Shown here: positions 1 through 64,000 of the stretch, in pieces
How positions within the stretch are numbered: position 1 is the first letter of the stretch
How the letters are laid out: each line of letters begins with the position of its first letter
Virus record (IMG/VR): IMGVR_UViG_3300017963_000230
Location: 1-64,000 of that record
From: a virus
Strand: one strand, 5' to 3'
Length of the DNA: 64,000 nt
The notes under the pieces: generated by a model
The model's database searches: none
Seen by the model: only the letters and a program-made list of their open reading frames with translations
Told to the model about the DNA's origin: nothing
Program-made: the position numbers and the translations under genes

Positions 1-23
1 AATATTGTTTAGAAATATTATTG

Positions 24-133
24 TAGTTATGTAGTTATGTAGTAGTATAGTAATGTAGTAATACAGTAGTATAGTAATGTAGTAGTATAGTAATGTAGTA
101 ATACAGTAGTATAGTAATGTAGTAATATAGTGT
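24..133. repeat. Tandem direct repeat: perfect 40-bp unit x2 (39-78, 79-118) with partial copies on both flanks
   Basis: gtagtagtatagtaatgtagtaatacagtagtatagtaat is read twice in a row without mismatch. It is built from GTAGTA-type sub-motifs and has no ORF. Confidence 0.9.
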
Positions 134-142
134 ATATATAAT

Positions 143-310
143 GCTACATTGTAGCAGTAATACATTGTAGTATATATTGACAATAATTGTCATATACTAC
201 ATTGTAATATTATTAATAATTACAGTATGTTATAGCGTTTTTTGACAAAAATTGTCAAAAGTGACGTGAATTGTCACTTTTCAGTATATAGCATATACTA
301 CAATGTAGTA
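143..310. promoter_or_regulatory. Cluster of short palindromes (candidate operator, origin or packaging sites)
   Basis: TGACA-N5-TGTCA-type palindromes at 178-192, 243-257 and 261-277 (the last imperfect). CTACA(T/A)TGTAG-type palindromes at 143-155, 161-172, 197-206 and 296-310. Confidence 0.6.
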
Positions 311-587
311 TATAAGAAATAAATTTATATTTATATTTGTAATGATATTAAGTACTTATAAATAAATTAAAAAAAATATGCAAATATATGCTATTGTGCA
401 TGAAACTTGCTTTATATAATAGCATGACAGCGAAACAAAAAAATAAAAAGTACATAAAAGACTTGACAAAAGACTTAAAAGTATATAGACTTTTATGTAT
501 TACAAACTACAAAATTAACAACTTATTTGACGCTAAAAAATATTACTATGTCAAAAGCAATTAAAATATTAATTTCGTTATACTTAT

Positions 588-616
588 TTGCAATACTTTA
601 TTGTATTACTTATAAT
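588..616 (+). promoter_or_regulatory. Sigma70-type promoter for the first ORF
   Basis: TTGCAA (588-593), 17-nt spacer, TATAAT (611-616), about 70 nt upstream of ATG 689. Confidence 0.6.
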
Positions 617-617
617 G

Positions 618-635
618 ACAGCTTGACTTGCTTGC
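618..635. repeat. Left arm of an 18-bp perfect inverted repeat flanking ORF 689-1159
   Basis: acagcttgacttgcttgc is the exact reverse complement of 1170-1187. Confidence 0.9.
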
Positions 636-688
636 TTAATTTCTTTAACAGCTATTTTAAATAATAGCAGAAAAGCGAAGTGTGCATT

Positions 689-1159
689 ATGACAAGTAAA
701 GAAAAAAGCAAAGCAAGTAAATTATACAGTATGTTTGTTGACAGCGCAACGACTGACAACGAAAAAAGTACAGCTAAAAACAAGCTGACTAACTTGCTAA
801 AAAAACATAAAGCAAGTTTAGCTGACTTTGTTGACAACGTAAGCGCTGACAACGCTAAACTGTTTGACTTCAGCGAAAAGAAAGAAACTGAAGTCAAACG
901 AAATTACAAACTTTCAGACAATACGCTGAAAGCAAGTAATAATAAGAGGTCACGCAGAAAACTTATTATTGACATGCTGAAAGAAAACAATTTCACGAAA
1001 CGTGAAATTGCAAGCATATTGACTGAAAAGCATGAAATTGCTGACTACAAAAATAACTTGAAAGCGGTTTCGGGTACAATTTACGATCTAGCTACACACA
1101 ACGTAGCTACATTTAAAATTGACAACGAAACAGACAAAATAATTTCAGTTTTTGCGTAG
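689..1159 (+). CDS. Hypothetical protein with a C-terminal winged-helix-like segment; paralogous to the 8584-9042 product
   Basis: ATG 689 (GTG 680 is also open). C-terminal RRKLIIDMLKEN...KAVSGTIYDL resembles RRSIIIEAIKEG...VAVSGTIADL of 8584-9042. Confidence 0.6.
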   Translation: MTSKEKSKASKLYSMFVDSATTDNEKSTAKNKLTNLLKKHKASLADFVDNVSADNAKLFDFSEKKETEVKRNYKLSDNTLKASNNKRSRRKLIIDMLKENNFTKREIASILTEKHEIADYKNNLKAVSGTIYDLATHNVATFKIDNETDKIISVFA

Positions 1160-1169
1160 TCAATAACTT

Positions 1170-1187
1170 GCAAGCAAGTCAAGCTGT
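1170..1187. repeat. Right arm of the 18-bp perfect inverted repeat flanking ORF 689-1159
   Basis: gcaagcaagtcaagctgt starts 11 nt after the stop codon at 1157-1159. Confidence 0.9.
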
Positions 1188-1322
1188 ATATTTTAAACAA
1201 CTAAAAAAGAAAGCTAAAAACATGACAAAATTAATTAATTTACTAACTGAAATTATTTTGCTTGTAACAACACTATTTTTTAATAGTGTAGTTATTTACT
1301 TAGTTTTAAACTAACTGTATAT

Positions 1323-1365
1323 AAAAATAATACATGTATTAATTACATATACATGTATTATTTTT
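1323..1365. terminator. AT-rich perfect 17-bp inverted repeat hairpin (possible bidirectional terminator)
   Basis: aaaaataatacatgtat (1323-1339), 9-nt loop, atacatgtattattttt (1349-1365). The stem is almost all A/T, so a terminator role is uncertain. Confidence 0.3.
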
Positions 1366-1459
1366 AAGCAAAATGATGAAGCGGTGTTATTTACTTAATG
1401 AAGCAAATTTACTAAATATGCTTCATTAAATAAATAAACTACATGCAATAAATATGCAA

Positions 1460-1870
1460 TATTTACTGAAACCCATACAACCCATGAAGCCCGACCTCCA
1501 CCCCAGACCACGCCATATCCGCCATCCCGTATACCTCCGCCAGCCATGACCTACCGTGATCCCTATACGCCCGTGATCCCACATAGCCTGCACCCCTACC
1601 CCCACGGTCTGGTCTGGCGCGGTCTGGTCTGATGTGATTCAATCTAATCCACGCTCACCCACGCAGCCTCCCAATCGTCCCATTCTAATCCATTCGTAGC
1701 CCATGGTCTGGTCTGGTCTGGGCAGGCGTGGTCTGGTCTGATACTATCTAAATCATGAAGCCCGAAGCCTCTGCTCCTCACCCACGCCCTGCTCTGCTCT
1801 TGCCCGTAAACCTGCGTGAGTCGTTAAACTATGCAATCAGAGGGTAGGCGCGGGTTGATATGATTGATTA
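1460..1870. other. Non-coding C-rich, G-poor island with short direct repeats
   Basis: No ORF >=60 aa in any frame from 1160 to 1877. G+C is visibly higher than in the flanks. GGTCTGGTCTG(G) at 1606, 1621, 1705, 1730; CATGAAGCCCGA at 1483 and 1754; CTCACCCACGC at 1654 and 1777; TCTAATCCA at 1643 and 1684. Confidence 0.7.
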
Positions 1871-2112
1871 AGACTGTGTGGGCAGGATAGGTGTAGATGA
1901 TTATATGCTTTCGTACTCACATCTGCTCTTGCTCATACCTGGGCTCGTCGCCACACCCCATGCACTCCATGATTCGATACAATCAATCAAGCTATACCTA
2001 CCCTTATTTACTTTGTTTCTTAGCTACTACTGCGATACTAAAGGAAAGATACTATCCTTATCACGATTCGCACCTTCCCATGATGCTACTGCTATAAACG
2101 GATATACCTGAG

Positions 2113-2147
2113 TATTATCTTGTTCTCCATTTTTACTATGCTATACT
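2113..2147 (+). promoter_or_regulatory. Candidate promoter
   Basis: tattatcTTGTTC (2120-2125), 16 nt, TATACT (2142-2147). It resembles the recurring ATCTTGCA promoter family. Confidence 0.35.
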
Positions 2148-2202
2148 ATGTACTATGTGAAGTGTATAACTTTTAACTTGGATTGGAAAGGAAAGAATAG
2201 GG

Positions 2203-2322
2203 ATGGACTTATTAATTAGCTTGTTTGATATGGTACGGTGGCCTTTGGTGGTACTTATTTGTTGTGGGATGGTTTGTGGAACGATTACTGATGTGGTTGA
2301 GTCGATGTGGTCAGAAGATTAG
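2203..2322 (+). CDS. Micro-ORF, 39 aa, one predicted transmembrane helix
   Basis: ATG 55 nt after the candidate promoter. Product is MDLLISLFDMVRWPLVVLICCGMVCGT.... It falls below the ORF-track length cutoff. Confidence 0.3.
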   Translation: MDLLISLFDMVRWPLVVLICCGMVCGTITDVVESMWSED

Positions 2323-2384
2323 TGAGAAAAGATTAGGTTGCTGAGAAATTTGTGAGAAAATATTAGTGAGAAATTGTTAGAAAT
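2322..2384 (+). promoter_or_regulatory. Array of five (G/C)TGAGAAA-type direct repeats
   Basis: gtgagaaaa 2322, ctgagaaat 2341, gtgagaaaa 2352, gtgagaaat 2366, gttagaaat 2376. The same motif recurs at 5582-5639. Confidence 0.6.
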
Positions 2385-2426
2385 TTTTAATGGATAGGTG
2401 TGATAAATTTTATGGGTATGTGTAAG

Positions 2427-2474
2427 AAATATCTTGTATAACCACATGAAATGTATTACATTATTAATATGAAA
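2427..2474 (+). promoter_or_regulatory. Early promoter; copy 1 of a 48-bp perfect repeat
   Basis: aaatatcTTGTATaaccacatgaaatgtatTACATTattaatatgaaa is identical to 3747-3794. It sits 34 nt upstream of ATG 2508. Confidence 0.6.
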
Positions 2475-2507
2475 GCAAGAAAACACAAAGAAGGGAGGTG
2501 AGTAGGG

Positions 2508-2912
2508 ATGATAAAAGCGAAGCGAGAAATTTATAAGAGCAGGGTGACGAGTGCTGAAGAGGATAGGAAAGCAGCACAGAATCATGGTCTGCACCCCAAC
2601 CCTGAAACGAGTCACGAGCACAGAGTTTGGACTGTTAAGGGTGACGGTCGTAATTGTACCGCGGTCATCAGCGAGTATGAGGGCACTACACCTTACCGTG
2701 TTTCTTTCGTAATGCACCACGACAAGCACGAAGCGGTCATTATAGACAATGGGCAATGGGATTTGTTGTGCTTCGATCTGGATTATGACAGAAACGAAGT
2801 TTGGGTAGCATGTGAAAACTATTTGGATTGGGTGAAAAGGGACCATGATTTATACAGTTGCGACAATTACGAGTTTAAAGACTATGACGATCTGATGGCG
2901 GTGTTGTCGTAA
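2508..2912 (+). CDS. Hypothetical early protein
   Basis: 134-aa ORF with a GGGAGGTG SD 8 nt upstream. No motif recognised. Confidence 0.75.
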   Translation: MIKAKREIYKSRVTSAEEDRKAAQNHGLHPNPETSHEHRVWTVKGDGRNCTAVISEYEGTTPYRVSFVMHHDKHEAVIIDNGQWDLLCFDLDYDRNEVWVACENYLDWVKRDHDLYSCDNYEFKDYDDLMAVLS

Positions 2913-3048
2913 GTGGTGTTTATTTTGTGCTTGCTTGTGCATTAGAAAGAAAAGATCATGCAATGTCCGCGAAATAAGCAAGCGCAAACTAAGTAACCAT
3001 TTGCAGTTTTAACGTGCGAAAATTAAAACAAGAAGGGAGGTGGTGAGG

Positions 3049-3309
3049 GTGAAAGAAAGAACTGATTATTATGAGTTTGTTTCTGGCGACTACGGGGATA
3101 GACAATTTAGAATTGATTATACTGCTGACTGGGTTGAGGTGAGTTGGGTAGCAGATGATGGAAACGACACACATGGGTTTAAACTGAGTATTGACAACGA
3201 AAACGGACTGGTTAGTTGCTTGGAGCACACTGGAATTGAGTGTGATATGGTGGCAATGGTGGGTTTAATTATTGACTTAGAAGTGAGAGGAGAACTGGTC
3301 GATGAGTAA
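3049..3309 (+). CDS. Hypothetical early protein (acidic)
   Basis: GTG 3049 sits 8 nt after a GGGAGG SD. The track start at 3040 is too close to the SD. Confidence 0.65.
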   Translation: MKERTDYYEFVSGDYGDRQFRIDYTADWVEVSWVADDGNDTHGFKLSIDNENGLVSCLEHTGIECDMVAMVGLIIDLEVRGELVDE

Positions 3310-3676
3310 CAATTTACCACAAAAAGGCCCGCAGCTTTTGGGCGACAGCTACAAATGTAGGGTAGCGTGTGAGTTTAAGGACTATGGGTTCATGAGACGC
3401 ATGCCCACGGGCTACAGAGTAGTGGAGCGAGAAAGGTATTTCTGCACTGGGTCAAAGGGTAACAGAGTCGGTGACATTATAGAAGTTTGGTGCAGGAATG
3501 GTCGCTGGCAAAAGAAACTGCGGTACGATCATGTAGCGGCTTTTAAGGCACGGATAGTGCAGCGGTACTACACGGAGAACGAGCACATGCTGTATGGGTG
3601 CTTTCGCAATTACCATGCACGGGTTTACATTTTAGAAGGTCGCTTTGCTGGTAAGAGTGTAAGCATACGGTACTAG
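3302..3676 (+). CDS. Hypothetical early protein
   Basis: 124-aa ORF overlapping the previous stop by 8 nt. Confidence 0.7.
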   Translation: MSNNLPQKGPQLLGDSYKCRVACEFKDYGFMRRMPTGYRVVERERYFCTGSKGNRVGDIIEVWCRNGRWQKKLRYDHVAAFKARIVQRYYTENEHMLYGCFRNYHARVYILEGRFAGKSVSIRY

Positions 3677-3746
3677 GCGGGTAGCGCAGTTTAATGTGTG
3701 TTGGGGAGGTGAGGTGCAAGCAGAGTTATCCGCTAAAATATAAACA

Positions 3747-3794
3747 AAATATCTTGTATAACCACATGAAATGTATTACATTATTAATATGAAA
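3747..3794 (+). promoter_or_regulatory. Early promoter; copy 2 of the 48-bp perfect repeat
   Basis: Identical to 2427-2474 and upstream of ATG 3833. Confidence 0.6.
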
Positions 3795-3832
3795 AGCGAA
3801 AACAAAACAGCAAAAGAGGGGAGGTGAAAAGT

Positions 3833-4099
3833 ATGCGGTTTTCAATTAGAAAACAAGACGGTACGGTACAGCGTGTGGATGTTGACAGCGTTTGGGTGCA
3901 AGCGGTACACGGTGAAATGAAATGCGGAGAGGTCGTAGACGATTACAGACTGTTGTGGGAATATGACGACGGATGCTTCAAAGCGGATGAAGGATGCTGT
4001 GCAACGCCCTGGGAATGTGACCACGACCAAGAAACACGTGGTCTTGTCTATTTTCGTAACTCAAACATGTACATCACATACGACGGGTTGCTACCATGA
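3833..4099 (+). CDS. Hypothetical early protein (Cys-rich C-terminal half)
   Basis: ATG 3833 is 8 nt after a GGAGG SD. The track start GTG 3824 overlaps the SD. Confidence 0.7.
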   Translation: MRFSIRKQDGTVQRVDVDSVWVQAVHGEMKCGEVVDDYRLLWEYDDGCFKADEGCCATPWECDHDQETRGLVYFRNSNMYITYDGLLP

Positions 4100-4296
4100 A
4101 AAAGAAACTCTTTGCGCTAATTTTAGCAGGTCTGATACTAAGTGGATGCGCTAAAAACATACACTGGTTTCGGGCTACTGACGAGTGCTGTACGGATGCG
4201 TGTATTACAGCACGGACTGGTGACTTCAACCCCGCTGACCCATGCTACAGCAGCGGGCATTTAGATGAGCACATAGCATTTGATGAGGAACTTTAA
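4096..4296 (+). CDS. Putative lipoprotein
   Basis: MKKKLFALILAGLILSGC gives a signal peptide plus an L-S-G-C lipobox. ATGA overlap with the upstream ORF. Confidence 0.7.
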   Translation: MKKKLFALILAGLILSGCAKNIHWFRATDECCTDACITARTGDFNPADPCYSSGHLDEHIAFDEEL

Positions 4297-4309
4297 AAGG
4301 AGGTGCAAA

Positions 4310-4513
4310 ATGTGTATCAAAGACTTTGAAGGGTGTAGCAGGTGTGGTAATGATACGCTTGACTACGAAGGTGAGGCTGGTGCACCTGGTGTCGGTTCAT
4401 TTTGGAGATGCCCAAAGTGTGGCGTTTCATACCACAAACGCTATGGGCGCTTCACATTAATGGAGCAGGTTGACCCACTTGACTTAGTACTGCAACCATG
4501 GCAAGTACAATAG
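4310..4513 (+). CDS. Small zinc-ribbon-like protein
   Basis: AAAGGAGGTG SD before ATG 4310. CxxC pairs CSRCG and CPKCG. Confidence 0.7.
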   Translation: MCIKDFEGCSRCGNDTLDYEGEAGAPGVGSFWRCPKCGVSYHKRYGRFTLMEQVDPLDLVLQPWQVQ

Positions 4514-4591
4514 CTCATGATTACATAGCTTATGTGGAGAGGGCATAAGCTATGTGGTAAGTGCTACTGCACTGGGAAGGAGGTGAAGAAT

Positions 4592-4972
4592 ATGAGTTTC
4601 AAAGACGAGTATAATAAAGCAGAAACTGGTGGAGATTTGGACAGGGCGATAGAACGGTGCTTGACGGTGGCAGAACGGGATAAGCTGATTGAGGCGATGG
4701 AGATTGTGGAAGAGTACACTGGGCTGGACATGAGGCAGGAGTACTTGATGATGGTGCTGAAAGCGATGAAGAAGGTGGAGAAGCGAAGCAGAAGGTGGGG
4801 CATATGGGCCATGCGGTCCTCCCTGAGCCATATGGGACCTGCTGAGTCCTGGTGCAAGCGTGATGGTGAGGTGATGATCTTTGAGGACGAGCAGGAAGCA
4901 CAAGACCAATGTGATGAATACAACGATCACGCTGGTCCCAACGTAGCATATCAGGTGCGTGAGTATGTATGA
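4592..4972 (+). CDS. Hypothetical protein
   Basis: GGAAGGAGGTG SD before ATG 4592, in frame within track ORF 4532-4972. Confidence 0.7.
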   Translation: MSFKDEYNKAETGGDLDRAIERCLTVAERDKLIEAMEIVEEYTGLDMRQEYLMMVLKAMKKVEKRSRRWGIWAMRSSLSHMGPAESWCKRDGEVMIFEDEQEAQDQCDEYNDHAGPNVAYQVREYV

Positions 4973-5010
4973 AAAAATATCTTGCAGGGCGAATGGAAAC
5001 ATGCTACATT
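4973..5010 (+). promoter_or_regulatory. Early promoter (AAAATATCTTGCA family)
   Basis: aaaaaatatcTTGCAG (4982-4987), 17 nt, TACATT (5005-5010). Confidence 0.55.
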
Positions 5011-5066
5011 ATATGTGCAAGCTAAGAAATTGGTGAGCACATGACTAAGGAAGAGGGAAATAGCTC

Positions 5067-5144
5067 ATGAAATTGGACATTTACATTGGATTGATGGTAG
5101 CAATTATAGCTATCATCTCGGTTCTTCACTTTAGCCTTTGCTAA
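5067..5144 (+). CDS. Micro-ORF, 25 aa, hydrophobic
   Basis: AGGAAGAGGG upstream. Product is MKLDIYIGLMVAIIAIISVLHFSLC. Confidence 0.25.
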   Translation: MKLDIYIGLMVAIIAIISVLHFSLC

Positions 5145-5161
5145 GGAAAGGAGCGACTGAA

Positions 5162-5341
5162 ATGGAAGAGGCCCAAGAGCAACATCAATATAAACCCCGC
5201 CGTCCAAGATCTCACGAAGACCGCTACTTAAACGATCCCCGTTGGGAAACAGCTAAGAGACTCGCTTCAGAGTGCCGCTTTGCAGAGTGCAACGTGCTGG
5301 TATTGCGGATAATGAGATCGTACGGCAAAATTTACAGTTAA
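5162..5341 (+). CDS. Hypothetical protein
   Basis: AAGGAAAGGAG SD before ATG 5162, in frame with track ORF 5138-5341. Confidence 0.6.
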   Translation: MEEAQEQHQYKPRRPRSHEDRYLNDPRWETAKRLASECRFAECNVLVLRIMRSYGKIYS

Positions 5342-5354
5342 GGAGATTAGAGTC

Positions 5355-5567
5355 ATGGGAGAAAACTTACTGGTATTAGCAAAAGAAGCGTCTGGTTATG
5401 ACACAGTGATGGGTATGCTGGAAGACTCAGTAGACGGTATCGCTGTGGGAATCTGCGACAAATGCCACGCAATCCGTGACGTGGAGCCTGACGCCAGCAA
5501 CTACGATTGCTGGGAATGTGAAGGTGGCAAGGTAAACAGTGTACTGGTACTTGGAGGACTCATTTAG
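5355..5567 (+). CDS. Hypothetical protein with a Cys/His cluster
   Basis: AAGGAG SD. Contains CDKCH...CWEC. Confidence 0.65.
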   Translation: MGENLLVLAKEASGYDTVMGMLEDSVDGIAVGICDKCHAIRDVEPDASNYDCWECEGGKVNSVLVLGGLI

Positions 5568-5581
5568 GATTCTTCAACCTC

Positions 5582-5639
5582 TTTTCTCACTGCTGTTGTA
5601 GGTAGTAGTGAGAAAAGATGCTGAGAAATCCTGAGAAAA
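5582..5639 (+). promoter_or_regulatory. Second (G/C)TGAGAAA array, including a 10-bp hairpin
   Basis: cttttctcac (5581-5590) pairs with gtgagaaaag (5608-5617). Followed by ctgagaaat 5621 and ctgagaaaa 5631. Confidence 0.55.
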
Positions 5640-5649
5640 GGAAAGCAAA

Positions 5650-5874
5650 ATGCCAAAAAAGATTAGAGTCTATACAGTTAAATGCAGAAGAGGTTGCGGT
5701 AAGGTATTAGCAACCACAAATAGGTCAATCTGGGGTGTACCACAACATATACGAGAAAAGTACCAAGGTATATGCGGTGACTGTTTGACCCCAGAAGAAC
5801 ACAGGGAGATATTTGAAGCCACCCAGAAAGCGGTAGAAAGGAAATGCCATGAGACTCACACTCTCCGACAATGA
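5650..5874 (+). CDS. Small Cys-rich (zinc-ribbon-like) protein
   Basis: CRRGCG...CGDC in a 74-aa ORF. Confidence 0.65.
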   Translation: MPKKIRVYTVKCRRGCGKVLATTNRSIWGVPQHIREKYQGICGDCLTPEEHREIFEATQKAVERKCHETHTLRQ

Positions 5875-6067
5875 AGGCGAAGTCCTAAACACTTGGGAAA
5901 TTGTAGAAGATTACCCAGTAGACTTTGATTTTGAAGACCTAGATGATGACTGGGCTGAAGATAAAATTATCATCAGTGAGGTAAACAGGGCTCCACTCTC
6001 TGCCTCCTCTTATGGTCGCCAAATACTGAGAGAAATACAGAGGATGTGGGAAGTAGGAAGGAGATAG
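5849..6067 (+). CDS. Hypothetical acidic protein
   Basis: 72-aa ORF with a 26-nt overlap on the upstream gene. Confidence 0.55.
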   Translation: MRLTLSDNEGEVLNTWEIVEDYPVDFDFEDLDDDWAEDKIIISEVNRAPLSASSYGRQILREIQRMWEVGRR

Positions 6068-6069
6068 AA

Positions 6070-6282
6070 ATGCGTATCGTAATTAAATTGGACGAAAAGA
6101 TAGAAGGTTTCAAGGGAGCAGATGGTTTCACCAGAGAAAAGCTCGTAGCCGATACTCTTTATAAAGTATTTGATAAGGCGGGAGAAAGATTTGAAACCAT
6201 CAGCTTATGGATAGAAAACAGTGAGTGTAATGAACTGGTTATGAACTTTGAAACTGGTGACATTATTACTCGTCTGCGCTGA
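6070..6282 (+). CDS. Hypothetical protein
   Basis: GGAAGGAG SD before ATG 6070, in frame with track ORF 6046-6282. Confidence 0.65.
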   Translation: MRIVIKLDEKIEGFKGADGFTREKLVADTLYKVFDKAGERFETISLWIENSECNELVMNFETGDIITRLR

Positions 6283-6328
6283 AATTGCAGTTTTAATAGC
6301 GTACAGAATCGTAAATCCCACGCTTTCA

Positions 6329-6364
6329 TTTGACGAATTCTGCATGAACTTTTGCTTTTAATGC
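6329..6364 (-). promoter_or_regulatory. Conserved ~38-nt intergenic motif, copy A (minus orientation)
   Basis: Its reverse complement gcattaaaagcaaaagttcatgcagaattcgtcaaa matches the copies at 10810, 30182 and 51195. Confidence 0.6.
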
Positions 6365-6404
6365 TATGACAAGCAGTAAATAAAAACCACGAAGGGAAAT
6401 GAAG

Positions 6405-6788
6405 ATGAAGTATTGTCCGAAATGTAAGAGCAAACTGTACCCCTACGACAGCACAGATATGGAGAAATATGGTATCTGCTCTTATTGCACAACATTTGGT
6501 AAGTTACCAAAAGAGGAAGCCATTGCAGCGGGTTGGCATTTTGGTATGGGTAACTTAGGGCTCTTAGGAGGAATAGGTACTCCTGATGACCTACCAAAGC
6601 TGATAAAAGAAAGCAATGGTGACTGGAAGAAAGTAGCTAACGAGTATGATTATTTCCTCCAGTCCCTCATGGAGTCAGACCAAATGTACGATGACTGCTT
6701 GGAAGAAGTCGACCATTGGATTAAAATAATGATTAAAGGAGAGGACGAGTACTTCTTAAAAGAATGGGAGAAAAGGAAAAATGGATGA
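6405..6788 (+). CDS. Zinc-ribbon protein
   Basis: CPKCKSK...CSYC at the N-terminus. ATG 6405 is better spaced from the GAAGGGA SD than ATG 6399. Confidence 0.7.
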   Translation: MKYCPKCKSKLYPYDSTDMEKYGICSYCTTFGKLPKEEAIAAGWHFGMGNLGLLGGIGTPDDLPKLIKESNGDWKKVANEYDYFLQSLMESDQMYDDCLEEVDHWIKIMIKGEDEYFLKEWEKRKNG

Positions 6789-6849
6789 AATAATCATATT
6801 TTGGATCATTGTTTTGGCACTAATACCTTTCATAGTGAGGAATTGAAAA

Positions 6850-7206
6850 ATGGGCACACACTCTCCAGGAAGATACAGAAGAAAAGGACGTAACGCATTT
6901 GTGCCAGGAGAAACTAATCCTGAAGATTTCTTCGACTACCCTAAAAAGTCATGGTGGTATAAACATCATTTGGAAGATTTCTTAGAAGGATGGGAAGAAG
7001 CAAAAAGGAAATATGAAAAGGAGGAAAATAAAATGATAGAATTCCCAATTTACTTTGACGATCTCAATGAGGAAACACAGAAAAGGTTTCTCGAAGTGCA
7101 AGGACTGAGTAGCCCTGAAGAAGGAAACTACGACATAACTCCAATTGCTATTGTACAGCACGACGATGAAGATATAGATGAGTGTCCAACTAAAGGTATG
7201 ATTTAA
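6850..7206 (+). CDS. Hypothetical protein
   Basis: 118-aa ORF. Confidence 0.65.
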   Translation: MGTHSPGRYRRKGRNAFVPGETNPEDFFDYPKKSWWYKHHLEDFLEGWEEAKRKYEKEENKMIEFPIYFDDLNEETQKRFLEVQGLSSPEEGNYDITPIAIVQHDDEDIDECPTKGMI

Positions 7207-7211
7207 ATTTA

Positions 7212-7249
7212 TAATTTATCTTGACAGCACCGGCCTTTTATACTATACT
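7212..7249 (+). promoter_or_regulatory. Early promoter (family member)
   Basis: taatttatcTTGACA (7221-7226), 17 nt, TATACT (7244-7249). Confidence 0.6.
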
Positions 7250-7255
7250 ATAGAT

Positions 7256-7390
7256 ATGAAAACAATACGAAGAATACAAAAAAGATGGGAAGAGGTTCCA
7301 GAGTGGATTAAGGACATAATTGGATTAATTGGTTTACTTTATGCCCTTTTCGTGTTCGCTAACATCATGGGATACGCTTCATGGAAGTAA
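7256..7390 (+). CDS. Micro-ORF, 44 aa, one transmembrane helix
   Basis: Starts 7 nt after the -10 element. Contains IIGLIGLLYALFVFANIMGY. Its stop overlaps ATG 7381. Confidence 0.4.
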   Translation: MKTIRRIQKRWEEVPEWIKDIIGLIGLLYALFVFANIMGYASWK

Positions 7391-7668
7391 AAAAGAATCT
7401 ATACAAAGGCACTTTCAACTGGTTCGGAGAAGTTCACACACTCTACACTCACTCCTCCTCCTTCGCTAAAGCCCGCACTTCCCTATTCCACAAATTAGCT
7501 GACAAAGTAGGATACCATTTCGCCTACGTATCCAATTACTACAGTATTGATAAAAATTATCAAATCAATCAGGAGGTACAAAATGCCAAAGACCCTGAAG
7601 TACACGAGAAGAGACGTGGAGTTCAACAATCTCTCTTTCCTGGCACGCCCTTTGAGAACAATAGATAA
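7381..7668 (+). CDS. Hypothetical protein
   Basis: 95-aa ORF. Its 3' end overlaps the next gene by 86 nt in another frame. Confidence 0.5.
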   Translation: MEVKKNLYKGTFNWFGEVHTLYTHSSSFAKARTSLFHKLADKVGYHFAYVSNYYSIDKNYQINQEVQNAKDPEVHEKRRGVQQSLFPGTPFENNR

Positions 7669-8119
7669 AGGCGACATGAGGTTCCATGTAAACCATTTTC
7701 TGGTAGAAGAGGATCGCTCTGCTGTTAGCACAAATGGTTCTGTACTGCACTGGGTAAAACATGTTCCTTTAGTAGCTGGTTTCTATAAACCTAAAAAGGT
7801 GCATAGAAATATGCTGGAGATAGAGTTTGTATGCAAGGTGGAAGAAGCACCACTGAACTACCCAGACTACAAGGACATACTCCACGACTGGGCAAAAGAG
7901 ACAGGTCCATATGTCAGCATTGATCTTGATTCAGACGACAAGCCTGGTTACAGCAGGGCTCTTGCAACCATTATAAGAACTATGAGCAAAGAGTGTATGA
8001 ACATAACGTGGTTGGAGATACTGACTGACGGACCTTGGGAGGGATATATAAGAGACGAGAATCCCAACTACTTTCATCAAGGAGAGCGCAAAGCACTAAT
8101 AATGCCAATGAGGTTATAG
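7583..8119 (+). CDS. Truncated beta-clamp (DnaN)-like protein
   Basis: AGGAGGT SD. AVSTNGSVLH (compare ATDGHRL), NYPDYKDIL (compare FPDYRRVLP), and C-terminus ALIMPMRL (compare VVMPMRL, recalled for E. coli DnaN). Only 178 aa. Confidence 0.5.
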   Translation: MPKTLKYTRRDVEFNNLSFLARPLRTIDKGDMRFHVNHFLVEEDRSAVSTNGSVLHWVKHVPLVAGFYKPKKVHRNMLEIEFVCKVEEAPLNYPDYKDILHDWAKETGPYVSIDLDSDDKPGYSRALATIIRTMSKECMNITWLEILTDGPWEGYIRDENPNYFHQGERKALIMPMRL

Positions 8120-8121
8120 AA

Positions 8122-8322
8122 ATGGGACACTTTGTGAATAGAGGGATGAAATGTTGGGACGAGGAAATATCAGATCCTTCCTTTGTCGCCTTTGGAGACA
8201 CTCCCTTTCCTACACGGTTCATCGACGATGTGGAAGGATACTACTATTACTCTTTTGGTTGTCGAGAAGATTGCAGTACTGGAGAAGTAATAGAGGTTTG
8301 GTACAAAAGGAGAGAGCTATGA
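8122..8322 (+). CDS. Hypothetical protein
   Basis: ATG 8122, 2 nt after the upstream stop; 66 aa. Confidence 0.6.
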   Translation: MGHFVNRGMKCWDEEISDPSFVAFGDTPFPTRFIDDVEGYYYYSFGCREDCSTGEVIEVWYKRREL

Positions 8323-8513
8323 ATCATAAATTCGCTGTATCCGCAGAGTTAGCAAAGGCAAAGAGTATGGAAGATGAGGTAATAGATGCTTGGAAGAGTA
8401 TTACAGAAGCCTCCCCAGGTGCTGTACATGACATACTCAAAGATTGGTATGCTGGTAAAATATACCTCCTTGTGCCCTCAAGGGTGTATGATAAACTTTG
8501 CGATAAAATATAA
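8319..8513 (+). CDS. Hypothetical protein
   Basis: ATGA start/stop overlap and an AAAGGAGAG SD. Confidence 0.65.
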   Translation: MNHKFAVSAELAKAKSMEDEVIDAWKSITEASPGAVHDILKDWYAGKIYLLVPSRVYDKLCDKI

Positions 8514-8550
8514 AAAATATCTTGCAATCCGTTTAAATAGCTGTTATACT
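8513..8550 (+). promoter_or_regulatory. Early promoter (family member)
   Basis: aaaaaatatcTTGCAA (8522-8527), 17 nt, TATACT (8545-8550). Confidence 0.6.
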
Positions 8551-8583
8551 TAAGGAAACACTAAAGGAAGAGAGGGTGTAGCT

Positions 8584-9042
8584 ATGACTAATCAAGAGTA
8601 CCTCAACCACTTGACTGGAAAGAACCTAAGTCACCTTAAACCACTGTACGAGAAAATCTTCACGCAATCTCCCCCCGCTAAGTTTAAAAAGAAGGACATC
8701 ATCCAAAAGCTCTACGACAGGTTCAAAGAGCTCAACAAAGAGAACCCCAGCGCAGAAGAGTACAATCCTGACATCGACCCCCAGTTTGGCATCACTGAAA
8801 ACAACTACCACAAAGTTACTTCCCGTGCAGGTAGCCGACGCAGTATAATCATCGAAGCGATAAAAGAAGGAATATGGGACACGGTTACGTTGGCAGAAAT
8901 GTTGCACATGAAGAACGAGACATGGCCCTTAAAGAAGAACAAAGTAGCGGTCAGTGGAACAATAGCTGACTTGAGAAAGAACAAAGGATGGGACATCAAA
9001 GTCGATGACAAAGGAAGGATATGTGTAGCAAATGGTACTTAA
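8584..9042 (+). CDS. Putative DNA-binding protein (winged-helix-like C-terminus; paralogue of 689-1159)
   Basis: Shares the RRSIIIEAIKEG...VAVSGTIADLRK segment with the first ORF. N-terminal LSHLKPLYEKIF...KKKDIIQKL looks like a helix-extension-helix. Confidence 0.55.
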   Translation: MTNQEYLNHLTGKNLSHLKPLYEKIFTQSPPAKFKKKDIIQKLYDRFKELNKENPSAEEYNPDIDPQFGITENNYHKVTSRAGSRRSIIIEAIKEGIWDTVTLAEMLHMKNETWPLKKNKVAVSGTIADLRKNKGWDIKVDDKGRICVANGT

Positions 9043-9148
9043 AATCATAATAGTCCTAGCCTTGTGGGTACTCGTCAGCATACCATTAGGTATAATAATA
9101 GGACGCATACTAAGAGAGAAACACAATGAAACTAAAACCAGGTTATAA
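9032..9148 (+). CDS. Micro-ORF, 38 aa, one transmembrane helix
   Basis: MVLKIIIVLALWVLVSIPLGIIIG.... Overlaps both neighbours. Confidence 0.25.
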   Translation: MVLKIIIVLALWVLVSIPLGIIIGRILREKHNETKTRL

Positions 9149-9380
9149 ATACCACTACGAAAGACCTATGGTTTCTAATAAAGTGATACATGTAATTGCA
9201 ATCATAGAAGACCACGCGGTATTCTGTTGGTACAGTTATAAAAGAAGGTATTGGCAGTTCCAAATAGAATGGACTGAAATCTTAAAGGATAGTATAAAAG
9301 AAATAGGTAAAAGTCCATATAAATTTGACATATCAATCCCAAAACAGGAGGTTTATCATGGAACAACAAGTTACACCTGA
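9126..9380 (+). CDS. Hypothetical protein
   Basis: 84-aa ORF. Confidence 0.6.
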   Translation: MKLKPGYKYHYERPMVSNKVIHVIAIIEDHAVFCWYSYKRRYWQFQIEWTEILKDSIKEIGKSPYKFDISIPKQEVYHGTTSYT

Positions 9381-10191
9381 GTTCCCTGAAGTAGAACTCA
9401 CAACGGTAGAGGTGGCTGGCATTACTGCTGAGAACTACAAGGCGGTGAGGAATGTCGAAACAGACCAGATTTATGATATCGTCAGCCCTAAATACAAACT
9501 GGTAAGGCATGAAAAGGTGCTGGAGAATGTAGAGGAAGTACTGGAAAGAAATACAGTAGATTTTGGTTCCTACTCCAAGCATGTGTTCCTTTACAAAGAC
9601 GGCGCCCGCATGAGGACCAAATACAGGTTTGACGATGCTCAGGTAGTAGTTAAATTCCGTGGGAAAGATGACGTTATGAATCCCACACTGGAGGTTTTCA
9701 ACAGCTATGACCGTAGTTGTAAACACACAGTGATGCTGGGAGCATTTAGAATGGTATGCACGAACGGTCTTGTTATAGGAGAAACCTTCGCTAAGTACAA
9801 GAAACGCCACATGCCTGACCTGTACTTGGAAGATGTACAGTATGCACTCAAAGATGGTTTTACAGCTATCGACGACCAAAGGAAGCAGTGGCAGGATTGG
9901 ACCTCTACCCCTTTACTGCCTGAGAAGTTTGAAAAGGTGGAAAAGAAATTGGATCTTAATAACAAAGAGACCACGTTGCTGTTGGAAGAACCTGAAACAA
10001 GCACCAACGCTAACTTAGCCCGCTGGTTAGCTTTACATGAAATGGGCGGTAAATGGGAGAAGGAAGCAGAAGAGTATATGAATATGTGGATCTTCTACAA
10101 TATACTCACACAGTTTACCACACACCATATAGCCAGTGAAGTACGCCGTCAGCAGTTAGAAGATAGAATCAGAAAGGTTATGTTTAACTGA
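9358..10191 (+). CDS. DUF932-like phage/plasmid protein
   Basis: ACAGGAGGT SD. IVSPKYKLVRHE...NPTLEVFNSYDRSCKHTVMLGAFRMVCTNGLVIG matches the remembered DUF932 core pattern. Confidence 0.6.
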   Translation: MEQQVTPEFPEVELTTVEVAGITAENYKAVRNVETDQIYDIVSPKYKLVRHEKVLENVEEVLERNTVDFGSYSKHVFLYKDGARMRTKYRFDDAQVVVKFRGKDDVMNPTLEVFNSYDRSCKHTVMLGAFRMVCTNGLVIGETFAKYKKRHMPDLYLEDVQYALKDGFTAIDDQRKQWQDWTSTPLLPEKFEKVEKKLDLNNKETTLLLEEPETSTNANLARWLALHEMGGKWEKEAEEYMNMWIFYNILTQFTTHHIASEVRRQQLEDRIRKVMFN

Positions 10192-10200
10192 AGACCTTAT

Positions 10201-10322
10201 GGCTGACCTAACCGAGAGCTCCCTAATCACGCTGACGGGTAAGCAAAGTAGGTGAACCTCTTGGTAATTGTCCTACTGACCAGAGCCCCAATGCTCGGAC
10301 AGGTTGCAAGAGGAGGTCAGCC
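10201..10322 (+). other. Candidate structured RNA or complex terminator (nested helices)
   Basis: ggctgacct 10201-10209 pairs with aggtcagcc 10314-10322, and cctcttg 10257-10263 with caagagg 10307-10313. Inner tgtcc/ggaca and gagc/gctc pairs. G+C-richer than the flanks. Confidence 0.35.
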
Positions 10323-10327
10323 TTCAA

Positions 10328-10363
10328 ACTTATCTTGCAATATCATATTGAAATTGCTACAAT
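10328..10363 (+). promoter_or_regulatory. Early promoter (family member)
   Basis: acttatcTTGCAA (10335-10340), 17 nt, TACAAT (10358-10363). Confidence 0.6.
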
Positions 10364-10396
10364 TAATTAGAAAACAAAAAGAAGGAGGTGAAACAA

Positions 10397-10786
10397 ATGG
10401 CACTAAGATCTATGTCGGGATTTAGCAGAAAAGAGAGAACAAGCCACACCACAGAAAAGCTACTCATTTCTAATCAGAAAAACAGAGACAACGCTATGGT
10501 AGTATTCTATATTGGTTCCAAACTATGTGAGAAAGCCAACATACGTCCCAGTGACAAGCTGGACGTGCTTTGGGACGACACTACAGGTGCTGGTGCTATT
10601 GTTCAAACTGAAGAAGGTAAAACTGTAACGATCCTAAAAAATGGTAGAGGTGTTTTAAACTTCACCTGGAAAGAAGGGATGCCTATCCCTCCAGAAAGTA
10701 ATGGACCTGTTGAAGCCATAAACGTGCAGGTAGAAGAACAAAATGAAGAAATTCATTTCACATTCCCTGAAAACTGCCTGCAATAG
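10397..10786 (+). CDS. Hypothetical protein
   Basis: GAAGGAGGTG SD before ATG 10397. Confidence 0.7.
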   Translation: MALRSMSGFSRKERTSHTTEKLLISNQKNRDNAMVVFYIGSKLCEKANIRPSDKLDVLWDDTTGAGAIVQTEEGKTVTILKNGRGVLNFTWKEGMPIPPESNGPVEAINVQVEEQNEEIHFTFPENCLQ

Positions 10787-10809
10787 GAAAAATTTACTGC
10801 ATACTTTGA

Positions 10810-10847
10810 CATTAAGCAAGTAAAGTTCGTGCAGAATTCAGCAAATA
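10810..10847 (+). promoter_or_regulatory. Conserved ~38-nt intergenic motif, copy B
   Basis: cattaagcaagtaaagttcgtgcagaattcagcaaata, followed by TGCTACAAT (10862-10870). Confidence 0.6.
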
Positions 10848-10915
10848 AAAGCGTAGGAATTTGCTACAATCACAATACTTTACAGCTAATTGAAGCAGAA
10901 AGGCCCAATCCTATT

Positions 10916-11182
10916 ATGTCGCTACAACACATTGAAGATTACCACATTGACTTGGAAGCGAAAAGGCACATAATGAGGGAAGTCTGTGATGAGGCTAAAG
11001 CATTGATGATAATACTGCTGGAAGCCCCAGAAGAGTTCCTCAGCCAATTCAAATTTAATAACTCCTTTTCCCGCCGACGCCTCGAAAACTACCTCATGTT
11101 TGAAGAAAGATGGAGTGCAACTAAGGTCAAGAAAGTAATGAGTGACCTCAGGCGGGCTCATGAGAGGTTTTTAGCATTATGA
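10916..11182 (+). CDS. Hypothetical protein
   Basis: First ATG of track ORF 10829-11182. The upstream GTG would place motif B and a -10 element inside the CDS. No SD. Confidence 0.5.
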   Translation: MSLQHIEDYHIDLEAKRHIMREVCDEAKALMIILLEAPEEFLSQFKFNNSFSRRRLENYLMFEERWSATKVKKVMSDLRRAHERFLAL

Positions 11183-11349
11183 GTACACCATGGAAGAAAC
11201 TATACTTTAAATTCGAAAAAACACTACTCAAACAATTAAGCACAAACCTTCCAGGAGTAGCATGGGACAGAGCTGTACTTATTCCTATCCTGAAATGTAT
11301 AAGAAGGAAACTAAAAGATGAGATTCCTAATCGAAAGTCCAGTCTTTAG
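11179..11349 (+). CDS. Small hypothetical protein (56 aa)
   Basis: ATGA overlap with the upstream stop. Below the track cutoff. Overlaps the helicase start by 32 nt. Confidence 0.35.
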   Translation: MSTPWKKLYFKFEKTLLKQLSTNLPGVAWDRAVLIPILKCIRRKLKDEIPNRKSSL

Positions 11350-12829
11350 CAAAGGACTGGACAACGAAGCAAAACAATTCTTACGGTCAGCTCTCCGCTA
11401 CCAAGAGCCCTTCTATGTGAAAAAGAAATATGGAGGCACCACTAAGATGCACAATAAGTATATGTCCACAAAAGGTGGTGTCTTCCTAACAGGGCTCGTG
11501 CCACGGGTGAAAGACACACTGATGCAAAGAGGAATGAAGTCCATATGGACCTTCGGTGATATCATGAAGGAGATTCCACTGCCCACTACAGATCCCTACC
11601 TTGAGGGAATCACGCTAAGGGAATTCCAGGACAAACTCATACTCAAAGCCATCATGACTCAGAGAGGTGTCATAAAAGCACCTGCACGAAGTGGCAAGAC
11701 GGTGATCATGGGAGGCATAGCGAGCTGTTTCCAGAGCAAATTTCAAACTATCTTAATCCTAATGCACACAAAAGACCTACTATGGCAAACCTATGAAGAG
11801 TTCCAACGCTTTGGCTTTGAAGATATAGGTATAGTAGGAGATGGTAAGAAAGAGTATGGACATAGGATCACTATTGCTCTACATCAAAGCTATGTCAAAG
11901 CGTTAGGAACTAACGGACATACTCATCATGACCTCATAATGGTTGACGAAGCTCATCACATAGCAAGCGATGACAGCAATTATGGGAAGATACTTAAGAA
12001 TGACCTTGCTCCCTTTCGCTTTGGTGTAACAGCAACTCCTTCTCCTGAATTAGGAAAGCGACTTGCAATGGAAGGCTTGATAGGTCCTGTTATAGGTGAA
12101 ATCACTCAGGAAGAAGCTCGTGTAGCGGAAGTTGTTACGCAGGCCAAAGTAAAGATAGTTAAAGTACCCCTAAATGTGTCGGTAAAAAATATCAAAACTT
12201 ACTACGAAGCCTACAAAAAAGGAATAGTACTCAGCAGAACCAGAAACAGACTGATAATGAAAACTGCTACAGGATTATTGGATGAGAACAAAACAGTACT
12301 CATACTGGTGAGACGAGTGCGACATGGATTTGAATTAGCAAATATGTTTGAGAAATTTTCAGAGTATGAGGCTCCTTTTCTTTGTGGCGGAATAGATGCT
12401 GACACAAAAAGAGAGATGAAGCGGTTACAGAAGGACATTGAGAAAAGATTGACTTCAGATAAGGGAAAAGCCAAGTTGCAAGAAATGTATGATGAATTTC
12501 AAGACTACAAGAACTTGGAAGCAAAAATAAAAGTAAACAATCAGAAACGTCCTCACTACCGAAAAGCCCTCAATGACCGCAGCATAAGATGTATTATTGT
12601 AACCAATATATGGAATGAAGGCATTAACATACCAACGCTGGATGCTATCATTAATGCCGCAGGAGGTAAGTCAGAGATACAAACAATACAGGCTGCGAGC
12701 AGGTCGCTGACAGCGAGTGCAGAAAAGGAATATGGATTGATAGTTGACTTTTTCGATCCAAACGCAAGGTGGTTTGTTGACCACTTTGGAGAACGCATTT
12801 CACTTTATTGTGAGGAGGGATGGCTATGA
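11318..12829 (+). CDS. Superfamily 2 DEAH-box DNA helicase (UvsW/ResIII-like)
   Basis: Motif I APARSGKT, motif II MVDEAHH, motif III GVTATP, motif VI QAASRS. Confidence 0.8.
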   Translation: MRFLIESPVFSKGLDNEAKQFLRSALRYQEPFYVKKKYGGTTKMHNKYMSTKGGVFLTGLVPRVKDTLMQRGMKSIWTFGDIMKEIPLPTTDPYLEGITLREFQDKLILKAIMTQRGVIKAPARSGKTVIMGGIASCFQSKFQTILILMHTKDLLWQTYEEFQRFGFEDIGIVGDGKKEYGHRITIALHQSYVKALGTNGHTHHDLIMVDEAHHIASDDSNYGKILKNDLAPFRFGVTATPSPELGKRLAMEGLIGPVIGEITQEEARVAEVVTQAKVKIVKVPLNVSVKNIKTYYEAYKKGIVLSRTRNRLIMKTATGLLDENKTVLILVRRVRHGFELANMFEKFSEYEAPFLCGGIDADTKREMKRLQKDIEKRLTSDKGKAKLQEMYDEFQDYKNLEAKIKVNNQKRPHYRKALNDRSIRCIIVTNIWNEGINIPTLDAIINAAGGKSEIQTIQAASRSLTASAEKEYGLIVDFFDPNARWFVDHFGERISLYCEEGWL

Positions 12830-13044
12830 TAGTTATCAAAGATGCTTTTAAAGTTTCACCAAGAAAGTTCTGCATCAGATCAAAATGGGGACATTGGACA
12901 ACTTCTTTGACCCAAGAGCTTAGAGCTGCCATTGGTCACTTAGAAGAACACGAATACGTGTTCATGCGTGACACTGATTCAGAAGATTGCCGTATTTTCT
13001 TCAATGGACGCAGAGCTGACCTAGAACCTGAGGACTTCTATTAA
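12826..13044 (+). CDS. Hypothetical protein
   Basis: GAGGAGGG SD and ATGA overlap with the helicase stop (ATG 12820 is also possible). Confidence 0.6.
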   Translation: MIVIKDAFKVSPRKFCIRSKWGHWTTSLTQELRAAIGHLEEHEYVFMRDTDSEDCRIFFNGRRADLEPEDFY

Positions 13045-13943
13045 TGGATATAGAACTGTTTGATGTAAAGGCCTACCTTAATGACAGAGGTGTAAGGATA
13101 TACACTTCAGGAAAGAACTGTAGTCCTGGTTGGGTAAACATTCGCTGTCCTTTCTGTGGTGACAAGTCTAACCATCTTGGTATCAACCTAAAGTCTAAGA
13201 AATGGCACTGTTGGAAATGTCACCAAACAGGGCTTATTACTAAAGTAATAAGCATAATTGAGGACGGACAAGGGGATATATATTCCATATTAGAAGAGTT
13301 TAGATCTTCTCACATAGGCACCTATCATCCTAAAAGGAGGGATCCAAAAGGGCTGCCTAAAGAATCCTTAGACACCTTACCAACTATACATAAAGACTAC
13401 TTAAGGCGGAGGGGATTTGATCCTGTAGAAATTCAGGATAAATATTATGTCAAAGCCTGCTGGGAAGGAGGTAAATATAAATTCCGCCTTATCATTCCTA
13501 TTTATATGAACTTCAAACTGGCAGGCTTCACGGCACGAGATGTTACCTTCAAAAGTCCTATACGCTATAAGAACCAACCACAGAATGAATGTCCTGTGCT
13601 ACCAGAGCGATGGGTTTACAACATAGATAGAATTACAGGAGACACAGTGGTAATAGTAGAAGGACCTTTTGATGTATGGCGTATGGGTAATGAATTTGTA
13701 AGTTTCATGGGAACCACAGCCACTACAGCCCAAACATCAGCACTTGTGAATAAAGGTGTTAAGAGAGCGATAGTGTTGTATGACCCTGAAGAGGAGGCAC
13801 AAGAAGTGGCAGATCAGATAGCTTATGATTTAGGTATGTTTATATCCGAAGTAGAAAGAGTGGAATTAGATCTACCAGAAGGCAAAGATCCAGCAGACCT
13901 CACACCACAAGAGGCTGCACAGTTAAGGAGCGAACTGTTATGA
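13044..13943 (+). CDS. DNA primase (zinc finger plus TOPRIM)
   Basis: CPFCGDKSNHLGINLKSKKWHCWKCHQTG zinc finger. VVIVEGPFDVWRMG and VLYDPEEE TOPRIM acidic motifs. Confidence 0.8.
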   Translation: MDIELFDVKAYLNDRGVRIYTSGKNCSPGWVNIRCPFCGDKSNHLGINLKSKKWHCWKCHQTGLITKVISIIEDGQGDIYSILEEFRSSHIGTYHPKRRDPKGLPKESLDTLPTIHKDYLRRRGFDPVEIQDKYYVKACWEGGKYKFRLIIPIYMNFKLAGFTARDVTFKSPIRYKNQPQNECPVLPERWVYNIDRITGDTVVIVEGPFDVWRMGNEFVSFMGTTATTAQTSALVNKGVKRAIVLYDPEEEAQEVADQIAYDLGMFISEVERVELDLPEGKDPADLTPQEAAQLRSELL

Positions 13944-14083
13944 AATGGAGTAGACTTAGTGGAATAGACGATTATGTAGAAGGTTCTACATTTAGACAGT
14001 TATGGAAAGAACATATCAAGAAGGTAATAAAAGAAGCAGTCCAAAAGGGAAAAGATAAAAATAAAGATACAAATAAATCCTAA
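13940..14083 (+). CDS. Small hypothetical protein (47 aa)
   Basis: ATGA overlap with the primase stop. Lys-rich tail. Confidence 0.35.
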   Translation: MKWSRLSGIDDYVEGSTFRQLWKEHIKKVIKEAVQKGKDKNKDTNKS

Positions 14084-14121
14084 AAATTATCTTGCAAGCT
14101 GTCATGGTGCTGTGCTATTAT
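14083..14121 (+). promoter_or_regulatory. Promoter (family member)
   Basis: aaaaattatcTTGCAA (14092-14097), 18 nt, TATTAT (14116-14121) with an upstream TG. Confidence 0.55.
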
Positions 14122-14150
14122 GTGTACCTATACACAAGTACTGCGAAGAG

Positions 14151-14249
14151 GGATTAATAATAGTGAGCTGGGCTGCTCCTTCCACACACTAACACCCCTC
14201 TTCCTGTTAGTACCTACCAAGCAGTAGCCCGGTTCACTATTGTTAATCC
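14151..14249 (+). other. Long imperfect hairpin in a 175-nt leader
   Basis: ggattaataatagtgagctgggctgc (14151-14176) pairs with gcagtagcccggttcactattgttaatcc (14221-14249). Loop cccctcttcc is complementary to gaagaggg (14146-14153) and to aagagggggg/aagagg (14261-14276). Confidence 0.45.
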
Positions 14250-14296
14250 ACCACAAGGGTAAGAGGGGGGAAGAGGAAATCTGATGGAGTTCTACC

Positions 14297-15421
14297 ATGA
14301 TACTGAGATGTGGGCTGTGTAACAGAAAGGTAAGTACAGAGTTGGAAGGAACAATCAGAGGAAAAATTATATGCAACTCCTGCTGGGATAGCCAAATTAA
14401 GCCCTACCTTCACTCAGCGCGATGTTTCGACGGAAAGTACCTTTTTTGTCCTAATAAAGATGCATCAGAAAGCCAAACGCAAGACCTGACATGTATAGCT
14501 AAAGCTATACATAGCAAATCTAGCATTCAACATTCTGTTGTTTCCTCTTTTTTACGCCAAAAAAGTACGTCTCGGCCGATCAAAAAAAGAAGCAAATCTT
14601 ATAGGGAATACAAAGAGGAAACTCATGCTAACAGTCAAAAGATCAGGGAAGCACAGACTAAAAAAGGTCCTATAAAACCTAAAAGACAGAGAAAAGAAAT
14701 CACACCTATCTCTTGCCCTAAGGTGGTAGAGGAAATTATTAACTTTTGGAACACATTAGGACTGCATAATGCTCAACCAGGAACTAAGACCTATAATGAA
14801 AACATAAGACAGGTAAAAAGAGCTATGAGAGGTTCCCTATCCTGTGCTGAAGGAAGGAAATTTAATAAGGAAGAAATCATAAAGTCTATAACTAACTTTC
14901 ACCTGGCAGCTACTCATCCTCATTACCATCCACCTGAAAGTAAATACAAGAAATCGCTCACTAAAATACCTCTCGCTTATTATGTCTACAGTAAACATTC
15001 CAGCAGGTCCTACCTAGAGGAATATTTAGAACCTCCTAAGAAAATAGAACAACAAGAGCATCCAGAAGATAAATATCCCAATCTAACTAAGTACTACGCC
15101 AATTTCTATCTAGATAAAGTGCTCGGAGGTATAAAACCTAAAAATGGCCTCAGCCAGTACGATATGAACCATTTTGTCCGCGCTGCAGAGCGAACAGCAG
15201 AATTCTATAAAGAGCACGAAGATAAGATGGAGTTAAGAGGGGCAGGCATTTATAGCTTGCTACAATTTGGAGAGCTGGTAACCGAAGCGTTAGAGCAAAG
15301 CGTGAATGGAGATCTCCATAAATTGACGCCTGGGTGGTTCAGCAGCGATACGATGTTTGACAAAAGGTTACCAGCTTTCCTCTACTCTAATAGTATTATT
15401 GAGGACAGGAGGGATTTTTGA
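14297..15421 (+). CDS. Hypothetical protein with an N-terminal zinc ribbon and a basic linker (possible helicase partner or loader)
   Basis: CGLCNRK...CNSC, then KKRSKSYREYKEE...KPKRQRKE. Translationally coupled to the DnaB-like gene. The function is a positional guess only. Confidence 0.6.
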   Translation: MILRCGLCNRKVSTELEGTIRGKIICNSCWDSQIKPYLHSARCFDGKYLFCPNKDASESQTQDLTCIAKAIHSKSSIQHSVVSSFLRQKSTSRPIKKRSKSYREYKEETHANSQKIREAQTKKGPIKPKRQRKEITPISCPKVVEEIINFWNTLGLHNAQPGTKTYNENIRQVKRAMRGSLSCAEGRKFNKEEIIKSITNFHLAATHPHYHPPESKYKKSLTKIPLAYYVYSKHSSRSYLEEYLEPPKKIEQQEHPEDKYPNLTKYYANFYLDKVLGGIKPKNGLSQYDMNHFVRAAERTAEFYKEHEDKMELRGAGIYSLLQFGELVTEALEQSVNGDLHKLTPGWFSSDTMFDKRLPAFLYSNSIIEDRRDF

Positions 15422-16944
15422 TCCGCAGACGAGTCAAAATAGACACAGCTGATGAGAAGAACTTAATGATAGGTCTGATTATCAGTAAAAGGTTCTGTCA
15501 AACCTTCCTTCCTATGATACAGTCCCATTACCTACAAAGTAAGTACAGTAAAAGGGTGTACAAATGGGTGAGAGATTATTACAAAGAATTTGAAGATGCA
15601 CCTGGACACAATATACAGAAAATCTATGAAGTAGAGAAGGAGGAACTGGAGGAAGAAGAGCAGAAGCTGGTAGGAGAATTTATTGCAGGACTGAGTGGTT
15701 ATTATGAAGAAATGGAGAGTTTCAATGAGGAATATTTAGAGAGGCGCTGTTTAAAATATCTAAAGAAAAGATCCATAATAGACCACAAAGACAAACTGAT
15801 GAACTTAATTGACCTTGGTAAAGTTGAGGAGGCTGAGATAGAAATTTCTAACTTTAGGAAGGTCAGTAAAACTACATCAGAATGGATAAATCCTTTTGAT
15901 ATCCAACAAATAGAACAAGTGATGATTCGTGATGAAGAATACTTGTTTAAAATGCCAGGTAGGCTAGGACAGATATTAGGTCCTCTTAAAAGAACTTGGC
16001 TAATATCCCTTATGGGTCCTATGAAGCGGGGAAAGACTTGGTGGTTGGAAGAGATAAAATTCGCTGCCTTGTATAACAGGCTGAAGGTAGCTTCCATTTC
16101 ATTAGAGATGTCAAAAGAGGAAACGTCTATAAGGTCCTATCAACGACTTACCGCCCTATCTACCGAAGAAAAAAACATCTACCGTTTTCCCATATTTGAC
16201 TGCCTTAAGAACCAGCAGGGCACCTGTGACATGAAAGAGCGTAGGGGTTCTGGTTCACTAATAAATGATGAAGGCAAATTATCACCTTACAGTCCTAACT
16301 TAGATTGGACAGTTTGTACTTACTGCCTTGACAATAAATTGGGATTCTTTGATCCTGAACCTTGGTATGAAGAGCAAGAGGTTCCCACCATGTCAGTAGC
16401 TAAGGTTAAAAAGGCTACCAAATCTTTTATGATGATGTATGGAAACAATTTGCTTAGAACTATAAGCTATCCCATAAAGACTGCCAACATAGGAGATATA
16501 AAGAGGGATCTTGACTTGCTGGAATATACAGAGGATTTTATACCTGACGTTATACTGATAGACTATATGGACATTTTGGGTCCAGAAAATCCTAAGCTGG
16601 TTGGTCGTGAAGCTATAAACGATACCTGGATGACAGCAAAGAGCCTAGCACAGGAGCGGGGCTGTTTAGTTGCCACGGCTACACAGGCAAATAGAGACTC
16701 AATGGAAAAGACATATGTTAGACAAAAAAACACAGGTGAAGATATCAGGAAGTTAGCACACGTAAACTTAATGGCGGTTCTTAATCAAAAAGACTTCGAG
16801 AAGAGAAAAAATATAATGCGCTTTGGAGTGATAGCACATAGGCACAAACAATTTGACGAAACGATGACTATCAAGGTTCTTCAACAATTAGATCTCGGGC
16901 AACCTTACCTGGATGCCGCACTTGATAAAGTGAGAGGAGATTAA
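15418..16944 (+). CDS. DnaB-family replicative helicase
   Basis: TTG start after an AGGAGGG SD. Walker A GPMKRGKTW, Walker B VILIDYMD, ATATQANRD. Cys4 insertion CLKNQQGTC...CTYC. Confidence 0.8.
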   Translation: MIRRRVKIDTADEKNLMIGLIISKRFCQTFLPMIQSHYLQSKYSKRVYKWVRDYYKEFEDAPGHNIQKIYEVEKEELEEEEQKLVGEFIAGLSGYYEEMESFNEEYLERRCLKYLKKRSIIDHKDKLMNLIDLGKVEEAEIEISNFRKVSKTTSEWINPFDIQQIEQVMIRDEEYLFKMPGRLGQILGPLKRTWLISLMGPMKRGKTWWLEEIKFAALYNRLKVASISLEMSKEETSIRSYQRLTALSTEEKNIYRFPIFDCLKNQQGTCDMKERRGSGSLINDEGKLSPYSPNLDWTVCTYCLDNKLGFFDPEPWYEEQEVPTMSVAKVKKATKSFMMMYGNNLLRTISYPIKTANIGDIKRDLDLLEYTEDFIPDVILIDYMDILGPENPKLVGREAINDTWMTAKSLAQERGCLVATATQANRDSMEKTYVRQKNTGEDIRKLAHVNLMAVLNQKDFEKRKNIMRFGVIAHRHKQFDETMTIKVLQQLDLGQPYLDAALDKVRGD

Positions 16945-16945
16945 A

Positions 16946-17203
16946 ATGGATGACCGTTCAAAGATTTATCTAACAATAACTACAATCTTATTAGTACTCC
17001 TGTTCTTTTTATATGTTTATAGCTACAAAATAAATCAATGGAAATGGGAATATGTTAGAAAACACATGCACGGTAAGGTGGAAGACTACAAAGTAACAGA
17101 TGATTTAACTATACGTTGGGTTCCTGTAGATCCGAGCATTTACGTTTATACTAGAGAAGGAATTATTCATATAGACCTAAGTAAAAGGGAGGTAACTAAA
17201 TGA
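16946..17203 (+). CDS. Small membrane protein
   Basis: LTITTILLVLLFFLYVY transmembrane helix. Confidence 0.6.
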   Translation: MDDRSKIYLTITTILLVLLFFLYVYSYKINQWKWEYVRKHMHGKVEDYKVTDDLTIRWVPVDPSIYVYTREGIIHIDLSKREVTK

Positions 17204-17631
17204 TAGTAGGAAAGACATTTACATTTGATGCAGCTCATCAACTACCTAAGTATCGTGGGGACTGTAATAAGCTACATGGTCATACCTATAAGTTGGAGGT
17301 AGAAGCATATGGACCTGTAGTTACGAATGAAAGAAGCACAATAGAAGGAATGGTTATTGACTTTAAAGATCTAAAAGATTTAGTAGAAGAGGTTGTTCTT
17401 AACAACCTTGATCATTCTTACCTAAATGATATATTTGAGAATCCCACAGCAGAAATCATAGCCTTTAAGATATTTTATGAGCTAGATAAATACTTTGAAG
17501 AGGAAGAGGATAGAGGTATTTCAAAAGTAAGGCTGTGGGAAACACCAACCAGTTACGTGGAGGTACGTCATGAAGATTTACAGCATTTTCTCCAGCATAC
17601 ACGGGGAGGCAAATTGCCGTGGACAGGGTAG
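17200..17631 (+). CDS. queD: 6-carboxy-5,6,7,8-tetrahydropterin synthase
   Basis: FTFDAAHQLP...CNKLHGHTYKLEV...DHSYLND...LWETPTSY is colinear with the remembered E. coli QueD. Confidence 0.85.
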   Translation: MIVGKTFTFDAAHQLPKYRGDCNKLHGHTYKLEVEAYGPVVTNERSTIEGMVIDFKDLKDLVEEVVLNNLDHSYLNDIFENPTAEIIAFKIFYELDKYFEEEEDRGISKVRLWETPTSYVEVRHEDLQHFLQHTRGGKLPWTG

Positions 17632-18226
17632 TTGGGCAACATTCGTACGAACTGCTGGGTGTAGCTTAGGTTGTAACTACTGTGATACAAAGTATGCCCA
17701 AGATCCTAGAGTAGGCAAGGAAATGGACATTTTTAGGTTAATAGAAAGAGTGGAGAAGTATAAAGGTCCCTATTTGTTGATCACAGGGGGTGAGCCACTA
17801 GAGCAAGGGGAAGAATTGCTTCAGTTTATCTCACTGGTTAGAACTAAAGGATTCCACGTTACGGTAGAAACAAATGGAGCCTACGCTCTACCCCCACGGC
17901 AGCTCTGCACCGTGGATTGCTATGTGGTAGACTATAAGCTGCCTGGTGCAGGAGTAGGTGATGTTTTTCAATGGGCTAATACTAACGTGTTTTCCCAAAA
18001 TGACGTGGTTAAATTTGTGATATCAGACGAGAGTGACTATCAAGAGGCAAAAAGAGCTTATAGGAGACTGAAACAGAGAAATTCCAAGGCAAGGTGCGCT
18101 TTCTCTCCAGTCCTGGATAGGTTAGAACCTGCTGCTCTATACTATTGGATGCTGGAAGACAATATTTGGGACGTACAGCTCAGCCTTCAGTTGCACAAAT
18201 TGGTGAAACTTCCAGAACCTAGGTAA
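17570..18226 (+). CDS. queE: 7-carboxy-7-deazaguanine synthase (radical SAM)
   Basis: SIHGEANCRGQGSWATFVRTAGCSLGCNYCDTKY gives a CX3CX2C cluster in QueE context. 62-nt overlap with queD. Confidence 0.8.
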   Translation: MKIYSIFSSIHGEANCRGQGSWATFVRTAGCSLGCNYCDTKYAQDPRVGKEMDIFRLIERVEKYKGPYLLITGGEPLEQGEELLQFISLVRTKGFHVTVETNGAYALPPRQLCTVDCYVVDYKLPGAGVGDVFQWANTNVFSQNDVVKFVISDESDYQEAKRAYRRLKQRNSKARCAFSPVLDRLEPAALYYWMLEDNIWDVQLSLQLHKLVKLPEPR

Positions 18227-18358
18227 ACTGCCTAAAAAATATCATCAAAAAGTTTATAAACACCAATGGAAACGTTCTATAATGTAGCTATAATTAGCTG
18301 AAAGGCTGAATAACTAACTGGGCGAGAGCTCAAATATCACACAAGGAGGTAACACATT

Positions 18359-18868
18359 ATGGCATTAAGTCCGCAATTTGTAAACGCAAAAGAGCTGAGA
18401 GAGCAGATTGGTGCTCTCAATGCAACCGGTGTTCTGGAAGAGAAGTTGAAGACCGTAGGCATTAAGAAAGAGGTCATGGTCGACAGTTTTCTCAAGGCCG
18501 TAGATAGCATTCCAGAAGGCAGTGAGGAAGAAAAGAAGCTGCCGGATTCCGTCGTGGAATTCTATAACAGCATTGTCGAAGGGAAAGATCCTAGCCCTGA
18601 AGAGATTGCCGCGATGGAAGCTGCCAAGAAGAAAGGACCTAAACGGGAAGGACCTTCTAATGAGCAGTTAGCCTACGACATGGTCAAAGCTGGCAAATCT
18701 GAAAATGAAATCGCTAAGGCATTCACTGAAAGGTATCACAAGCGGGATCAGAAAGACGCTGATTTCATCAAAAAGCGAATCGACATCTACATTCGCATTG
18801 CCAAAAAGAGGATCGAAAAGGAAGAAGGTGGGGAGGCTACACCTGCCAAAGGAGAAGCGAAGGAATAA
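18359..18868 (+). CDS. Hypothetical Lys/Glu-rich protein
   Basis: AAGGAGGT SD and a TATAAT at 18288-18293 upstream. Visibly higher G+C and different codon choice from its neighbours. Confidence 0.7.
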   Translation: MALSPQFVNAKELREQIGALNATGVLEEKLKTVGIKKEVMVDSFLKAVDSIPEGSEEEKKLPDSVVEFYNSIVEGKDPSPEEIAAMEAAKKKGPKREGPSNEQLAYDMVKAGKSENEIAKAFTERYHKRDQKDADFIKKRIDIYIRIAKKRIEKEEGGEATPAKGEAKE

Positions 18869-18871
18869 TTC

Positions 18872-19459
18872 ATGAATGAAAGACTTATCAAGGATTGTTT
18901 CAAGCTGATCATCGAACAAGGGTTGGGGTTGTCGTTAGATGACCCCAACCTTGTTGGCACCCCTGAACGTATGGCAAAAATGTATCGTCATATTTTCAGG
19001 AATGCTAAAATGGAATGTAAACCAAAACTCACCAAGTTTCCAAACGAAGAAAACATTCAAGAGCTAATAATGTTAGATAGAATACACTTCGTAAGTTGGT
19101 GTAGTCATCATTTCTTACCTTTTGAGGGATACGCTTGGATGGGATATATTCCAGATAAATTTGTTATAGGTGCCTCTAAACCCTCACGCCTTATAGAGCA
19201 TTATAGTGCTTGCCCTAATCTTCAAGAATTCCTATGTATGAACTGCATTAAAGAATTTGACAAACAAATTGAACCTAAAGGAACTATACTCGTAATGCGA
19301 GCTATTCATAGCTGTATGAGATGCAGAGGAGTAAAGCAGAGTGGAGGAGCAGGAATGATAACCTCTTCTTTATCTGGAGTTCTTAAAAAGGATGCAAAAG
19401 CAAGAGCGGAAGCAATGGACTTAATCAAACTTTCAATGATGCAGGGGATGATAGAATGA
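18872..19459 (+). CDS. folE: GTP cyclohydrolase I
   Basis: GTPERMAKMY, WCSHHFLPFEGYAWMGYIP (CEHH-type motif with Ser), HSCMRCRGV. Confidence 0.8.
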   Translation: MNERLIKDCFKLIIEQGLGLSLDDPNLVGTPERMAKMYRHIFRNAKMECKPKLTKFPNEENIQELIMLDRIHFVSWCSHHFLPFEGYAWMGYIPDKFVIGASKPSRLIEHYSACPNLQEFLCMNCIKEFDKQIEPKGTILVMRAIHSCMRCRGVKQSGGAGMITSSLSGVLKKDAKARAEAMDLIKLSMMQGMIE

Positions 19460-19656
19460 ACGAAAAGAAAAAGAAACCAAAAGTAAAACTCGTTGGAGAA
19501 AATGGTAATGTATTCAACCTTATGGGAATCTGCCAGAAAGCCCTTAGAAAGGAAGGCCTTAATGATGAGGCTAAGGAGATGGTAGATAGAATTTTTCATA
19601 GTGGCAGTTATGATGAAGCATTGTCTATAATGTGTGAATACGTTGATGCTTATTAA
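19456..19656 (+). CDS. Small hypothetical protein
   Basis: 66-aa ORF with ATGA-type coupling to folE. Confidence 0.6.
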   Translation: MNEKKKKPKVKLVGENGNVFNLMGICQKALRKEGLNDEAKEMVDRIFHSGSYDEALSIMCEYVDAY

Positions 19657-19681
19657 TCAGGGGGATTAAGGAGATACTAAA

Positions 19682-20092
19682 ATGAGAAAAATAATTTGGA
19701 TTTTAGCAATCGTCTGTGTATTTGCCCTTGTGGTAAATCCCGCCTTGAGTTGTGGGGGCGGCGACGGTGGAGGTTCAGGTGGAGACGACGGTGGAGGTTC
19801 AGGTGGAGACGACGGTGGAGGTTCAGGTGGAGACGACGGTGGAGGTTCAGGTGGAGACGACGGTGGAGGTTCAGGTGGTTCTGGCGGTTCTGGCGGTTCT
19901 GGAGGTTCTGCATCTGCAGGTGCTTCTCCTGGAGCAGCAGCAGACGGAGATGTCCCAAACGAATACGTGTATCCTGAAAAAGACTACTGTGATGCCTTAA
20001 ACGAACATGAACCTACCTGGGTTATTTGGCACATCTTCCCTTTCTTAGCTGACAAGGATGGATGTGACTGGTCACTTTATTGGAGGAAGTAA
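19682..20092 (+). CDS. Putative lipoprotein or exported protein with a (GGDDGGGS)n linker
   Basis: MRKIIWILAIVCVFALVVNPALSC gives a signal peptide plus a lipobox-like A-L-S-C. Gly/Asp repeat, then a Trp/Cys-containing C-terminal domain. Confidence 0.6.
   Translation: MRKIIWILAIVCVFALVVNPALSCGGGDGGGSGGDDGGGSGGDDGGGSGGDDGGGSGGDDGGGSGGSGGSGGSGGSASAGASPGAAADGDVPNEYVYPEKDYCDALNEHEPTWVIWHIFPFLADKDGCDWSLYWRK
19757..19909. repeat. 24-nt tandem repeat (~5 copies) followed by a 9-nt GGS repeat
   Basis: Unit ggtggagacgacggtggaggttca at 19778, 19802, 19826 and 19850, with a partial copy from 19757. Then ggtggttct/ggcggttct x4. Confidence 0.9.
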
Positions 20093-20430
20093 TGCCTAAA
20101 ACATTCGTTGTAATTAGAACTCAATTTGAAGCCTTGCATTGTTGGCCTAGCGCACCGGATGAAGTAGCTTTCCTAAGAGAGGCCCATCGTCACATGTTCC
20201 ATGTAGAGATGAAGTGGATTGTTCATCATGACGATAGAGATATAGAATTCTTCATGATGAAATGGGAAGTACAGGAATATATCAATGCAAATATGACAAT
20301 GGACCTAGGGCATAGGAGTTGCGAGATGATATGTAAACAGCTCGCAGACCACTTTAAGGCTGACTATGTGAGTGTATTTGAGGATGGTGAAAATGGAGCA
20401 GAATACTACAGAACATTCGAACCAAGGTAA
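20092..20430 (+). CDS. Small conserved-looking protein, possibly a QueD/PTPS-like T-fold paralogue
   Basis: GGAGG SD and TAATG coupling. FEALHCWP...FLREAHRHMFHVEMKW has an H-x-H plus Glu pattern. The fold assignment is a guess. Confidence 0.3.
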   Translation: MPKTFVVIRTQFEALHCWPSAPDEVAFLREAHRHMFHVEMKWIVHHDDRDIEFFMMKWEVQEYINANMTMDLGHRSCEMICKQLADHFKADYVSVFEDGENGAEYYRTFEPR

Positions 20431-20434
20431 ACCT

Positions 20435-21715
20435 ATGAAAGTAGTAGTTATTGATCCCACAAGTCCAGAAGTCAACCGAGGCAGCTTCTGTTATCTTCCC
20501 TATATTGTCTACAACAGCATAGCCTTAAAACAGAACGCATGGCTAATGGAAGACTTCACTATGGCACAAATTAACAGAATACCAAAGGCAGAGGACTATT
20601 TGGTAGCTCTTTGGTCATATCCGCAGATAGATCTCTGCCTCATGCTCAATAAGTTCCTTCCTAAACAGCCTATTTTCTTTGGGTACACACCTTTAATTAA
20701 ACACCTTAAATTAAAGCACTGGTATCCTAAAGAAGAAATGATATTGGCAGGAATGTACAATTATCCTCAATGCTATGCCTCACTAAAACATCTGCTGTTG
20801 AGTGATTGTGATATGCATCTTACAAAGTATGAGGGGCAGGTATATCCACTGTTTACCTCATATGGTTGTCCAAGAGGCTGCGCTTTCTGTCCCTCTACGG
20901 TTAACTGTGGTAGGAAGAGAATAGTAATTCCCATAGAAGATGTCAAAATGATGCTCGATCACTGTATAGAAAGAGATATCAATAACATTCATTTTACAGA
21001 TGAGGACTTCTTTTTCGATCACCAAAGAGCATTTGAAATACTGAATCATGCTGCACGGTTAGGAAGTTTTAATTTTATCGCTCTAGGTGAAGTAACCACT
21101 GTAAACCGTTTTATTGACCTTCATGGTAATGAGGTGCTCACAGACAGTGGTATGAAGTTGATTGAAATAGGCATGGAGACGGCCGACCCTGACTTAGGTA
21201 AGAAGATGGGTAAAGCCCCTGTCAATAAATGCAAGGAACTTTCTGAGAAATGCTCAGTTGATATATTCTGGTTAGCCCTGACGTTCTTCCCAGGTGAAAC
21301 GCTGAAAACTCTAAACGAAACTGGAAAGTTTTTAAGAGAGCATGGTTTTAAACCTGAAGAGCTGTATGGACGGGTCCGTACTAATGGAACTGAAGGGGGA
21401 TTAGGACAATTCTTTCAGCCCTATCATGGAACTAAAGATTACTCACAACTCAAGAAGAGAGGTAAGTTCATTTCAAGTAGACCGATGCGTTTGCTTCCCA
21501 GTTACCTGCCTAACAGTTTCCTATCTCAACTCATAAAACACAGACAAGACCACGAAGATTTAGATTATTACATCAATCTTTACAGACTTCCTGATATAGG
21601 CATACCTAATTCAGGTACAGTATGGGAAAATATTCTACGCAATCTTAAAGAAGGCATCAGTATAGCAGACTCTGCAACCTTTTATGCTATACTTGCCAGA
21701 CTGGGGATAATATGA
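20435..21715 (+). CDS. Radical SAM enzyme with an N-terminal B12-binding-like domain (class-B-like)
   Basis: N-terminal MKVVVIDPTS Rossmann-like start. FTSYGCPRGCAFCPS CX3CX2C cluster. No C-terminal SPASM-type Cys cluster seen. Confidence 0.65.
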   Translation: MKVVVIDPTSPEVNRGSFCYLPYIVYNSIALKQNAWLMEDFTMAQINRIPKAEDYLVALWSYPQIDLCLMLNKFLPKQPIFFGYTPLIKHLKLKHWYPKEEMILAGMYNYPQCYASLKHLLLSDCDMHLTKYEGQVYPLFTSYGCPRGCAFCPSTVNCGRKRIVIPIEDVKMMLDHCIERDINNIHFTDEDFFFDHQRAFEILNHAARLGSFNFIALGEVTTVNRFIDLHGNEVLTDSGMKLIEIGMETADPDLGKKMGKAPVNKCKELSEKCSVDIFWLALTFFPGETLKTLNETGKFLREHGFKPEELYGRVRTNGTEGGLGQFFQPYHGTKDYSQLKKRGKFISSRPMRLLPSYLPNSFLSQLIKHRQDHEDLDYYINLYRLPDIGIPNSGTVWENILRNLKEGISIADSATFYAILARLGII

Positions 21716-22755
21716 TTTACAACATTCCAATCGAAAGTCTTGAGGAGAGGTACAGTAAACAGTGGAACAAATGGTTCCCTGAAGAGCTTAAACGATTGAA
21801 AATCGAGAGCAAAACTGTATATCCCACTCCACTATCTAACAAAATAGAGCAGGGTAGCTTCCTTGATGTCATAACTACCAATCATTTTAAAGCTAACCAA
21901 TTATCCACTATCTGTCAACTATTCTGGATGAATAAAGTAATGCCAGGCGACACATTCCTATTTCACGACCTCTGGTTTCCTGGTATTGAAATGTTAGCCT
22001 ATATGAGAGATGCACTGAAAATTGATTTCAAAATAGCTGGCATACTACATGCTGGTAGCTATGACGAACACGACATGCTCCACAGAGTAGGAATGACGAG
22101 GTGGGCACAGTGGATTGAAAGAGGATGGTTGGAGTTTATCGATCATATATTTGTAGCTACTCAATTTCATAAAAATCTAATATTAGAACAAAGAGGATGG
22201 ACACCCAGTAAACCACATGATATAGATAATAAAATACACATCACAGGTCTGCCTATCTATCCTGAGTTTGCTAATCCTAACCCTCGTCCTAGACAGGACA
22301 TATTATTTCCACACCGACTGGACATAGAAAAGAATCCTCACATGTTTGATGAACTAGAGAAAGCATGTCGTGAGTCTGATGTTGACTTCAGCAAATGGAA
22401 CTTTTTCAAGACTAAGGATATGATAAAGAGTAAACAAGAATACTACAATATGCTGAATAATGGAAGCATAGCAGTGAGCTTTGCAGAGCAGGAAACTTGG
22501 GGTATAGCTATGCAAGAGGCTGTGATGTGTGGGTGTATTCCTCTGGTACCAAACAGACTAAGCTACCAAGAGCTGTACCCTGCAGAGTTTCGCTTTCACA
22601 ATTTTGGTCAATGCGTAGGTATGATTGTAAAGATGGTAACAGATGAACAATACTTTGAAGCCATGCAAGTGATGGCTCAAATACTGGCACAAAAGTTTAT
22701 AATGAAAGGAAAGTTTGCCATAGAGAAAATGCTAACTATATTGGAGGAATTGTGA
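21712..22755 (+). CDS. GT-B fold glycosyltransferase-like protein
   Basis: SFAEQETWGIAMQEAVMCGCIPLVPN (EX7E-like motif). 4-nt overlap with the radical SAM gene. Confidence 0.5.
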   Translation: MIYNIPIESLEERYSKQWNKWFPEELKRLKIESKTVYPTPLSNKIEQGSFLDVITTNHFKANQLSTICQLFWMNKVMPGDTFLFHDLWFPGIEMLAYMRDALKIDFKIAGILHAGSYDEHDMLHRVGMTRWAQWIERGWLEFIDHIFVATQFHKNLILEQRGWTPSKPHDIDNKIHITGLPIYPEFANPNPRPRQDILFPHRLDIEKNPHMFDELEKACRESDVDFSKWNFFKTKDMIKSKQEYYNMLNNGSIAVSFAEQETWGIAMQEAVMCGCIPLVPNRLSYQELYPAEFRFHNFGQCVGMIVKMVTDEQYFEAMQVMAQILAQKFIMKGKFAIEKMLTILEEL

Positions 22756-23018
22756 AGGTACTAAGGATAGCTGTTATACTGTTAGCAACAGTGATGATAA
22801 GTCAGGCAGGTGACTTGCCCAAAAGTACTCGCCAAATATATATTGATAACAAAAGAATTGAGAGCGAAGGAATCCACACAACGAGACCTATTAGGCCTCA
22901 TAATAAGAGGAAGAGAGTGTTTATTTATAAGTGTATTGATTCTGAAACTGGAGAAGAGGTTCCCTGTCCTGAACGTGAAAAAGAGGAAGACACAACGGAA
23001 AGAACATACATGGAATGA
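22752..23018 (+). CDS. Small secreted protein
   Basis: MKVLRIAVILLATVMISQAGD signal peptide. Basic and acidic tail. Confidence 0.55.
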   Translation: MKVLRIAVILLATVMISQAGDLPKSTRQIYIDNKRIESEGIHTTRPIRPHNKRKRVFIYKCIDSETGEEVPCPEREKEEDTTERTYME

Positions 23019-24202
23019 AACTCTATAATAATCATTTCAGCATTGAAGGCACTTACGATATACTCAATCTAAGAGAAGAGCTGGGAAATGCTATAAGCAA
23101 ACCTCCTGCTACTCCTAGAATAGGAATGAGACCTCACACCGCAATTAAGCTACTTCAGGTACGGGATAGAACTGTAAGGGATTTATGGGAAAGGATAAAG
23201 TATATGGTGAAATATGACGATGTAAAGATATTTATGGACTCTGGGGCTCCTAGCCTTTATAACTCCCTTGTGAGAAACAAAGAAGGAGGTGCTCACACTT
23301 ACATGGGAAGTTACCTAAAGGACAGGAAGCATGATGACTTCAGCTTCCTTGAGATGAACGAATACAAAATCTATCGTCGCAAGTATACCATGTTTATTAA
23401 GGAGTACCTTCCTAACCTAGAAGTCTATGCCGTACTTGATGTGATTAATAATGCAGAAGCTACCTGGGAGAATCAGCAGTATATGGAGAGCAAAGGCCTA
23501 AAGCCTATACCTGTTTGGCATTTTGGATGCGAGATCAAATGGCTTGAGATGTATCTAGCTAAAGGCTATGAGTACATAGCAATAGGTGGATTGGTTCCTA
23601 ACCCTACTTCAGTTATTATACCTCCGTTGGATGACATTTGGGATTACCTGTTGACCTACGACAATGGCATCCCGCGGGTTAAAGTACATGGCTTCGCGGT
23701 GACAGCACCTGAACTTGTTAGTCGCTATCCCTGGTACAGTGTGGATAGTGCCAGCTGGGTAAAATATGGTAAGTATGGTATAGTATTGACTCCAAGAACA
23801 AAAGGAGGTAAACGTGTCTACAACGTCTCGCCCCACAGCGTTGCAGTTTCAGATAGAAGTCCGTTTAAAGAGATGCAGGGAAAACATATCTCAAATTACT
23901 CACCTGCTGAACGAAATTTCATCCTTAATTACTACCACGAAAAAGGTTTCCGACTTGGAAGTTGTAAGTATAAACTTGTCGGCAATGGCTACGACCTCCA
24001 GGATAATGAGAGATTCGTTAGTGGAAGAAAAGGAGATAAAGAACGGGAAGTTGAAATCGAAATTGAAAAGGGCCTTGCTACTGACTACAGAGTAAGAGAT
24101 GAATTGAACATACTTTACTATCTAGATTTAGAAAAGAGTCAACCTGACTGGCCTTGGGCTTTCAAGCGCCACAAAATGCCGAAAGGATTCAACTTATTTT
24201 GA
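23015..24202 (+). CDS. dpdA: DpdA-like DNA (guanine) transglycosylase, TGT superfamily
   Basis: IFMDSGAPSLYN, YIAIGGLVP, KVHGFAVTAP and YSVDSASW mirror the TGT-family motif order. Sits in a FolE/QueD/QueE cluster. Confidence 0.65.
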   Translation: MKLYNNHFSIEGTYDILNLREELGNAISKPPATPRIGMRPHTAIKLLQVRDRTVRDLWERIKYMVKYDDVKIFMDSGAPSLYNSLVRNKEGGAHTYMGSYLKDRKHDDFSFLEMNEYKIYRRKYTMFIKEYLPNLEVYAVLDVINNAEATWENQQYMESKGLKPIPVWHFGCEIKWLEMYLAKGYEYIAIGGLVPNPTSVIIPPLDDIWDYLLTYDNGIPRVKVHGFAVTAPELVSRYPWYSVDSASWVKYGKYGIVLTPRTKGGKRVYNVSPHSVAVSDRSPFKEMQGKHISNYSPAERNFILNYYHEKGFRLGSCKYKLVGNGYDLQDNERFVSGRKGDKEREVEIEIEKGLATDYRVRDELNILYYLDLEKSQPDWPWAFKRHKMPKGFNLF

Positions 24203-24276
24203 CTAATACATCAAATAATAAAACTGATTCTTCTACGAGTAAAATTCCAGTAACCACTACTACCCTACCTAAACAA

Positions 24277-24393
24277 ATGGTAATTCTAAATATCTCTAGG
24301 AAAGAAGCAAGGAGAGTAGGATGGAGATTACTGAAACTATCCTTTTTAACAATAAAAGGAAGAATAACTGTCTTAGTGGATCAATCTAAATGA
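24277..24393 (+). CDS. Micro-ORF (38 aa)
   Basis: Internal ATG of track ORF 24154-24393. ATGA overlap with the next gene. No clear SD. Confidence 0.25.
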   Translation: MVILNISRKEARRVGWRLLKLSFLTIKGRITVLVDQSK

Positions 24394-24590
24394 TACTATA
24401 TATGGCTGGCAATTTCCCTGTAATGAATGACATACAGAAGGAACGAGCTATGAAAGAGTATGTACTGAAGAATGGCTATAGTTCCTACAACAGACTTGCC
24501 AGCTTTTACCATAGAAAAGGAGCAAAGAATGTCATCAAAGTTAGTGAGGAATCCAGAGCAGGACGCCCGAAAGCTGATAATGACGATTGA
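24390..24590 (+). CDS. Small protein, member 1 of the MK(I/L)Y(F/L)AG...R(L/V)xxS(Y/F)(Y/F) paralogue family
   Basis: MILYMAGNFP...NRLASFYH aligns with the ORFs at 24741, 26125 and 29101. Confidence 0.55.
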   Translation: MILYMAGNFPVMNDIQKERAMKEYVLKNGYSSYNRLASFYHRKGAKNVIKVSEESRAGRPKADNDD

Positions 24591-24744
24591 GAATGCCCTT
24601 AAGCAGGGTGTCCGACACTTCCGAAAGTCAGATAACAAATTTCTACCCACCGTGGAGTCCATATTAATTGCTCTACGCACAGAAGGCGGCGTAAAAAAGT
24701 TATTACCTGAACGCAGAAGTAAAGGAGGAATAATCCTACCTTGA
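24529..24744 (+). CDS. Hypothetical protein
   Basis: AAAAGGAG SD before ATG 24529. Overlaps the previous ORF by 62 nt. Confidence 0.5.
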   Translation: MSSKLVRNPEQDARKLIMTIENALKQGVRHFRKSDNKFLPTVESILIALRTEGGVKKLLPERRSKGGIILP

Positions 24745-24968
24745 AAATATACTTCGCGGCAGTGGGAAGTGACCTCTGGGAGCATCATGTACGGGCCTTG
24801 CATGGTGCTACCCAGAGAGTCCTTTTTAGTTACTATGATTTAGAACATGGAGGCTTTCAATTTCGCAGAAAGAGCTGGGAGTTAGCAACAGGAATACCTT
24901 ATGAAAGGGGGAAGCTAAATGGAACTAATGGAAAAGAACGACCTGCTGGAGATACTCCAAGCAGTTAA
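24741..24968 (+). CDS. Small protein, paralogue family member 2
   Basis: TTG start after an AAAGGAGG SD. MKIYFAAVGS...QRVLFSYYD. Confidence 0.55.
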   Translation: MKIYFAAVGSDLWEHHVRALHGATQRVLFSYYDLEHGGFQFRRKSWELATGIPYERGKLNGTNGKERPAGDTPSS

Positions 24969-25935
24969 ACCTGGACTGGCAAGCAAGGGAATCATAGAAC
25001 AGTTTACTCATTTCATTTTCAGTGGCAACGCAGTGATGACATATAATGATGAAATCTGTGTAAGCCATCCTCTCCAAACTGACTTCCAATGTAGCGTCAT
25101 AGCTGATGATCTGTATAAAACCCTAACTGGCACCCGTGGGAACCAAGCTGTTAAACTTGAAATGGAAGATGATAAAATGCTCGTTAAAACGAGCAGCAGG
25201 GAGGCGAAGTTGAGCACAGAAGTGGAGAGGGATGCAGAGAAGATGATCGAAATGCTGGAATTGGATAAAATAGAAGAATGGCAGAGGCTACCAAGGGAGT
25301 TCGTAAAAGGAATGTTCCTCTGCATGTTTAGCGCCAGTAAGGACATGACAAAGGGAGCAGGCACCTGTGTATATGTAAACGACACTTACCTTGCAAGCTC
25401 TGATGAAGCACGTATCTCCCTTTATACACTTCCCTCAGGCACAGGATTCTCTACGCTGATACCAGCTAGGTCGGTAGCTGACTTGATCAATTTTGACATC
25501 ACTAAAGTTTGTCTGAAGAAGAATTGGGTGCATTTTAAGACTGGCAAAGATGTTACGTTTTCAGCAAGGGTGATGGAAGATAAATACCCTGACGTTTTAG
25601 AATACTTTGACGTTCAGGGCACAGAACTCACACTACCTACAGAGCTAAAGCCCTTAATAGAATCTGTAGTGTTTATGGCGGAAGGTAAGATTGATTTAGA
25701 CAAACGGGTTGAAGTGATTATAGAGAAGGACAAGATAAAGTGCAAGGCAGAGAAGAGCGTAGGGGAGATTGAGGACTTCGTTGACTTCGAAAGTGATAAG
25801 GAGTTCCATTTCTTCATCAACCCTTTCTTCCTCAGCCAAGTACTTGAGAAAGCAACCACAATGGTTGCCACAGATGACCTAGCTTACTTTAAGAGCGAAC
25901 GATTTCAACATATAATTAGCTTACCGGAACAATAA
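24919..25935 (+). CDS. Sliding clamp (DnaN-like)
   Basis: About 338 aa. N-terminal DLLEILQAVKPGLASKGIIEQFTHFIFSGNAVMTYNDEI resembles the clamp domain I pattern. Lies upstream of the polymerase. Confidence 0.5.
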   Translation: MELMEKNDLLEILQAVKPGLASKGIIEQFTHFIFSGNAVMTYNDEICVSHPLQTDFQCSVIADDLYKTLTGTRGNQAVKLEMEDDKMLVKTSSREAKLSTEVERDAEKMIEMLELDKIEEWQRLPREFVKGMFLCMFSASKDMTKGAGTCVYVNDTYLASSDEARISLYTLPSGTGFSTLIPARSVADLINFDITKVCLKKNWVHFKTGKDVTFSARVMEDKYPDVLEYFDVQGTELTLPTELKPLIESVVFMAEGKIDLDKRVEVIIEKDKIKCKAEKSVGEIEDFVDFESDKEFHFFINPFFLSQVLEKATTMVATDDLAYFKSERFQHIISLPEQ

Positions 25936-25936
25936 G

Positions 25937-26128
25937 ATGCAAGTTCTTTTCTACCTACTTGGATGGTTTTTCCTATTTTTAATAGGTATAGTGAGTTGGA
26001 ATGAAATACATAACTTTAGATACGATTGGATTTCTACCCAACCTCTATCTGACATTGGAGAAATTAAAGTGCTGCTTTGGTCAATATTATCCTTTGTACT
26101 TGGAATCATCTATAAGATAAGCAAATGA
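25937..26128 (+). CDS. Small membrane protein (2 transmembrane helices)
   Basis: VLFYLLGWFFLFLIGIV and VLLWSILSFVLGIIY. ATGA overlap with paralogue 3. Confidence 0.6.
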   Translation: MQVLFYLLGWFFLFLIGIVSWNEIHNFRYDWISTQPLSDIGEIKVLLWSILSFVLGIIYKISK

Positions 26129-26316
26129 AAATCTACTTTGCAGGAGTACCAGCAGGGCTACAACGCACACGGGAAGAAGGGCTGGAAGCATCTGGAATCA
26201 AAAACAGACTTGTAACCTTCTTCTACCTCAAGAAGTGCCTCATCACGCTGAAACACTACAAACGGATAGAGGAAATTAACTACAAAGGAGTGAACGACTT
26301 CAGCAATGGCAAATAA
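26125..26316 (+). CDS. Small protein, paralogue family member 3
   Basis: MKIYFAGVPAG...NRLVTFFY. Confidence 0.55.
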   Translation: MKIYFAGVPAGLQRTREEGLEASGIKNRLVTFFYLKKCLITLKHYKRIEEINYKGVNDFSNGK

Positions 26317-28951
26317 AGGTTTCTTTACATTCGAAAAGAAGGCACCACGAAAGTCAGCTCTTGATATAAAATATAACACACCAGGAGAGCCTGATTGCAA
26401 GGCATGTGGGCTACATACTTGGCCTAAGACACCTAAAATGCCTGTAGGTGGAAAGGGTGAAAAAGGAATCTTCATACTATGTGAAGAGCCTGGGGAAACG
26501 GAAGACATAAAAGGAACACAGCTGGTGGGGGAGGCTGGCACTTTCTTAGCCAATAAATTATCATCTTTAGGAATCAGTCTACATCGCGATTGCTACATGC
26601 TTAACGCTATCAACTGCCGCAAGCCCAAGAACGCAAAGCCCTCCATGAAAGAGATAAACTGCTGCCGTCCTTATGTTCTCAAAGCACTGGAAGAATATAA
26701 ATTTGACCACCTCTGGACAATGGGAGGCTATGCGATAGACAGCTTATATGGAGATAGGTTTGACAAGCGAGCAATAACAAGGTGGAGAGGGTTGCATGTG
26801 CCTGATATGAAACACATGCTCTGGGTACATCCTATGTTTCACCCCAGTTGGGCTATGAGAGGACAAAAGGATCCCAACATACAAGCTACCTTTGAAAGAG
26901 ATCTAAAGGAAGCCCTTAAATGGAAAACTCCACTACCTCTATATAAAAATTATGAAAAGAATGTTCATTTGCTTTACAAAATAAAAGAGGTTGAGGAATT
27001 AGTCCATAAAATACTGGATATGAATAATGCTATCATGTCCTTCGACTACGAAACTACAGGTCGTAAACCATTTAAACCTGAGCACAGGATTCACTGTGTA
27101 GGTCTCTCTTTTGATGAAGATGCTTATGTGTTTCCCTTAGAGAAGCCTAACTATTGGAAAGAAAATGAGCAAAATAAAGTGCTAAGGTTATGGAGAAGAG
27201 TTCTAACATGGGAACCCGTAAAGAAAATAGCCCACAATGTAGCATATGAGGACCTCTGGAGCACAATAAGAGCTGGAGTTAGACCTCGAAACTTGAGCTG
27301 GTGTACGATGAACACAGCTCACTTAATAGACGATAGGAAATACTTTACTGGGCTCAAATTTCAAACCTTCCTCAATTTTGGTGTTGAGGGGTATGAAGAT
27401 GAGATTAGACCTTACCTAGAAACGGACAACACAGTAGAGTATAATGATATTGATAATGCACCACTTGAAAAGCTGATGCTTTACTGTGGGATGGATTGTA
27501 TCTTCACTCGCAAACTGTATTTCCTACAGAAACAATATTTAGAGCAAAATTTAGAGCTTGAAAGAGCCCGCAGCTTCTACCAACGCTCTATCTACACCTT
27601 CAATAATATGCAACGGCGTGGGGTTCCTGTTGATATAAATTACTACAAAAAGGAGGATGTCAGGCTTGAGAATAAGATGAAGAGGCTGGATAGAATGATA
27701 CTAAATTCTCCTGAAGCAAAAAAGTTCAGATCTAAGACAGGTAAGCCCTTCAACCATAGCTCAGGCTCTGACGTTCGCCACTTACTGTTCAATATCTTAA
27801 AATATCCTCCTGTTAAGAAAACTAAAACAGGTCAGCAGGAGAGTGTAGACGTTGAGGTATTAGACGAGATAAATACTGATTTCACTCAGAGAATATTACA
27901 GCACAGGCGATCTAAAAAGATCAAAGATACCTACTTAGCACAATTTCTAAGGGAGGAATACAATGGACGAGTCCACAGCTTCTTTAATCTTCATATCGCT
28001 CGCACTTACCGTAGTAGCTCAAACAATCCTAATCTGCATAATATTCCGGTCCGTGAAGAGGATGCAAAACGTACTTGTAGAACTGGAATCATCCCTTCAG
28101 ATGACTTTAGATTTATTGAGTCTGACTATGGAAGCCAAGAAGTCAGAATCGCTGGATGCTATACAGAGGACCCTGAATGGATAAACTATATCGTCACCCC
28201 AGGTGCTGACATGCACCGTGATTGTGCGGCAGAGGTATTTAAGTTGGACAGTAAGCAGGTTACGGGTGCAGTAAGATTTTACAGTAAGAATCAATGGGTA
28301 TTTCCACAGTTATATGGCTCCTACTATGGTAATTGTGCAAAGCACCTCTGGAGTTCAGTTGTAGAAGGAGGACTGAAAACAGTTGAAGGTGAGCTAATGA
28401 AAGAGTGGTTAAGATCTAAAGACATAGCCTCTTATGATCGCTTTGAGACTCACTGTAAGAACTACGAACGCCGTTACTGGAACCGTTTTAAGAAAACTAA
28501 ACAATGGCAAGAAAAGGTGATTCGTGATTATGTAAAAAAGGGATATGTAACTACTTATTTTGGACATAGAAGGAGTGGCTACTTATCCATGAATGAAGTT
28601 ATCAACACACCTATACAGGCAACCGCTTTTCACTGCCTACTGTGGTCATGTAACAGGTGTGATGACATAGCAAGGGATGAAAACTGGGACAGCGAGTTGC
28701 TCAGTCAAGTACATGACAGTATGATGTTTGATACTTATCCTCCTGAACAAGAGATGGTGGTTGAAACTATACGCCAAGTAGCAGAGAAAGACATACGAGA
28801 TGAATTTGATTGGATTATTGTACCACTTATAATGGAATTTGAATTTACACCTATCAATGCTAATTGGTACACGAAAGAGGAAGTGACGATGAATAAGAAT
28901 GGTGACTTCGTAGGTGTAGAGTCAGGAAAGATATATGATTTAAATTATTGA
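26306..28951 (+). CDS. Family A DNA polymerase with 3'-5' exonuclease and an N-terminal UDG-fold (family 4-like) domain
   Basis: UDG-like CEEPGETEDIKGTQLVGEAG and HPMFHPSW. Exo motifs FDYETTG, HNVAYED, YCGMDC. Pol motifs DYGSQEVRIAG, RFYSKNQWVFPQLYG, QVHDSMMFD. Confidence 0.85.
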   Translation: MANKGFFTFEKKAPRKSALDIKYNTPGEPDCKACGLHTWPKTPKMPVGGKGEKGIFILCEEPGETEDIKGTQLVGEAGTFLANKLSSLGISLHRDCYMLNAINCRKPKNAKPSMKEINCCRPYVLKALEEYKFDHLWTMGGYAIDSLYGDRFDKRAITRWRGLHVPDMKHMLWVHPMFHPSWAMRGQKDPNIQATFERDLKEALKWKTPLPLYKNYEKNVHLLYKIKEVEELVHKILDMNNAIMSFDYETTGRKPFKPEHRIHCVGLSFDEDAYVFPLEKPNYWKENEQNKVLRLWRRVLTWEPVKKIAHNVAYEDLWSTIRAGVRPRNLSWCTMNTAHLIDDRKYFTGLKFQTFLNFGVEGYEDEIRPYLETDNTVEYNDIDNAPLEKLMLYCGMDCIFTRKLYFLQKQYLEQNLELERARSFYQRSIYTFNNMQRRGVPVDINYYKKEDVRLENKMKRLDRMILNSPEAKKFRSKTGKPFNHSSGSDVRHLLFNILKYPPVKKTKTGQQESVDVEVLDEINTDFTQRILQHRRSKKIKDTYLAQFLREEYNGRVHSFFNLHIARTYRSSSNNPNLHNIPVREEDAKRTCRTGIIPSDDFRFIESDYGSQEVRIAGCYTEDPEWINYIVTPGADMHRDCAAEVFKLDSKQVTGAVRFYSKNQWVFPQLYGSYYGNCAKHLWSSVVEGGLKTVEGELMKEWLRSKDIASYDRFETHCKNYERRYWNRFKKTKQWQEKVIRDYVKKGYVTTYFGHRRSGYLSMNEVINTPIQATAFHCLLWSCNRCDDIARDENWDSELLSQVHDSMMFDTYPPEQEMVVETIRQVAEKDIRDEFDWIIVPLIMEFEFTPINANWYTKEEVTMNKNGDFVGVESGKIYDLNY

Positions 28952-28960
28952 TGGTGAATT

Positions 28961-29104
28961 ATGGGATATGTACCACCAAGTCTAAAACCAAGCCCAGGAA
29001 TTAACTGGCACAAAATAGGTAATATTGTGTGGAGAGCTATTGGTTTAATCTGCATGACGGCCTTATTTACCACCTGTGTATTAAGGCTGTTTGATAAAAT
29101 ATGA
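28961..29104 (+). CDS. Micro-ORF, 47 aa, one transmembrane helix
   Basis: IVWRAIGLICMTALFTTCVL. ATGA overlap with paralogue 4, the same arrangement as 25937/26125. Confidence 0.45.
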   Translation: MGYVPPSLKPSPGINWHKIGNIVWRAIGLICMTALFTTCVLRLFDKI

Positions 29105-29298
29105 AACTCTACTTAGCAGGCAATCCAGGACATGGCAAAGCAGGCTTACACCGTGAGGCTTACTTCAGAAAGGTAAAAGCACGGTTGGTGATGTCTTACT
29201 TTTGGGTACGTGAAGGTGGTGACTTCAACAGATACTTTAGGAGGATGATTGATGGACACAATGGAAATGATCCAAGAAGCCTACACAAGAGTAGCTGA
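29101..29298 (+). CDS. Small protein, paralogue family member 4
   Basis: MKLYLAGNPGHG...ARLVMSYFW. Confidence 0.55.
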   Translation: MKLYLAGNPGHGKAGLHREAYFRKVKARLVMSYFWVREGGDFNRYFRRMIDGHNGNDPRSLHKSS

Positions 29299-29401
29299 TG
29301 GTCAGAAGAGAATTGACCTTTATGAGGACCACACAACGGTGAAAGCATACTGGGTAGGTAAGATTATTCGTATTGACATCAAGGAGGAACAAGATGGCTA
29401 A
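29252..29401 (+). CDS. Small hypothetical protein (49 aa)
   Basis: AGGAGG SD 7 nt upstream. Overlaps the 3' end of 29101-29298. Confidence 0.4.
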   Translation: MDTMEMIQEAYTRVADGQKRIDLYEDHTTVKAYWVGKIIRIDIKEEQDG

Positions 29402-29591
29402 ACAATACAAACACGAAGGTAAGAGGGAATATGATTTTGAAGGTAGATGTGGGAAGTGTGGAACCAGACTCTTGATTGTATTGAAAAGGATGCCGCCCTA
29501 TAGTGTAAAACTCACAGTTGTTCCATGCAAACTTCACCCAGAAGAATCAGTAATATTATGGCCACAAAGGGAGGACCTAATTCATGAGTGA
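29394..29591 (+). CDS. Small zinc-ribbon-like protein
   Basis: AAGGAGG SD. GRCGKCGTRL...VPCKLH. Confidence 0.6.
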   Translation: MAKQYKHEGKREYDFEGRCGKCGTRLLIVLKRMPPYSVKLTVVPCKLHPEESVILWPQREDLIHE

Positions 29592-30156
29592 AAAAAAGAT
29601 GCTCTTTCTCGACGTTGAAACCACAGGTATATTTGAAAGTAAACATCACATATGGGAATTAGGGTGCATACTTGATGTAGATGGGGTGCAGAAAGATAAG
29701 TTCCATATGAAGGCACGACCTCCTAAAGGTGCTCCTATTAATACAGAAGCCCTCACAGCATGTGGTAAAACAGTGGAGGAAATCTGTAACTATAAAAACA
29801 CACAGATAGAACTCAAAGAGATGTTTGAAGCATGGCTGAGTGAATGGGTTGACAAGTTTGATAGTGATGATAAAATGTTCTTTGTAGCTTACAATGCTGA
29901 GTTTGATTACAGGTTCTGCCGACGCCTCTGGATGAACCATGACGACAAATTCTTTGGTAGCTTCTTTTGGTTTCCCTATTTAGACGTGATGACAATAGCT
30001 GCCTGGGCTTTGCAAGACAAACGTGGTCTGTTACCTAACTTTAGGTTAAATACATTGGCAAAAGCGATGGGTTTTGAAATGAAAGATGATAATTTTCATG
30101 GTGCTATGTTCGACGCTCGTGTCGTTAGGCGTATATATTATAAGTTAGAAGGTTAA
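29584..30156 (+). CDS. DEDDh 3'-5' exonuclease (DnaQ-like)
   Basis: LFLDVETTG, FVAYNAEFDYRF, FHGAMFDARV. Confidence 0.75.
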   Translation: MSEKKMLFLDVETTGIFESKHHIWELGCILDVDGVQKDKFHMKARPPKGAPINTEALTACGKTVEEICNYKNTQIELKEMFEAWLSEWVDKFDSDDKMFFVAYNAEFDYRFCRRLWMNHDDKFFGSFFWFPYLDVMTIAAWALQDKRGLLPNFRLNTLAKAMGFEMKDDNFHGAMFDARVVRRIYYKLEG

Positions 30157-30181
30157 GTGGAAACATGTTAAGTATAGCGTA

Positions 30182-30220
30182 GCATTAAGCACAGGAAGTT
30201 CATGCAGAATTCAGCAAATA
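30182..30220 (+). promoter_or_regulatory. Conserved ~38-nt intergenic motif, copy C
   Basis: gcattaagcacaggaagttcatgcagaattcagcaaata, 17 nt before the SD-less ATG 30237. Confidence 0.6.
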
Positions 30221-30236
30221 AGAAAGCGAAAATATT

Positions 30237-31175
30237 ATGTCCAACATGCTATTAGACGAAAGCCTACCTGAAAAGTACAGACCCAAGACATTCGACGACT
30301 TCGTAGGCAATAAAACGCTGGTAGAAACGCTTAGGTCTTACACTAAAGATGATATAAAACACCATAGTTTCCTTTTCGCTGGTCCTAGTGGGTGTGGTAA
30401 AACAACCCTTGCTATGATTCTCAAAGACATCCTTGGCTGTCATGATAGGGACTTCCAATACCTAAATACTTCCAACACTAGGGGTATTGACACGATGAGA
30501 GAGATTGACATGCTCTCTAAGTTAAGACCTATGGGGGGTAAGGTTAAATTTTACATACTAGATGAGTGTCATAAACTCACTAATGAAGCTCAAAATGCTG
30601 TGCTCAGACTACTTGAAAAACCACCCAGCTTTGCTTACTTCGCCCTCTGCACTACCGAACCTGAAAAGCTACTCGACACCATCCGTAATCGCTGCCACAT
30701 TTATACAGTTAAAAGACTGGCAAGCCACGAAGTGGTGGGGTTGTTAAAGATAGTATGTGAGAAGGAGGGAATTAAATTTCCTGATCCTGTACTGCAAGAA
30801 ATTGCCAAAGTGAGTGAAGGCAGTTGTAGAGCGGCGCTGAAAACCCTTGACATGGTGCGCTACATAGAGAAGCCAAGGGAAGCTCTAAAGATGGTTCGTG
30901 AAGGCATTATTGGAGAAGCCACACTGAAGCAAATATGTCAAGGCTTAGTAGATGGTATAAGTTGGGCTAAAATGAGAACATATATAGTGGCTATTGAGGA
31001 CGATAAGCAGGAGAGCGCACGGGTAGGAATACTAAACTATTTAAGCAAAGTGCTGGTTGGTAGAAATGAGGACGATAGGTTAGCTGAAATAATCAGCCTT
31101 TTTATTGAACCATACTATAACACAGGAAAAAGGGCAGGTATAGTGTATTCATTATACTTGGCATGTAAATTATGA
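30237..31175 (+). CDS. Clamp loader AAA+ ATPase (RFC small subunit / DnaX-like)
   Basis: KYRPKTFDDFVGN, GPSGCGKTT, ILDECHKLT, RNRCHIY (SRC-like). Confidence 0.8.
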   Translation: MSNMLLDESLPEKYRPKTFDDFVGNKTLVETLRSYTKDDIKHHSFLFAGPSGCGKTTLAMILKDILGCHDRDFQYLNTSNTRGIDTMREIDMLSKLRPMGGKVKFYILDECHKLTNEAQNAVLRLLEKPPSFAYFALCTTEPEKLLDTIRNRCHIYTVKRLASHEVVGLLKIVCEKEGIKFPDPVLQEIAKVSEGSCRAALKTLDMVRYIEKPREALKMVREGIIGEATLKQICQGLVDGISWAKMRTYIVAIEDDKQESARVGILNYLSKVLVGRNEDDRLAEIISLFIEPYYNTGKRAGIVYSLYLACKL

Positions 31176-31306
31176 TTAGATCAATAATTACAACGATATT
31201 CTTTGTTTTTGGAATTATACTTATTGGGTTACACCTTAAAAGCATCTTCCTACCTTTAGGAATTCTAATGATTTTATTAGGTATACAGAATTTACTGGAA
31301 AGATAA
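31172..31306 (+). CDS. Micro-ORF, 44 aa, two hydrophobic segments
   Basis: ATGA overlap upstream and TAATG overlap downstream. IITTIFFVFGIILIGL and LPLGILMILLGI. Confidence 0.45.
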   Translation: MIRSIITTIFFVFGIILIGLHLKSIFLPLGILMILLGIQNLLER

Positions 31307-31809
31307 TGGAAACAGAAATGATATATGATGAAATAGATGTTGACAAGAACAACCTTGACGAAGAGTGGGAAAGACAGTCAAGGTCGAGCTTTGACTTTGG
31401 GAAAGACTTAGCAGATGCTAGGAAGGATATGGCAAATAAGAAACGCCTTATGGACTTGGCACTGGCAGACGCTATGGATTTCATTCTTCAAAACTATGAG
31501 GACTATGGATTAAATAAACAGCAGGCCAACAGCAGTACTTTTGTTCGTAACGCTGCGATGAAGAACGAAGAGTATCAAAAAGCCTACAGAGACTTTATTG
31601 ATGCAGAGCATGATGTAAATATTCTCCAGGCTGCGAGCTATGCCATGTTAGATAAGAAAATGGCGCTTGAGTATCTCACTCGTTTATTCTTAGCTGACTA
31701 CTTTACCACTGACACCACAGTAGACGATTACAGAAGGGAGCAGCTAAGGGAAAAGGTGGCTGATAATCCACGACTCAAGAGAAGGCAAGAAGATGGAACT
31801 ATTGATTGA
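31306..31809 (+). CDS. Hypothetical protein (the position suits a recombination mediator, unverified)
   Basis: 167-aa helical-looking product just upstream of the SSB and the RecA-like gene. Confidence 0.6.
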   Translation: METEMIYDEIDVDKNNLDEEWERQSRSSFDFGKDLADARKDMANKKRLMDLALADAMDFILQNYEDYGLNKQQANSSTFVRNAAMKNEEYQKAYRDFIDAEHDVNILQAASYAMLDKKMALEYLTRLFLADYFTTDTTVDDYRREQLREKVADNPRLKRRQEDGTID

Positions 31810-31993
31810 TACTTTAAGATCTATAATAGTGATATTGTTACTATTATTCTTTATATATATGGTGGTAAGACTCGTATCATATGCTTGGCATATAAGTAAA
31901 CAACAAGTAAGAAAACAATCTGACAGAGGAGGTAAAAATGGTATCAAAAATCAGAAGCAGAAAAACCCTACAACAGGATCTCCTAAAACGTAG
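31793..31993 (+). CDS. Small membrane protein
   Basis: IIVILLLLFFIYMVVRLV. Overlaps both neighbours. Confidence 0.4.
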   Translation: MELLIDTLRSIIVILLLLFFIYMVVRLVSYAWHISKQQVRKQSDRGGKNGIKNQKQKNPTTGSPKT

Positions 31994-33044
31994 CCAAGAG
32001 AGCTATGACAAAAAGGACGAAAGTGGTAGGTATGGATCATTCTTCAAGTCTAAAAGTGAACTTGGAAACAAAGAGTTTTGGAAGTGTGGAGAAGGAGAAC
32101 ACCAAATTGACATCATACCCTGGATTGCAGGCGACAATTATCCGACCAAGAGCTATGACATCAAAAGTGGTGACATTGCCATAGTACTTGACCTTTGGGT
32201 ACACTACAATGTAGGACCTAATGAGGATAGTGTAGTCTGTCCTGCTCGTAACTATGGTCTGCCTTGTCCTATCTGTGAGCACATAAATGAGATTAGAAAG
32301 CGGGACGATCTTACTGAGGATGAGATTAAAGAAAAAACATCCGAAAAGAACCCTAAGCGCCGCAGTATTTACCAGATCGTGTGCTATGACAGCCATGAGG
32401 AGGAGTCAAAAGGTGTGCAGATTTGGGACGTTGCTCATTTCTTCATGGAACGTCACTTGACCGAGCTTTCACAGAAGCCAAAGAGGGGAGGGTTTATCCC
32501 TTACGCTGATCCTGACGAAGGCAAACAGGTATACTTCAAACGAAAAGGACAGGGACAATTCAATACTGAGTACATGGCACATCAATTCCTAGACAGGGAA
32601 TATAAAGTGTCGGATGAAGTGTTGGACAGCACAATCTCCCTAGATCAAGGTATAATAGTTCTTACCTATGAAGAACTGAAACGTAAATATTGGGGTGGAG
32701 AGGATATACCTGCTACCAGTCCAGAAGAGGAAGAGGAACAACCAAAAGCTACACGGGCTACACGACGGCCTCCAGTACAGGAAGAGGAAGAACCTGAAAC
32801 TGAGGAAAGACAGCCGGATGAGGAAGAAGAACAGCAGGAACCTGAGGAACAACCTACACGCAGGAGAGTGCGGAAACCTCAGCAAGAAGAACAACCTGAA
32901 GAGGAAGAAGAGAATGGAAACAAATGTCCAGCAGGCGGTGTTTTTGGCAAGGACATAGACAAACCTCTACCTGAATGTGACGACTGCAAAGTATGGGATG
33001 ATTGTGCGGCAGAGGCAGACAGGTTGGAAAAAGGAGGTAAGTAA
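31938..33044 (+). CDS. gp32-like single-stranded DNA-binding protein with an acidic tail and an extra C-terminal Cys cluster
   Basis: FWKCGEGEHQIDIIPW, CPARNYGLPCPICEHI (compare T4 gp32 SCPVCQYI), KRRSIYQIV, long EEEE tail, then CPAGG...CDDCKVWDDC. Confidence 0.55.
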   Translation: MVSKIRSRKTLQQDLLKRSQESYDKKDESGRYGSFFKSKSELGNKEFWKCGEGEHQIDIIPWIAGDNYPTKSYDIKSGDIAIVLDLWVHYNVGPNEDSVVCPARNYGLPCPICEHINEIRKRDDLTEDEIKEKTSEKNPKRRSIYQIVCYDSHEEESKGVQIWDVAHFFMERHLTELSQKPKRGGFIPYADPDEGKQVYFKRKGQGQFNTEYMAHQFLDREYKVSDEVLDSTISLDQGIIVLTYEELKRKYWGGEDIPATSPEEEEEQPKATRATRRPPVQEEEEPETEERQPDEEEEQQEPEEQPTRRRVRKPQQEEQPEEEEENGNKCPAGGVFGKDIDKPLPECDDCKVWDDCAAEADRLEKGGK

Positions 33045-34120
33045 TGGCTAGAATAATAAGAAGGGCAAGGACTCCTTCGCAGGCAGCGGAGGAGTACTCC
33101 CAAGCAACTAAAGCAAAGGAGGAGAAAGAGGACACTCCTAAATCAAAAGACCTAATTATCAGCACAGGCAGTACACTACTTGACCTTGCTATCTTTGGTG
33201 GAAGAGTAAGAGGAGGTGGACTTCCTGGAGGTCTTATTGTAGAGATCTTTGGCGAAGCACAACTGGGAAAGACAGCAGTTCTGGCTGAAATATGTGGATG
33301 CTCTCAGGCAGCAGGAGGCACAGTTCGATTTGCAGATCCTGAGGCACGACTGGACAGGGAATACGCAGAGATTTATGGAGTGAACCTACCTGAGGACAAG
33401 TACTGGAGACCTAGCTTGGTGGAGGAAGTATTTGACGATATTAGAGAATGGAATCCACCAAACGAAGGAACCGTGAGCATTTATGGATGTGATTCCTTGG
33501 CAGCTCTTTCTTCTAAGCTCGAGATGGAGAAAGGTGATAAAATGGGCATGAGGATAGCCAAGGACTTTAGTGCTGGCTTAAGGAAAACAGGAAATATGTT
33601 GGCTCAAGGAGGGTATAAAACATTAGTGTGCACCAATCAAGTACGGCAAGGAGACACGGGACTTAAAACACCTGGCGGCAAGGGAATTCCTTTCTGGGCT
33701 TCAGTTAGAATTTATATCCAAGCCATGTACAAAAAGAAATATGGCCGTGCTCATCATATTGATAAAGAAGTTACACTGGAAAGTGGTGCGAAGGTTCCTA
33801 AAGTAATAGGCATTAACAGTATTGCCACAGTTATTAAGAATAGCAAGGACGATCCTCACAGGGAGGCCTATATTCCTATCATCTTTGGATATGGTATAGA
33901 TGATATTAGGGCTAACTTGCAATGGCAAAAGGACATGAAAAAGGCCAGCACTTATGAATGTGGAGACGGACAAACTTACCAAGCCATGGACTATGCTATA
34001 CAATATGTAGAGAAGCACAATTTAGAACAAAAGCTGAAGGAACAGGTAATTGACTTATGGCTGGAAATCGAGGACAAGTTCAAAAAGAATACTCGCAACC
34101 GCAAGCGAAAAGCAAGATAG
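33044..34120 (+). CDS. RecA/UvsX-family recombinase
   Basis: ISTGSTLLDLAIFGG...GGLIVEIFGEAQLGKTAV and IYGCDSLAAL are colinear with E. coli RecA. Confidence 0.8.
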   Translation: MARIIRRARTPSQAAEEYSQATKAKEEKEDTPKSKDLIISTGSTLLDLAIFGGRVRGGGLPGGLIVEIFGEAQLGKTAVLAEICGCSQAAGGTVRFADPEARLDREYAEIYGVNLPEDKYWRPSLVEEVFDDIREWNPPNEGTVSIYGCDSLAALSSKLEMEKGDKMGMRIAKDFSAGLRKTGNMLAQGGYKTLVCTNQVRQGDTGLKTPGGKGIPFWASVRIYIQAMYKKKYGRAHHIDKEVTLESGAKVPKVIGINSIATVIKNSKDDPHREAYIPIIFGYGIDDIRANLQWQKDMKKASTYECGDGQTYQAMDYAIQYVEKHNLEQKLKEQVIDLWLEIEDKFKKNTRNRKRKAR

Positions 34121-34962
34121 TCATCATTGACTGCCATCCTATCTGCTATGAAGCTATGCACCATTTTGGCGGTCTTCAATGGGAGGACCGCCATACTGGT
34201 GTTATTTTTCACTTCCTTAATCGCCTTCTGTCCTTTGTAAATATGTTTGACACCACTAAGTTCGTGTTTGCTTGGGACAGCAGGAAAAGCTACCGTAAGG
34301 AGAAAGTATTTCCTGACTACAAAAAAGAGAAGCACAATGTGGAAAGGACAGAAGAAGAACAAATATTATACTCTCATTGTTTTGAACAGATGCACCAACT
34401 TAGGAAAAACATACTCCCTGCACTGGGATTCAAAAATGTGTTCATACAGACAGGTTACGAAGCTGATGATATCATAGCAGACATCGTCCTAAATGATTGC
34501 TATGTTGATTATATAGTAGTGAGTAGTGATAATGATCTTTACCAACTGCTAAGCCACTGTAGGATGTGGAGACTCAACACTAAAAAGTTCTATACTCACC
34601 AAGACTTCTATAATGAATATGACATAGAACCTGAGCAATGGGTCCAGGTTAAAATCCTAGTAGGTTGCCCTGGGGATGGAGTACCTGGACTGCCAGGTAT
34701 AGGAAATGCGAGAGCCATTTCTTGGTTAAAAGGAGAGCTTAAACCTGGTAAGTTCTATCATGACATTAAATTTGCAACGGAAGAATTCATAACACGAAAT
34801 GACCTACTTGTAAACCTACCATTTCCAGGTATTAAAACACCACAGCTTGACTTTGAAGAGAATTTTGATTTAGATAATATATTCTCCATATGTGAGGACT
34901 ACGGGTTGTTTACTTTGTTGAAAAATAGCAGGTTGAGAGCGTGGAAGGAGTTAGCAAGATGA
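34057..34962 (+). CDS. 5'-3' exonuclease / flap endonuclease
   Basis: IVIIDCH, VFAWDSRKSYRK, GYEADDIIA, VSSDNDLYQL, GDGVPGLPGIG. The start is uncertain (64-nt overlap with the recombinase gene). Confidence 0.75.
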   Translation: MAGNRGQVQKEYSQPQAKSKIVIIDCHPICYEAMHHFGGLQWEDRHTGVIFHFLNRLLSFVNMFDTTKFVFAWDSRKSYRKEKVFPDYKKEKHNVERTEEEQILYSHCFEQMHQLRKNILPALGFKNVFIQTGYEADDIIADIVLNDCYVDYIVVSSDNDLYQLLSHCRMWRLNTKKFYTHQDFYNEYDIEPEQWVQVKILVGCPGDGVPGLPGIGNARAISWLKGELKPGKFYHDIKFATEEFITRNDLLVNLPFPGIKTPQLDFEENFDLDNIFSICEDYGLFTLLKNSRLRAWKELAR

Positions 34963-35477
34963 ACTATGTGGGCTTAGACCTCAGCTTTACTGAGACAGGT
35001 GTGTCTGTACTTACTGATAAAGAATTTATACTTGGTGAAACCTTAATAAAATCAAACTCTAAACAAAAGCCTGAAGAAAGAATCATCTATATAGGTGAGG
35101 AAATCTTTTACTTCCTTGACCAATTTGACTTGCCTCATATGGTATATATTGAGGACAAGTTTGTTGGCAAATCACGAAAGCAAGCCCTATACGATGGAGG
35201 CCTCTTATACTATATCATAATTGAAACCAGAAAGCACTTATTTCCATACAAGATAATCAACCCTACATCCTTAAAGAAGTTCGTAATAGGTACTAAGGGT
35301 AAGAAGAAGGGTAGCAAGAAAGAACTGATGTTGCTCCATTGCTTTAAGAAGTGGGGTGTAGAATTCGAGAATAATAACCTGTGTGATGCTTACTGCCTTG
35401 CACGGATGGCAATGGAGGACATGATGGAAAGACAAACTACCACAGGAAATATCAAAAGGGCTAAACGGAAACCCTAA
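34959..35477 (+). CDS. RuvC-like Holliday junction resolvase
   Basis: ATGA overlap. MNYVGLDLSFTETG, VYIEDKF, NLCDAYCLA acidic triad positions. Confidence 0.6.
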   Translation: MNYVGLDLSFTETGVSVLTDKEFILGETLIKSNSKQKPEERIIYIGEEIFYFLDQFDLPHMVYIEDKFVGKSRKQALYDGGLLYYIIIETRKHLFPYKIINPTSLKKFVIGTKGKKKGSKKELMLLHCFKKWGVEFENNNLCDAYCLARMAMEDMMERQTTTGNIKRAKRKP

Positions 35478-35494
35478 AAAAGCCAAAGGCTGTG

Positions 35495-35503
35495 TGCTAT
35501 AAT
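35495..35503 (+). promoter_or_regulatory. Extended -10 promoter element
   Basis: TGCTATAAT, 27 nt before ATG 35530. The same 9-mer is found on the minus strand at 59428-59436. Confidence 0.45.
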
Positions 35504-35529
35504 ATGTAATAAATACAGGAGGTTAGCCT

Positions 35530-35859
35530 ATGACTAAGGATGTCGAAACGCTGAATATGTTTGTGAAAGTTGTGAACAGCCTGTCATTCATTTTTGGACA
35601 AAAACCTAAAAACATGTACTATGTGTTGAATAAAGTAGGCAGTTTTGATGAGCTTCTTGTGCTTGCCTTAGCAGCGATTGACATGAAAATGGAAGTGGAT
35701 GAAGCCTGGCGCTTGTGTGAGGAAACCAAAACTGTTGAGGAAGAGATATTAAAGAAAAAGGAAGAACTGAAAGAGAAGATGGGAGAGGTAATTCACCTGT
35801 GGAAAAACAAAGAAGATTCCTTTGCGGCCACTGTAAACGGTTCAAAAGAGAGAACTTAA
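35530..35859 (+). CDS. Hypothetical protein
   Basis: ACAGGAGGT SD; 109 aa. Confidence 0.7.
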   Translation: MTKDVETLNMFVKVVNSLSFIFGQKPKNMYYVLNKVGSFDELLVLALAAIDMKMEVDEAWRLCEETKTVEEEILKKKEELKEKMGEVIHLWKNKEDSFAATVNGSKERT

Positions 35860-35996
35860 TAGAGTGGGAAAAGTACTGCTCAGTATCTGGTTGGACAGTT
35901 ACACCTCTCCACGTTAATTGTCGTAAAGGGGAAATAGACACTATACCCTGGGAACCTAAAAGACAAAAACCAAGGAGGATTGTTCGCTTTGATTAA
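35799..35996 (+). CDS. Small Cys-rich protein
   Basis: CGHCKRF...CSVSGW...HVNC. 61-nt overlap with the upstream ORF. Confidence 0.4.
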   Translation: MEKQRRFLCGHCKRFKRENLIEWEKYCSVSGWTVTPLHVNCRKGEIDTIPWEPKRQKPRRIVRFD

Positions 35997-36486
35997 AAAA
36001 TTATATGAATATAAACTGTGGAACTTTAATGAAGATGAGGAAAAGATACTTCATACTCTATGGAAAGAGGTGCTGTCTGAAGATAATTGGTGGCACTTCT
36101 TTTATGAAGGTAGCTATACGGTGATAAGAGTCACCCGAAAATCCAGAGGTAAGGTGAGCAACTTTCTTAAAAGGAAGGGTGTGGACTGTAGATATGCAGG
36201 AAAATGGATTGATAATATAAAAACTACCAGGGAGTCCCAAAACGAGTTCCTTTATATATTTCATGGCTACTCGGAATTAGCGATGAAAAGCATAGGTAAG
36301 AGCAATAAAGATATAGAATTTTTGCTCGATAGAGTTGTACATTGTTTTATGAATAATATGTCGAGTAACCTCAGAAGAGAAACAACAGGAGCACTTTGGG
36401 AGCCTATGCTGATAGCAAAGAATGCCATCGAAAGAGCTGTTTTTATAGGAAGGATTCTTGAACATCATGATAAAAAGAGTGAATAG
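35980..36486 (+). CDS. Hypothetical protein
   Basis: TTG start after an AAGGAGG SD; 168 aa. Confidence 0.65.
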   Translation: MFALIKKLYEYKLWNFNEDEEKILHTLWKEVLSEDNWWHFFYEGSYTVIRVTRKSRGKVSNFLKRKGVDCRYAGKWIDNIKTTRESQNEFLYIFHGYSELAMKSIGKSNKDIEFLLDRVVHCFMNNMSSNLRRETTGALWEPMLIAKNAIERAVFIGRILEHHDKKSE

Positions 36487-36649
36487 GGAAAAGAAGGAAA
36501 GGCACCTGAAGAAGATGGCTCGTCGTCACTTACAACGATACCGTTGGAAGCTGGCGGAGATAAGAAGTGGTGTCAAAACTAACCTAACTACTAAGGAAAA
36601 ATGGATCCTTAAAAAGGCCATTTGGGCAGAGAGGTTGCTTACTCAATGA
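36458..36649 (+). CDS. Small basic protein
   Basis: Arg/Lys-rich 63-aa ORF. Confidence 0.45.
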   Translation: MNIMIKRVNREKKERHLKKMARRHLQRYRWKLAEIRSGVKTNLTTKEKWILKKAIWAERLLTQ

Positions 36650-36858
36650 ACTGGATAAAGGTAACTAGAGTTCACCCCATATTAAAAGCCAGTGGAATCA
36701 TATCCAATGTAGTACTTGTAAATCTTGATAACGTAAACGAAATTTACTCCATGGATTTTGGATCTAGACTGGTATATAATGTCAAGAACCTTGCAGGAGA
36801 CGATTGGGAATGTTTAGATGTACAACAAACTCCTGAATGGATCATGAAACAATGCTAG
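36646..36858 (+). CDS. Hypothetical protein
   Basis: ATGA overlap with the upstream stop. Confidence 0.55.
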   Translation: MNWIKVTRVHPILKASGIISNVVLVNLDNVNEIYSMDFGSRLVYNVKNLAGDDWECLDVQQTPEWIMKQC

Positions 36859-37907
36859 AGACGGCTGAAATAAAATACTACCAAAGACACGAACACTCTG
36901 TACTAGAGTTTGATAAAGGCCTTAATGTCATAAAGGGCACTTCGCATAGCGGTAAATCCTCAATCTGGAGAGCTCTTAATTGGGCTCTCCAGAACCGCCC
37001 TTTAGGTGAAGGATTCCGTTCCTACTTCGCACCCAAAGGTAGCGTAACTACAACAGGATTAGAATTCAATGATGCTACCATCTTCCGCAATAAGTCTGAT
37101 AGTGAAAACAGTTACCTTGTAAATGGAAAAGAACTGAAAGCAATAAAATCTGACTTGCCTGATGAAGTACTGGAAGCATCACAGATGAATGAAGTTAACC
37201 TTCAAGGGCAGGACGATCCTTATTTTCTCATACTTGACAGTCCAGGCAGTGTAGCCCGAAAGCTCAATGAGGCAGTAGGGCTTGACATAATAGATGAAAG
37301 TATGAGTAAGGTAAACAGCATAGTATCCAAAGCTAACCTTGCGCTGAAGATAATCAACGAAGATATATTTAAAGCAGAGAATGACCTGGAGTCACTTGCC
37401 TGGATAGATGAAGTTGGTCCTAAAATACTAAGAGTAAAAGAGAACATAAATAGGACTGATAAGATTAAATACAGAATATATATTCTTAATGAAAAGATTG
37501 AGAACATAAGATCAGTTGAAGATAAGATAAAAGAGTACAGCCATTGGTTAAAAGTTGAGGATCACTACATCAATCTGATGTGGAAACTCGAAAGAAGAGA
37601 TAATATAAAGATCAAAAAAGGAAGACTCAGTTATTTATTAATGCAGGTGGACAACTACAGCAAAGCTGTGGAGAGGGGCAAAGAGTGGCTGTCAGTTGAG
37701 GATAAGTATGTGCAGTTATCACAGAAGGTTACACGAAGGCAACAGCTTTTGGTGCAAATAAGGCAGTTAAAAAGTGTATGTAAGCGTATAGACGAAGCAG
37801 AAATCGTCGTGAATTCAGCAAATAAGCACGTAAGAAATTTACAGTCCAAATATGACAGCTTGCTAAAAAGCACAAACGCTTGTCCGCTGTGTGGGAGGGC
37901 TTGGTAA
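36837..37907 (+). CDS. Rad50/SbcC-like ATPase, N-terminal half (Walker A, coiled coil, terminal CxxC hook)
   Basis: LNVIKGTSHSGKSSIW P-loop and a long heptad-rich region. Ends in ...NACPLCGRAW. Confidence 0.65.
   Translation: MDHETMLETAEIKYYQRHEHSVLEFDKGLNVIKGTSHSGKSSIWRALNWALQNRPLGEGFRSYFAPKGSVTTTGLEFNDATIFRNKSDSENSYLVNGKELKAIKSDLPDEVLEASQMNEVNLQGQDDPYFLILDSPGSVARKLNEAVGLDIIDESMSKVNSIVSKANLALKIINEDIFKAENDLESLAWIDEVGPKILRVKENINRTDKIKYRIYILNEKIENIRSVEDKIKEYSHWLKVEDHYINLMWKLERRDNIKIKKGRLSYLLMQVDNYSKAVERGKEWLSVEDKYVQLSQKVTRRQQLLVQIRQLKSVCKRIDEAEIVVNSANKHVRNLQSKYDSLLKSTNACPLCGRAW
37809..37826 (+). promoter_or_regulatory. Partial copy of the conserved motif, inside a CDS
   Basis: gtgaattcagcaaataag matches the right half of the motif at 10810 and 30182. 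Confidence 0.3.
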
Positions 37908-38134
37908 TGTACAAATGGGAAGAAGTTCATAAAGTATCACATCCGCCAGAAGGCGGAGTTACTGGTGAAGAGGTTACGGAGAAGATGGAGATACCTGAAG
38001 GTACTCTATATAAGAATATAATCGCTATTGGTGTAGGACACTTGATGACAAAAGTTACCGTCAGCCAGTCGATGGTATTTGTACCTAAAGGCATTGTAAT
38101 TGGAGAAGAATGTGAAACTACTGATAACGGGTGA
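37907..38134 (+). CDS. Hypothetical protein
   Basis: TAATG coupling; 75 aa. Confidence 0.5.
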   Translation: MYKWEEVHKVSHPPEGGVTGEEVTEKMEIPEGTLYKNIIAIGVGHLMTKVTVSQSMVFVPKGIVIGEECETTDNG

Positions 38135-39053
38135 CTGGCACCTTACGGACAAAACCCCGAGGAACCGTATTGACGATTATCCAGCTACACAGCACCGCAA
38201 GATAAGCTGGATGATAGGAATGGCTGTACAGAATAGATGCAAATATATTCTACAGCCTGGGGATATGTTCGACAGCTTCAAAGCCAGGGACAGGATGAAA
38301 ACAGATTGGATAGAAAGATGGAAAAATGTTCTATCTAATGATGGTATAAAAGTACTCACTGTTCCTGGTCAACATGACATGCGCTACCATACCAGCGACT
38401 TGAGGGATACACCTATGGGGGTGCTGGCTGCGGCGGGTGTAATAAGGATCCTAAAAGAAGAATCAATCTTAGAATTTGGAAGACCTAGCACCTTTGCAGA
38501 TAGAGTACACTTCTACGGCTCAGGCTGGAATGCCGCCATACCCGAGCCCTGTGATGCCTCTGGGCTCCATGTATGGGTCACACACCGTATGGTGGTATCA
38601 GGCGACCCCCTATGGCCAGGACAGACTGACTATGAACAAGGTGAACTTTTACTCAGAAGAACTAAATTTGACCTCATAGTTACAGGTGACAACCATAGAA
38701 GTTTCCTAATTAAGGCAAACAATAGGGTACTCATTAATTGTGGTAGCCTAATGCGATCTACCATAGATCAAATTCATCACATACCTTGCATATACATTTA
38801 CGACACAGTAGGAAGGACGGTGGAAAAACATGAAGTACACCCATTGGCTCCCATCACTGAGGTTCTCCGTGTGGATCAAGCAGCGGAAGAAAAAGAAAGG
38901 AATGAAAAGCTGGAAGCCTTCGTGGAAGGGGTCCGCAAAGACGTCCAAATCGAAGGGCTAGATTTTAAACACAATATTGATTCATACCTTAAATCACACC
39001 GTGTTAAACCGAGTGTGAGGAAGTTAATAGAAGGAGTCCTGTCAGATGGATGA
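38112..39053 (+). CDS. Mre11/SbcD-like nuclease
   Basis: LLITGDWHLTDK, QPGDMFD, VPGQHD, VTHRMV, VTGDNHRS phosphoesterase motifs. GTG 38112 is preferred after a GGAGAAG SD. Confidence 0.75.
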   Translation: MKLLITGDWHLTDKTPRNRIDDYPATQHRKISWMIGMAVQNRCKYILQPGDMFDSFKARDRMKTDWIERWKNVLSNDGIKVLTVPGQHDMRYHTSDLRDTPMGVLAAAGVIRILKEESILEFGRPSTFADRVHFYGSGWNAAIPEPCDASGLHVWVTHRMVVSGDPLWPGQTDYEQGELLLRRTKFDLIVTGDNHRSFLIKANNRVLINCGSLMRSTIDQIHHIPCIYIYDTVGRTVEKHEVHPLAPITEVLRVDQAAEEKERNEKLEAFVEGVRKDVQIEGLDFKHNIDSYLKSHRVKPSVRKLIEGVLSDG

Positions 39054-39288
39054 TATACTGAAAGACCTTGAGAAGCTAGGAAGCTCTTTAGAAGAGGCTA
39101 AGAGCAATCTCTCTAGGGAGGAAGGCAGACTGGAGGAGATGTATAAATCACTTAAAGAAGAATTTGACGTTAAGGACTATAATGAAGCTAAAATTAAGAT
39201 TGTTACCTTAACTTCAGAACTCGAGGAAATTGAGAATGAAATCCAGAAAGATTACTCGGAGCTCAAAGCTAACTACGACTGGGAATAA
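39046..39288 (+). CDS. Coiled-coil protein (possible Rad50 arm fragment)
   Basis: 80-aa heptad-rich product between the nuclease gene and the Rad50 C-terminal half. Confidence 0.5.
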   Translation: MDDILKDLEKLGSSLEEAKSNLSREEGRLEEMYKSLKEEFDVKDYNEAKIKIVTLTSELEEIENEIQKDYSELKANYDWE

Positions 39289-39313
39289 AACCCTAGTTGT
39301 AGATGAAAGCAGT

Positions 39314-39949
39314 ATGAACAAAACGGTTGCATATCCCTTCAGTACTGAGAAATTTTCAGAAATTCAAAGAAAGTACCATGAACTCAAAACTGCTCAAGAA
39401 TCCATCAGACAGCAGTATTACTCGTTACAGGTTAAGAAGGAAGAGACAGAAAGGAAAATAGAAGATGGCGCTCGTGCCCTCGCCATTATCCAGGAGGTGG
39501 CTAAAAAGACTCAAGAAAGACTTGAGTTCCACATCAGTTCTCTCGTCACTACTGCCATTGAAGCCGTTGACCCAGACTGGCCAGAGTTTGTCGTTAAAAT
39601 TACCATACGAAGAAACAGAACAGAGTGTGACTTGCTCTTCAGAGAGGAAGGTGTCGATCAACGTCCAAAAGATAGCAGTGGTGGAGGAGTCAAAGATATC
39701 GCCAGCTTTGCTCTCAGAATTGCTTACTGGTCTCTCAAAAAGAATAGACCAACATTTATACTTGATGAGCCTTTCCGTAATGTCAGCCCAGACAGGCAGG
39801 ATAAGGTCAGCGAAATGCTCAAAATGGTCTGTGATCGACTTGGACTGCAAATCATAATGGTCAGCCATGCAGAGGACATCAATATAGCTGCCAACAGGAC
39901 ATTCCATAACAGCAAGAAAGGGAAAGTGAGTAAAGTAGAGGTAATATGA
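39314..39949 (+). CDS. Rad50/SbcC-like ATPase, C-terminal half (signature, Walker B, H-loop)
   Basis: SSGGGVKDIASFALRIA, TFILDEPFRNVSPD, IIMVSHAED. The start is uncertain (TTG 39230 also lies in frame). Confidence 0.65.
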   Translation: MNKTVAYPFSTEKFSEIQRKYHELKTAQESIRQQYYSLQVKKEETERKIEDGARALAIIQEVAKKTQERLEFHISSLVTTAIEAVDPDWPEFVVKITIRRNRTECDLLFREEGVDQRPKDSSGGGVKDIASFALRIAYWSLKKNRPTFILDEPFRNVSPDRQDKVSEMLKMVCDRLGLQIIMVSHAEDINIAANRTFHNSKKGKVSKVEVI

Positions 39950-40203
39950 AAGAATTGATATTTGGTGTGGCTCTTATTATTAGTGGATTTATTCTAGGTT
40001 ACCTGGTATCTAATAATCAGATGCTTAGAGAACCCCTAGAAGGAAATAAACAGTTAGCTCAAGAGATTGCTATGCTACAAAAGGATGTGATGAGACTAGA
40101 AGCGAGTATAGCAGAAAACCTAATTAGAATAGATTACTTAGAATACTGGAGAGACAGTGTAGTGTATCGACCTGAAAAGAAACCTACTGTTCCAAAGCGT
40201 TAA
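39946..40203 (+). CDS. Membrane-anchored coiled-coil protein
   Basis: LIFGVALIISGFILGYLV transmembrane helix, then a heptad region. Last plus-strand gene. Confidence 0.6.
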   Translation: MKELIFGVALIISGFILGYLVSNNQMLREPLEGNKQLAQEIAMLQKDVMRLEASIAENLIRIDYLEYWRDSVVYRPEKKPTVPKR

Positions 40204-40243
40204 GTTCTGATTTCCACTCACGGTGGTACCTAGGGTCAGACAG

Positions 40244-40471
40244 TCACATCCAACCTTCTTCTAAAGTCATCTTTCCTGGAACAGGAGCCTGATCTTTAGC
40301 CTTAGCCCATATATCTACATTCTTTACATCCTGCCTGAGCATCACCGCATCACCTTCAGGCACATAAATGGTCTTAATTTTAGGTGCCATCCAAGTACAG
40401 CTACTTAGGATCAGAAGGCTTACTCCAAGTATCATTAATTTTGTCATGTAGTCTTTTTTCGGTGTCTCCAT
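40244..40471 (-). CDS. Putative lipoprotein
   Basis: MTKLMILGVSLLILSSC lipobox (L-S-S-C). Overlapped at its 5' end by the micro-ORF 40401-40565. Confidence 0.55.
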   Translation of the reverse strand: METPKKDYMTKLMILGVSLLILSSCTWMAPKIKTIYVPEGDAVMLRQDVKNVDIWAKAKDQAPVPGKMTLEEGWM

Positions 40472-40565
40472 TACTATGACCTACCTCCATGGTTTGAGTT
40501 TCTTTCTTTAAAAGACCTAAAAGTGATTCAAAAAAGGCCTTCAAGATTATACCTAACCACTTCAT
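40401..40565 (-). CDS. Small protein (54 aa) with a hydrophobic N-terminus
   Basis: AGGAGAA SD. MKWLGIILKAFFESLLGLL. Overlaps the lipoprotein gene out of frame. Confidence 0.35.
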   Translation of the reverse strand: MKWLGIILKAFFESLLGLLKKETQTMEVGHSNGDTEKRLHDKINDTWSKPSDPK

Positions 40566-40583
40566 TTTATTCTCCTAAATTAA

Positions 40584-40610
40584 AGTGGCTGTCTCTATCA
40601 GACAGCCACT
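40584..40610 (-). terminator. Perfect 11-bp stem, 5-nt loop hairpin
   Basis: agtggctgtct / ctatc / agacagccact, between minus-strand ORFs. Followed on the minus strand by ttaattt. Confidence 0.45.
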
Positions 40611-40633
40611 TTCGGCTGCAAGGCTGTTGAAGA

Positions 40634-40837
40634 TTAATCATTGTCCGGAATGTTGAATGACACTCTAATTAAATTGCAAATGGGTAGAAATATTTTATCG
40701 TCCCAATCTGCATCAGTGCTGGCAACTTTATCCTCGATAAAATCCAGCACATGGTCCATTAAATCCTTCAACATTTCTGGCGTCAAGAGACCAAACAAAA
40801 TACTGAACAGCTTTAAAAGGATATCCTTCATACTCAT
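40634..40837 (-). CDS. Hypothetical protein
   Basis: 4-nt overlap with the upstream gene; 67 aa. Confidence 0.6.
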   Translation of the reverse strand: MSMKDILLKLFSILFGLLTPEMLKDLMDHVLDFIEDKVASTDADWDDKIFLPICNLIRVSFNIPDND

Positions 40838-41190
40838 TCACCTCCTTTCTGTTTAGGTTGGATATGAAACGCCTTGAGTAGTACTTCTTGATTAGCCTTG
40901 ATAGTGTGTATGGTATCAAATTTCTCCTCCATTCTCGTAGCTATCCATCCAAACATCGTAATCGTTATACCTACTAATATTATCAAGACCCATCGTGGTG
41001 CCCTAGATTTAATATCTTCTCTCATTTCCTTCAAATCCTCCTTAGTTGCCGTTCTCTCGAATAATTGTTCTATATGTGCTTCATTTTTATGAATAGCAGA
41101 ACATTTGATATCATGAAATGCACAGACGGATCTATCTGATTCCCTCCTTATGTGTTTCCTTCTATCTTCTATTCCATTCCAATCACTCAT
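40834..41190 (-). CDS. Membrane protein with a C-proximal transmembrane helix (holin/XhlA-like layout, unverified)
   Basis: Helical N-terminal region, then WVLIILVGITITMFGWIA. 4-nt overlap with the giant gene. Confidence 0.55.
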   Translation of the reverse strand: MSDWNGIEDRRKHIRRESDRSVCAFHDIKCSAIHKNEAHIEQLFERTATKEDLKEMREDIKSRAPRWVLIILVGITITMFGWIATRMEEKFDTIHTIKANQEVLLKAFHIQPKQKGGE

Positions 41191-44100
41191 ACTAACTCAC
41201 CTACTTTCATCTTAACATCAACTTCCCATTTATTGTTAAGATTAGTCTGTATGCGAAAAGTGATTAGATAAGGATCTAAGTCTGGATCCCCGCTAACCAC
41301 TCTTTGACAGTATTTGTAAACATCTACCACATAGGGACTGCCTGACAATATATCAGTAACAGCATTGCCGTCCTTATCCTTAGCAGTTACGGTAGAGTTA
41401 TTGGTGTCTATAGTTTCTCCACTCTCGAGTACATCCTCAAAGTCACCATATGGCACGAAGGACTCCCAAGGTTGCTTGAAAAAGTTCTTTACTTTTGGTG
41501 TGCTGCCCACCTCAATCACCTCCTTAAATCCTAATGTTACAACATCTCTTTTATATCCTAACGTGACCTCGTCACGGGTAAATCCAATGTGGGGCTCCTC
41601 AGAGGGAGGGTATGTAGTCGTAGTGGTACTGTAAGTACTAGAAGTAGATGTGCTGGTACTTGTGGTTGAATAGGTGCTGGTTGTACTGAAGGTGCTGGTA
41701 GAAGTACTAGAAGTTGTTCCTGTTCCAGTAGTGCTCGTTGTGCTGAGAGTACTAGTGGTACTGAAGGTGCTTGTGCTTGTGCTTGTGCTGGTACTGGTAC
41801 TGGTTGTCGAGTAGGTACTTGTGCTGGTTGTCGAGTAGGTACTTGTGCTGGTACTGGTGCTGGTGCTTGTGCTTGTACTGGTGGTACTAAAGGTGGATGT
41901 GCTGGTACTTGTGGTAGAGTATGTGCTGGTGCTTGTACTGGTGCTTGTACTAGTAGTAGAGTAGGTACTGGTACTGGTACTGGTACTGGTGCTTGTGCTT
42001 GTACTGGTGGTCGAATAGGTGCTTGTGCTTGTGCTGGTTGTTGAGTATGTGCTGGTACTTGTGCTGGTACTGGTACTTGTGGTTGAATATGTACTAGTGC
42101 TGGTACTGGTACTTGTGGTTGAGTAGGTGCTGGTACTGGTACTTGTGGTTGAGTATGTGCTAGTGCTTGTAGTAGAGTATGTGCTGGTACTTGTGGTTGA
42201 GTATGTGCTGGTACTTGTGGTTGAGTATGTGCTGGTACTTGTGGTAGAGTATGTGCTGGTGCTTGTACTGGTGGTACTAAAGGTGGATGTGCTGGTACTT
42301 GTGGTAGAGTATGTGCTGGTGCTGGTTGTGCTGAAGGTAGATGTGCTGGTGCTAGTTGTGCTGAAGGTGGATGTGCTGGTGCTAGTTGTGCTGAAGGTAG
42401 ATGTGCTGGTGCTGGTACTTGTACTGGTGGTTGAATAGGTTGAAGTACTAGTGCTGGTAGTTGAGTATGTACTGGTGCTTGTACTGGTGCTTGTACTTGT
42501 GGTTGAATATGTACTGGTAGAAGTACTGGTGCTTGTACTGGTGGTTGAATAGGTTGAAGTACTAGTGCTGGTGGTTGAGTATGTGCTGGTACTTGTACTG
42601 GTACTGGTACTTGTGGTTGAGTATGTGCTGGTACTTGTACTGGTTGTAGAGTAAGTGCTTGTACTGGTACTGGTACTGGTACTGGTGGTTGAGTAGGTAC
42701 TGGTAGAAGTACTAGAACTGGTGCTAGTTGTGCTGAAGGTAGATGTGCTGGTGCTTGTAAAGGAAGTAGTGGTTGTAGAACTAGTGGTAGTTTCTCCTGG
42801 TTCTGTAGTCGTAGTGGTACTGAAGGTACTGGTAGTGCTATAAGTTGAGGTGCTGGTAGAAGTACTGGTGCTTGTGCTGGTTGTTGAATATGTACTAGTG
42901 CTGGTACTGGTGGTTGAGTATGTGCTGGTACTTGTGCTAGTAGATGTACTGGTTGTAGAGTAGGTGCTGGTACTTGTACTTGTGGTTGAGTATGTGCTGG
43001 TACTTGTACTGGTACTGGTACTTGTGGTTGAGTATGTGCTGGTGCTGGTGCTGGTGCTGGTGCTGGTTGTCGAGTATGTACTGGTAGAAGTACTGGTAGT
43101 TGAGTATGTGCTGGTGCTTGTGCTGGTACTTGTACTTGTGGTTGAGTATGTGCTGGTGCTTGTACTTGTGGTTGAGTATGTGCTGGTAGAAGTACTGGTG
43201 CTGGTACTTGTAGTAGAGTATGTGCTGGTGCTTGTACTAGTAGATGTGCTGGTTGTTGAGTAGGTGCTGGTGCTTGTAGTAGAGTAGGTGCTGGTTGTTG
43301 AGTAGGTGCTGGTAGAAGTACTGGTGCTGGTACTTGTAGTAGAGTATGTGCTGGTGCTTGTACTAGTAGATGTGCTGGTTGTTGAGTAGGTGCTGGTAGA
43401 AGTACTGGTACTGGTGCTTGTGGTTGAATAGGTACTGGTACTTGTACTGGTACTGGTACTTGTGGTTGAATAGGTTGAAGTGCTTGTACTAGTAGATGTG
43501 CTGGTGGTTGAATATGTACTAGTGCTTGTACTTGTGGTTGAGTATGTGCTGGTGCTTGTGCTGGTACTGGTACTTGTGGTAGAGTAGGTACTGGTACTGG
43601 TACTTGTGGTTGAGTATGTGCTGGTGCTTGTGCTGGTAGTTGAGTATGTGCTGGTGCTGGTGCTTGTAAAGGAAGTAGTAGTTGTGGAACTGGTGGTAGT
43701 TTCTCCTGGTTCTGTAGTTGTAGTGGTACTGAAGGTACTAGTTGTACTGAAAGTGCTGGTGCTTGTGCTTGTGCTGGTACTGGTACTTGTAGTAGAGTAT
43801 GTGCTGGTGCTGGTACTTGTAGTAGAGTATGTGCTGGTACTTGTGCTGGTACTGGTACTTGTGGTTGAGTATGTGCTGGTGCTTGTGCTGGTTGTTGAGT
43901 ATGTGCTGGTAGAAGTGCTGGTTGTTGAGTATGTGCTGGTAGAAGTGCTGGTACTGCTACTTGTGGTTGAATATGTACTAGTACTTGTACTTGTGGTAGA
44001 GTATGTGCTGGTGCTTGTACTGGTACTGGTACTTGTGGTTGAGTATGTGCTGGTGCTGGTGCTGGTTGTTGAGTATGTACTGGTGCTGGTGCTTGTACTG

Positions 44101-46142
44101 GTACTTGTGGTTGAATAGGTGCTGGTGCTGGTGCTGGTTGTTGAGTATGTACTGGTGCTGGTGCTTGTACTGGTACTGGTTGTTGAGTATGTGCTGGTAG
44201 AAGTGCTGGTTGTTGAGTATGTACTGGTGCTGGTACTGGTACTGGTACTTGTAGTTGAGTATGTGCTGGTACTGCTACTTGTGGTAGAGTATGTGCTGGT
44301 ACTAGTGCTTGTGGTAGAGTATGTGCTGGTGCTTGTGGTTGAATAGGTACTGGTGCTTGTGCTGGTACTGGTACTTGTAGTTGAGTATGTGCTGGTAGAA
44401 GTACTGGTACTGGTGCTTGTGGTTGAATAGGTACTGGTGCTTGTGCTGGTACTGGTACTTGTAGTAGAGTATGTGCTGGTACTGGTGCTTGTGCTGGTAC
44501 TGGTTGTTGAGTATGTGCTGGTGCTTGTGCTGGTACTTGTACTTGTGGTTGAGTATGTGCTGGTGCTTGTGCTAGTGCTGGTACTTGTGGTTGAATATGT
44601 ACTAGTGCTGGTGCTGGTGGTTGAGTATGTGCTGGTGCTTGTGCTGGTTGTTGAGTATGTGCTGGTACTTGTGCTGGTACTGGTACTTGTGGTTGAATAT
44701 GTACTAGTGCTGGTACTGGTACTTGTGGTTGAATAGGTTGAAGTACTTGTGCTAGTAGATGTGCTAGTGGTTGAATAGGTTGAAGTACTTGTGCTTGTTC
44801 TGGTACTTGTACTGGTAGTTGAATAGGAACTGGTACTTGTACTGGTACTGGTACTTGTGGTTGAGTATGTGCTGGTACTGGTGCTTGTACTGGTACTTGT
44901 ACTGGTAGTTGAATAGGTACTGGTAGAAGTGCTGGTGCTTGTACTGGTGGTTGAATAGGTTGAAGTGCTTGTACTGGTACTGGTGCTGGTTGTACTTAAG
45001 GTGCTAGTGCTGGTACTTGTTTGAGTGCTAGTACTGGTGGTAGAATAGGTACTAGTAGAAGTACTGGTGGTAGAATAGGTGCTGGTAGTTGAATAGGTGC
45101 TGGTACTTGTACTGGTGGTAGAATAGGTGCTGGTTGTTGAGTAGGTGCTGGTACTTGTACTGGTCGTAGTAAAAGTAGTGGTAGTGGTAGTGGTAGTAGC
45201 AGCCTCCCCTTCACACTCTAATAGGAACTCCAAAGTTTCTGAGGCTGTAAGTTCATCATCAGTGGTTATTAATATTTCACCACCAGGCAACCATACTAGT
45301 TGATAATTATTAGTACCTCCATACTGTTGTATATTACAAGTAGAAGGAGGTTCGGTAGTTGTAGTACTAGTTGTACTAAAGGTAGTGGTTGTACTGAAAG
45401 TGCTGGTGCTTGTGCTGGTAGTTGAGTAGGTGCTTGTACTGGTGCTTGTGGTAGAATAGGTGCTGGTACTTGTACTTGTTTGAGTGCTGGTACTTGTACT
45501 TGTTTGAGTGCTTGTACTGGTACTTGTGGTTGAATAGGTGCTGGTACTTGTAGTACTAAAGGTGGTAGTGGTAGTACTCGTGGTAGTGGTAGGCGAGGAA
45601 ATCGTGATCGTGGGCGTCTCGTCAAATGTCGATAAATTCGGGTCTTTAACCCTAACCTGTATCAAACCACCATTGACAACGTTCACAGAATTAATCTGGA
45701 GGCAGACCTCCATCTCACAGAACTCATTTCCCCCGAAGTCGATGGTGTCAGCAATCGTGTCGTTGGTTGCGCCGTCACTCAGCTCACCGAAATCTCCGCT
45801 GGACGATGCACCTCCGTCATAAACCCGCTTGTTATTGTCAAGGTCGCCGTCAGTATAGTAGGTGGTAGTCGAGAAGGCTATTTCGACTGATGTGGTTGTT
45901 ACTTGAGTCCAAGAGCCATAGCTTGACCCCGTGCCGGTGGAATCGTAGCGGTATTCCAGTTCGAACATCGGGTTAGCTTCCGCCTTGTTGTTCGACTCCA
46001 CAACGGCAAAACGGATGCGGAAGTTCTCATCAGTATTCTGCGTCCAATCATTATTAAGCGAGGCTTTCGTGGTTGCGCTACCAGGAACGGCATCGTCTTT
46101 GTAGCCCTGAAAGTCCTCCTGTGTATAAATTGGATTTGTCAT
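41187..46142 (-). CDS. Giant mucin-like Ser/Thr-repeat protein (1651 aa) with globular N- and C-terminal domains
   Basis: Uninterrupted ORF, ATGA-coupled on both sides. About 180-aa N-terminal domain, more than 1300 aa of STSTSTYSTT-type repeats, about 140-aa C-terminal domain. Confidence 0.85.
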   Translation of the reverse strand: MTNPIYTQEDFQGYKDDAVPGSATTKASLNNDWTQNTDENFRIRFAVVESNNKAEANPMFELEYRYDSTGTGSSYGSWTQVTTTSVEIAFSTTTYYTDGDLDNNKRVYDGGASSSGDFGELSDGATNDTIADTIDFGGNEFCEMEVCLQINSVNVVNGGLIQVRVKDPNLSTFDETPTITISSPTTTTSTTTTTFSTTSTSTYSTTSTSTSTQTSTSTSTQTSTSTSTYSTTSTSTSTYSTTSTSTSTFSTTTTFSTTSTTTTEPPSTCNIQQYGGTNNYQLVWLPGGEILITTDDELTASETLEFLLECEGEAATTTTTTTTFTTTSTSTSTYSTTSTYSTTSTSTSTYSTTSTYSTTSTSTSTYSTTSTSTQTSTSTSTLSTTSTSTSTSTSTYSTTSTSTSTSTSTYSTTSTSTSTSTSTSTYSTTSTSTSTSTSSYSTTSTSTRTSTSTSTYSTTSTSTSTSTSTYSTTSTSTSTSTYSTTSTSTSTSTSTYSTTSTSTSTYSTTSTSTSTYSTTSTSTSTSTSTYSTTSTSTSTSTSTYSTTSTSTSTSTSTYSTTSTSTSTSTSTYSTTSTSTSTSTSTYSTTSTSTSTSTSTYSTTSTSTYSTTSTSTSTYSTTSSSTSTYSTTSTSTSTSTSTYSTTSTSTSTYSTTSTSTSTSTSTYSTTSTSTSTYSTTSTSTSTSTSTYSTTSTSTSTYSTTSTSTSTSTSTYSTTSTSTSTYSTTSSSTSTSTSTYSTTSTSTSTYSTTSTSTSTYSTTSTSTSTSTSTYSTTSTSTSTYSTTSTSTSTSTSTSTFSTTSTFSTTTTTEPGETTTSSTTTTSFTSTSTSTYSTTSTSTSTYSTTSTSTSTYSTTSTSTSTSTSTYSTTSTSTSTYSTTSTSTSTSTSTYSTTSTSTSTSTSTYSTTSTSTSTSTSTYSTTSTSTSTSTSTYSTTSTSTSTSTSTYSTTSTYSTTSTSTYSTTSTSTSTSTSTYSTTSTSTSTSTSTYSTTSTSTSTYSTTSTSTSTSTSTYSTTSTSTSTYSTTSTSTSTSTSTYSTTSTSTSTSTSTYSTTSTSTSTYSTTSTSTSTSTSTYSTTSTSTSTYSTTSTSTSTSTSTSTYSTTSTFSTTTTTEPGETTTSSTTTTSFTSTSTSTFSTTSTSSSTSTSTYSTTSTSTSTSTSTYSTTSTSTSTYSTTSTSTSTSTSTYSTTSTSTSTYSTTSTSTSTSTSTYSTTSTSTSTSTSTYSTTSTSTSTYSTTSTSTSTSTSTFSTTSTSTSTFSTTSTSTSTFSTTSTSTYSTTSTSTSTFSTTSTSTSTYSTTSTSTYSTTSTSTYSTTSTSTYSTTSTSTYSTTSTSTSTYSTTSTSTSTSTYSTTSTSTSTSTSTYSTTSTSTSTYSTTSTSTSTSTSTSTSTYSTTSTSTSTSTSTYSTTSTSTSTFSTTSTSTSTSTSTSTSTYSTTSTSTYSTTSTSTSTSTSTSTFSTTSTLSTTSTTGTGTTSSTSTSTFSTTSTYSTTSTSTSTSSTYSTTTTTYPPSEEPHIGFTRDEVTLGYKRDVVTLGFKEVIEVGSTPKVKNFFKQPWESFVPYGDFEDVLESGETIDTNNSTVTAKDKDGNAVTDILSGSPYVVDVYKYCQRVVSGDPDLDPYLITFRIQTNLNNKWEVDVKMKVGELV
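41612..45595. repeat. Ser/Thr-coding low-complexity repeat tract with a ~909-bp super-repeat
   Basis: (a/g)gt(a/g)ct-type periodicity. The identical 24-mer ggtagtttctcctggttctgtagt occurs at 42786 and 43695. A non-repeat island lies at ~45199-45352. Confidence 0.9.
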
Positions 46143-46456
46143 TTAATGTACGGGTCTTTCCTTGCCGTATCGAATATTTTTTGCCATTGTTTAGAGGGTA
46201 TGGTGCGCCCCGCCTTCACGATTATTTCTCCCTTATAATGTGCCATGTAGTCAATTAAACCTATCATGTCCACACCCACCCAGAAGCCGTCTTGGAAAAT
46301 ATACCAGTCGCTACCGTTCTGGTGATATTTTCTCTCGGTGTGCAAATCATACTGAATAATGTCTTGCACGTCCCAGAACGGTGCCTCCCTAGGGGAGCCC
46401 TGTTCGTCGTTAAAGCTACTGTCGGTGTAATATATTTTCCATTTTCCTTTGCTCAT
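46139..46456 (-). CDS. Hypothetical protein
   Basis: 105 aa, ATGA-coupled to both neighbours. Confidence 0.7.
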   Translation of the reverse strand: MSKGKWKIYYTDSSFNDEQGSPREAPFWDVQDIIQYDLHTERKYHQNGSDWYIFQDGFWVGVDMIGLIDYMAHYKGEIIVKAGRTIPSKQWQKIFDTARKDPYIK

Positions 46457-49400
46457 TGTAAGTCCACCAGCGGCACATGCAGCGGCTTGCCAAATGCCGT
46501 CCAGATTTGTGGTGTAAATCTGTCCTTGGTTATATAAAAAGCCCCGATCAGACAGTCAGCAGAATTTGCTCCACTTTCATCTGCACCCAGATACATTGTT
46601 CCTGTCGTCTTTGACCAACTTCCACCTGAATCTTCATGATCTAATAAGATTCCATTTACATAGAAATCTATATAATCTGAATCATCCCAAGCAAGTTCAA
46701 CCCAGTACCATACTCCTGCTGTTGGCGTTAATGTGCTTGCCAAATATCTTGTTACTCCATCAGATTGCCAGATAGCATAGAAATAACTGCTCGCACTTAT
46801 ATACAAATCTATATAATCTGTTGCATCTCCAAACCCTAAAAAGTACTTGGATGCTGTGACAGTCTGAAAATTAACCCACATACCTATTCGCCCATAGCTG
46901 CCATCAAAATTATTTGCATCTATTGAAAATGAAGCTGAGTGGCTCCCCTCTGCCGTAGTGTCAAAACTTTTTGTTCCAATAATCTTATCGGCGGTTGTCA
47001 GCACACCTGACCCATTCAGGGTGACTGTATAATTCGTGCCGAGGTTTGCACCACCCTTGGCTGCCCCCGCCCCTGATGCCTGACAATCCCAGAAAAAAGT
47101 CAAATCAGCATGTGGGTTGTTAATGTCTGCCAACAGCCCTTCGCCGTTGCCGATGAAGTAGGCACCGAAGGGCAGCAGACACTCACTAAAGGTTTTGACA
47201 TCGTCAATGATTATATCAGCAGGATAAGTACGATTTATTCTTGAACCAATCTCGAAATTTACAGGATCGCCTGATCCAGCTGTTCCAGTATTAATTTTAC
47301 TTGCTGCACATACCCCATCATAAAAAATAAACCACTCATGCCTTAAAAGATCCCATGAAAATAAAATCACATGACATCTTTTAAGACTATAATTATCATA
47401 AGTTTGTGGTGCTGAACCTTGCCAAATAGCTGATCCTCCAACGGAACCACCTGTATTCCAATTATCAGGCGTTGGATTATAAATGCATGTAAAATAATCA
47501 TCGCTACTTATGTAGAGTTCAAAAAGACCTTGTCCATCAACTGTATCATAATCAAATTGGGGTAAAAGTTTTATCATAAGTGACCCACGACAAAAAAACG
47601 CATTATCATGTACAGTCCCGCTTCCAAATGTCATTTCAATATGTCCAGCACCGTCCTGAGTATCCAAATTCCTACCCCTGCCAAACACCTGAACAGAATC
47701 TCCACTTGTGTTGGTATTCCTGTCACTTCCATCTGAAATGTTGCTCCAAGTGCCATCTGCATTGTTTGCAGTTTGATCTGTAAGAGTGGGGCTTGCGGCG
47801 TTCTCATCACATTTTAAATGGCACAGCAAAATATCTGTCGGGCTTGCCACGGTTCCATACTGAAAAGGCCAATCATGAATTGCAAATGCAGGGCGTATGC
47901 GGGTTGTATCTAAAGTCAATTTAACTGCATCGTTTGTATCCACCTCATAATGGTGTGCTCCATCTGAATGCAGGGTGCCGCTTGAAATCCTTGCCGGTAA
48001 AATCATGTCGGTGACATCATCACCTTTGCTTGGGCTTTGATCCAAGATGGCGTCTTTATATTGATCACCCATTGCAAGGCGGTCAGTGGAGTCATAGATT
48101 TTTGTGGAGCCTTCGCGGTCTTCTGTATCAAATATCCAAACATTTACAATCTCATGTGTACCTGGCTCAATAGTGCAGTTATCCCACCCTATTCGATATT
48201 GCCTTGTACTACTATGATATTGGCTTAAACTGCCTCCTGTTGATGATTCCGATAAGTTAATTAAAATATGATCCAGCTCATCAGCATCAATTCCAACATA
48301 GTCAGCACTCCCATGCTCTCCTGTACCTGTTGATTCAGAGCCACCATTTTCATAAATTGCTGTATCGTTCGTTAAAACTCCACTTCCTATATAATTCATA
48401 GGGAAGCCATTTTGACCATTGCTATCAATACTAATATTTCCACCAGAAGTTATCCATTTACTGTGCTGCACAATACGGTCTGAATAAATATAAAGATAAA
48501 TTTCAATGGAATCTGAATTGGTCAATACAGTAGGAGTTGAATTATAAAAGTTTCCTCTAAATCTCAAAACTACCCTGTTTGCATTTGATTCAATTATTTC
48601 TATAATTGAATTTGGGTCGTATCCTAAATTGTAGACACCTGAAGAAACAACGACTTGAGCGGGATAATAATAATTCCATGTAGTCGCACTATTGTTGTCA
48701 CAATTTAAACCACCAGTTTCTGTCGGATCAAATAATATACTAAATCCATCACAATAAACTGTTACTGTGCTGCCGGATTCTTCGATTGACAAATACGGAT
48801 CAACCACAAGCCCCACGCCTTGCTCATAGCGTTCAAGTGGAGTCCTTGCGTCTGCAACGTCTATTTGTTTTCCATCCGGCTCAAATGTCCACCAATGCTG
48901 AGTCCATCCTGGTTCTGGGTCTCCCTGTGATCCATGATTGACATTGCCCTCATAGTCTGAAACAGAAAACCACAAGCCTTTATGAACAACAGGAAACAAT
49001 GGATCAGATTCATCAACCCATCGCAAAGCTGAATCCTTAACCCTACATTGCCAACGGATTCGGGCATTGAAACCTGGCGTGTCCAGATAAAACGATAGCT
49101 TGGTGTTTTTAAAAGCCCAGTGAACATCCATGCCGAAAACCGCATCAGTTATACCAAGTGCCGGAATGTCTTTGACTACATAACACCTGAAAAATGGAGT
49201 CACTGGAACCGTACCTTCGTCTGTTTCAATCTCAGTTATCTTCTGCACGTTGGAATCAGCAAAAGAAAACAACTGCCCTTGCCAGTTGTTGGGTGATATT
49301 TCTACCTGCCCTTCAAGCTGGGCTTCAGCTACAAGGTTACCTTTCCAATAAATCTGAATCGTGTTCGACAGGACCACGATGTCGGCAGTCCCATCGAACA

Positions 49401-49542
49401 CCTTTTTGCGGAAAGCCTTGGCGGGTGCATAGTCTGTGACTTCTTGATTTACATCTTTGTAAATCGGATCACCCTGTTCATCGACTCCACTTTGCAGAAA
49501 ATAATCCTGAGGGTTTTGTTCTTCTGATTTTACAAGTCTCAT
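46453..49542 (-). CDS. Large fibre/adhesin-like protein with two LamG/ConA-like lectin-fold regions
   Basis: C-terminal YFLGFGDATDYIDLYISASSYFYAIWQSDG...WYWVELAWDD...FYVNG, plus an earlier FELYISSDDYFTCIYNP...HVILFSWD...IFYDG pattern. Visibly higher G+C than the glycan island. Confidence 0.6.
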   Translation of the reverse strand: MRLVKSEEQNPQDYFLQSGVDEQGDPIYKDVNQEVTDYAPAKAFRKKVFDGTADIVVLSNTIQIYWKGNLVAEAQLEGQVEISPNNWQGQLFSFADSNVQKITEIETDEGTVPVTPFFRCYVVKDIPALGITDAVFGMDVHWAFKNTKLSFYLDTPGFNARIRWQCRVKDSALRWVDESDPLFPVVHKGLWFSVSDYEGNVNHGSQGDPEPGWTQHWWTFEPDGKQIDVADARTPLERYEQGVGLVVDPYLSIEESGSTVTVYCDGFSILFDPTETGGLNCDNNSATTWNYYYPAQVVVSSGVYNLGYDPNSIIEIIESNANRVVLRFRGNFYNSTPTVLTNSDSIEIYLYIYSDRIVQHSKWITSGGNISIDSNGQNGFPMNYIGSGVLTNDTAIYENGGSESTGTGEHGSADYVGIDADELDHILINLSESSTGGSLSQYHSSTRQYRIGWDNCTIEPGTHEIVNVWIFDTEDREGSTKIYDSTDRLAMGDQYKDAILDQSPSKGDDVTDMILPARISSGTLHSDGAHHYEVDTNDAVKLTLDTTRIRPAFAIHDWPFQYGTVASPTDILLCHLKCDENAASPTLTDQTANNADGTWSNISDGSDRNTNTSGDSVQVFGRGRNLDTQDGAGHIEMTFGSGTVHDNAFFCRGSLMIKLLPQFDYDTVDGQGLFELYISSDDYFTCIYNPTPDNWNTGGSVGGSAIWQGSAPQTYDNYSLKRCHVILFSWDLLRHEWFIFYDGVCAASKINTGTAGSGDPVNFEIGSRINRTYPADIIIDDVKTFSECLLPFGAYFIGNGEGLLADINNPHADLTFFWDCQASGAGAAKGGANLGTNYTVTLNGSGVLTTADKIIGTKSFDTTAEGSHSASFSIDANNFDGSYGRIGMWVNFQTVTASKYFLGFGDATDYIDLYISASSYFYAIWQSDGVTRYLASTLTPTAGVWYWVELAWDDSDYIDFYVNGILLDHEDSGGSWSKTTGTMYLGADESGANSADCLIGAFYITKDRFTPQIWTAFGKPLHVPLVDLQ

Positions 49543-49591
49543 TTAATCACCGTATTGATAAAACAACTGGAACTTTCTATAAGCTCTTTTG

Positions 49592-50020
49592 TTACCTCAA
49601 GTTCTTCGGCTTGCCCGGTGGAACGTGATGCACGATACCGAAAGGGTTTGGCGTATATTCCCCATTAGTATCCGACCAGTTAACCTCACTCTCTTCTAAT
49701 AAAGTTCCTTCTGAATCAAACCTAACAGCACTAACACCTACTAAATAGCGACCTTCGGTATTCAAAGTAATAACATATTGTAAATCAACAATAGGTGTAG
49801 TAGTGAGCAAAGAAGGATTCTCTTTGTTAGGATCGGTCTTAAAATTAGCCAGGTAGACATTGTACTTAATTACATCTCCAGCAGGTATTACTGTACCATC
49901 CTCCAAGGTAGTTACAGCATCCCAGGCAACAGTTGCCTGGTTGGTTTTTTGCCAATCTAATGCGTAAGCACTAAAAATAATTACCAATGACAGAATTACT
50001 ACATAAATAGATTTTTTCAT
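49592..50020 (-). CDS. Secreted FN3-like domain protein
   Basis: MKKSIYVVILSLVIIFSAYA signal peptide. ATVAWDAV...IKYNVYL...YLVGVSAV beta-sandwich pattern. Confidence 0.5.
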   Translation of the reverse strand: MKKSIYVVILSLVIIFSAYALDWQKTNQATVAWDAVTTLEDGTVIPAGDVIKYNVYLANFKTDPNKENPSLLTTTPIVDLQYVITLNTEGRYLVGVSAVRFDSEGTLLEESEVNWSDTNGEYTPNPFGIVHHVPPGKPKNLR

Positions 50021-50244
50021 TTTTTACCTCCCTTGTTAAATCTTGACTCAATCACAAAGTCAAGCAAATAGATTAATTTACGTTTCTGATAATCTTCCAA
50101 TTCCTCATCCTGTTGTATCTTCACCCTTATTTTATAGAATAACTTTCTGGTCAGGCAGAAGCGTCTGGGGGCATCCACTTCTTTACCCAATCCTCTATAC
50201 TGACCTTTTGACGCCTTTGAATATGATCTCTGTGGCGGCGACAT
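50017..50244 (-). CDS. Hypothetical protein
   Basis: 4-nt overlap with the downstream gene, but a 94-nt overlap with the 3' end of the GT-A gene. Confidence 0.35.
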   Translation of the reverse strand: MSPPQRSYSKASKGQYRGLGKEVDAPRRFCLTRKLFYKIRVKIQQDEELEDYQKRKLIYLLDFVIESRFNKGGKK

Positions 50245-51167
50245 TTCAGGTCTACATTCCTATAAATAGAGTGAAGAACTTCAGGTTTCCCCTTGAGACC
50301 CCCATTAATAGCTTTGAGTGCATAATCCCTTCCTCCATAAAGGTAACAAGCGATGAGCTTATTGCGTACATAGTCATCATAAAGGTAATGATAGCTTCTC
50401 CTTTCACCATGATGGAAACAAGTACCATTAGGATAGATCCATTTATTCATTCCCAAAACGGATAGGGTAAAATTAAAAAAGTTCTCACCTCCTCCATATA
50501 TACCAAGCTCAGGAGACCAACCTCCTAATGCTTCATATACTTTTCTTGATACGAGTACTCCACAACAACTCATGCAGGGAACCTCAAAAGGATCTCCTTT
50601 GTCTACACGACAGGGTGTGAATTTGTAGTCAAGTAACCCATGTTCAAACCACTCAACATTAAGTTTGTATATCAACCTACGAGATTCTAATATTTTATAA
50701 GTGAGTGGTAAGTGCATTGATCCGTTTATCTTTTCCTCATTCTGCTTATAGTACTGGAGCATACCATAAAGGCTGTCACGAGCAAGGATAACGTGTGAAT
50801 CCACAAAAAATAAATAATCACCAGTGCTGTGCTTAACACCCACCCTTTTGGCATTCCAATGGGACAGCCTTTCAGAATACTCTGCATGTTTCAACCATGG
50901 GTTCTGTTTCTGAGCTGTAGCTTTAATGGCTTCGGCTCCCTTATCCTCTTCCCAAGGTAGGTTCTGAGTCTTTCTTTGATTCACAAATTGATCACAATAA
51001 TTGTTTACTGCTACGATCTCGAAGTCTACCCTGTCACGCAGCTCTCCTGCGATGGATTGCAAAGTGAATATCAGCTGTGGATATTCATTTACATACGGTA
51101 TAATTACTGAAAGTTCTGCCATTTTATCGTATTCCTTTCTTCTCCTGCGAGATTGTCGTAAAGTCAT
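50151..51167 (-). CDS. GT-A glycosyltransferase with ppGalNAc-transferase-like motifs
   Basis: LSVIIPYVNE, YLFFVDSHV (DxH), GGWSPELGIYGGGENFFNFTLSVLG...CFHHGERR (compare WGGENLEISFRVWQCGG...VGHVFRK of animal GalNAc-Ts, recalled from memory). Confidence 0.6.
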   Translation of the reverse strand: MTLRQSRRRRKEYDKMAELSVIIPYVNEYPQLIFTLQSIAGELRDRVDFEIVAVNNYCDQFVNQRKTQNLPWEEDKGAEAIKATAQKQNPWLKHAEYSERLSHWNAKRVGVKHSTGDYLFFVDSHVILARDSLYGMLQYYKQNEEKINGSMHLPLTYKILESRRLIYKLNVEWFEHGLLDYKFTPCRVDKGDPFEVPCMSCCGVLVSRKVYEALGGWSPELGIYGGGENFFNFTLSVLGMNKWIYPNGTCFHHGERRSYHYLYDDYVRNKLIACYLYGGRDYALKAINGGLKGKPEVLHSIYRNVDLKCRRHRDHIQRRQKVSIEDWVKKWMPPDASA

Positions 51168-51194
51168 GTAATTACACGTTAAAATTGACGCTGA

Positions 51195-51233
51195 TATTTG
51201 ACGAATTCTGCACGAACTGTGCTTGCTTAATGC
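51195..51233 (-). promoter_or_regulatory. Conserved ~38-nt intergenic motif, copy D (minus orientation, upstream of a minus-strand gene)
   Basis: Reverse complement gcattaagcaagcacagttcgtgcagaattcgtcaaata, 28 nt before the SD-less ATG at 51167. Confidence 0.6.
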
Positions 51234-51244
51234 TTCACTATGCT

Positions 51245-52120
51245 TTATTTATTTCCACTAAACAATTTCCTTCTGGGTCTTGCTGGAGTACTTTCAACAT
51301 CTGTGCTTGATACACTTTTAGAAGTGGTAGAAGATTTGGTAGAGGGTTTTCTAAATACGATACCATACTGACCAAAAAAATACCTGCGCTTGTGTATCAT
51401 ATCCCAGGACCCCGTTCTATCTAATAAATCAAATCCTGTACTCTTTGCCAAGTCTTCCATATACCACATTGACATCTGTATGTTAATGCCACGAACTTTA
51501 GTTTTAGGTCCGCCTTCACGATATCCTGGTCCTTCTTTCTCCTTTTCGATGTCTTTCAGTACCTCAGACCAAGGCTGGTGAAGAGCTGACCTTAGCATTC
51601 TGGAAAAGAAAACTACTCCAACTCCTCCTGGTTTCATAACACGGTAAACCTCTTTCAAATAATTTCTGATATTTTCCACCGTTCCTAAGTGCATAAACGT
51701 AACCCAACTGTGGACAAAATCAATACTCTCTTCTGGAAGTGGAATTGTTTTACCATCTCCTACTACTAATTCTACCTCTTCGTCCTTAATTCCCCTCTTA
51801 TTGAGTTCTTCCATAACAAAGTCGGCTTCTTCATGAACATCTAAACCATATGCCTTGTCAAAATACAATGAGGCAGCCAAAACTTGTCCACCACTTCCAT
51901 AACCTATATCTAAAGAAGTCTTGGTATTAAGTTTCTTAAGATACTTTTTGGCACTTGGAAGCATAAGCCTGTTGAAAACATCCTCTGCCTTTTCAAAAGC
52001 CGCATCCGTAGTTTCATTTTCACCTTTAGGTCCATCAAACCAACTAAAGAACTTATCTCTTCCCTGTTCCCTTAATAATTTAATCTCATTACGGAAACCT
52101 TCTGGATTGCAATAATTCAT
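51245..52120 (-). CDS. Class I SAM-dependent methyltransferase with a Ser/Thr-rich tail
   Basis: SLDIGYGSGGQ, VHSWVTFMHL, MKPGGVGVVFF. C-terminal STKSSTTSKSVSSTD. Confidence 0.65.
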   Translation of the reverse strand: MNYCNPEGFRNEIKLLREQGRDKFFSWFDGPKGENETTDAAFEKAEDVFNRLMLPSAKKYLKKLNTKTSLDIGYGSGGQVLAASLYFDKAYGLDVHEEADFVMEELNKRGIKDEEVELVVGDGKTIPLPEESIDFVHSWVTFMHLGTVENIRNYLKEVYRVMKPGGVGVVFFSRMLRSALHQPWSEVLKDIEKEKEGPGYREGGPKTKVRGINIQMSMWYMEDLAKSTGFDLLDRTGSWDMIHKRRYFFGQYGIVFRKPSTKSSTTSKSVSSTDVESTPARPRRKLFSGNK

Positions 52121-52121
52121 T

Positions 52122-53048
52122 TCATACCTCCTTCTTTAAATAATTTATCAATTTAATTGCAGACCTATCATAGCTAAAAGATTTCTTGAACTTTTCTCTC
52201 CCATTCTTCCTAACCCGATCTATCAATAAAGGATTATCTAATAACCATTTAAGTTTAGAATGAAAATTATGGGAGTTCCAAGATATATAATCTTCCCCAT
52301 CTACTAAATCTTCATTAGGCAGAAAGTGGATATCCTCCAAGGAACAATGAGCATACAGCAAAGCACCAGCTTTTAAGCAATCTGCGTAAGATCCTGAATA
52401 CTGTCCAAAACCACAGCAGCCCACACTTATTAGAGTTCTTCTTAATTCTTGAATATAATTCTCTCTACCTTCCACCCTTTTATAACTAACATCAGGAAGA
52501 TCTTTATTAACTTTCAATATTTTACGAACCGACTCCCTAACATAATGAGGATAATATTCAACTCCTATTTGACCATGCTTGAAACTTATTGAAATGTCCC
52601 TATCGAATTCATCTCTATACACCTTAGCATCAGACAAACTTAAACTGGTATTCAATATTACATAATCAATTTTAGGGTAGTACTTACCTGTAAATGCTTT
52701 TATAACTGGAGGGTAAGGAGTTATATCATCAAATCTAGTGTATCCATCCTTGTTACCATCATCATGGGTGTCGTGTAGTATCTTAACCCCTTTAAACTTT
52801 AAGAATATGTTATCAAAATAGTCCACCGTTTCCTTATTAAACTTTTTAGGATTGTACTCATCAGGAAAAGTTTCATAAATAAGTACATCATAATCTTCCT
52901 CTAACATACTTTCCTTAAATCTTGAAAAGTAAACTATGGAGGAAGATATATCTGGAAATAAATTCATTTCCCTTACTACATTCTCAAGATAATATCCATT
53001 CGCTCCTTTGTGAAAAAGATAAAGTACCTTCATTCTTCCTTTTCCCAT
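52122..53048 (-). CDS. Putative glycosyltransferase (CgeB / Glyco_trans_1_2-like C-terminus)
   Basis: CLKAGALLYAH...LVDGEDYISW...LKWLLDNPLLIDRVRKNGREKF resembles the GT-B C-terminal pattern. Confidence 0.4.
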   Translation of the reverse strand: MGKGRMKVLYLFHKGANGYYLENVVREMNLFPDISSSIVYFSRFKESMLEEDYDVLIYETFPDEYNPKKFNKETVDYFDNIFLKFKGVKILHDTHDDGNKDGYTRFDDITPYPPVIKAFTGKYYPKIDYVILNTSLSLSDAKVYRDEFDRDISISFKHGQIGVEYYPHYVRESVRKILKVNKDLPDVSYKRVEGRENYIQELRRTLISVGCCGFGQYSGSYADCLKAGALLYAHCSLEDIHFLPNEDLVDGEDYISWNSHNFHSKLKWLLDNPLLIDRVRKNGREKFKKSFSYDRSAIKLINYLKKEV

Positions 53049-53758
53049 ATCATAAAGTGAGCTTTATTACCTTTCTTTTTCCATCCATTCTTAACAGCCC
53101 ACTCCCTCCCCATATCTCGTATATAATTAGGCTCTCCTGGATGACCATATACCCCATACTTCCAATGCATCACCTCGTTTACCAATGCTTCATTACCCCC
53201 ATGAAATTGCTTTTCAGGATTACGATCGGTGAGTAGATGTTGGCGACAGGCTTTAACGAAGGATCCCTTTATAAGGGAAGGATGACCACAGAAACCTACT
53301 GCTTGTTTAATTTCCTCTGGGCATTCATAATAAGTGCCATTCCAGGGAAACCAACGATCCCAGTTCTTCATACCATCCTTGCCACACTTAAACTGAGGTA
53401 GGCGCAGAAGTGCAAGATCTTGATATGATTCTAATATTCCCATCATATGTCGTAAGTCCACCCTTTGCAACAATTCCCAATCGTCTTCCAGTTGTAAGAT
53501 CCAATTATTTTCTACCTGATCCCAACACCACTTAAAAGCATCACTAAAATTAGGCTCTGCTGGACAGCGAGCAATAACGGGTTCTGCGAACCAATAGCAT
53601 AATTCTATCGACTTATAGCTGTCCTCATTTACTCCTACAGGATCCACATTAATAATAATTCTAAAGTCATGGTTCCATAAAAGGTTTTCTAAAAAAGAAT
53701 TAAGAGTCTTGAATAGTAATTCACGCCTTCTGCAAGCTGTGATTGTAACATCTATCAT
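53030..53758 (-). CDS. GT-A-like protein, paralogue of 56816-57538
   Basis: ITACRRRELLFKTLNSF and ILQLEDDWELL, versus ITYQRPDYLGRTLTSF and VMHLQDDWLST in the paralogue. Confidence 0.4.
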   Translation of the reverse strand: MIDVTITACRRRELLFKTLNSFLENLLWNHDFRIIINVDPVGVNEDSYKSIELCYWFAEPVIARCPAEPNFSDAFKWCWDQVENNWILQLEDDWELLQRVDLRHMMGILESYQDLALLRLPQFKCGKDGMKNWDRWFPWNGTYYECPEEIKQAVGFCGHPSLIKGSFVKACRQHLLTDRNPEKQFHGGNEALVNEVMHWKYGVYGHPGEPNYIRDMGREWAVKNGWKKKGNKAHFMIWEKEE

Positions 53759-53766
53759 GATACCTC

Positions 53767-54396
53767 CTATAGATATCTTTGAGCCATTATATCAAACCTA
53801 CTTAATGCCTCATTGTAAATACTTCTATCCTCTTGATTTATTTCATCAAGTATTCTCCTGGTACGTCCACTAAACCTAAACTTCTTCCTACCAGGAGTTC
53901 TGTTGGCATGCATCTTATGTATGATTTCAAATCCCAAAATCTTTTCTATTATTCTCATACTTTCTTCATGCCTCTCTGTAATACCTACAAAAGCAAATTG
54001 ATCTAAATCCCCGCCTGTCATTAGATGCATATAGTTAGGAAATTGACGGGCGAACCAAAATATATTCTTTGATTTAATTCCCTCAGCCCCGTGCTTCCAA
54101 ACAGAGTAATAGGAAATCAATCTGTCTACAGGATCCCTAAGGAAAGTAATCATAGGCCACCCTAAATGCTTATACTTATTGGCTGTAAAATGACCAATAA
54201 CGCCTACATGGTAGTTTTCGTCAAAACCACCAGGGTAACCCTTTTCAGACCTATCAGTAAATTTTATCATTCCCAAGTATCTGTCTTTCCTAAAATGACG
54301 ATCCCTAAATATCTTATCTTTAAACTTTTCCCTTACCGTAATATTAAAAGAAGTGCCTCCACATTTAGGTATATGAACAAAAACAAACTTCCTCAA
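53767..54396 (-). CDS. Sulfotransferase-family protein
   Basis: FVHIPKCGGTSF (5'-phosphosulfate-binding-type loop) and FLRDPVDRLISYY (3'-phosphate-binding-type motif). Confidence 0.6.
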   Translation of the reverse strand: MRKFVFVHIPKCGGTSFNITVREKFKDKIFRDRHFRKDRYLGMIKFTDRSEKGYPGGFDENYHVGVIGHFTANKYKHLGWPMITFLRDPVDRLISYYSVWKHGAEGIKSKNIFWFARQFPNYMHLMTGGDLDQFAFVGITERHEESMRIIEKILGFEIIHKMHANRTPGRKKFRFSGRTRRILDEINQEDRSIYNEALSRFDIMAQRYL

Positions 54397-54992
54397 AACG
54401 GCTTTATCCTTTCAAAATACATCATGTTATCGTAATAGGCTTTGATTCCTTTCTTGTCTTTCCAAGGTTTTAACAGATTCTTTACTCTATCCTGAATAGA
54501 TTGCCCGTTAATAAAACCTCTATTAACAAACTTGAATACCCAATAGGTGTAAGGCTGACAGTTGACATGACCGTGACCTCCTTGTCCAGGAGGAGCGGCT
54601 GAAATTAGAACTCTTTTGGAGAGATTGGTTAAATTCTCAACAAATTGATCTGCACACTCTTCATCTATATGCTCTGCTACCTCTAAACAAATTGCAAGAT
54701 CAAAACTTAGACCTAAGTTAAGTGGAAGTCTCAGGTCTTTGATGAAAACTTTATCTTTAGGAACCAAAAGGTAGGGAACTACATTATCCGTACCCTCTAT
54801 CCCATAGCACATTATCTTTCTTTTGTCAAACTCTTTTATTAGATCTCCAACAGCACACCCTGCATCTATCACAGATTTAGGATCTAATACTTTACAAATA
54901 GCATCACATACAGCCTTTGCTCTCCACTCTAAACTGCTTCTTCTTGCAAAATATCTTCCTTTATACATTGTTCTTAAATCAATCATTTTCAA
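54393..54992 (-). CDS. Class I SAM-dependent methyltransferase
   Basis: VIDAGCAVGDL, DLAICLEVAEHI. Confidence 0.6.
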   Translation of the reverse strand: MKMIDLRTMYKGRYFARRSSLEWRAKAVCDAICKVLDPKSVIDAGCAVGDLIKEFDKRKIMCYGIEGTDNVVPYLLVPKDKVFIKDLRLPLNLGLSFDLAICLEVAEHIDEECADQFVENLTNLSKRVLISAAPPGQGGHGHVNCQPYTYWVFKFVNRGFINGQSIQDRVKNLLKPWKDKKGIKAYYDNMMYFERIKPF

Positions 54993-56118
54993 TATATTCC
55001 TTTATTAAAGGTTGAATATCTGGTTTAGGATTCTTTCTAATTACACGGAACAGTCTTTCCATTTCAGGTAATATTACATCATAAAGACCATTACGCTTTT
55101 GAAAATCATCATAACACCTCTGCTTTATTCCCTTTTTACGGAAGGTAAGGATTGCATTCCTAAGTTCATGAGCTATGCTGCTTATATCATCAGGGTTTGA
55201 AGATACATGACAAAAAGGATTATCTTTCCAAATAGAAGGACAATGGCGGGCAGTCCCCGCCAAGAGTATAGGAGTTCCACAGGCCAGCGATTCTATTGGA
55301 CCCCTATCATTCTGCCCGCCTTGTCCCATAAAGACAGAAAGGTGGCTTTGGTTTAAAACCTCAGCCACCTTTGTGCGGTGGAGCATACCAGGACAGTGTA
55401 CTGACAGACGGGCACTATTTATAGTTGAACCTATCTGGTTTGTTTTGACCCCGTGAGTTACACGACCTGGCATTATACAGTGGAGGTCTTGATTAAAAAG
55501 CCTTTTATACTCCGCGATGACCTCAATGGTTTTCCACTGACCTTTCTTGTCGTGGACGTGCGATGCACCAACGCAGATATCATACCTCTTCTTAATATCA
55601 GGAAGAGGCCGGAAGTAATCCGGATTTATAGGCTTTTTGAAGTAGTAAAAAAATCTACCTCGGGAATCATAACGATGCTTCCCATAAAGGTCGTCAAAAA
55701 CAACGTCCCAGAACTTCCACCGTGCCCTACCTGTATTGGCTGCGTAAACCAGCAACCAACGCCTTTCTTTCTTCATACGGTTTAAAAAGTTAAACCAACT
55801 TCTAAATCCACCTCTTGCCCAAATTATATCATCTGATCTCAAGAACTGATGTGCATATCCTATCTCAGGAACTACATAACACTTAACATGATTAAAATAA
55901 GTGGTATAACCTGGACTGCGAGAGGATTCGATAAAAATAAGAAGGTCATCTATTATACCCTGATTAAGCATTTCGCGGAGCATATACAGGTACCCTTCGC
56001 TAGGCAATCCATTTTCACCTGTAGCATAAAAATTATTAGATTGAGCGTGAGGATCCCAAGGCACATTAGATCCTTCTTGTGCTGCTCCATCACTATTAAA
56101 TAAGAAAATCAACCTCAA
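54979..56118 (-). CDS. GT-B fold glycosyltransferase-like protein
   Basis: GQGGQNDRGPIESLACGTPILLAG is a typical GT1/GT4 C-terminal pattern. Confidence 0.5.
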   Translation of the reverse strand: MRLIFLFNSDGAAQEGSNVPWDPHAQSNNFYATGENGLPSEGYLYMLREMLNQGIIDDLLIFIESSRSPGYTTYFNHVKCYVVPEIGYAHQFLRSDDIIWARGGFRSWFNFLNRMKKERRWLLVYAANTGRARWKFWDVVFDDLYGKHRYDSRGRFFYYFKKPINPDYFRPLPDIKKRYDICVGASHVHDKKGQWKTIEVIAEYKRLFNQDLHCIMPGRVTHGVKTNQIGSTINSARLSVHCPGMLHRTKVAEVLNQSHLSVFMGQGGQNDRGPIESLACGTPILLAGTARHCPSIWKDNPFCHVSSNPDDISSIAHELRNAILTFRKKGIKQRCYDDFQKRNGLYDVILPEMERLFRVIRKNPKPDIQPLIKEYIEND

Positions 56119-56828
56119 GGTGCAAACCTCTTAACCGCTTCATCATATATTATTAGATCTTTTTTATTGTATTTTCCGATTATATCTCTTTCCTTTTTAC
56201 TTATCTCCGGGTAGTCTCTAAAATTATAAATAGGATAAGCATTTGGAATAGGCATACCACTCCACTTACCAAATCTCTGTAAGCTCTCATCGTAATACTC
56301 TGTTATGCCTATAAAGTCGAATTTATCTAAATCTGTTCCTCCAATAAACTTACTAATAGGATTACGAGTGCCTTCGTACCTAGCAAAATCTATTAGAGTC
56401 ATCTCCTCCTTTATTATCTTTATGTGTATTTCTGGAGACCTGGCAGTAGTATTATGAATTTTAAGAGAATAGAACTGACTTGCAACCATATCTATAGGAT
56501 TCCTTACCCATGTGACCATAGGCAATCCTAAATAATCATACTTAGTATGATGAAAATGCCCATGTATTATGTCAAATAGAGTAGCATTAGGAGGAGGAGA
56601 GGCTTTTATTATATCAGGAATATACCTCTTACTTGTTTCATCATGAAGCACATTTAAAATACCATACCAATAAAACAGAAGGTTGCGAAAAGTAGTCCCT
56701 CCTGTTCTTGGTATGTGAATAGAAATAAACTTATGAATGATGGAGGATCTATCTTCCATCCTAGGATACCATTTCTTTAACTGTATAGAGAAAGGGGTAG
56801 GTTTCTTCTTTCTACTCATCTTACCCAC
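56115..56828 (-). CDS. Sulfotransferase-family protein (second copy)
   Basis: SIHIPRTGGTTF and WVRNPIDMVASQFY. Confidence 0.6.
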   Translation of the reverse strand: MGKMSRKKKPTPFSIQLKKWYPRMEDRSSIIHKFISIHIPRTGGTTFRNLLFYWYGILNVLHDETSKRYIPDIIKASPPPNATLFDIIHGHFHHTKYDYLGLPMVTWVRNPIDMVASQFYSLKIHNTTARSPEIHIKIIKEEMTLIDFARYEGTRNPISKFIGGTDLDKFDFIGITEYYDESLQRFGKWSGMPIPNAYPIYNFRDYPEISKKERDIIGKYNKKDLIIYDEAVKRFAP

Positions 56829-57538
56829 CTATCCTTTCCCCTAATTTCTGTTGTAGCCCTCTCTTCTCCTATGTGCATAAAACAGTTTCCTCTCACCTGA
56901 CCAGCAAGTAAACCTAATTTATGATATTTCTCCATCGCATCGTGCTCTTCAGTTACAGGTAGCATACGCTTTAAAACGGAGGTTCTAATGATAGTAGGAT
57001 TAAAGGTAAAATGAGCATTACCAATAACAATACGACAGTACTTATTGAACTTGGTATCCCATTTCTTCCATTTGATAGTCTTTTTAGAGATTCTATTTAC
57101 AATACTCACCTTGCTCCACGTAGCCGACCTAAGCCGTGCATACCCAACATCCTCCCTTTCTTCAAACAGTTGAAAGATACCTTTGTTATTTTTATATCCA
57201 GAGAAGTCATCCTCATAAAGGTAGTGAGTAATAGGCTCCGTACTTAACCAATCATCTTGTAAGTGCATTACAAGATCCGTACCTTCTTCTAAAAGCTCTT
57301 GATTTAAAAGGGAATAACCCCAAGCACAACCATGATTACTTTTAAGGGAAATAATCCTATCTATTCTCTCTTTAAACCTATCTAGAACTCTCATCGTAGC
57401 GTCATCCATGCCCTGCACAAGCACCACTACTGGTCTAAATTCTTCTAAGCAATCATAATTAACATTAAAGAAGGAAGTGAGTGTTCTGCCTAAGTAGTCA
57501 GGACGTTGGTACGTTATAATTCCCAAGGGCACTCTCAT
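56816..57538 (-). CDS. GT-A-like protein, paralogue of 53030-53758
   Basis: See 53030-53758. Shares the N-terminal beta-strand/Arg motif and the xQxxDDW motif. Confidence 0.4.
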   Translation of the reverse strand: MRVPLGIITYQRPDYLGRTLTSFFNVNYDCLEEFRPVVVLVQGMDDATMRVLDRFKERIDRIISLKSNHGCAWGYSLLNQELLEEGTDLVMHLQDDWLSTEPITHYLYEDDFSGYKNNKGIFQLFEEREDVGYARLRSATWSKVSIVNRISKKTIKWKKWDTKFNKYCRIVIGNAHFTFNPTIIRTSVLKRMLPVTEEHDAMEKYHKLGLLAGQVRGNCFMHIGEERATTEIRGKDRWVR

Positions 57539-57539
57539 A

Positions 57540-58124
57540 CTATTCCTTTATGAAAAAGCGAGTGGTACAGCTTTTAAGTTTAAGATGAGTATTAGCTGGA
57601 TGTCCTCTGAACATATCAAGCACCTCTTTAACGCAAGGATTCTCAGGATGAACTTCATATCCCCAATCATGAACACCCATCACATCTCCTTTATTTAACA
57701 GCTTACCATAATAACAGATTTCTCTGTCCTTGTTACCATTATCACAATAAAGGAGTTTCTTTTCAGGTCTTTCAAGTAAGGCTGACAGCATGATATTCTT
57801 CCTGTCTATAACATCTGACCTTATAAAGGATACCCTCTTACCAAAACCATGGTTTATAAGGAACTCCAAATCCTCCTTAGTGACTTTACCTTTAGCACGT
57901 ACTAAACTCGTCCTAGCATCCATATTGTCAAAGGTAAAAAGAGTAGCCTTAGGATCAGCCTCATGCAATAACAAGGTAAGTCCATAATAAAAAGTACCCA
58001 ACTCCACTATTACCTTAAACTTACTATCCCTTACCACCTTCTGTATTATAGGGAAGCTGTCGAGTTCATGACTGATAAGAGCCTTTAGTCCTTTAACTCT
58101 TTTACTCTCGTACCAATTTCTCAT
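57540..58124 (-). CDS. Putative SAM-dependent O-methyltransferase (TylF / Methyltransf_24-like)
   Basis: VIVELGTFYYGLTLLL and LLYCDNGNK. Confidence 0.4.
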   Translation of the reverse strand: MRNWYESKRVKGLKALISHELDSFPIIQKVVRDSKFKVIVELGTFYYGLTLLLHEADPKATLFTFDNMDARTSLVRAKGKVTKEDLEFLINHGFGKRVSFIRSDVIDRKNIMLSALLERPEKKLLYCDNGNKDREICYYGKLLNKGDVMGVHDWGYEVHPENPCVKEVLDMFRGHPANTHLKLKSCTTRFFIKE

Positions 58125-59383
58125 CTATATTTTAACTCCTGCATTGTGGGTGCGTAGTACTTACGGTAAAGATTATCATAATTATAGGTTCTGCGGCAGT
58201 GTGTCTTGATTTTCAATGCCTCATTCTCTTTAAATCTGCCTATGATGATAAAAGCTACATCACGAAAGAATTTATCTGGATCTTCAATCTTTAAATCATG
58301 ACTAAAGCTACCAAAGTCAAAATAGAGGCAATTGGCCTTAGTAATCTCTATTTGCTGATGCAAAGACTTATTTAGCACCATATAGGTTCCAGACAAAGCC
58401 GCCTCTGGTACTACAAGACCAAAAGACTCTTCCCTAGTGGGGAAGATAAACAGGTTGCTACAGAGAAACAGCTCACGGATCATATACTGGGGAATGCCTA
58501 CATCAAACTTGGGGCTCTCGAAGTCGCTGGTAAAGGCGAAGTCTACTTGATCAATCAATCCTTTCATTATCGCATGTTGTCTATATTTATCAGTATCTTC
58601 TTTCTGTTGTTTACCAGTAGCCCACTGATTAGCTACGAGAAGGAACACTTCTCTTCCATGAGCTTTAAGCTCAGCAAAGATACTCATTACATAACGCAAC
58701 CTTTTGGCTGCCAGTCGATCTACTGAAGCAGGTAGTAATTGAACGAATTCTGCACTCAGTATGCCTGGATATTTATCAATCAGCCTCTTGGTGTCGTCAC
58801 TAAATTCAAACCATGTACGGATATCTTTAATGTGAGGTATACAACGAACATCATGAATCTGCCCCTTATAGTGCTCTGCTACCCTAATACGGTCAGTTTC
58901 GTTTGGATAGATGAGTTTATGATTTGGACCGTATTCCCCTATATTCCACCAATCTCGTGGACCACCTGAAGGGATACTGTGTATCCAGTGCATCCACACT
59001 ACCTTTGGTAGATTGGAAGTAGCTTCCTTTATAGCTTCACCATAAGGCATATTCCAACCAATGAAAACAAAGTCATGAGTATAAACTACATCAAATTCCT
59101 CTTCACCGAGTATCTTGACGAACCTTTTGGCTGTCTCAATTTTGATAATCTTATGCTCGTCTGACAGGTCCCTCACAGAATGATAATCTTTGAGGTGAGT
59201 AAAAGGTATTTCCTTCCTTAATTGTACGTTACCTGGAAAGTCCTCTCCATGATACCTTTCATTTACAAAAAGGTGAACTTCATGGTCATAACGAGCGAGC
59301 ATCTCTACCTGATCCTTAACAATACCCGTAAGACTGTAACCTGGTTGAAACTCTTGAAATGTTGTCATGATTGCAATTTTCAT
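58121..59383 (-). CDS. GT4-like GT-B glycosyltransferase
   Basis: MKIAIMTTF...EVHLFV N-terminus and LFIFPTREESFGLVVPEAALSG (EX7E). Confidence 0.7.
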   Translation of the reverse strand: MKIAIMTTFQEFQPGYSLTGIVKDQVEMLARYDHEVHLFVNERYHGEDFPGNVQLRKEIPFTHLKDYHSVRDLSDEHKIIKIETAKRFVKILGEEEFDVVYTHDFVFIGWNMPYGEAIKEATSNLPKVVWMHWIHSIPSGGPRDWWNIGEYGPNHKLIYPNETDRIRVAEHYKGQIHDVRCIPHIKDIRTWFEFSDDTKRLIDKYPGILSAEFVQLLPASVDRLAAKRLRYVMSIFAELKAHGREVFLLVANQWATGKQQKEDTDKYRQHAIMKGLIDQVDFAFTSDFESPKFDVGIPQYMIRELFLCSNLFIFPTREESFGLVVPEAALSGTYMVLNKSLHQQIEITKANCLYFDFGSFSHDLKIEDPDKFFRDVAFIIIGRFKENEALKIKTHCRRTYNYDNLYRKYYAPTMQELKYR

Positions 59384-59427
59384 CTTCCTACTCCTTTCTT
59401 CATTTGGTTAATGATTGACGCTATATG

Positions 59428-59436
59428 ATTATAGCA
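59428..59436 (-). promoter_or_regulatory. Extended -10 element for the glycan-island operon
   Basis: Minus-strand TGCTATAAT in the 61-nt gap, 45 nt before ATG 59383 (GAAAGGAG SD). Confidence 0.45.
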
Positions 59437-59444
59437 TATATCCG

Positions 59445-62400
59445 TTAACTCTGTGTAAACTCAAAATTGTCGAACCAACAATTATATCCTGATTTTAAAT
59501 AGTTATGATAATGTAAATTAACCTTAAAAGAGCTTCCAATTGCTGAAAGAATCGTACTAGATACCGACTGCTGTGATCCATACTGGGTATCGTCTACATA
59601 TAACTCAATCCATTCTTCATCAAAATTAAGGACAATTTCCACATTATGTCCATTTGTTTCATCGTATGTAAATGATTCATTAATAAGAGTGTTTCCACTA
59701 CCACCACTAACTTCTGTAACAGTTATTAATCCACTAGTATCTGACCTCATTGCCAATCTTATTTTATCTCCAGCAGAACCCATATCAAGTTCACATCTGT
59801 TATAATCCCAAGAACCAGTATAGTAAGTTGGACTCGCCTCGACTATTTCAAAACCTTGTATATAATTAATTAGACCATCATCGTATGGATTGTTTGTAGG
59901 TTTAAACCAAAATTTGAAAGACCATTGTCCCGAAGCATCCAAAGCATCTTTCAAAAGTGCATTACATCCATAATTTCCACCTGCTGTATTAAGATCTAAT
60001 TCTAATTGTCCACTTGTATATTGAGCATGATTATTACTATTAGAGTTATCGATCCATTTATCAGTAAAAGTACCGGAACAATCATCTTCAAAGTCAGGAA
60101 CAGGAGGGGGCTCGGTTGTAGTGGTAGTGCTGAAGGTGCTGGTTGTAGATGCTGTACTAGAACTGGTACTTGTGGTAGATGAGGTGCTGGTTGTAGATGC
60201 TGTAGACGATGTGGTACTTAAGGTGCTGGTTGTAGATGCTGTACTAGAACTGGTACTTGTGGTAGAGTAAGTGCTTGTGGTAGAGTAAGTGCTAGTACTG
60301 GTGCTTGTGCTCGTGCTTGTGCTGGTTGTTGAATAGGTACTAGTGCTTGTACTAGTTGTTGAATAGGTACTAGTGGTCGAGTATGTGCTGGTGCTTGTGC
60401 TAGTGGTTGAGTATGTGCTGGTGCTTGTGCTGGTGCTTGAATATGTGCTGGTACTTGTGCTAGTAGATGTACTGGTACTGGTGGTTGAATATGTACTGGT
60501 GCTGGTACTGGTGCTGGTACTTGTGCTTGTGGTTGAATAGGTGCTGGTACTTGTACTGGTACTTGTAGTAGAGTATGTACTGGTGCTGGTACTAGTTGTG
60601 CTGAAGGTGCTGGTGCTTGTGCTGGTTGTAGAGTATGTACTGGTGCTGGTGCTGGTGCTGGTTGTGCTGAAGGTGCTGGTACTTGTGCTTGTGGTTGAAT
60701 AGGTGCTGGTGCTGGTACTGGTAGTTGAGTATGTACTAGTTGTGCTAAAGGTCGAGGTGCTGGTACTGGTTGTGCTATATGTACTGGTAGATGTAGTTGT
60801 ATAGGTAGTTGTAGTGGTTGTAAGAGTACCACAAGTTAATAATTCTACCTCATGCAAATAAACATTAGTACTATCAAAAGCATCAGTAAATCTAAAACGC
60901 CAATACTTATGATGTAATGTATTATCTAATATATCATAAGTATTCCATCCTCCCTTAGGATTCTCTCCAGAATAATGAGTAGTTTCCTCCCCTGCAAAAT
61001 TACCTGTAGCCGAAGATAAGATTGACAATCCTGTAGGCCTATAAGAAGCGTTGTTAAAAAGTAATCTAACCCTATGCACAATCCAAGCTGATGTCATTTC
61101 AATCTGTATCCAATTTGGAAACAGATCTACTGTAGCCTGCCAATAAGTACTATCATTATCGTCAAAAGCATTATCTGGGTCACTACCAGCCTGCGTTGAA
61201 AAAGCCGAAGCAGTTCCTCCTGATGTATGATCACTACTCCAATTATCACAAGGTACAGTTTGAGTGGTGGTAGTAGCTGAAGATGTAGTAGTGGAGTATG
61301 TGCTGGTGCTGGTGCTGGTGCTGGTGCTAGAAGTAGAAGAAGATGTGGTTGTTATAAAAGTACTTGTGGTCGAGTAGGTTGATGTGCTGGTACTGGTGGT
61401 AGAGTATGTACTAGTCGTAGTGAATGTACTGGTGCTGGTACTGGTGGTAGAATAAGTGCTGGTTGTACTATAGGTAGAAGTGCTGGTGCTTGATGTAGAT
61501 GTACTGGTTGTGCTGAAGGTGCTGGTACTTGTACTGGTAAAGGAAGTAGTGCTCGAATGAGTACTAGAAGTGGTGCTCCCAGTAGTTCCTGTAGTGCTAG
61601 TAGTATAGGTGGTCTCTGTACTACTCGTGCTCATTGTAGTGCTGGTACTACTACTGGTTGTTGAAGTGGTACTAGAGAAAGTAGTAGATCCAGTAGTAGT
61701 GGTGAAACTACTTGTGGTGGATAATGTGCTGGTTGTGCTATAAGTAGATGTAGTGGTAGAGGTTGTTGTTTGACTTGCGGTGGTTCTTGTATCCCAAAGC
61801 AGTATATCAGTTACATTGAATGGTGTGTCGTCTCCAGCACTTAAGGTAAAGGTAAAGTAATCTATATCTCCTCTATTCACCCAATTAGGGTAAATCACAG
61901 TACCTGAAGCATAATTACCTTGCCAGCATTGACCATTAGTGGTCATTATTTCAAGATTTGGACTGCCTCCATGATCATGGATGATTTTAATCTTTTCAGG
62001 TCTGAAGTTAATCATCCAAGTACCAATAGCTCTTAGACGACCACCATTTGAATCTGCATTTACATTGAAATCCCAATCACCATTAACAGAATCCCATTCA
62101 ACTTCGATGTCAGTTTCAGGATCTATATGATCAGGTTCCCAACGAGTATAATTAAAATACTGTAGCCACTGACTACGCCAATCTACATAGAAGGTAGGCT
62201 TCTCCGAACCACTATTATAGTCATAACTGCTAAACATACGATGGGATCCGGTGTCAGAACTATTGTCGTCTATCACCAATATAATAGCATTGCCGCTCGC
62301 CCAACCACTCCTGTCTATCACTGTTTGAAGTATAGAAGCTAGGTTAGGAGTGCTATAGCCTGTACCGTCGCCCCAAGCAAGTAGATCGCTTTGGTTTATA

Positions 62401-62597
62401 CCAGAAGTTAAACTGAAGGCATCTAACTCTGTCTTATTAGCTGGTGCACTAGGATTATCAGCATTTACAAAATAATAGGTAACATTGGCATTTGAAGCAT
62501 TGGTAGCTCCATATGCTATAAATCGAGCGAAAGCCAAATTGATACTGCTTCCCTGAGGAATATTCACACCTGTAAATCTAATAAATGCTTTCGCCAT
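59445..62597 (-). CDS. Second mucin-like protein: N-domain, S/T tract, discoidin (F5/8 type C)-like domain, S/T tract, LamG-like C-domain
   Basis: Start moved to the TAATG-coupled ATG 62597 (track start 62615). NAFDDNDSTYWQAT...NWIQIEM...VHRVRL discoidin pattern. C-terminal QLELDL...WSFKFWFKP jelly-roll pattern. Confidence 0.75.
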   Translation of the reverse strand: MAKAFIRFTGVNIPQGSSINLAFARFIAYGATNASNANVTYYFVNADNPSAPANKTELDAFSLTSGINQSDLLAWGDGTGYSTPNLASILQTVIDRSGWASGNAIILVIDDNSSDTGSHRMFSSYDYNSGSEKPTFYVDWRSQWLQYFNYTRWEPDHIDPETDIEVEWDSVNGDWDFNVNADSNGGRLRAIGTWMINFRPEKIKIIHDHGGSPNLEIMTTNGQCWQGNYASGTVIYPNWVNRGDIDYFTFTLSAGDDTPFNVTDILLWDTRTTASQTTTSTTTSTYSTTSTLSTTSSFTTTTGSTTFSSTTSTTSSSTSTTMSTSSTETTYTTSTTGTTGSTTSSTHSSTTSFTSTSTSTFSTTSTSTSSTSTSTYSTTSTYSTTSTSTSTFTTTSTYSTTSTSTSTYSTTSTFITTTSSSTSSTSTSTSTSTYSTTTSSATTTTQTVPCDNWSSDHTSGGTASAFSTQAGSDPDNAFDDNDSTYWQATVDLFPNWIQIEMTSAWIVHRVRLLFNNASYRPTGLSILSSATGNFAGEETTHYSGENPKGGWNTYDILDNTLHHKYWRFRFTDAFDSTNVYLHEVELLTCGTLTTTTTTYTTTSTSTYSTTSTSTSTFSTTSTYSTTSTSTSTYSTTSTSTSTFSTTSTSTSTSTYSTTSTSTSTFSTTSTSTSTYSTTSTSTSTSTYSTTSTSTSTSTSTSTYSTTSTSTSTSTSTSTYSSTSTSTSTYSTTSTSTSTYSTTSTYSTTSTSTSTYSTTSTSTSTSTSTSTYSTTSTYSTTSTSSSTASTTSTLSTTSSTASTTSTSSTTSTSSSTASTTSTFSTTTTTEPPPVPDFEDDCSGTFTDKWIDNSNSNNHAQYTSGQLELDLNTAGGNYGCNALLKDALDASGQWSFKFWFKPTNNPYDDGLINYIQGFEIVEASPTYYTGSWDYNRCELDMGSAGDKIRLAMRSDTSGLITVTEVSGGSGNTLINESFTYDETNGHNVEIVLNFDEEWIELYVDDTQYGSQQSVSSTILSAIGSSFKVNLHYHNYLKSGYNCWFDNFEFTQS
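60111..60822. repeat. Ser/Thr-coding repeat tract B
   Basis: TSTSTYSTTSTSTSTFSTT-type repeats, the same dialect as in 41612-45595. Confidence 0.85.
61262..61785. repeat. Ser/Thr-coding tract A (less regular)
   Basis: TTSTTTSTYSTTSTLSTTSSFTTTTGSTTFSS.... Confidence 0.8.
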
Positions 62598-63991
62598 TAC
62601 AAATACTCTCTCCACTCAATTGCAGTGGTTCCATATTTTAATTTATATGTATTAGGAGTTACATCTTCGTTTTCCCATACCCACGCTAAATGATTATTAA
62701 GATCACTATCTACAGCATTACACTCAGCAGATTCGTCCTCTTCGTATCCCCCTTCTATATTTATATTTGCTCCATACCCTCTCCAAAGTGTCACGTAACA
62801 GGTGCTATAACTGCACCAACGTCCTACAAAACTAGGCACATTGTTTTCTGCATTTATAGGTAGCATTTCCATATCTAATGCTGTATACCAATTATCTCTA
62901 CAATCCCCAGCCTCATCCCATTTCTTACCAGCATCTTCATATATCCTTCGAACCCAAGTTCCTTCTTCATCCTTATACCACCTTATGATTCTAGAATTAA
63001 ACCTATGTATTCCACCACAGGCAGCTTCTTGATGATACTCATTACCAGCCCACATTATATGAACTTCATCTCCTATACCTAATCCTATATTGAAAGTACC
63101 AAAGATTTTTATATCTTCATTTTCTGGATGATGAAGCCAAGACTCTGTTACCCAAGAACCAGATGCATTAGTCCTATAATAAATACTGGTAAGATTGTTA
63201 GATCCATATACACAATGGATATAACCATTACTGTCTATCACAAAATCATAATCCACATTACTAGAAAATTGACCACCATAAGACCAATTACCAGTGTTAG
63301 GGTTCCTCGAAAACCATCTTACAGGATATACACCTGTATAGTCAGTAAACATCACATGTTCTGTATCATCTTCCTCTATAAAATATTCAAAATCCAATAC
63401 TAAATAAGAACTTAGATCTGATACTGGAGTTTCTAATGACCAAGATCCTCCACTTTTCTTTGCCCTGCAAAAATCAGCATTATAGATTCCACTTTCTCTA
63501 TTCTCAGACCAGTAAACAATAGGGTCGTCATTACTATCTATCACTATACCCATGTCTCGATTAATCTGCCTATAAGTACCGTCATAAGGAATCTGACGGA
63601 TCAATTCCATTGGTGACCACGATCCTCCTATTCTATTGATATAATATAATTCATAACTTCCAAGTACTCCTACAAGAGGATTTAACTTTCCAAAGAATAA
63701 ATGAGGAACATCATTAGAATCCAAAGCAATATCTACATACCTCAAACGATTCTCACCAGAATCAAATATCTCCTCAACCTTAACAATAGTAGTGGTAAAA
63801 TAATAACCATCATATATTTCACTTGGAAGCCAATGATCTTTGTAAGCACGAGCCCTTATATGATAATTATACTCAGAAGTGATCAAAGGAAGAGCAGAAG
63901 AATAAAGATAAGAATTTTCATCTGGATCACTTCCATCTAAAGTATAATAGATAGAACATCCAGAAGGGTAAGCTACTAACTCTACATCCAC
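62597..63991 (-). CDS. BNR/Asp-box-like beta-propeller protein with an N-terminal YYTLDGSDP-type domain; 5' end probably beyond the window
   Basis: GCSIYYTLDGSDP (chitobiase/hexosaminidase C-terminal-like). Repeated GGSWS, SGGSWS, TGNWS, SGSWV, EGTWV and IDSN(D/G) strands. The frame is still open at 64000. Confidence 0.55.
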   Translation of the reverse strand: MDVELVAYPSGCSIYYTLDGSDPDENSYLYSSALPLITSEYNYHIRARAYKDHWLPSEIYDGYYFTTTIVKVEEIFDSGENRLRYVDIALDSNDVPHLFFGKLNPLVGVLGSYELYYINRIGGSWSPMELIRQIPYDGTYRQINRDMGIVIDSNDDPIVYWSENRESGIYNADFCRAKKSGGSWSLETPVSDLSSYLVLDFEYFIEEDDTEHVMFTDYTGVYPVRWFSRNPNTGNWSYGGQFSSNVDYDFVIDSNGYIHCVYGSNNLTSIYYRTNASGSWVTESWLHHPENEDIKIFGTFNIGLGIGDEVHIMWAGNEYHQEAACGGIHRFNSRIIRWYKDEEGTWVRRIYEDAGKKWDEAGDCRDNWYTALDMEMLPINAENNVPSFVGRWCSYSTCYVTLWRGYGANINIEGGYEEDESAECNAVDSDLNNHLAWVWENEDVTPNTYKLKYGTTAIEWREYL

Positions 63992-64000
63992 ATCCTCACT

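Follow-up and report, generated by a model that had tools for sequence, protein, structure and literature searches.

A QueC-less 7-deazaguanine cluster with a linked glycosyltransferase and radical SAM enzyme suggests a sugar-bearing base in phage DNA

Among phage systems that place 7-deazaguanines in DNA, the phiST-type dDG system of Cellulophaga phages is the closest in biosynthetic logic to the locus studied here. It relies on FolE, QueD, QueE, DpdL and DpdA3 and uses no QueC (Cui et al. 2023, PMC10516641). DpdL is the proposed decarboxylase of 7-carboxy-7-deazaguanine (CDG), an activity that stands as a prediction only; its heterologous test failed (PMC10516641). The Seuratvirus and Nonagvirus dPreQ0 and dG+ systems (CAjan and 9g) combine FolE, QueD and QueE with QueC or Gat-QueC and with DpdA1, making preQ0 or archaeosine bases. 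Regarding sugars on deazaguanines, the glycosyltransferase HuiG (PF13439) of the huimycin pathway attaches GlcNAc to a 7-deazaguanine-derived base at its exocyclic 2-amino group (PMC7439116). It is encoded in a secondary-metabolite cluster of an actinomycete that includes QueC and lacks DpdA, and it yields a free compound. In DNA, the alpha- and beta-glucosyltransferases of phage T4, also GT-B enzymes, use a host UDP-sugar to glucosylate a modified base against nucleases, but their acceptor is the hydroxyl of 5-hydroxymethylcytosine, a pyrimidine. To our knowledge, there is no known glycosylated purine in DNA, and our literature search returned no paper connecting a glycosyltransferase to phage deazaguanine.

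We analyzed 64,000 nucleotides of a viral genome from IMG/VR (hereafter, the window). Positions 17200-24202 hold a cluster of co-directional, tightly packed genes, all of them on the + strand, encoding QueD, QueE, FolE, DpdL, a second radical SAM enzyme (rSAM), a glycosyltransferase (GT) and a DpdA1-like DNA transglycosylase. Three junctions show 4-nt overlaps: rSAM/GT, GT/88-aa protein and 88-aa protein/DpdA. The cluster is part of the replication module, with helicase/primase genes on one side and clamp/polymerase genes on the other, a clamp and polymerase neighbourhood similar to that of CAjan and 9g; in phiST the genes also adjoin polymerase genes. A separate glycosylation cluster is found at 50-59 kb of the same phage, so proteins are glycosylated in this phage.

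The core enzymes were assigned by family and motif matches. QueD (6-carboxy-tetrahydropterin synthase, 143 aa, 17200..17631) matches PF01242 (112.9 bits, E 1e-32) and phrog_2389, and carries the CxxxHGH motif as C22-N-K-L-H-G-H. QueE (7-carboxy-7-deazaguanine synthase, a radical SAM enzyme of 218 aa, 17570..18226) matches the ‘QueE-like’ phrog_2076 (2e-32), PF04055 and PF13353, contains CSLGCNYC and is 41% identical to the QueE of CAjan. FolE (GTP cyclohydrolase I, 195 aa, 18872..19459) was recognized by PF01227 (144 bits, E 3e-42) and phrog_2197. The DpdA1-like DNA guanine transglycosylase (395 aa, 23015..24202) matches phrog_887 (8e-37) and conserves the TGT catalytic motifs DSGA (D75), LD (D142) and SxDSxSW (D244). 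It is closest to DpdA1 (E 1e-33 to 3e-39), with 35% identity to the CAjan protein (E 3e-39), and has about 60 extra N-terminal and 85 extra C-terminal residues relative to the CAjan and 9g enzymes. In this it differs from phiST, which has DpdA3 and neither a GT nor a second radical SAM enzyme.

Between QueD/QueE and the transglycosylase we also find DpdL (112 aa, 20092..20430; phrog_17812), a QueD-like T-fold protein. It is 38% identical to CGPG_00067, the DpdL of phiST (E 2e-18), shares with it the LxxxHRHxF signature described in PMC10516641 (here L28-REA-H32-R-H34-M-F36), and keeps every residue that is invariant in an alignment of 27 family sequences. By sequence, this protein is DpdL, and the core thus follows the route to 7-deazaguanine (dDG) already known to dispense with QueC. 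The initial annotation had reported FolE, QueD, QueE and a DpdA-like gene together with a small possible T-fold paralogue at 20092, to be classified against DpdL and QueD, and had predicted dCDG or dDG from the QueC-less set. All four genes were recovered, the paralogue falls with DpdL, and this identity makes a QueC-less 7-deazaguanine set the expected baseline. Given that such an architecture is already in print (PMC10516641), the novelty of the locus is limited to its extension by the GT and rSAM. CAjan and 9g have QueC or Gat-QueC where the window has DpdL, GT and rSAM instead.

The absence of QueC, QueF and an amidotransferase from the 64 kb, also put forward by that annotation, was upheld in several ways. 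With CAjan QueC as tblastn query the best E value was 5.5, and the only six-frame match to [ST]GGxD[ST] runs directly into a stop codon. No Pfam match to QueC, QueF or a glutamine amidotransferase (GATase) was obtained in the scanned window ORFs or among the Pfam labels precomputed for the other genes on the - strand. Besides, an 84,945-bp ENA contig proved to match the window at 99.98% identity in circularly permuted form, and its further 5.5 kb and 7.5 kb of sequence (~13 kb) hold none of these genes. The search for queC beyond the window thus extends its absence to 64 kb plus 13 kb of the ~85-kb genome, about 10.6 kb within the structural-gene module lying outside this coverage.

Four further ORFs lie among these genes. 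A Lys/Glu-rich conserved protein (169 aa, 18359..18868) gave no family match in Pfam, PHROGs or NCBIfam, and roughly half of the related clusters have a homologue placed between QueE and FolE. The 66-aa protein at 19456..19656 matches phrog_1933 (E 2e-19), a PHROG with no assigned function, occurs in just five related loci and is probably not part of the chemistry. The lipoprotein-like ORF at 19682..20092, with a signal peptide ending in ALSC followed by GGDGGGSGGDD repeats, contains a perfect 24-nt tandem repeat (4.9 copies); it has no counterpart in related clusters and is a phage-specific insertion. Finally, the 88-aa protein (22752..23018) bears an N-terminal signal or membrane segment, had no match in the family search and was seen in four related loci, all from close relatives.

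The GT (347 aa, 21712..22755), whose start overlaps the stop of the rSAM gene, gave a confident AF2 model (pLDDT 91.5) of GT-B fold. Its Foldseek matches are MshA, BshA, sucrose-phosphate synthase, TarM and SenB (TM 0.6-0.7), and the best viral structure is gp124 of Acidovorax phage ACP17 (TM 0.88); the T4 glucosyltransferases are not among the top 50 matches in either of two structure libraries. From this model, the invariant E-x7-E (E261-x7-E269) and FPHRLxxEK, and the R/K phosphate-binding motif, the protein is predicted to be a catalytically intact GT4 enzyme. By description, HuiG is similar in being a GT-B enzyme of GT4 type encoded beside FolE, QueD and QueE homologues. Regarding the rSAM (426 aa, 20435..21715, alternative start at 20393), it matches PF04055 (E 6e-11), carries CPRGCAFC and was modelled with a pLDDT of 93.7 as a class-B architecture. 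Foldseek placed AprD4 first (5e-13), followed by MgmA, CysS, TsrM, TokK and OxsB.

To place both enzymes in context, we collected 80 distinct, independent IMG/VR viral contigs with a profile of the GT. A DpdA-type gene adjoins the GT in 76 of them and DpdL is nearby in 74, while neither QueC nor a phiST-type DpdA3 was found in any. The same exclusion is seen from the side of DpdL: 15 of 80 IMG/VR DpdL loci have DpdA3 and 44 have the GT, with no overlap. Among the 93 GT loci annotated first, 90 have DpdA, and in 67 of these it lies at most 500 bp from the GT, in variable gene order. GT-bearing phages differ in their replication modules (PolA, PolB or Pol III alpha), three different TGT/DpdA subfamilies are paired with the GT, and the GT also accompanies DpdA and a YhhQ-type precursor transporter where the biosynthesis genes are absent. 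The association extends to cultured phages, among them Xanthomonas BUDD/X1, Phosso and BCSR5, which carry the GT-DpdL pair. In ACP17 and the Pseudomonas jumbo phage PA5oct, a GT orthologue (33-34% identity) directly adjoins DpdL, QueE, QueD and FolE, with no second radical SAM enzyme nearby and with transglycosylases of other TGT subfamilies (gp123-like and gp168-like). The pattern in which PA5oct DNA withstands restriction enzymes was taken by its authors to reflect a modified G (PMC12191111); we found no discussion of the GT in the literature on these two phages.

The relatives of the rSAM in IMG/VR lie in deazaguanine clusters in all 47 cases, usually directly after DpdL. The GT is present in 40 of the 45 newly fetched rSAM loci; the other five comprise two truncated loci and the three most divergent ones (L142, L144 and L145; ≤34% identity). 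Since at least five complete GT clusters lack a second radical SAM enzyme, the rSAM seems to be optional and downstream, and in other phages its position is taken by a BtrN-like SPASM radical SAM enzyme. The initial annotation had described a GT-B enzyme at 21712 and a class-B-like radical SAM enzyme at 20435 and suggested that they could act in the pathway. Both folds were found, and comparative genomics strongly backs the suggestion, indicating that the GT and rSAM are not mere passengers in the cluster.

On balance, we lean towards reading the locus as a DNA-guanine modification operon that yields a sugar-bearing, tailored 7-deazaguanine in virion DNA. By homology, FolE, QueD and QueE would convert GTP to CDG, DpdL would turn CDG into 7-deazaguanine with QueC absent, and the basic transglycosylase (family median pI 9.0) would put the deazaguanine base into DNA in place of guanine. 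From its linkage, the GT, a retaining GT4-type enzyme and the constant partner of the transglycosylase, would use a host NDP-sugar to glycosylate the deazaguanine. It could do so before insertion, when the base is free (HuiG modifies the N2 amine of the huimycin 7-deazapurine in this way), or afterwards, with the base already in DNA. Median pI values of 5.8 (GT) and 5.5 (rSAM) mark both families as acidic; this speaks weakly against their acting directly on DNA, so that the transglycosylase might need to accommodate a bulky base. The rSAM, which occurs only alongside the GT except in its most divergent relatives, would then tailor the product, most plausibly at the sugar, because AprD4 (a 1,2-diol dehydratase) and BtrN (a dehydrogenase), radical SAM enzymes of aminoglycoside biosynthesis, both attack carbinol carbons of sugars or cyclitols. 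In both structure and sequence the rSAM matches AprD4 best, and the alternative enzyme in sister clusters is best matched by BtrN. The similarity is remote, and the rSAM belongs to neither family (17% identity; 49.9 bits for its top NCBIfam match, AprD4, against a cut-off of 500).

One could argue that the base is plain dDG, as in phiST, or dCDG, and that the GT and rSAM serve another role, glycosylating proteins or host molecules or aiding DpdA without changing the base. Neither is needed to complete the FolE, QueD, QueE, DpdL and DpdA set, and phiST yields dDG with no GT (PMC10516641). The usual GT4 acceptor is a hydroxyl, which 7-deazaguanine lacks, a retaining GT4 enzyme would be unusual in forming an N- or C-glycoside, and the acidity of both families and the protein glycosylation of this phage point the same way. 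Yet the GT lies almost exclusively beside DpdA-type genes, a link that persists although the replication modules are unrelated, the gene order is shuffled and the TGTs belong to three subfamilies, and that never involves DpdA3; the rSAM family is confined to deazaguanine clusters. So exclusive a linkage is unexpected for an unrelated function, and we consider this explanation unlikely.

Decidedly unlikely, in our opinion, is that the two enzymes decorate the base independently, the rSAM as a class-B enzyme acting on the deazapurine ring (e.g. by C-methylation of pyrrole C7 or C8, like TsrM on the tryptophan indole) and the GT at another position. MgmA, CysS, TsrM and TokK are cobalamin-dependent C-methyltransferases, the rSAM gene usually follows DpdL, and the three divergent relatives are accompanied by DpdL and/or DpdA but by no GT, so the rSAM may act on the ring rather than on the sugar. 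However, the rSAM has no Pfam B12-binding match, its nearest structure, AprD4, is cobalamin-independent, the small SPASM/twitch BtrN-type enzyme at the same position in other clusters cannot be a class-B methylase, and closer rSAM relatives never occur without the GT. As for a soluble metabolite made by the GT from free deazaguanine, huimycin- or dapiramicin-like and e.g. inhibiting a host enzyme, the huimycin route does join FolE, QueD, QueE and QueC to a GT whose substrate is the free base (PMC7439116) and an acidic GT suits a small-molecule enzyme, but we regard it as very improbable given that the closest GT partner is a DNA transglycosylase, with genes often overlapping, that the cluster lies within the replication module, and that DpdA is characteristically missing from secondary-metabolite deazapurine clusters (bioRxiv 10.64898/2026.04.15.718813).

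Given that many phages carry the GT and rSAM in clusters of this kind, the base finally present in the DNA probably bears a sugar and is of a form so far undescribed, its chemistry being deduced from the genes. If so, a sugar-bearing 7-deazaguanine would shield the virion DNA from host nucleases.

The genes under study lie at window positions 17200-24202, where eleven genes, all on the + strand, fill the interval with an intergenic space near zero. Database models recognized QueD (17200-17631; PF01242, E 1e-32, 112.9 bits with the cut-off at 22.4; CxxxHGH motif), QueE (17570-18226; phrog_2076, 2e-32; PF04055, 48.2 bits against 29.5; CxxxCxxC motif), FolE (18872-19459; PF01227, E 3e-42, 144.4 bits against 27) and a DpdA transglycosylase (23015-24202; phrog_887, 8e-37). 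Besides these, the cluster encodes a small T-fold protein (20092-20430), a 426-aa radical SAM enzyme (rSAM, 20435-21715) and a 347-aa glycosyltransferase (GT, 21712-22755). The rSAM/GT junction, that between GT and an 88-aa protein, and that between the 88-aa protein and DpdA all show 4-nt overlaps, and therefore point to an operon organisation. Scans for promoters and terminators gave nothing above the shuffled expectation, no tRNA genes were found in the window, and comparison with known phages at the DNA level returned just one 48-base, chance-like match.

The cluster is placed within the replication module of the window, with a helicase, a primase and a DnaB-like protein upstream, and a clamp-like protein, a UDG-fused PolA, an exonuclease, a clamp loader, gp32, RecA/UvsX and FEN downstream. 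The family-A DNA polymerase (26306-28951) carries its N-terminal uracil-DNA glycosylase domain as a PF03167 match (E 5e-18); a phage PolA subfamily with a UDG fusion has been described in a 2025 bioRxiv preprint (10.1101/2025.03.26.645540). Two other genes of the cluster deserve mention. A 169-aa Lys/Glu-rich protein (18359-18868) matched no known family. About half of the clusters with GT conserve it, with QueE on one side and FolE on the other, and its role may be that of a pathway regulator or of a partner without enzymatic activity. The ORF at 19682-20092, missing from related clusters, encodes a lipoprotein-type signal peptide (...ALSC) followed by Gly/Asp/Ser repeats, which are specified by a perfect 24-nt tandem repeat (4.9 copies, 19762-19878). 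The alignment to a near-identical ENA assembly splits into two overlapping pieces around this array, which suggests that the copy number of the repeat differs between the window and that assembly.

The small T-fold protein had been flagged in the initial annotation as a possible paralogue to be classified, and homology identifies it as DpdL. It is 38% identical over 111 aa (E 2e-18) to CGPG_00067 of phage phiST, and a tblastn search of phage records with the window protein led to a match on that same gene. Cui et al. named CGPG_00067 DpdL and proposed that it decarboxylates 7-carboxy-7-deazaguanine (CDG) to give 7-deazaguanine (PMC10516641). The signature described for DpdL, LxxxHRHxF, stands where QueD has CxxxHGH (PMC10516641), and the window protein carries it as L28-R-E-A-H32-R33-H34-M-F36. 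In an alignment of 27 DpdL sequences L28, H32, H34 and F36 never vary and R33 hardly does, and every invariant residue of the alignment is kept in the window protein. The family alignment also contains an invariant Ser-Cys-Glu (window residues S76-C77-E78); the published account stresses the Leu that replaces the catalytic Cys of QueD (PMC10516641), and the invariant Cys of this second motif may be catalytically relevant. A single-sequence search of the PDB with DpdL gave no match. The decarboxylase activity is itself a prediction whose heterologous test failed: DpdL and DpdA of Acidovorax phage ACP17 gave no 7-deazaguanine in DNA (dDG) in E. coli, and other enzymes are perhaps needed (Cui et al., PMC10516641).

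As the T-fold protein is DpdL, and it is accompanied by FolE, QueD, QueE and a DpdA with QueC absent, the core corresponds to the QueC-less dDG architecture published for phiST, which agrees with the initial prediction of dCDG or dDG from the QueC-less gene set. The transglycosylases differ, since phiST has DpdA3 whereas the window has a DpdA1-like enzyme. We are confident that the core is a DpdL-type system for 7-deazaguanine DNA modification, that is, a system of a known kind.

Regarding the transglycosylase, DpdA1 of the reference phages 9g and CAjan comes closest to it, with 35% identity and E values between 1e-33 and 3e-39; the tblastn match (E 1e-33) covers 64% of the protein, and the reciprocal search gave E 3e-39. 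The motifs DSGA (D75), VLD (D142) and SxDSxSW (D244) are invariant in an alignment of 40 sequences that includes CAjan DpdA1, and we take DSGA, LD and SxDSxSW to be the catalytic aspartates and base-binding motifs of the TGT family. No Pfam model matched the protein, PF01702 included, and NCBIfam NF041059 gave 16.7 bits, well below its cut-off of 200. These two models represent tRNA and bacterial enzymes, from both of which phage DpdA1 is distant. A PDB search returned only the bacterial DpdA structure 7ui4, with an E value of 1. Membership of DpdA3 was rejected, the protein showing no similarity to the DpdA3 of phiST.

The absence of QueC from the window, claimed at the outset, held in every search made. 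The best tblastn match of CAjan QueC to the window had an E value of 5.5, and the sole six-frame match to [ST]GGxD[ST] runs directly into a stop codon. Pfam scans of the ORFs in the window that reach 100 aa or more found no QueC, QueF or glutamine amidotransferase, and neither did the precomputed Pfam labels of the remaining - strand genes. Contig k141_441596 of ENA assembly ERZ27256798, 84,945 bp long, proved to be a circular permutation relative to the window with 99.98% identity, and the 13 kb that it adds (tail, portal, terminase and small early genes) contain no gene for QueC, QueF or an amidotransferase. The QueC search covered the 64-kb window plus these 13 kb; the remainder is some 10.6 kb halfway along the structural module, near contig positions 60,459-71,090.

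The two extra enzymes kept the folds first assigned to them. The AlphaFold2 model of GT (pLDDT 91.5) shows a GT-B fold with two Rossmann domains, and its top 50 structural matches in the PDB are all GT-B enzymes, mostly of the GT4 type. The nearest solved structures are MshA, BshA, sucrose-phosphate synthase, TarM, SenB and PglA, with TM values of 0.6-0.7 at 10-13% identity. The Pfam Glycos_transf_1 search fell short on the protein itself (PF00534, 17.1 bits against 26.4; PF13439, 15.3 against 28.5); a precomputed PF00534 match is present in many of its homologues. Across 25 sequences, E261-x7-E269 is invariant, as is the segment F199-P-H-R202-L...E206-K207 (FPHRLxxEK), an NDP/phosphate-binding R/K segment that could be aligned with its counterpart in WlaC (6eji). 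Because both motifs are invariant, GT should be an active NDP-sugar transferase.

A role of GT in a pterin-glycoside pathway, with FolE, a PTPS and a BH4 glucosyltransferase, was rejected. BH4 glucosyltransferases do occur among the fold matches of GT, but they rank no higher there than generic GT4 enzymes, and the presence of QueE and DpdA in the cluster favours deazaguanine. A DNA glucosyltransferase of the T4 kind was also rejected, neither T4 alpha-GT nor beta-GT being among the top 50 PDB or BFVD matches listed.

The model of rSAM (pLDDT 93.7) shows a radical SAM barrel preceded by an N-terminal Rossmann-like domain. Its cluster motif is CPRGCAFC, with C145, C149 and C152 invariant, and an alternative start lies at 20393. 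The best full-length fold match was AprD4 (E 5e-13), followed by MgmA, CysS, TsrM, TokK and OxsB. The model thereby bears out the class-B architecture, and the enzyme falls outside every named family: its best NCBIfam match, the AprD4 family NF033070, reached 49.9 bits where the cut-off is 500. A tblastn search of 50,697 phage records with rSAM gave no match. As to cobalamin binding, PF02310 did not match, and AprD4, the nearest structure, has the N-terminal domain without cobalamin. Inteins (PF14890) interrupt one rSAM homologue (P0090), and in related phages with the same cluster (L008 and L010) they are also found in the polymerase genes, PolB and PolA.

The metagenomic relatives of these enzymes number at least 757 for GT and at least 228 for rSAM. 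A GT-seeded scan of IMG/VR yielded 80 distinct viral contigs, which were annotated with HMMs built for this analysis. A DpdA-type gene was present in 76 of them and DpdL in 74, together with FolE (62/80), QueE (62/80) and QueD (55/80); neither QueC nor DpdA3 was detected in any of the 80. A second radical SAM gene was found in 67 contigs, of class-B type in 39 and of SPASM type in 30, with both in 2. In the 93 GT loci annotated first, DpdA lay within 500 bp of GT in 67 of the 90 DpdA-bearing loci. Gene order is shuffled between GT loci, and the replicases of GT-bearing phages vary (PolA, PolB or Pol III alpha). In the rSAM-seeded scan all 47 loci fell in deazaguanine clusters, and the newly fetched ones contained DpdL (43/45) and GT (40/45); the five without GT were two truncated loci and the three most divergent ones (at most 34% identity). 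Finally, among the best 80 of at least 561 DpdL relatives, 44 loci had GT and 15 the phiST-type DpdA3, never both, and QueC was found in none of the 80. According to these results, the proposal that the extra enzymes belong to the deazaguanine pathway is well supported, and we regard it as likely for GT and rSAM together. Their addition represents a conserved, widespread and apparently undescribed variant of the DpdL system.

At least five complete GT clusters lack a second radical SAM gene, and three phages have GT and DpdA only. Therefore, GT is the constant partner of the transglycosylase, independent of rSAM and DpdL, and rSAM behaves as an optional addition to GT-containing clusters. In one such phage (L072, IMGVR_UViG_3300032038_000064, 9995-12661), GT and DpdA are grouped next to PolA with a queuosine-precursor transporter of the YhhQ/Vut_1 type (E 8e-43), and FolE, QueD, QueE and DpdL are all missing within 10 kb; this phage apparently salvages a deazaguanine base from its host, with GT still in use. 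The idea that rSAM makes the acceptor for GT was rejected, given the complete GT clusters without a second radical SAM enzyme and the GT-DpdA-transporter set without biosynthesis genes. The SPASM-type enzyme that substitutes for rSAM in other clusters is closest to BtrN (E 4e-11). A separate case is a locus with an rSAM relative of 31% identity and no GT (L142, IMGVR_UViG_3300032164_000516, approximately 100-6000), whose cluster combines QueD, QueE, DpdL, FolE and DpdA with a QueC homologue, so that DpdL and QueC can coexist.

Among cultured phages, GT and DpdL are direct neighbours in ACP17 of Acidovorax (gp124, gp125), in the jumbo phages of the PA5oct kind (gp167, gp166) and in Phosso of Sinorhizobium. 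In BUDD and X1 of Xanthomonas and BCSR5 of Burkholderia, the two genes are separated by no more than a few kb. Divergent TGT-like proteins precede GT in ACP17 and PA5oct, and that of PA5oct (gp168) has a DSGGFQ motif; a pair of GT and a gp168-like gene is also found in Methylobacterium, Pelagibacterium, Devosia, Ochrobactrum and Azospirillum genomes. In PA5oct (L096, NC_071039.1), two small genes stand between DpdL and QueE (8785-9749), and two PHROG matches are weak: gp164 to a nucleotide-sugar epimerase (E 2e-8, partial) and gp163 to a phosphoribosyltransferase (E 1e-6). PA5oct DNA resists restriction enzymes in a pattern from which its authors deduced a modified G (PMC12191111).

Taken together, these data suggest the following pathway. 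By homology, FolE converts GTP into H2NTP, QueD gives CPH4 and QueE CDG; DpdL would then turn CDG into 7-deazaguanine, in analogy to phiST, a phage with dDG in its DNA. DpdA, again by homology, exchanges G in DNA for the deazaguanine base. The deazaguanine would receive a sugar from GT, with an NDP-sugar of the host as donor, and rSAM would then remodel the product. The sugar is the most plausible target of rSAM, given that the enzyme is optional in GT clusters and that both alternative radical SAM types resemble enzymes acting on sugar carbinols: AprD4 and BtrN, which the class-B and SPASM enzymes respectively resemble, abstract hydrogen from such positions. Since GT also works in the phage that salvages a host base, its acceptor is probably common to different 7-deazaguanines and not the C7 substituent. 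In huimycin, the glycosyltransferase HuiG adds GlcNAc to N2 (the 2-amino group) of a 7-deazapurine (PMC7439116). As for timing, the acidic family pI of GT (5.8) and rSAM (5.5) against 9.0 for DpdA hints weakly at a reaction with the free base, ahead of insertion. Whether the phage DNA bears a glycosylated deazaguanine, a product predicted from its genes, we consider close to evenly balanced. With some reserve, we also propose that a large phage group, comprising roughly every second sampled viral contig with DpdL as well as the cultured ACP17 and PA5oct, may install a sugar-bearing 7-deazaguanine by means of a GT4 glycosyltransferase and DpdA, with a radical SAM enzyme remodelling it in many lineages including this one.

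Elsewhere in the window, a second and separate glycosylation cluster occupies 50151-62615 on the - strand. Its glycosyltransferase genes are those for a GT2 (50151-51167) and for proteins resembling GT1 (54979-56118) and GT4 (58121-59383); it further encodes a methyltransferase (51245-52120), a second protein that is methyltransferase-like, and a sulfotransferase-like one (53767-54396). The gene directly alongside (59445-62615) specifies a protein of 1056 aa in which Ser/Thr repeats are long, suggesting a heavily O-glycosylated, mucin-like virion fibre. Also on the - strand, a 1651-aa ORF (41187-46142) falls in a stretch where GC and AT skew are very strong, with GC skew on the + strand reaching +0.56; its product is probably structural and rich in repeats.

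The two main papers on phage deazaguanines nowhere mention a glycosyltransferase, and literature searches on deazaguanines in connection with sugars, glycosylation or radical SAM enzymes, and on DpdA from 2024 onward, found no such base described. To our knowledge, eight 7-deazaguanine DNA bases are known, none of them sugar-bearing, and the glycosylated DNA bases that we know of are all pyrimidines. Our proposal is directly testable because the same gene pair is present in cultured phages. If true, it could account for the dDG missing from E. coli with DpdL and DpdA of ACP17, and could reveal the identity of the modified G, sensed by END nucleases, in therapeutic jumbo phages of the PA5oct kind. 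New enzymes would also be offered for guanine labelling of DNA, and a function could follow for the GT family of more than 750 metagenomic members. Acting in this way, GT and rSAM would represent a new chemical class of DNA hypermodification, with the first glycosylated purine-type base in DNA, and plain dDG would be one end point of the DpdL pathway.

Follow-up and report, generated by a model that had tools for sequence, protein, structure and literature searches.

The T4 alpha- and beta-glucosyltransferases act on 5-hydroxymethylcytosine, and in vertebrate tRNA queuosine is the substrate of a mannosyltransferase (QTMAN/GTDC1) and of a galactosyltransferase (QTGAL). T4 AGT, T4 BGT and GTDC1 are all GT-B enzymes. 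To our knowledge, no glycosylated 7-deazaguanine has been described in DNA. Eight 7-deazaguanine derivatives are known from phage DNA, and none of them carries a sugar (2023 NAR survey, PMC10516641). A closely related phage system already described is the dDG system of the Cellulophaga phage phiST, which comprises FolE, QueD, QueE, DpdL and DpdA3 (PMC10516641). A glycosyltransferase acting on a related base is also known: in the biosynthesis of huimycin by Kutzneria albida, HuiG transfers GlcNAc onto the 2-amino group of a 7-deazapurine derived from preQ0, as a free base (PMC7439116).

The locus analysed here lies in a 64,000-nucleotide stretch of viral DNA, hereafter the window (IMG/VR record IMGVR_UViG_3300017963_000230), which covers approximately 64 kb of a roughly 85-88 kb genome. 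The source phage is uncultured and known from metagenome contigs. The cluster, encoded on the plus strand, contains genes for QueD (6-carboxy-tetrahydropterin synthase, 17200..17631; Pfam PF01242, E 1e-32; phrog_2389), for the radical SAM enzyme QueE (7-carboxy-7-deazaguanine synthase, 17570..18226; Pfam PF04055 and PF13353; QueE-like phrog_2076, E 2e-32) and for FolE (GTP cyclohydrolase I, 18872..19459; Pfam PF01227, E 3e-42). Between QueE and FolE, a conserved 169-aa protein with no assigned function (18359..18868) returned no family match in Pfam or PHROG comparisons; in roughly half of the loci with a radical SAM homologue described below, a homologue of this protein (31-70% identity) lies within or beside the QueD/QueE/FolE block, mostly between QueE and FolE. 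Downstream of FolE, a QueD paralogue (20092..20430) matches DpdL, the proposed decarboxylase of 7-carboxy-7-deazaguanine (CDG) (phrog_17812, E 7.5e-25; 37% identity to phiST DpdL). Gene callers choose for it an ATG giving 112 aa, within an ORF of 112-116 aa (20080/20092-20430), and its L-REA-HRH-M-F motif corresponds to the LxxxHRHxF signature (PMC10516641).

A gap of 4 nt separates the stop codon of DpdL from the ATG of a second radical SAM gene (20435..21715), encoding a 426-aa enzyme with an AprD4-like, class-B-like predicted fold (PF04055; model and Foldseek), for which a longer start (GTG or ATG, at 20372 or 20393) is possible. This gene overlaps by 4 nt (ATGA) that of a 347-aa GT-B glycosyltransferase, GT4-like and of the retaining type according to its predicted fold and invariant EX7E motif (21712..22755; hereafter, the GT). 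The chain of 4-nt overlaps continues through an 88-aa ORF with a hydrophobic N-terminus (22752..23018), which shares GTGA with the GT gene (22752-22755) and ATGA (23015-18) with the gene encoding the DNA guanine transglycosylase DpdA (23015..24202; DpdA1-like; phrog_887, E 8e-37). The 88-aa ORF presents a GGAGGA sequence 7 nt 5' of its GTG start, but tblastn returned no match for it in related loci, where GT and DpdA mostly adjoin, and its membership in the module is doubtful. The DpdA proteins of Escherichia phages including JenP1, slur01 and KurtStettler, a group that we take to be DpdA1, share 34-35% identity with that of the window. An earlier note on this DNA had described the radical SAM and GT genes as overlapping by 4 nt and as lying between the deazapurine synthesis genes and DpdA; both the overlap and the position, with QueD, QueE and FolE upstream and DpdA downstream, were confirmed, and the upstream ORF that the note had left unnamed is DpdL.

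The co-occurrence of FolE, QueD, QueE and a DpdA transglycosylase in one cluster corresponds to the Dpd type of modification system, and the combination of a DpdL bearing the LxxxHRHxF signature with the lack of a detectable QueC motif corresponds to its dDG subtype. The SGGxDS PP-loop motif of QueC was absent from all six frames of the window. L048, which lacks DpdL and carries a QueC-like gene instead, was the only related locus to present this motif in a QueC-like context; the matches in L003 and L047 were not QueC-like. A Pfam scan of 38 window proteins (66-508 aa, encoded up to approximately 40 kb, ahead of the minus-strand half at 41-64 kb) detected no thymidylate-synthase-like, hydroxymethylase or cobalamin-related genes, and no nucleotide-sugar genes among the scanned ORFs of at least 150 aa. 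Modification of another base was set aside, given the lack of thymidylate-synthase-like or hydroxymethylase genes among these 38 proteins.

Scanning IMG/VR with the radical SAM protein as a single query returned no loci; an alignment-based scan identified 46, with 33-58% identity. Wherever the contig was long enough, these loci presented the arrangement DnaB–QueD–QueE–FolE–DpdL–rSAM–GT–DpdA–clamp–PolA, with the order of the radical SAM and GT genes inverted in a few of them. The only match for the radical SAM enzyme in 185,579 species genomes was a metagenome-assembled (MAG) contig with the same layout, and three distant homologues (22-24% identity) were still found in FolE–rSAM–GT–ParB–DpdA–QueC clusters. 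The earlier note had named conservation of the pair in phages lacking deazaguanine genes as what would speak against its proposal. The link to 7-deazaguanine DNA modification that it put forward is upheld by this survey, since neither the 47 radical SAM loci nor the three distant homologues included an instance outside a deazaguanine context. The radical SAM/GT pair is hence tied to 7-deazaguanine DNA modification. Furthermore, the radical SAM enzyme and the GT each have hundreds of full-length homologues (33-88% identity), indicating that neither ORF is a product of chance.

The conservation pattern of the GT outlined a broader distribution. DpdL is present in 80 of 83 GT loci and DpdA in nearly all of them. 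A radical SAM enzyme of the window type is encoded in 39 of these loci, and a BtrN/BlsE-like twitch/SPASM enzyme in 28; none encodes both, and 16 encode neither, including those of the cultured phages ACP17, PA5oct and BUDD, which indicates that the radical SAM step is optional. The GT, and not the radical SAM enzyme, is therefore the more constant partner of DpdL and DpdA. The twitch-type enzyme of the sister loci, encoded for instance at 8043-8921 of locus L055, has BtrN as its best solved relative (3e-15), with BlsE matching as well, and is unrelated to the window enzyme in sequence and in domain make-up; loci with one or the other type are interleaved along the GT tree. BtrN is the DOIA dehydrogenase of the butirosin pathway and BlsE is a cytosylglucuronate decarboxylase, both being twitch-domain radical SAM enzymes of a family that performs sugar oxidation or decarboxylation. 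We know of no methylases in this group.

The GT family co-occurs with DpdA1-like enzymes and with enzymes of phrog_10773 (DpdA3-type). Its loci stem from widely divergent phages, jumbo phages and a cyanophage among them, and always map to the replication module, as the radical SAM/GT pair does in the window, with variable order inside the cluster. These observations bear on the possibility that neither the GT nor, perhaps, the radical SAM enzyme has to do with the base and that the GT O-glycosylates a phage protein or a host surface polymer, the position in the cluster being incidental. The window does encode, at 41187-46142, a 1651-aa mucin-like repeat protein with 74% Ser+Thr, and the Foldseek matches of the GT include GtfA, Gtf3 and GtfC, glycosyltransferases whose targets are serine-rich repeat proteins. 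Yet the adjacency of the GT to DpdL or DpdA in 80 of 83 loci of diverse phages, always in the replication module, and the finding of the radical SAM family in no other context across IMG/VR and the 185,579 species genomes searched make this explanation highly improbable. On the basis of this gene linkage, the Ser/Thr-rich protein was dropped as the main reading of the GT target.

Several cultured phages encode members of the GT family. In ACP17, PA5oct-like phages and BUDD, the GT homologue has DpdL and genes of the deazaguanine pathway as neighbours. Both GT and DpdL are also encoded by X1, BCSR5 and Phosso, and Synechococcus phage BUCT-ZZ01 encodes a distant member of the family. No tblastn match for the class-B-like or the twitch radical SAM enzyme was detected in 50,697 INPHARED phage records, indicating that no cultured phage carries the full pair. 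BLASTP comparison of the window DpdA with large neighbouring proteins in ACP17, PA5oct (540 aa) and BUDD revealed no similarity; ACP17 and BUDD carry phrog_10773, of the DpdA3 type. Co-expression of dpdL and dpdA from ACP17 has been reported to yield no dDG, its authors suggesting that further enzymes may be required (PMC10516641), and the DNA of PA5oct is resistant to restriction in a pattern that suggests modified G (PMC12191111). The earlier note had seen, in a sugar transferase beside a DNA base-exchange enzyme, a possible sign of a methylated and/or glycosylated 7-deazaguanine, and had regarded this combination as unreported to its knowledge. This is consistent with the searchable literature, where we found no report of a GT in deazaguanine clusters, the supplementary tables of PMC10516641 and of the 2024 MMBR review (PMC10966956) falling outside this scope.

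The radical SAM enzyme scored well above the cut-off for Pfam PF04055 (43.3 versus 29.5 bits), and its GCPRGCAFC motif follows the CX3CX2C pattern, with C145, C149 and C152 invariant among 33 aligned homologues. The AlphaFold2 model (pLDDT 93.6) presents a beta-alpha Rossmann-like N-terminal domain (residues 3-90), so that the cluster and the Rossmann-like start read from the sequence in the earlier note are both substantiated. Foldseek searches with the whole protein returned radical SAM cores only, and grouped it with AprD4 and with the cobalamin-dependent enzymes TsrM, TokK, OxsB, CysS and MgmA. The closest solved relative is AprD4 (PDB 6fd2), both in sequence (E 6e-11) and in fold (Foldseek 1e-13, TM 0.58, approximately 414 columns), with 14-15% identity over the fold alignment. 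The NCBIfam equivalog model for AprD4 (NF033070), whose cut-off is 500 bits, was matched with a score of 49.9 bits across residues 139-311 only, which places the enzyme outside the AprD4 family. Given this score, far under the family cut-off, the chemistry of AprD4 is not simply transferable to the window enzyme. The window family has invariant motifs of its own (SDCDMH, HFTDEDF and TNGTxGGLGQF), and no AprD3-like reductase was found near the radical SAM gene.

The earlier note had taken the class B resemblance to point to methylation or another functionalisation of unactivated carbons. On the methylation reading, the radical SAM enzyme would be a true cobalamin-dependent class B methyltransferase that methylates either the deazapurine ring, on a carbon such as C7 or C8 (as TsrM does on indole C2), or the sugar, and the product would be a methylated 7-deazaguanine, glycosylated or not. 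The alignment of its Rossmann-like and radical SAM fold with TsrM, TokK, CysS, OxsB and MgmA is in line with this proposal, as are weak NCBIfam matches, which include the PhpK and Sden_1168 B12-dependent P-methyltransferases. In addition, the action of DpdL would expose C7-H, and this carbon of the pyrrole ring is electron-rich. However, no Pfam B12-binding domain was found at E<=0.1, and cobalamin-related genes are lacking among the scanned window ORFs. The top match in both sequence and fold, AprD4, has a B12-like domain but is not known to bind cobalamin, and is a sugar diol dehydratase of the apramycin pathway, not a methylase. AprD4, BtrN and BlsE all act on sugars or cyclitols, and it is a BtrN/BlsE-type enzyme that is used instead at the 28 sister loci. 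The case for methylation is weakened by both the AprD4 relationship and this replacement, and we consider a methyltransferase quite unlikely.

The GT was less apparent at the sequence level. Its Pfam scores were below threshold (PF00534, 17.1 bits for a cut-off of 26.4; PF13439, 15.3 bits for a cut-off of 28.5), many of its homologues carrying precomputed PF00534 matches, and a sequence search of the PDB with the GT returned no match, leaving the fold search as the informative one. The AlphaFold2 model (pLDDT 92.4) presents a GT-B fold, with two Rossmann-like domains and a cleft between them, and Foldseek aligned it with MshA and BshA (GT4) and with BA1558 at TM values of 0.66-0.72. Across 33 homologues, no variation occurs at the two glutamates of the EX7E motif (E261-x7-E269), at R202 and K207, within an FPHRLDxEK motif, or at H113. 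The N-domain pocket is lined by further invariant residues, E8, R13, Y14, W18, D52, D86 and W88. This model and the invariance of E261 and E269 support the GT-B-like ORF with an EX7E motif that had been recognised earlier. By analogy with other GT4 enzymes, R202 and K207 may bind the donor diphosphate, and the invariant residues and GT4 fold suggest an active enzyme. The folds and catalytic motifs of both proteins are thus documented, as is the conservation of their gene linkage.

The structural neighbours of the GT also raise the question of its acceptor. The nearest GT4 structures among the Foldseek matches listed use small-molecule acceptors, and include the pterin glucosyltransferase BGluT; T4 BGT and AGT (GT63/GT72) were absent among the 50 matches listed for the PDB and the 50 listed for BFVD. 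Median pI values are mildly acidic for the GT (5.8) and the radical SAM enzyme (5.5), and basic for DpdA (8.9), a difference that discriminates only weakly between DNA and a small molecule as acceptor. Acidic pI and small-molecule acceptors are at least as compatible with an action that precedes insertion as with an action on DNA. The GT could glycosylate deazaguanine as a free base, or a precursor of the pterin or deazapurine type, with the radical SAM enzyme acting on that small molecule; DpdA would then insert the decorated base, or the glycoside would be a soluble metabolite unrelated to DNA. Such a route has a precedent in HuiG, which acts on the free base (PMC7439116), and the upstream enzymes of the window cluster all act on free small molecules.

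Against an early action stands the co-occurrence of the GT family with both DpdA1-like and DpdA3-type enzymes, each of which would need to accept a bulky base. In enzymes of the TGT family, the 2-amino group of the bound base is buried, which would prevent the insertion of an N2-glycoside. A soluble metabolite is harder to reconcile with the presence of DpdA in nearly all loci and its translational coupling to the GT in the window, which argue that the product ends up in DNA. Glycosylation ahead of insertion appears unlikely, if less so than methylation by the radical SAM enzyme.

The reading that we favour, with a probability of roughly 0.5, is that both proteins serve a phage 7-deazaguanine DNA-modification pathway as tailoring enzymes, the GT adding a sugar and the radical SAM enzyme tailoring it. 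FolE, QueD and QueE, as homologues of established enzymes, would generate CDG; DpdL would decarboxylate CDG to 7-deazaguanine, an activity proposed in the literature, and DpdA would exchange this base into DNA for guanine. We infer the chemical steps after CDG and their order, as well as the attachment atom and the donor sugar. The GT4-type enzyme would use a nucleotide sugar of the host as donor and transfer its sugar to deazaguanine. Insertion most likely comes first, since this GT family is paired with two or more unrelated DpdA subfamilies. With a retaining GT4 enzyme, the linkage is predicted to be alpha. The radical SAM enzyme would remove, by means of a 5'-deoxyadenosyl radical, a hydrogen borne by a carbinol carbon in the sugar, on the nucleotide-sugar donor or after transfer, leading to dehydration or oxidation of the sugar, as in AprD4 and BtrN. 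We expect a keto- or deoxy-hexosyl-7-deazaguanine in virion DNA, which would stop restriction enzymes and nucleases relying on the recognition of modifications already known. Given that 7-deazaguanine has no obvious O-acceptor, the sugar would have to be attached at N2, as in HuiG, through a C7 or C8 C-glycoside, or on an unpredicted substituent.

More tentatively, the data may outline a large phage group with a new DNA hypermodification, a 7-deazaguanine glycosylated through an unprecedented bond (such as a C7/C8 C-glycoside or a minor-groove N2-glycoside), in which interchangeable AprD4-like and BtrN-like radical SAM enzymes diversify the sugar. On this reading, radical SAM sugar chemistry would be used for DNA, or directly on it, in a first known case. 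This group of phages is mostly uncultured; its cultured relatives are ACP17, the PA5oct-like jumbo phages, the Xanthomonas phages BUDD and X1, Burkholderia phage BCSR5 and Synechococcus phage BUCT-ZZ01. T-even phages vary their DNA sugars, and the repeated swap of two unrelated sugar-type radical SAM enzymes beside one GT suggests sugar diversification under host-defence pressure.

If the favoured reading is correct, a deazaguanine bearing a sugar would add a new chemical class to the DNA bases, the purine counterpart of the glucosyl-hydroxymethylcytosine of T-even phages, and two new radical SAM families with findable substrates would be gained. Glycosylation could also account for the failure of ACP17 DpdL and DpdA to reconstitute dDG in E. 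coli (PMC10516641), and could identify the suspected G modification of the PA5oct-like therapeutic jumbo phages (PMC12191111). The GT component is open to direct testing, because cultured phages carry the GT–DpdL–DpdA core.

The proposed addition of a sugar to an already modified nucleic acid base resembles the reactions of T4 AGT and BGT and of the queuosine transferases. In those systems, however, the acceptor is a hydroxyl group, that of 5-hydroxymethylcytosine or of the queuosine cyclopentenediol, which is missing from 7-deazaguanine. HuiG is a further parallel, as a GT-B enzyme encoded beside FolE, QueD and QueE genes whose acceptor is a 7-deazaguanine-type base. PF13439, which the window GT matches weakly, has been reported for GTs of the huimycin family. 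Unlike the window enzyme, HuiG belongs to an actinomycete secondary-metabolite pathway that has no DpdA and does not put the base into nucleic acid. In the radical SAM enzyme, as in AprD4, a Rossmann domain of predicted B12-like type at the N-terminus precedes a radical SAM core that holds one CX3CX2C cluster; the window enzyme differs from AprD4 in its family-specific invariant motifs and in lacking a neighbouring AprD3-like reductase. BtrN and BlsE, like AprD4, begin with hydrogen abstraction from a sugar or cyclitol carbon, and their relevance to the window lies in the pattern of replacement in 28 loci, not in homology to the window gene.

Among phages, a close counterpart is the phiST dDG system (PMC10516641), with which the window cluster shares FolE, QueD and QueE, a DpdL with the characteristic signature, a DpdA, the absence of a QueC motif and a location adjoining replication genes. 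In phiST, a small AAA_18 ATPase lies between DpdL and a short DpdA3, whereas the window DpdA is DpdA1-like, and phiST carries neither a GT nor a second radical SAM enzyme. The addition of the radical SAM/GT pair in the window makes plain dDG an unlikely end product of this pathway.

In the window, the radical SAM enzyme (rSAM) and the glycosyltransferase (GT) form part of a tight run of plus-strand genes extending from QueD through DpdA. Its recognizable members are QueD (17200-17631, +; PF01242), QueE (17570-18226, +; QueE-like PHROG phrog_2076), FolE (18872-19459, +; PF01227), a T-fold ORF of 112-116 aa (20080/20092-20430, +; phrog_17812), the radical SAM ORF (20435-21715, +; PF04055), the GT-like ORF (21712-22755, +; weak GT1/GT4 matches) and DpdA (23015-24202, +; phrog_887, E 8e-37). 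The T-fold ORF reads L-REA-HRH-M-F, presenting the LxxxHRHxF signature given by Cui, Hutinet et al. for DpdL, the proposed CDG decarboxylase (PMC10516641). The QueC PP-loop motif SGGxDS was not found in any frame of the window. The rSAM gene starts with an ATG located 4 nt after the DpdL stop codon, and overlaps follow at rSAM/GT (ATGA), at GT and an 88-aa ORF (GTGA) and at this ORF and DpdA (ATGA). The 4-nt rSAM/GT overlap and the location of the pair between deazapurine genes and DpdA, as described in the earlier note, were thus confirmed. The cluster is surrounded by a replication module comprising a helicase, a primase, DnaB, a clamp-like protein, PolA, a clamp loader, gp32, RecA, FEN and SbcCD-like proteins. 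Neither a thymidylate-synthase-like gene nor a nucleotide-sugar gene was detected among the window ORFs scanned. The same genes are also found on 85-88 kb contigs from metagenomes.

With the coordinates given, the ORFs of QueD and QueE share 62 nt (17570-17631), and the true QueE start probably lies further downstream. The remaining ORFs in the run have no family match. A conserved, Lys/Glu-rich protein of 169 aa (18359-18868, +) has a homologue at 31-70% identity in about half of the related loci, in or beside the QueD/QueE/FolE block and mostly in the QueE-FolE gap, and may be an unrecognised component of the module. The gap between FolE and DpdL holds a Gly-rich repeat ORF of 136 aa (19682-20092, +), the start of which resembles a signal peptide. 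Its five GGGSGGDD units are specified by a perfect tandem repeat of 24 nt (4.9 copies, 19762-19878), which is free of stop codons in each of the three forward frames and in one reverse frame. The 88-aa ORF (22752-23018, +), fitted between GT and DpdA by 4-nt overlaps, is preceded by a good ribosome-binding site (GGAGGA) and encodes a hydrophobic N-terminus like that of a signal sequence. A tblastn search of the related loci gave no match to it; there, the matches to GT and DpdA usually adjoin. Elsewhere in the window, a 1651-aa ORF (41187-46142, - strand) with 74% Ser+Thr, in which ~3.8 kb of degenerate 'STSTSTY' tandem repeats separate ordinary N- and C-terminal domains, accounts for a spike in GC skew and AT skew at 42-46 kb. 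Its product resembles a mucin-type protein of the virion or fibre and might serve as an O-glycosylation target.

The radical SAM domain of rSAM is well supported (PF04055, 43.3 bits; cut-off 29.5). Across 33 aligned homologues, C145, C149 and C152 are invariant, with no further conserved cysteine clusters, and the alignment outlined invariant motifs particular to the family (SDCDMH, HFTDEDF and TNGTxGGLGQF). The AlphaFold2 model (pLDDT 93.6) places a Rossmann-like domain at the N-terminus, ahead of the radical SAM core. Foldseek searches against the PDB ranked AprD4 first (1e-13, TM 0.58), followed by the cobalamin enzymes MgmA, TsrM, CysS, TokK and OxsB. AprD4 was also the sole significant match in a PDB sequence search (6e-11) and, well below its cut-off, the best NCBIfam match (49.9 bits versus 500). 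Given this domain arrangement and these fold matches, the modelled architecture is class-B-like, and the enzyme may or may not use cobalamin; no Pfam B12-binding domain was reported on rSAM. One homologue (P0090, 722 aa, on the IMG/VR contig of locus L052) is split by an intein (PF14890), its family match falling in two parts, the C-terminal one spanning residues 421-721.

All Pfam matches of GT were sub-threshold. The model (pLDDT 92.4) adopts a GT-B fold, and its TM to MshA and BshA, which are retaining GT4 enzymes, is ~0.7; other structural matches included the pterin glucosyltransferase BGluT, SenB and GtfA, and neither T4 AGT nor T4 BGT was among the matches listed. The invariance of E261-x7-E269, R202, K207 and H113 across 33 GT homologues argues for an active enzyme using an NDP-sugar donor.

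An alignment-based scan of IMG/VR identified 46 loci with rSAM homologues (33-58% identity), and in every one where the contig reaches far enough a FolE – (DpdL) – rSAM – GT – DpdA core was present, usually flanked by DnaB, QueD and QueE upstream and by a clamp-like gene and PolA downstream. A few of these loci present the order GT–rSAM, and one (L048) carries a QueC-like gene in place of DpdL. Among 185,579 bacterial and archaeal species, each represented by one genome, the single match was a MAG contig of 27 kb on which the genes are laid out in the same way. When 1.84 billion representative proteins were searched with a profile, 70 clusters reached E<=1e-30, most of which are family members over their full length, and weaker matches span the radical SAM core alone. 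Two of the most distant full-length members, at 22-24% identity, lie in FolE – rSAM – distant GT – ParB-like – DpdA – QueC clusters, where the GT, assigned by HHalign (96.7% probability), retains the EX7E motif. Very distant rSAM–GT pairs (22-25% identity; loci L132 3283-5623, L133 6001-8438 and L134 3700-6137) occur in clusters with QueC, ParB_N (DpdB-like) and DpdA, without DpdL. Together with L048, these pairs indicate that the association is not confined to the DpdL/dDG branch. The pair was never seen in phages devoid of deazaguanine genes among the loci examined; its conservation in such phages, in a context pointing to another substrate, would have refuted the reading of the earlier note.

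The GT family is larger than the rSAM family (757 versus at least 228 matches in the same type of search) and extends to cultured phages: Acidovorax ACP17, PA5oct-like Pseudomonas jumbo phages, Xanthomonas BUDD and X1, Burkholderia BCSR5 and Sinorhizobium Phosso. GT adjoins DpdL and deazaguanine-pathway genes in ACP17, PA5oct and BUDD; in ACP17 and BUDD it also adjoins a DpdA from a different subfamily (phrog_10773, DpdA3 type), and both GT and DpdL are present in the X1, BCSR5 and Phosso genomes. Synechococcus phage BUCT-ZZ01 (L126; ON615601.1 61886-72227) presents the order QueE – xanthine-guanine phosphoribosyltransferase – QueD – FolE – GT (447 aa) – DpdA3 – DpdL – GT (388 aa), and its 388-aa GT is a distant member of the window GT family (HHalign 99.85%). 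Two GTs flanking DpdA3 and DpdL hint at a disaccharide or at two sugar sites.

DpdL was present in 80 of 83 GT loci. A class-B-like radical SAM enzyme accompanies GT in 39 of them and another type (~300 aa, PF04055 plus SPASM/twitch) in 28; none carries both, and 16 carry neither. The core module consists of DpdL, GT and DpdA, and the radical SAM enzyme is frequent, replaceable and optional. The second family (for instance L055 8043-8921, L072 13154-14170 and L051 8433-9353) is unrelated to the window rSAM, has BtrN (3e-15) and, more weakly, BlsE as best solved relatives, and had no match in cultured phages. Both partner types are interleaved on a rough neighbour-joining tree of GT without bootstrap support, tentatively suggesting that they have been swapped repeatedly. 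GT is absent from phages phiST and MA9V-3 (Chryseobacterium), in which DpdL is accompanied by a small ATPase and by a short protein encoded nearby, which in phiST is DpdA3; dDG has been measured in phiST (PMC10516641). The ATPase, AAA_18 kinase-like, directly follows DpdL (L128, phiST, 5314-5811; L127, MA9V-3, 5345-5815), and the MA9V-3 DpdL is apparently fused to an N-terminal extension of ~180 aa. This combination without GT marks a separate, 'plain dDG' architecture.

We assign the rSAM–GT pair to a deazaguanine DNA-modification pathway with a probability of about 0.85. Two unrelated radical SAM families share the same niche beside GT. Their closest characterised relatives, AprD4 for one family and BtrN and BlsE for the other, all abstract a hydrogen atom from a carbon of a sugar or cyclitol. 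The simplest reading is that GT would add a sugar, which the radical SAM enzyme would tailor while it is still part of the nucleotide-sugar donor or once it has been transferred. The odds are roughly even that a glycosylated deazaguanine is formed and that the radical SAM enzyme takes part in elaborating it; specific action of this enzyme on the sugar is a tentative proposal. The earlier note had raised the possibility of a methylated and/or glycosylated 7-deazaguanine. This interpretation is partly supported: comparative evidence strengthens the deazaguanine link and glycosylation, and the step from class B to methylation is weakened.

The GT family accompanies more than one DpdA subfamily, and in distant relatives QueC takes the place of DpdL, suggesting that GT recognizes an acceptor feature common to 7-deazaguanines in general and weakly favouring glycosylation after insertion into DNA. 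Two points speak against the latter: the acidic GT and radical SAM enzyme contrast with a basic DpdA, and small molecules are the acceptors of the structural neighbours of GT. The choice of attachment atom is a difficulty, because 7-deazaguanine has no hydroxyl group. To our knowledge, a C-glycoside at C7 or C8 is without precedent in this enzyme class. For N2 there is a small-molecule precedent from huimycin, where HuiG places GlcNAc on the 2-amino group of a base derived from preQ0 (PMC7439116).

The base pathway of the window is of the dDG type known among phage 7-deazaguanine systems (PMC10516641); the words glycosyltransferase and glycosylation do not occur in that paper. Expression of dpdL and dpdA from phiST, or from ACP17, in E. 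coli yielded no dDG, after which the authors suggested that other enzymes may be needed (PMC10516641). Several restriction enzymes fail to cut PA5oct DNA, and the pattern of resistance suggests a modified G (PMC12191111). A 2026 preprint mining 7-deazapurine clusters set DpdA-containing loci aside when prioritising secondary-metabolite candidates, and does not mention phages. No report of glycosylated 7-deazaguanine in DNA was found in the searchable part of the literature. The analysis predicts a new DNA base, and the prediction is testable now in cultured phages carrying the GT–DpdL–DpdA core.
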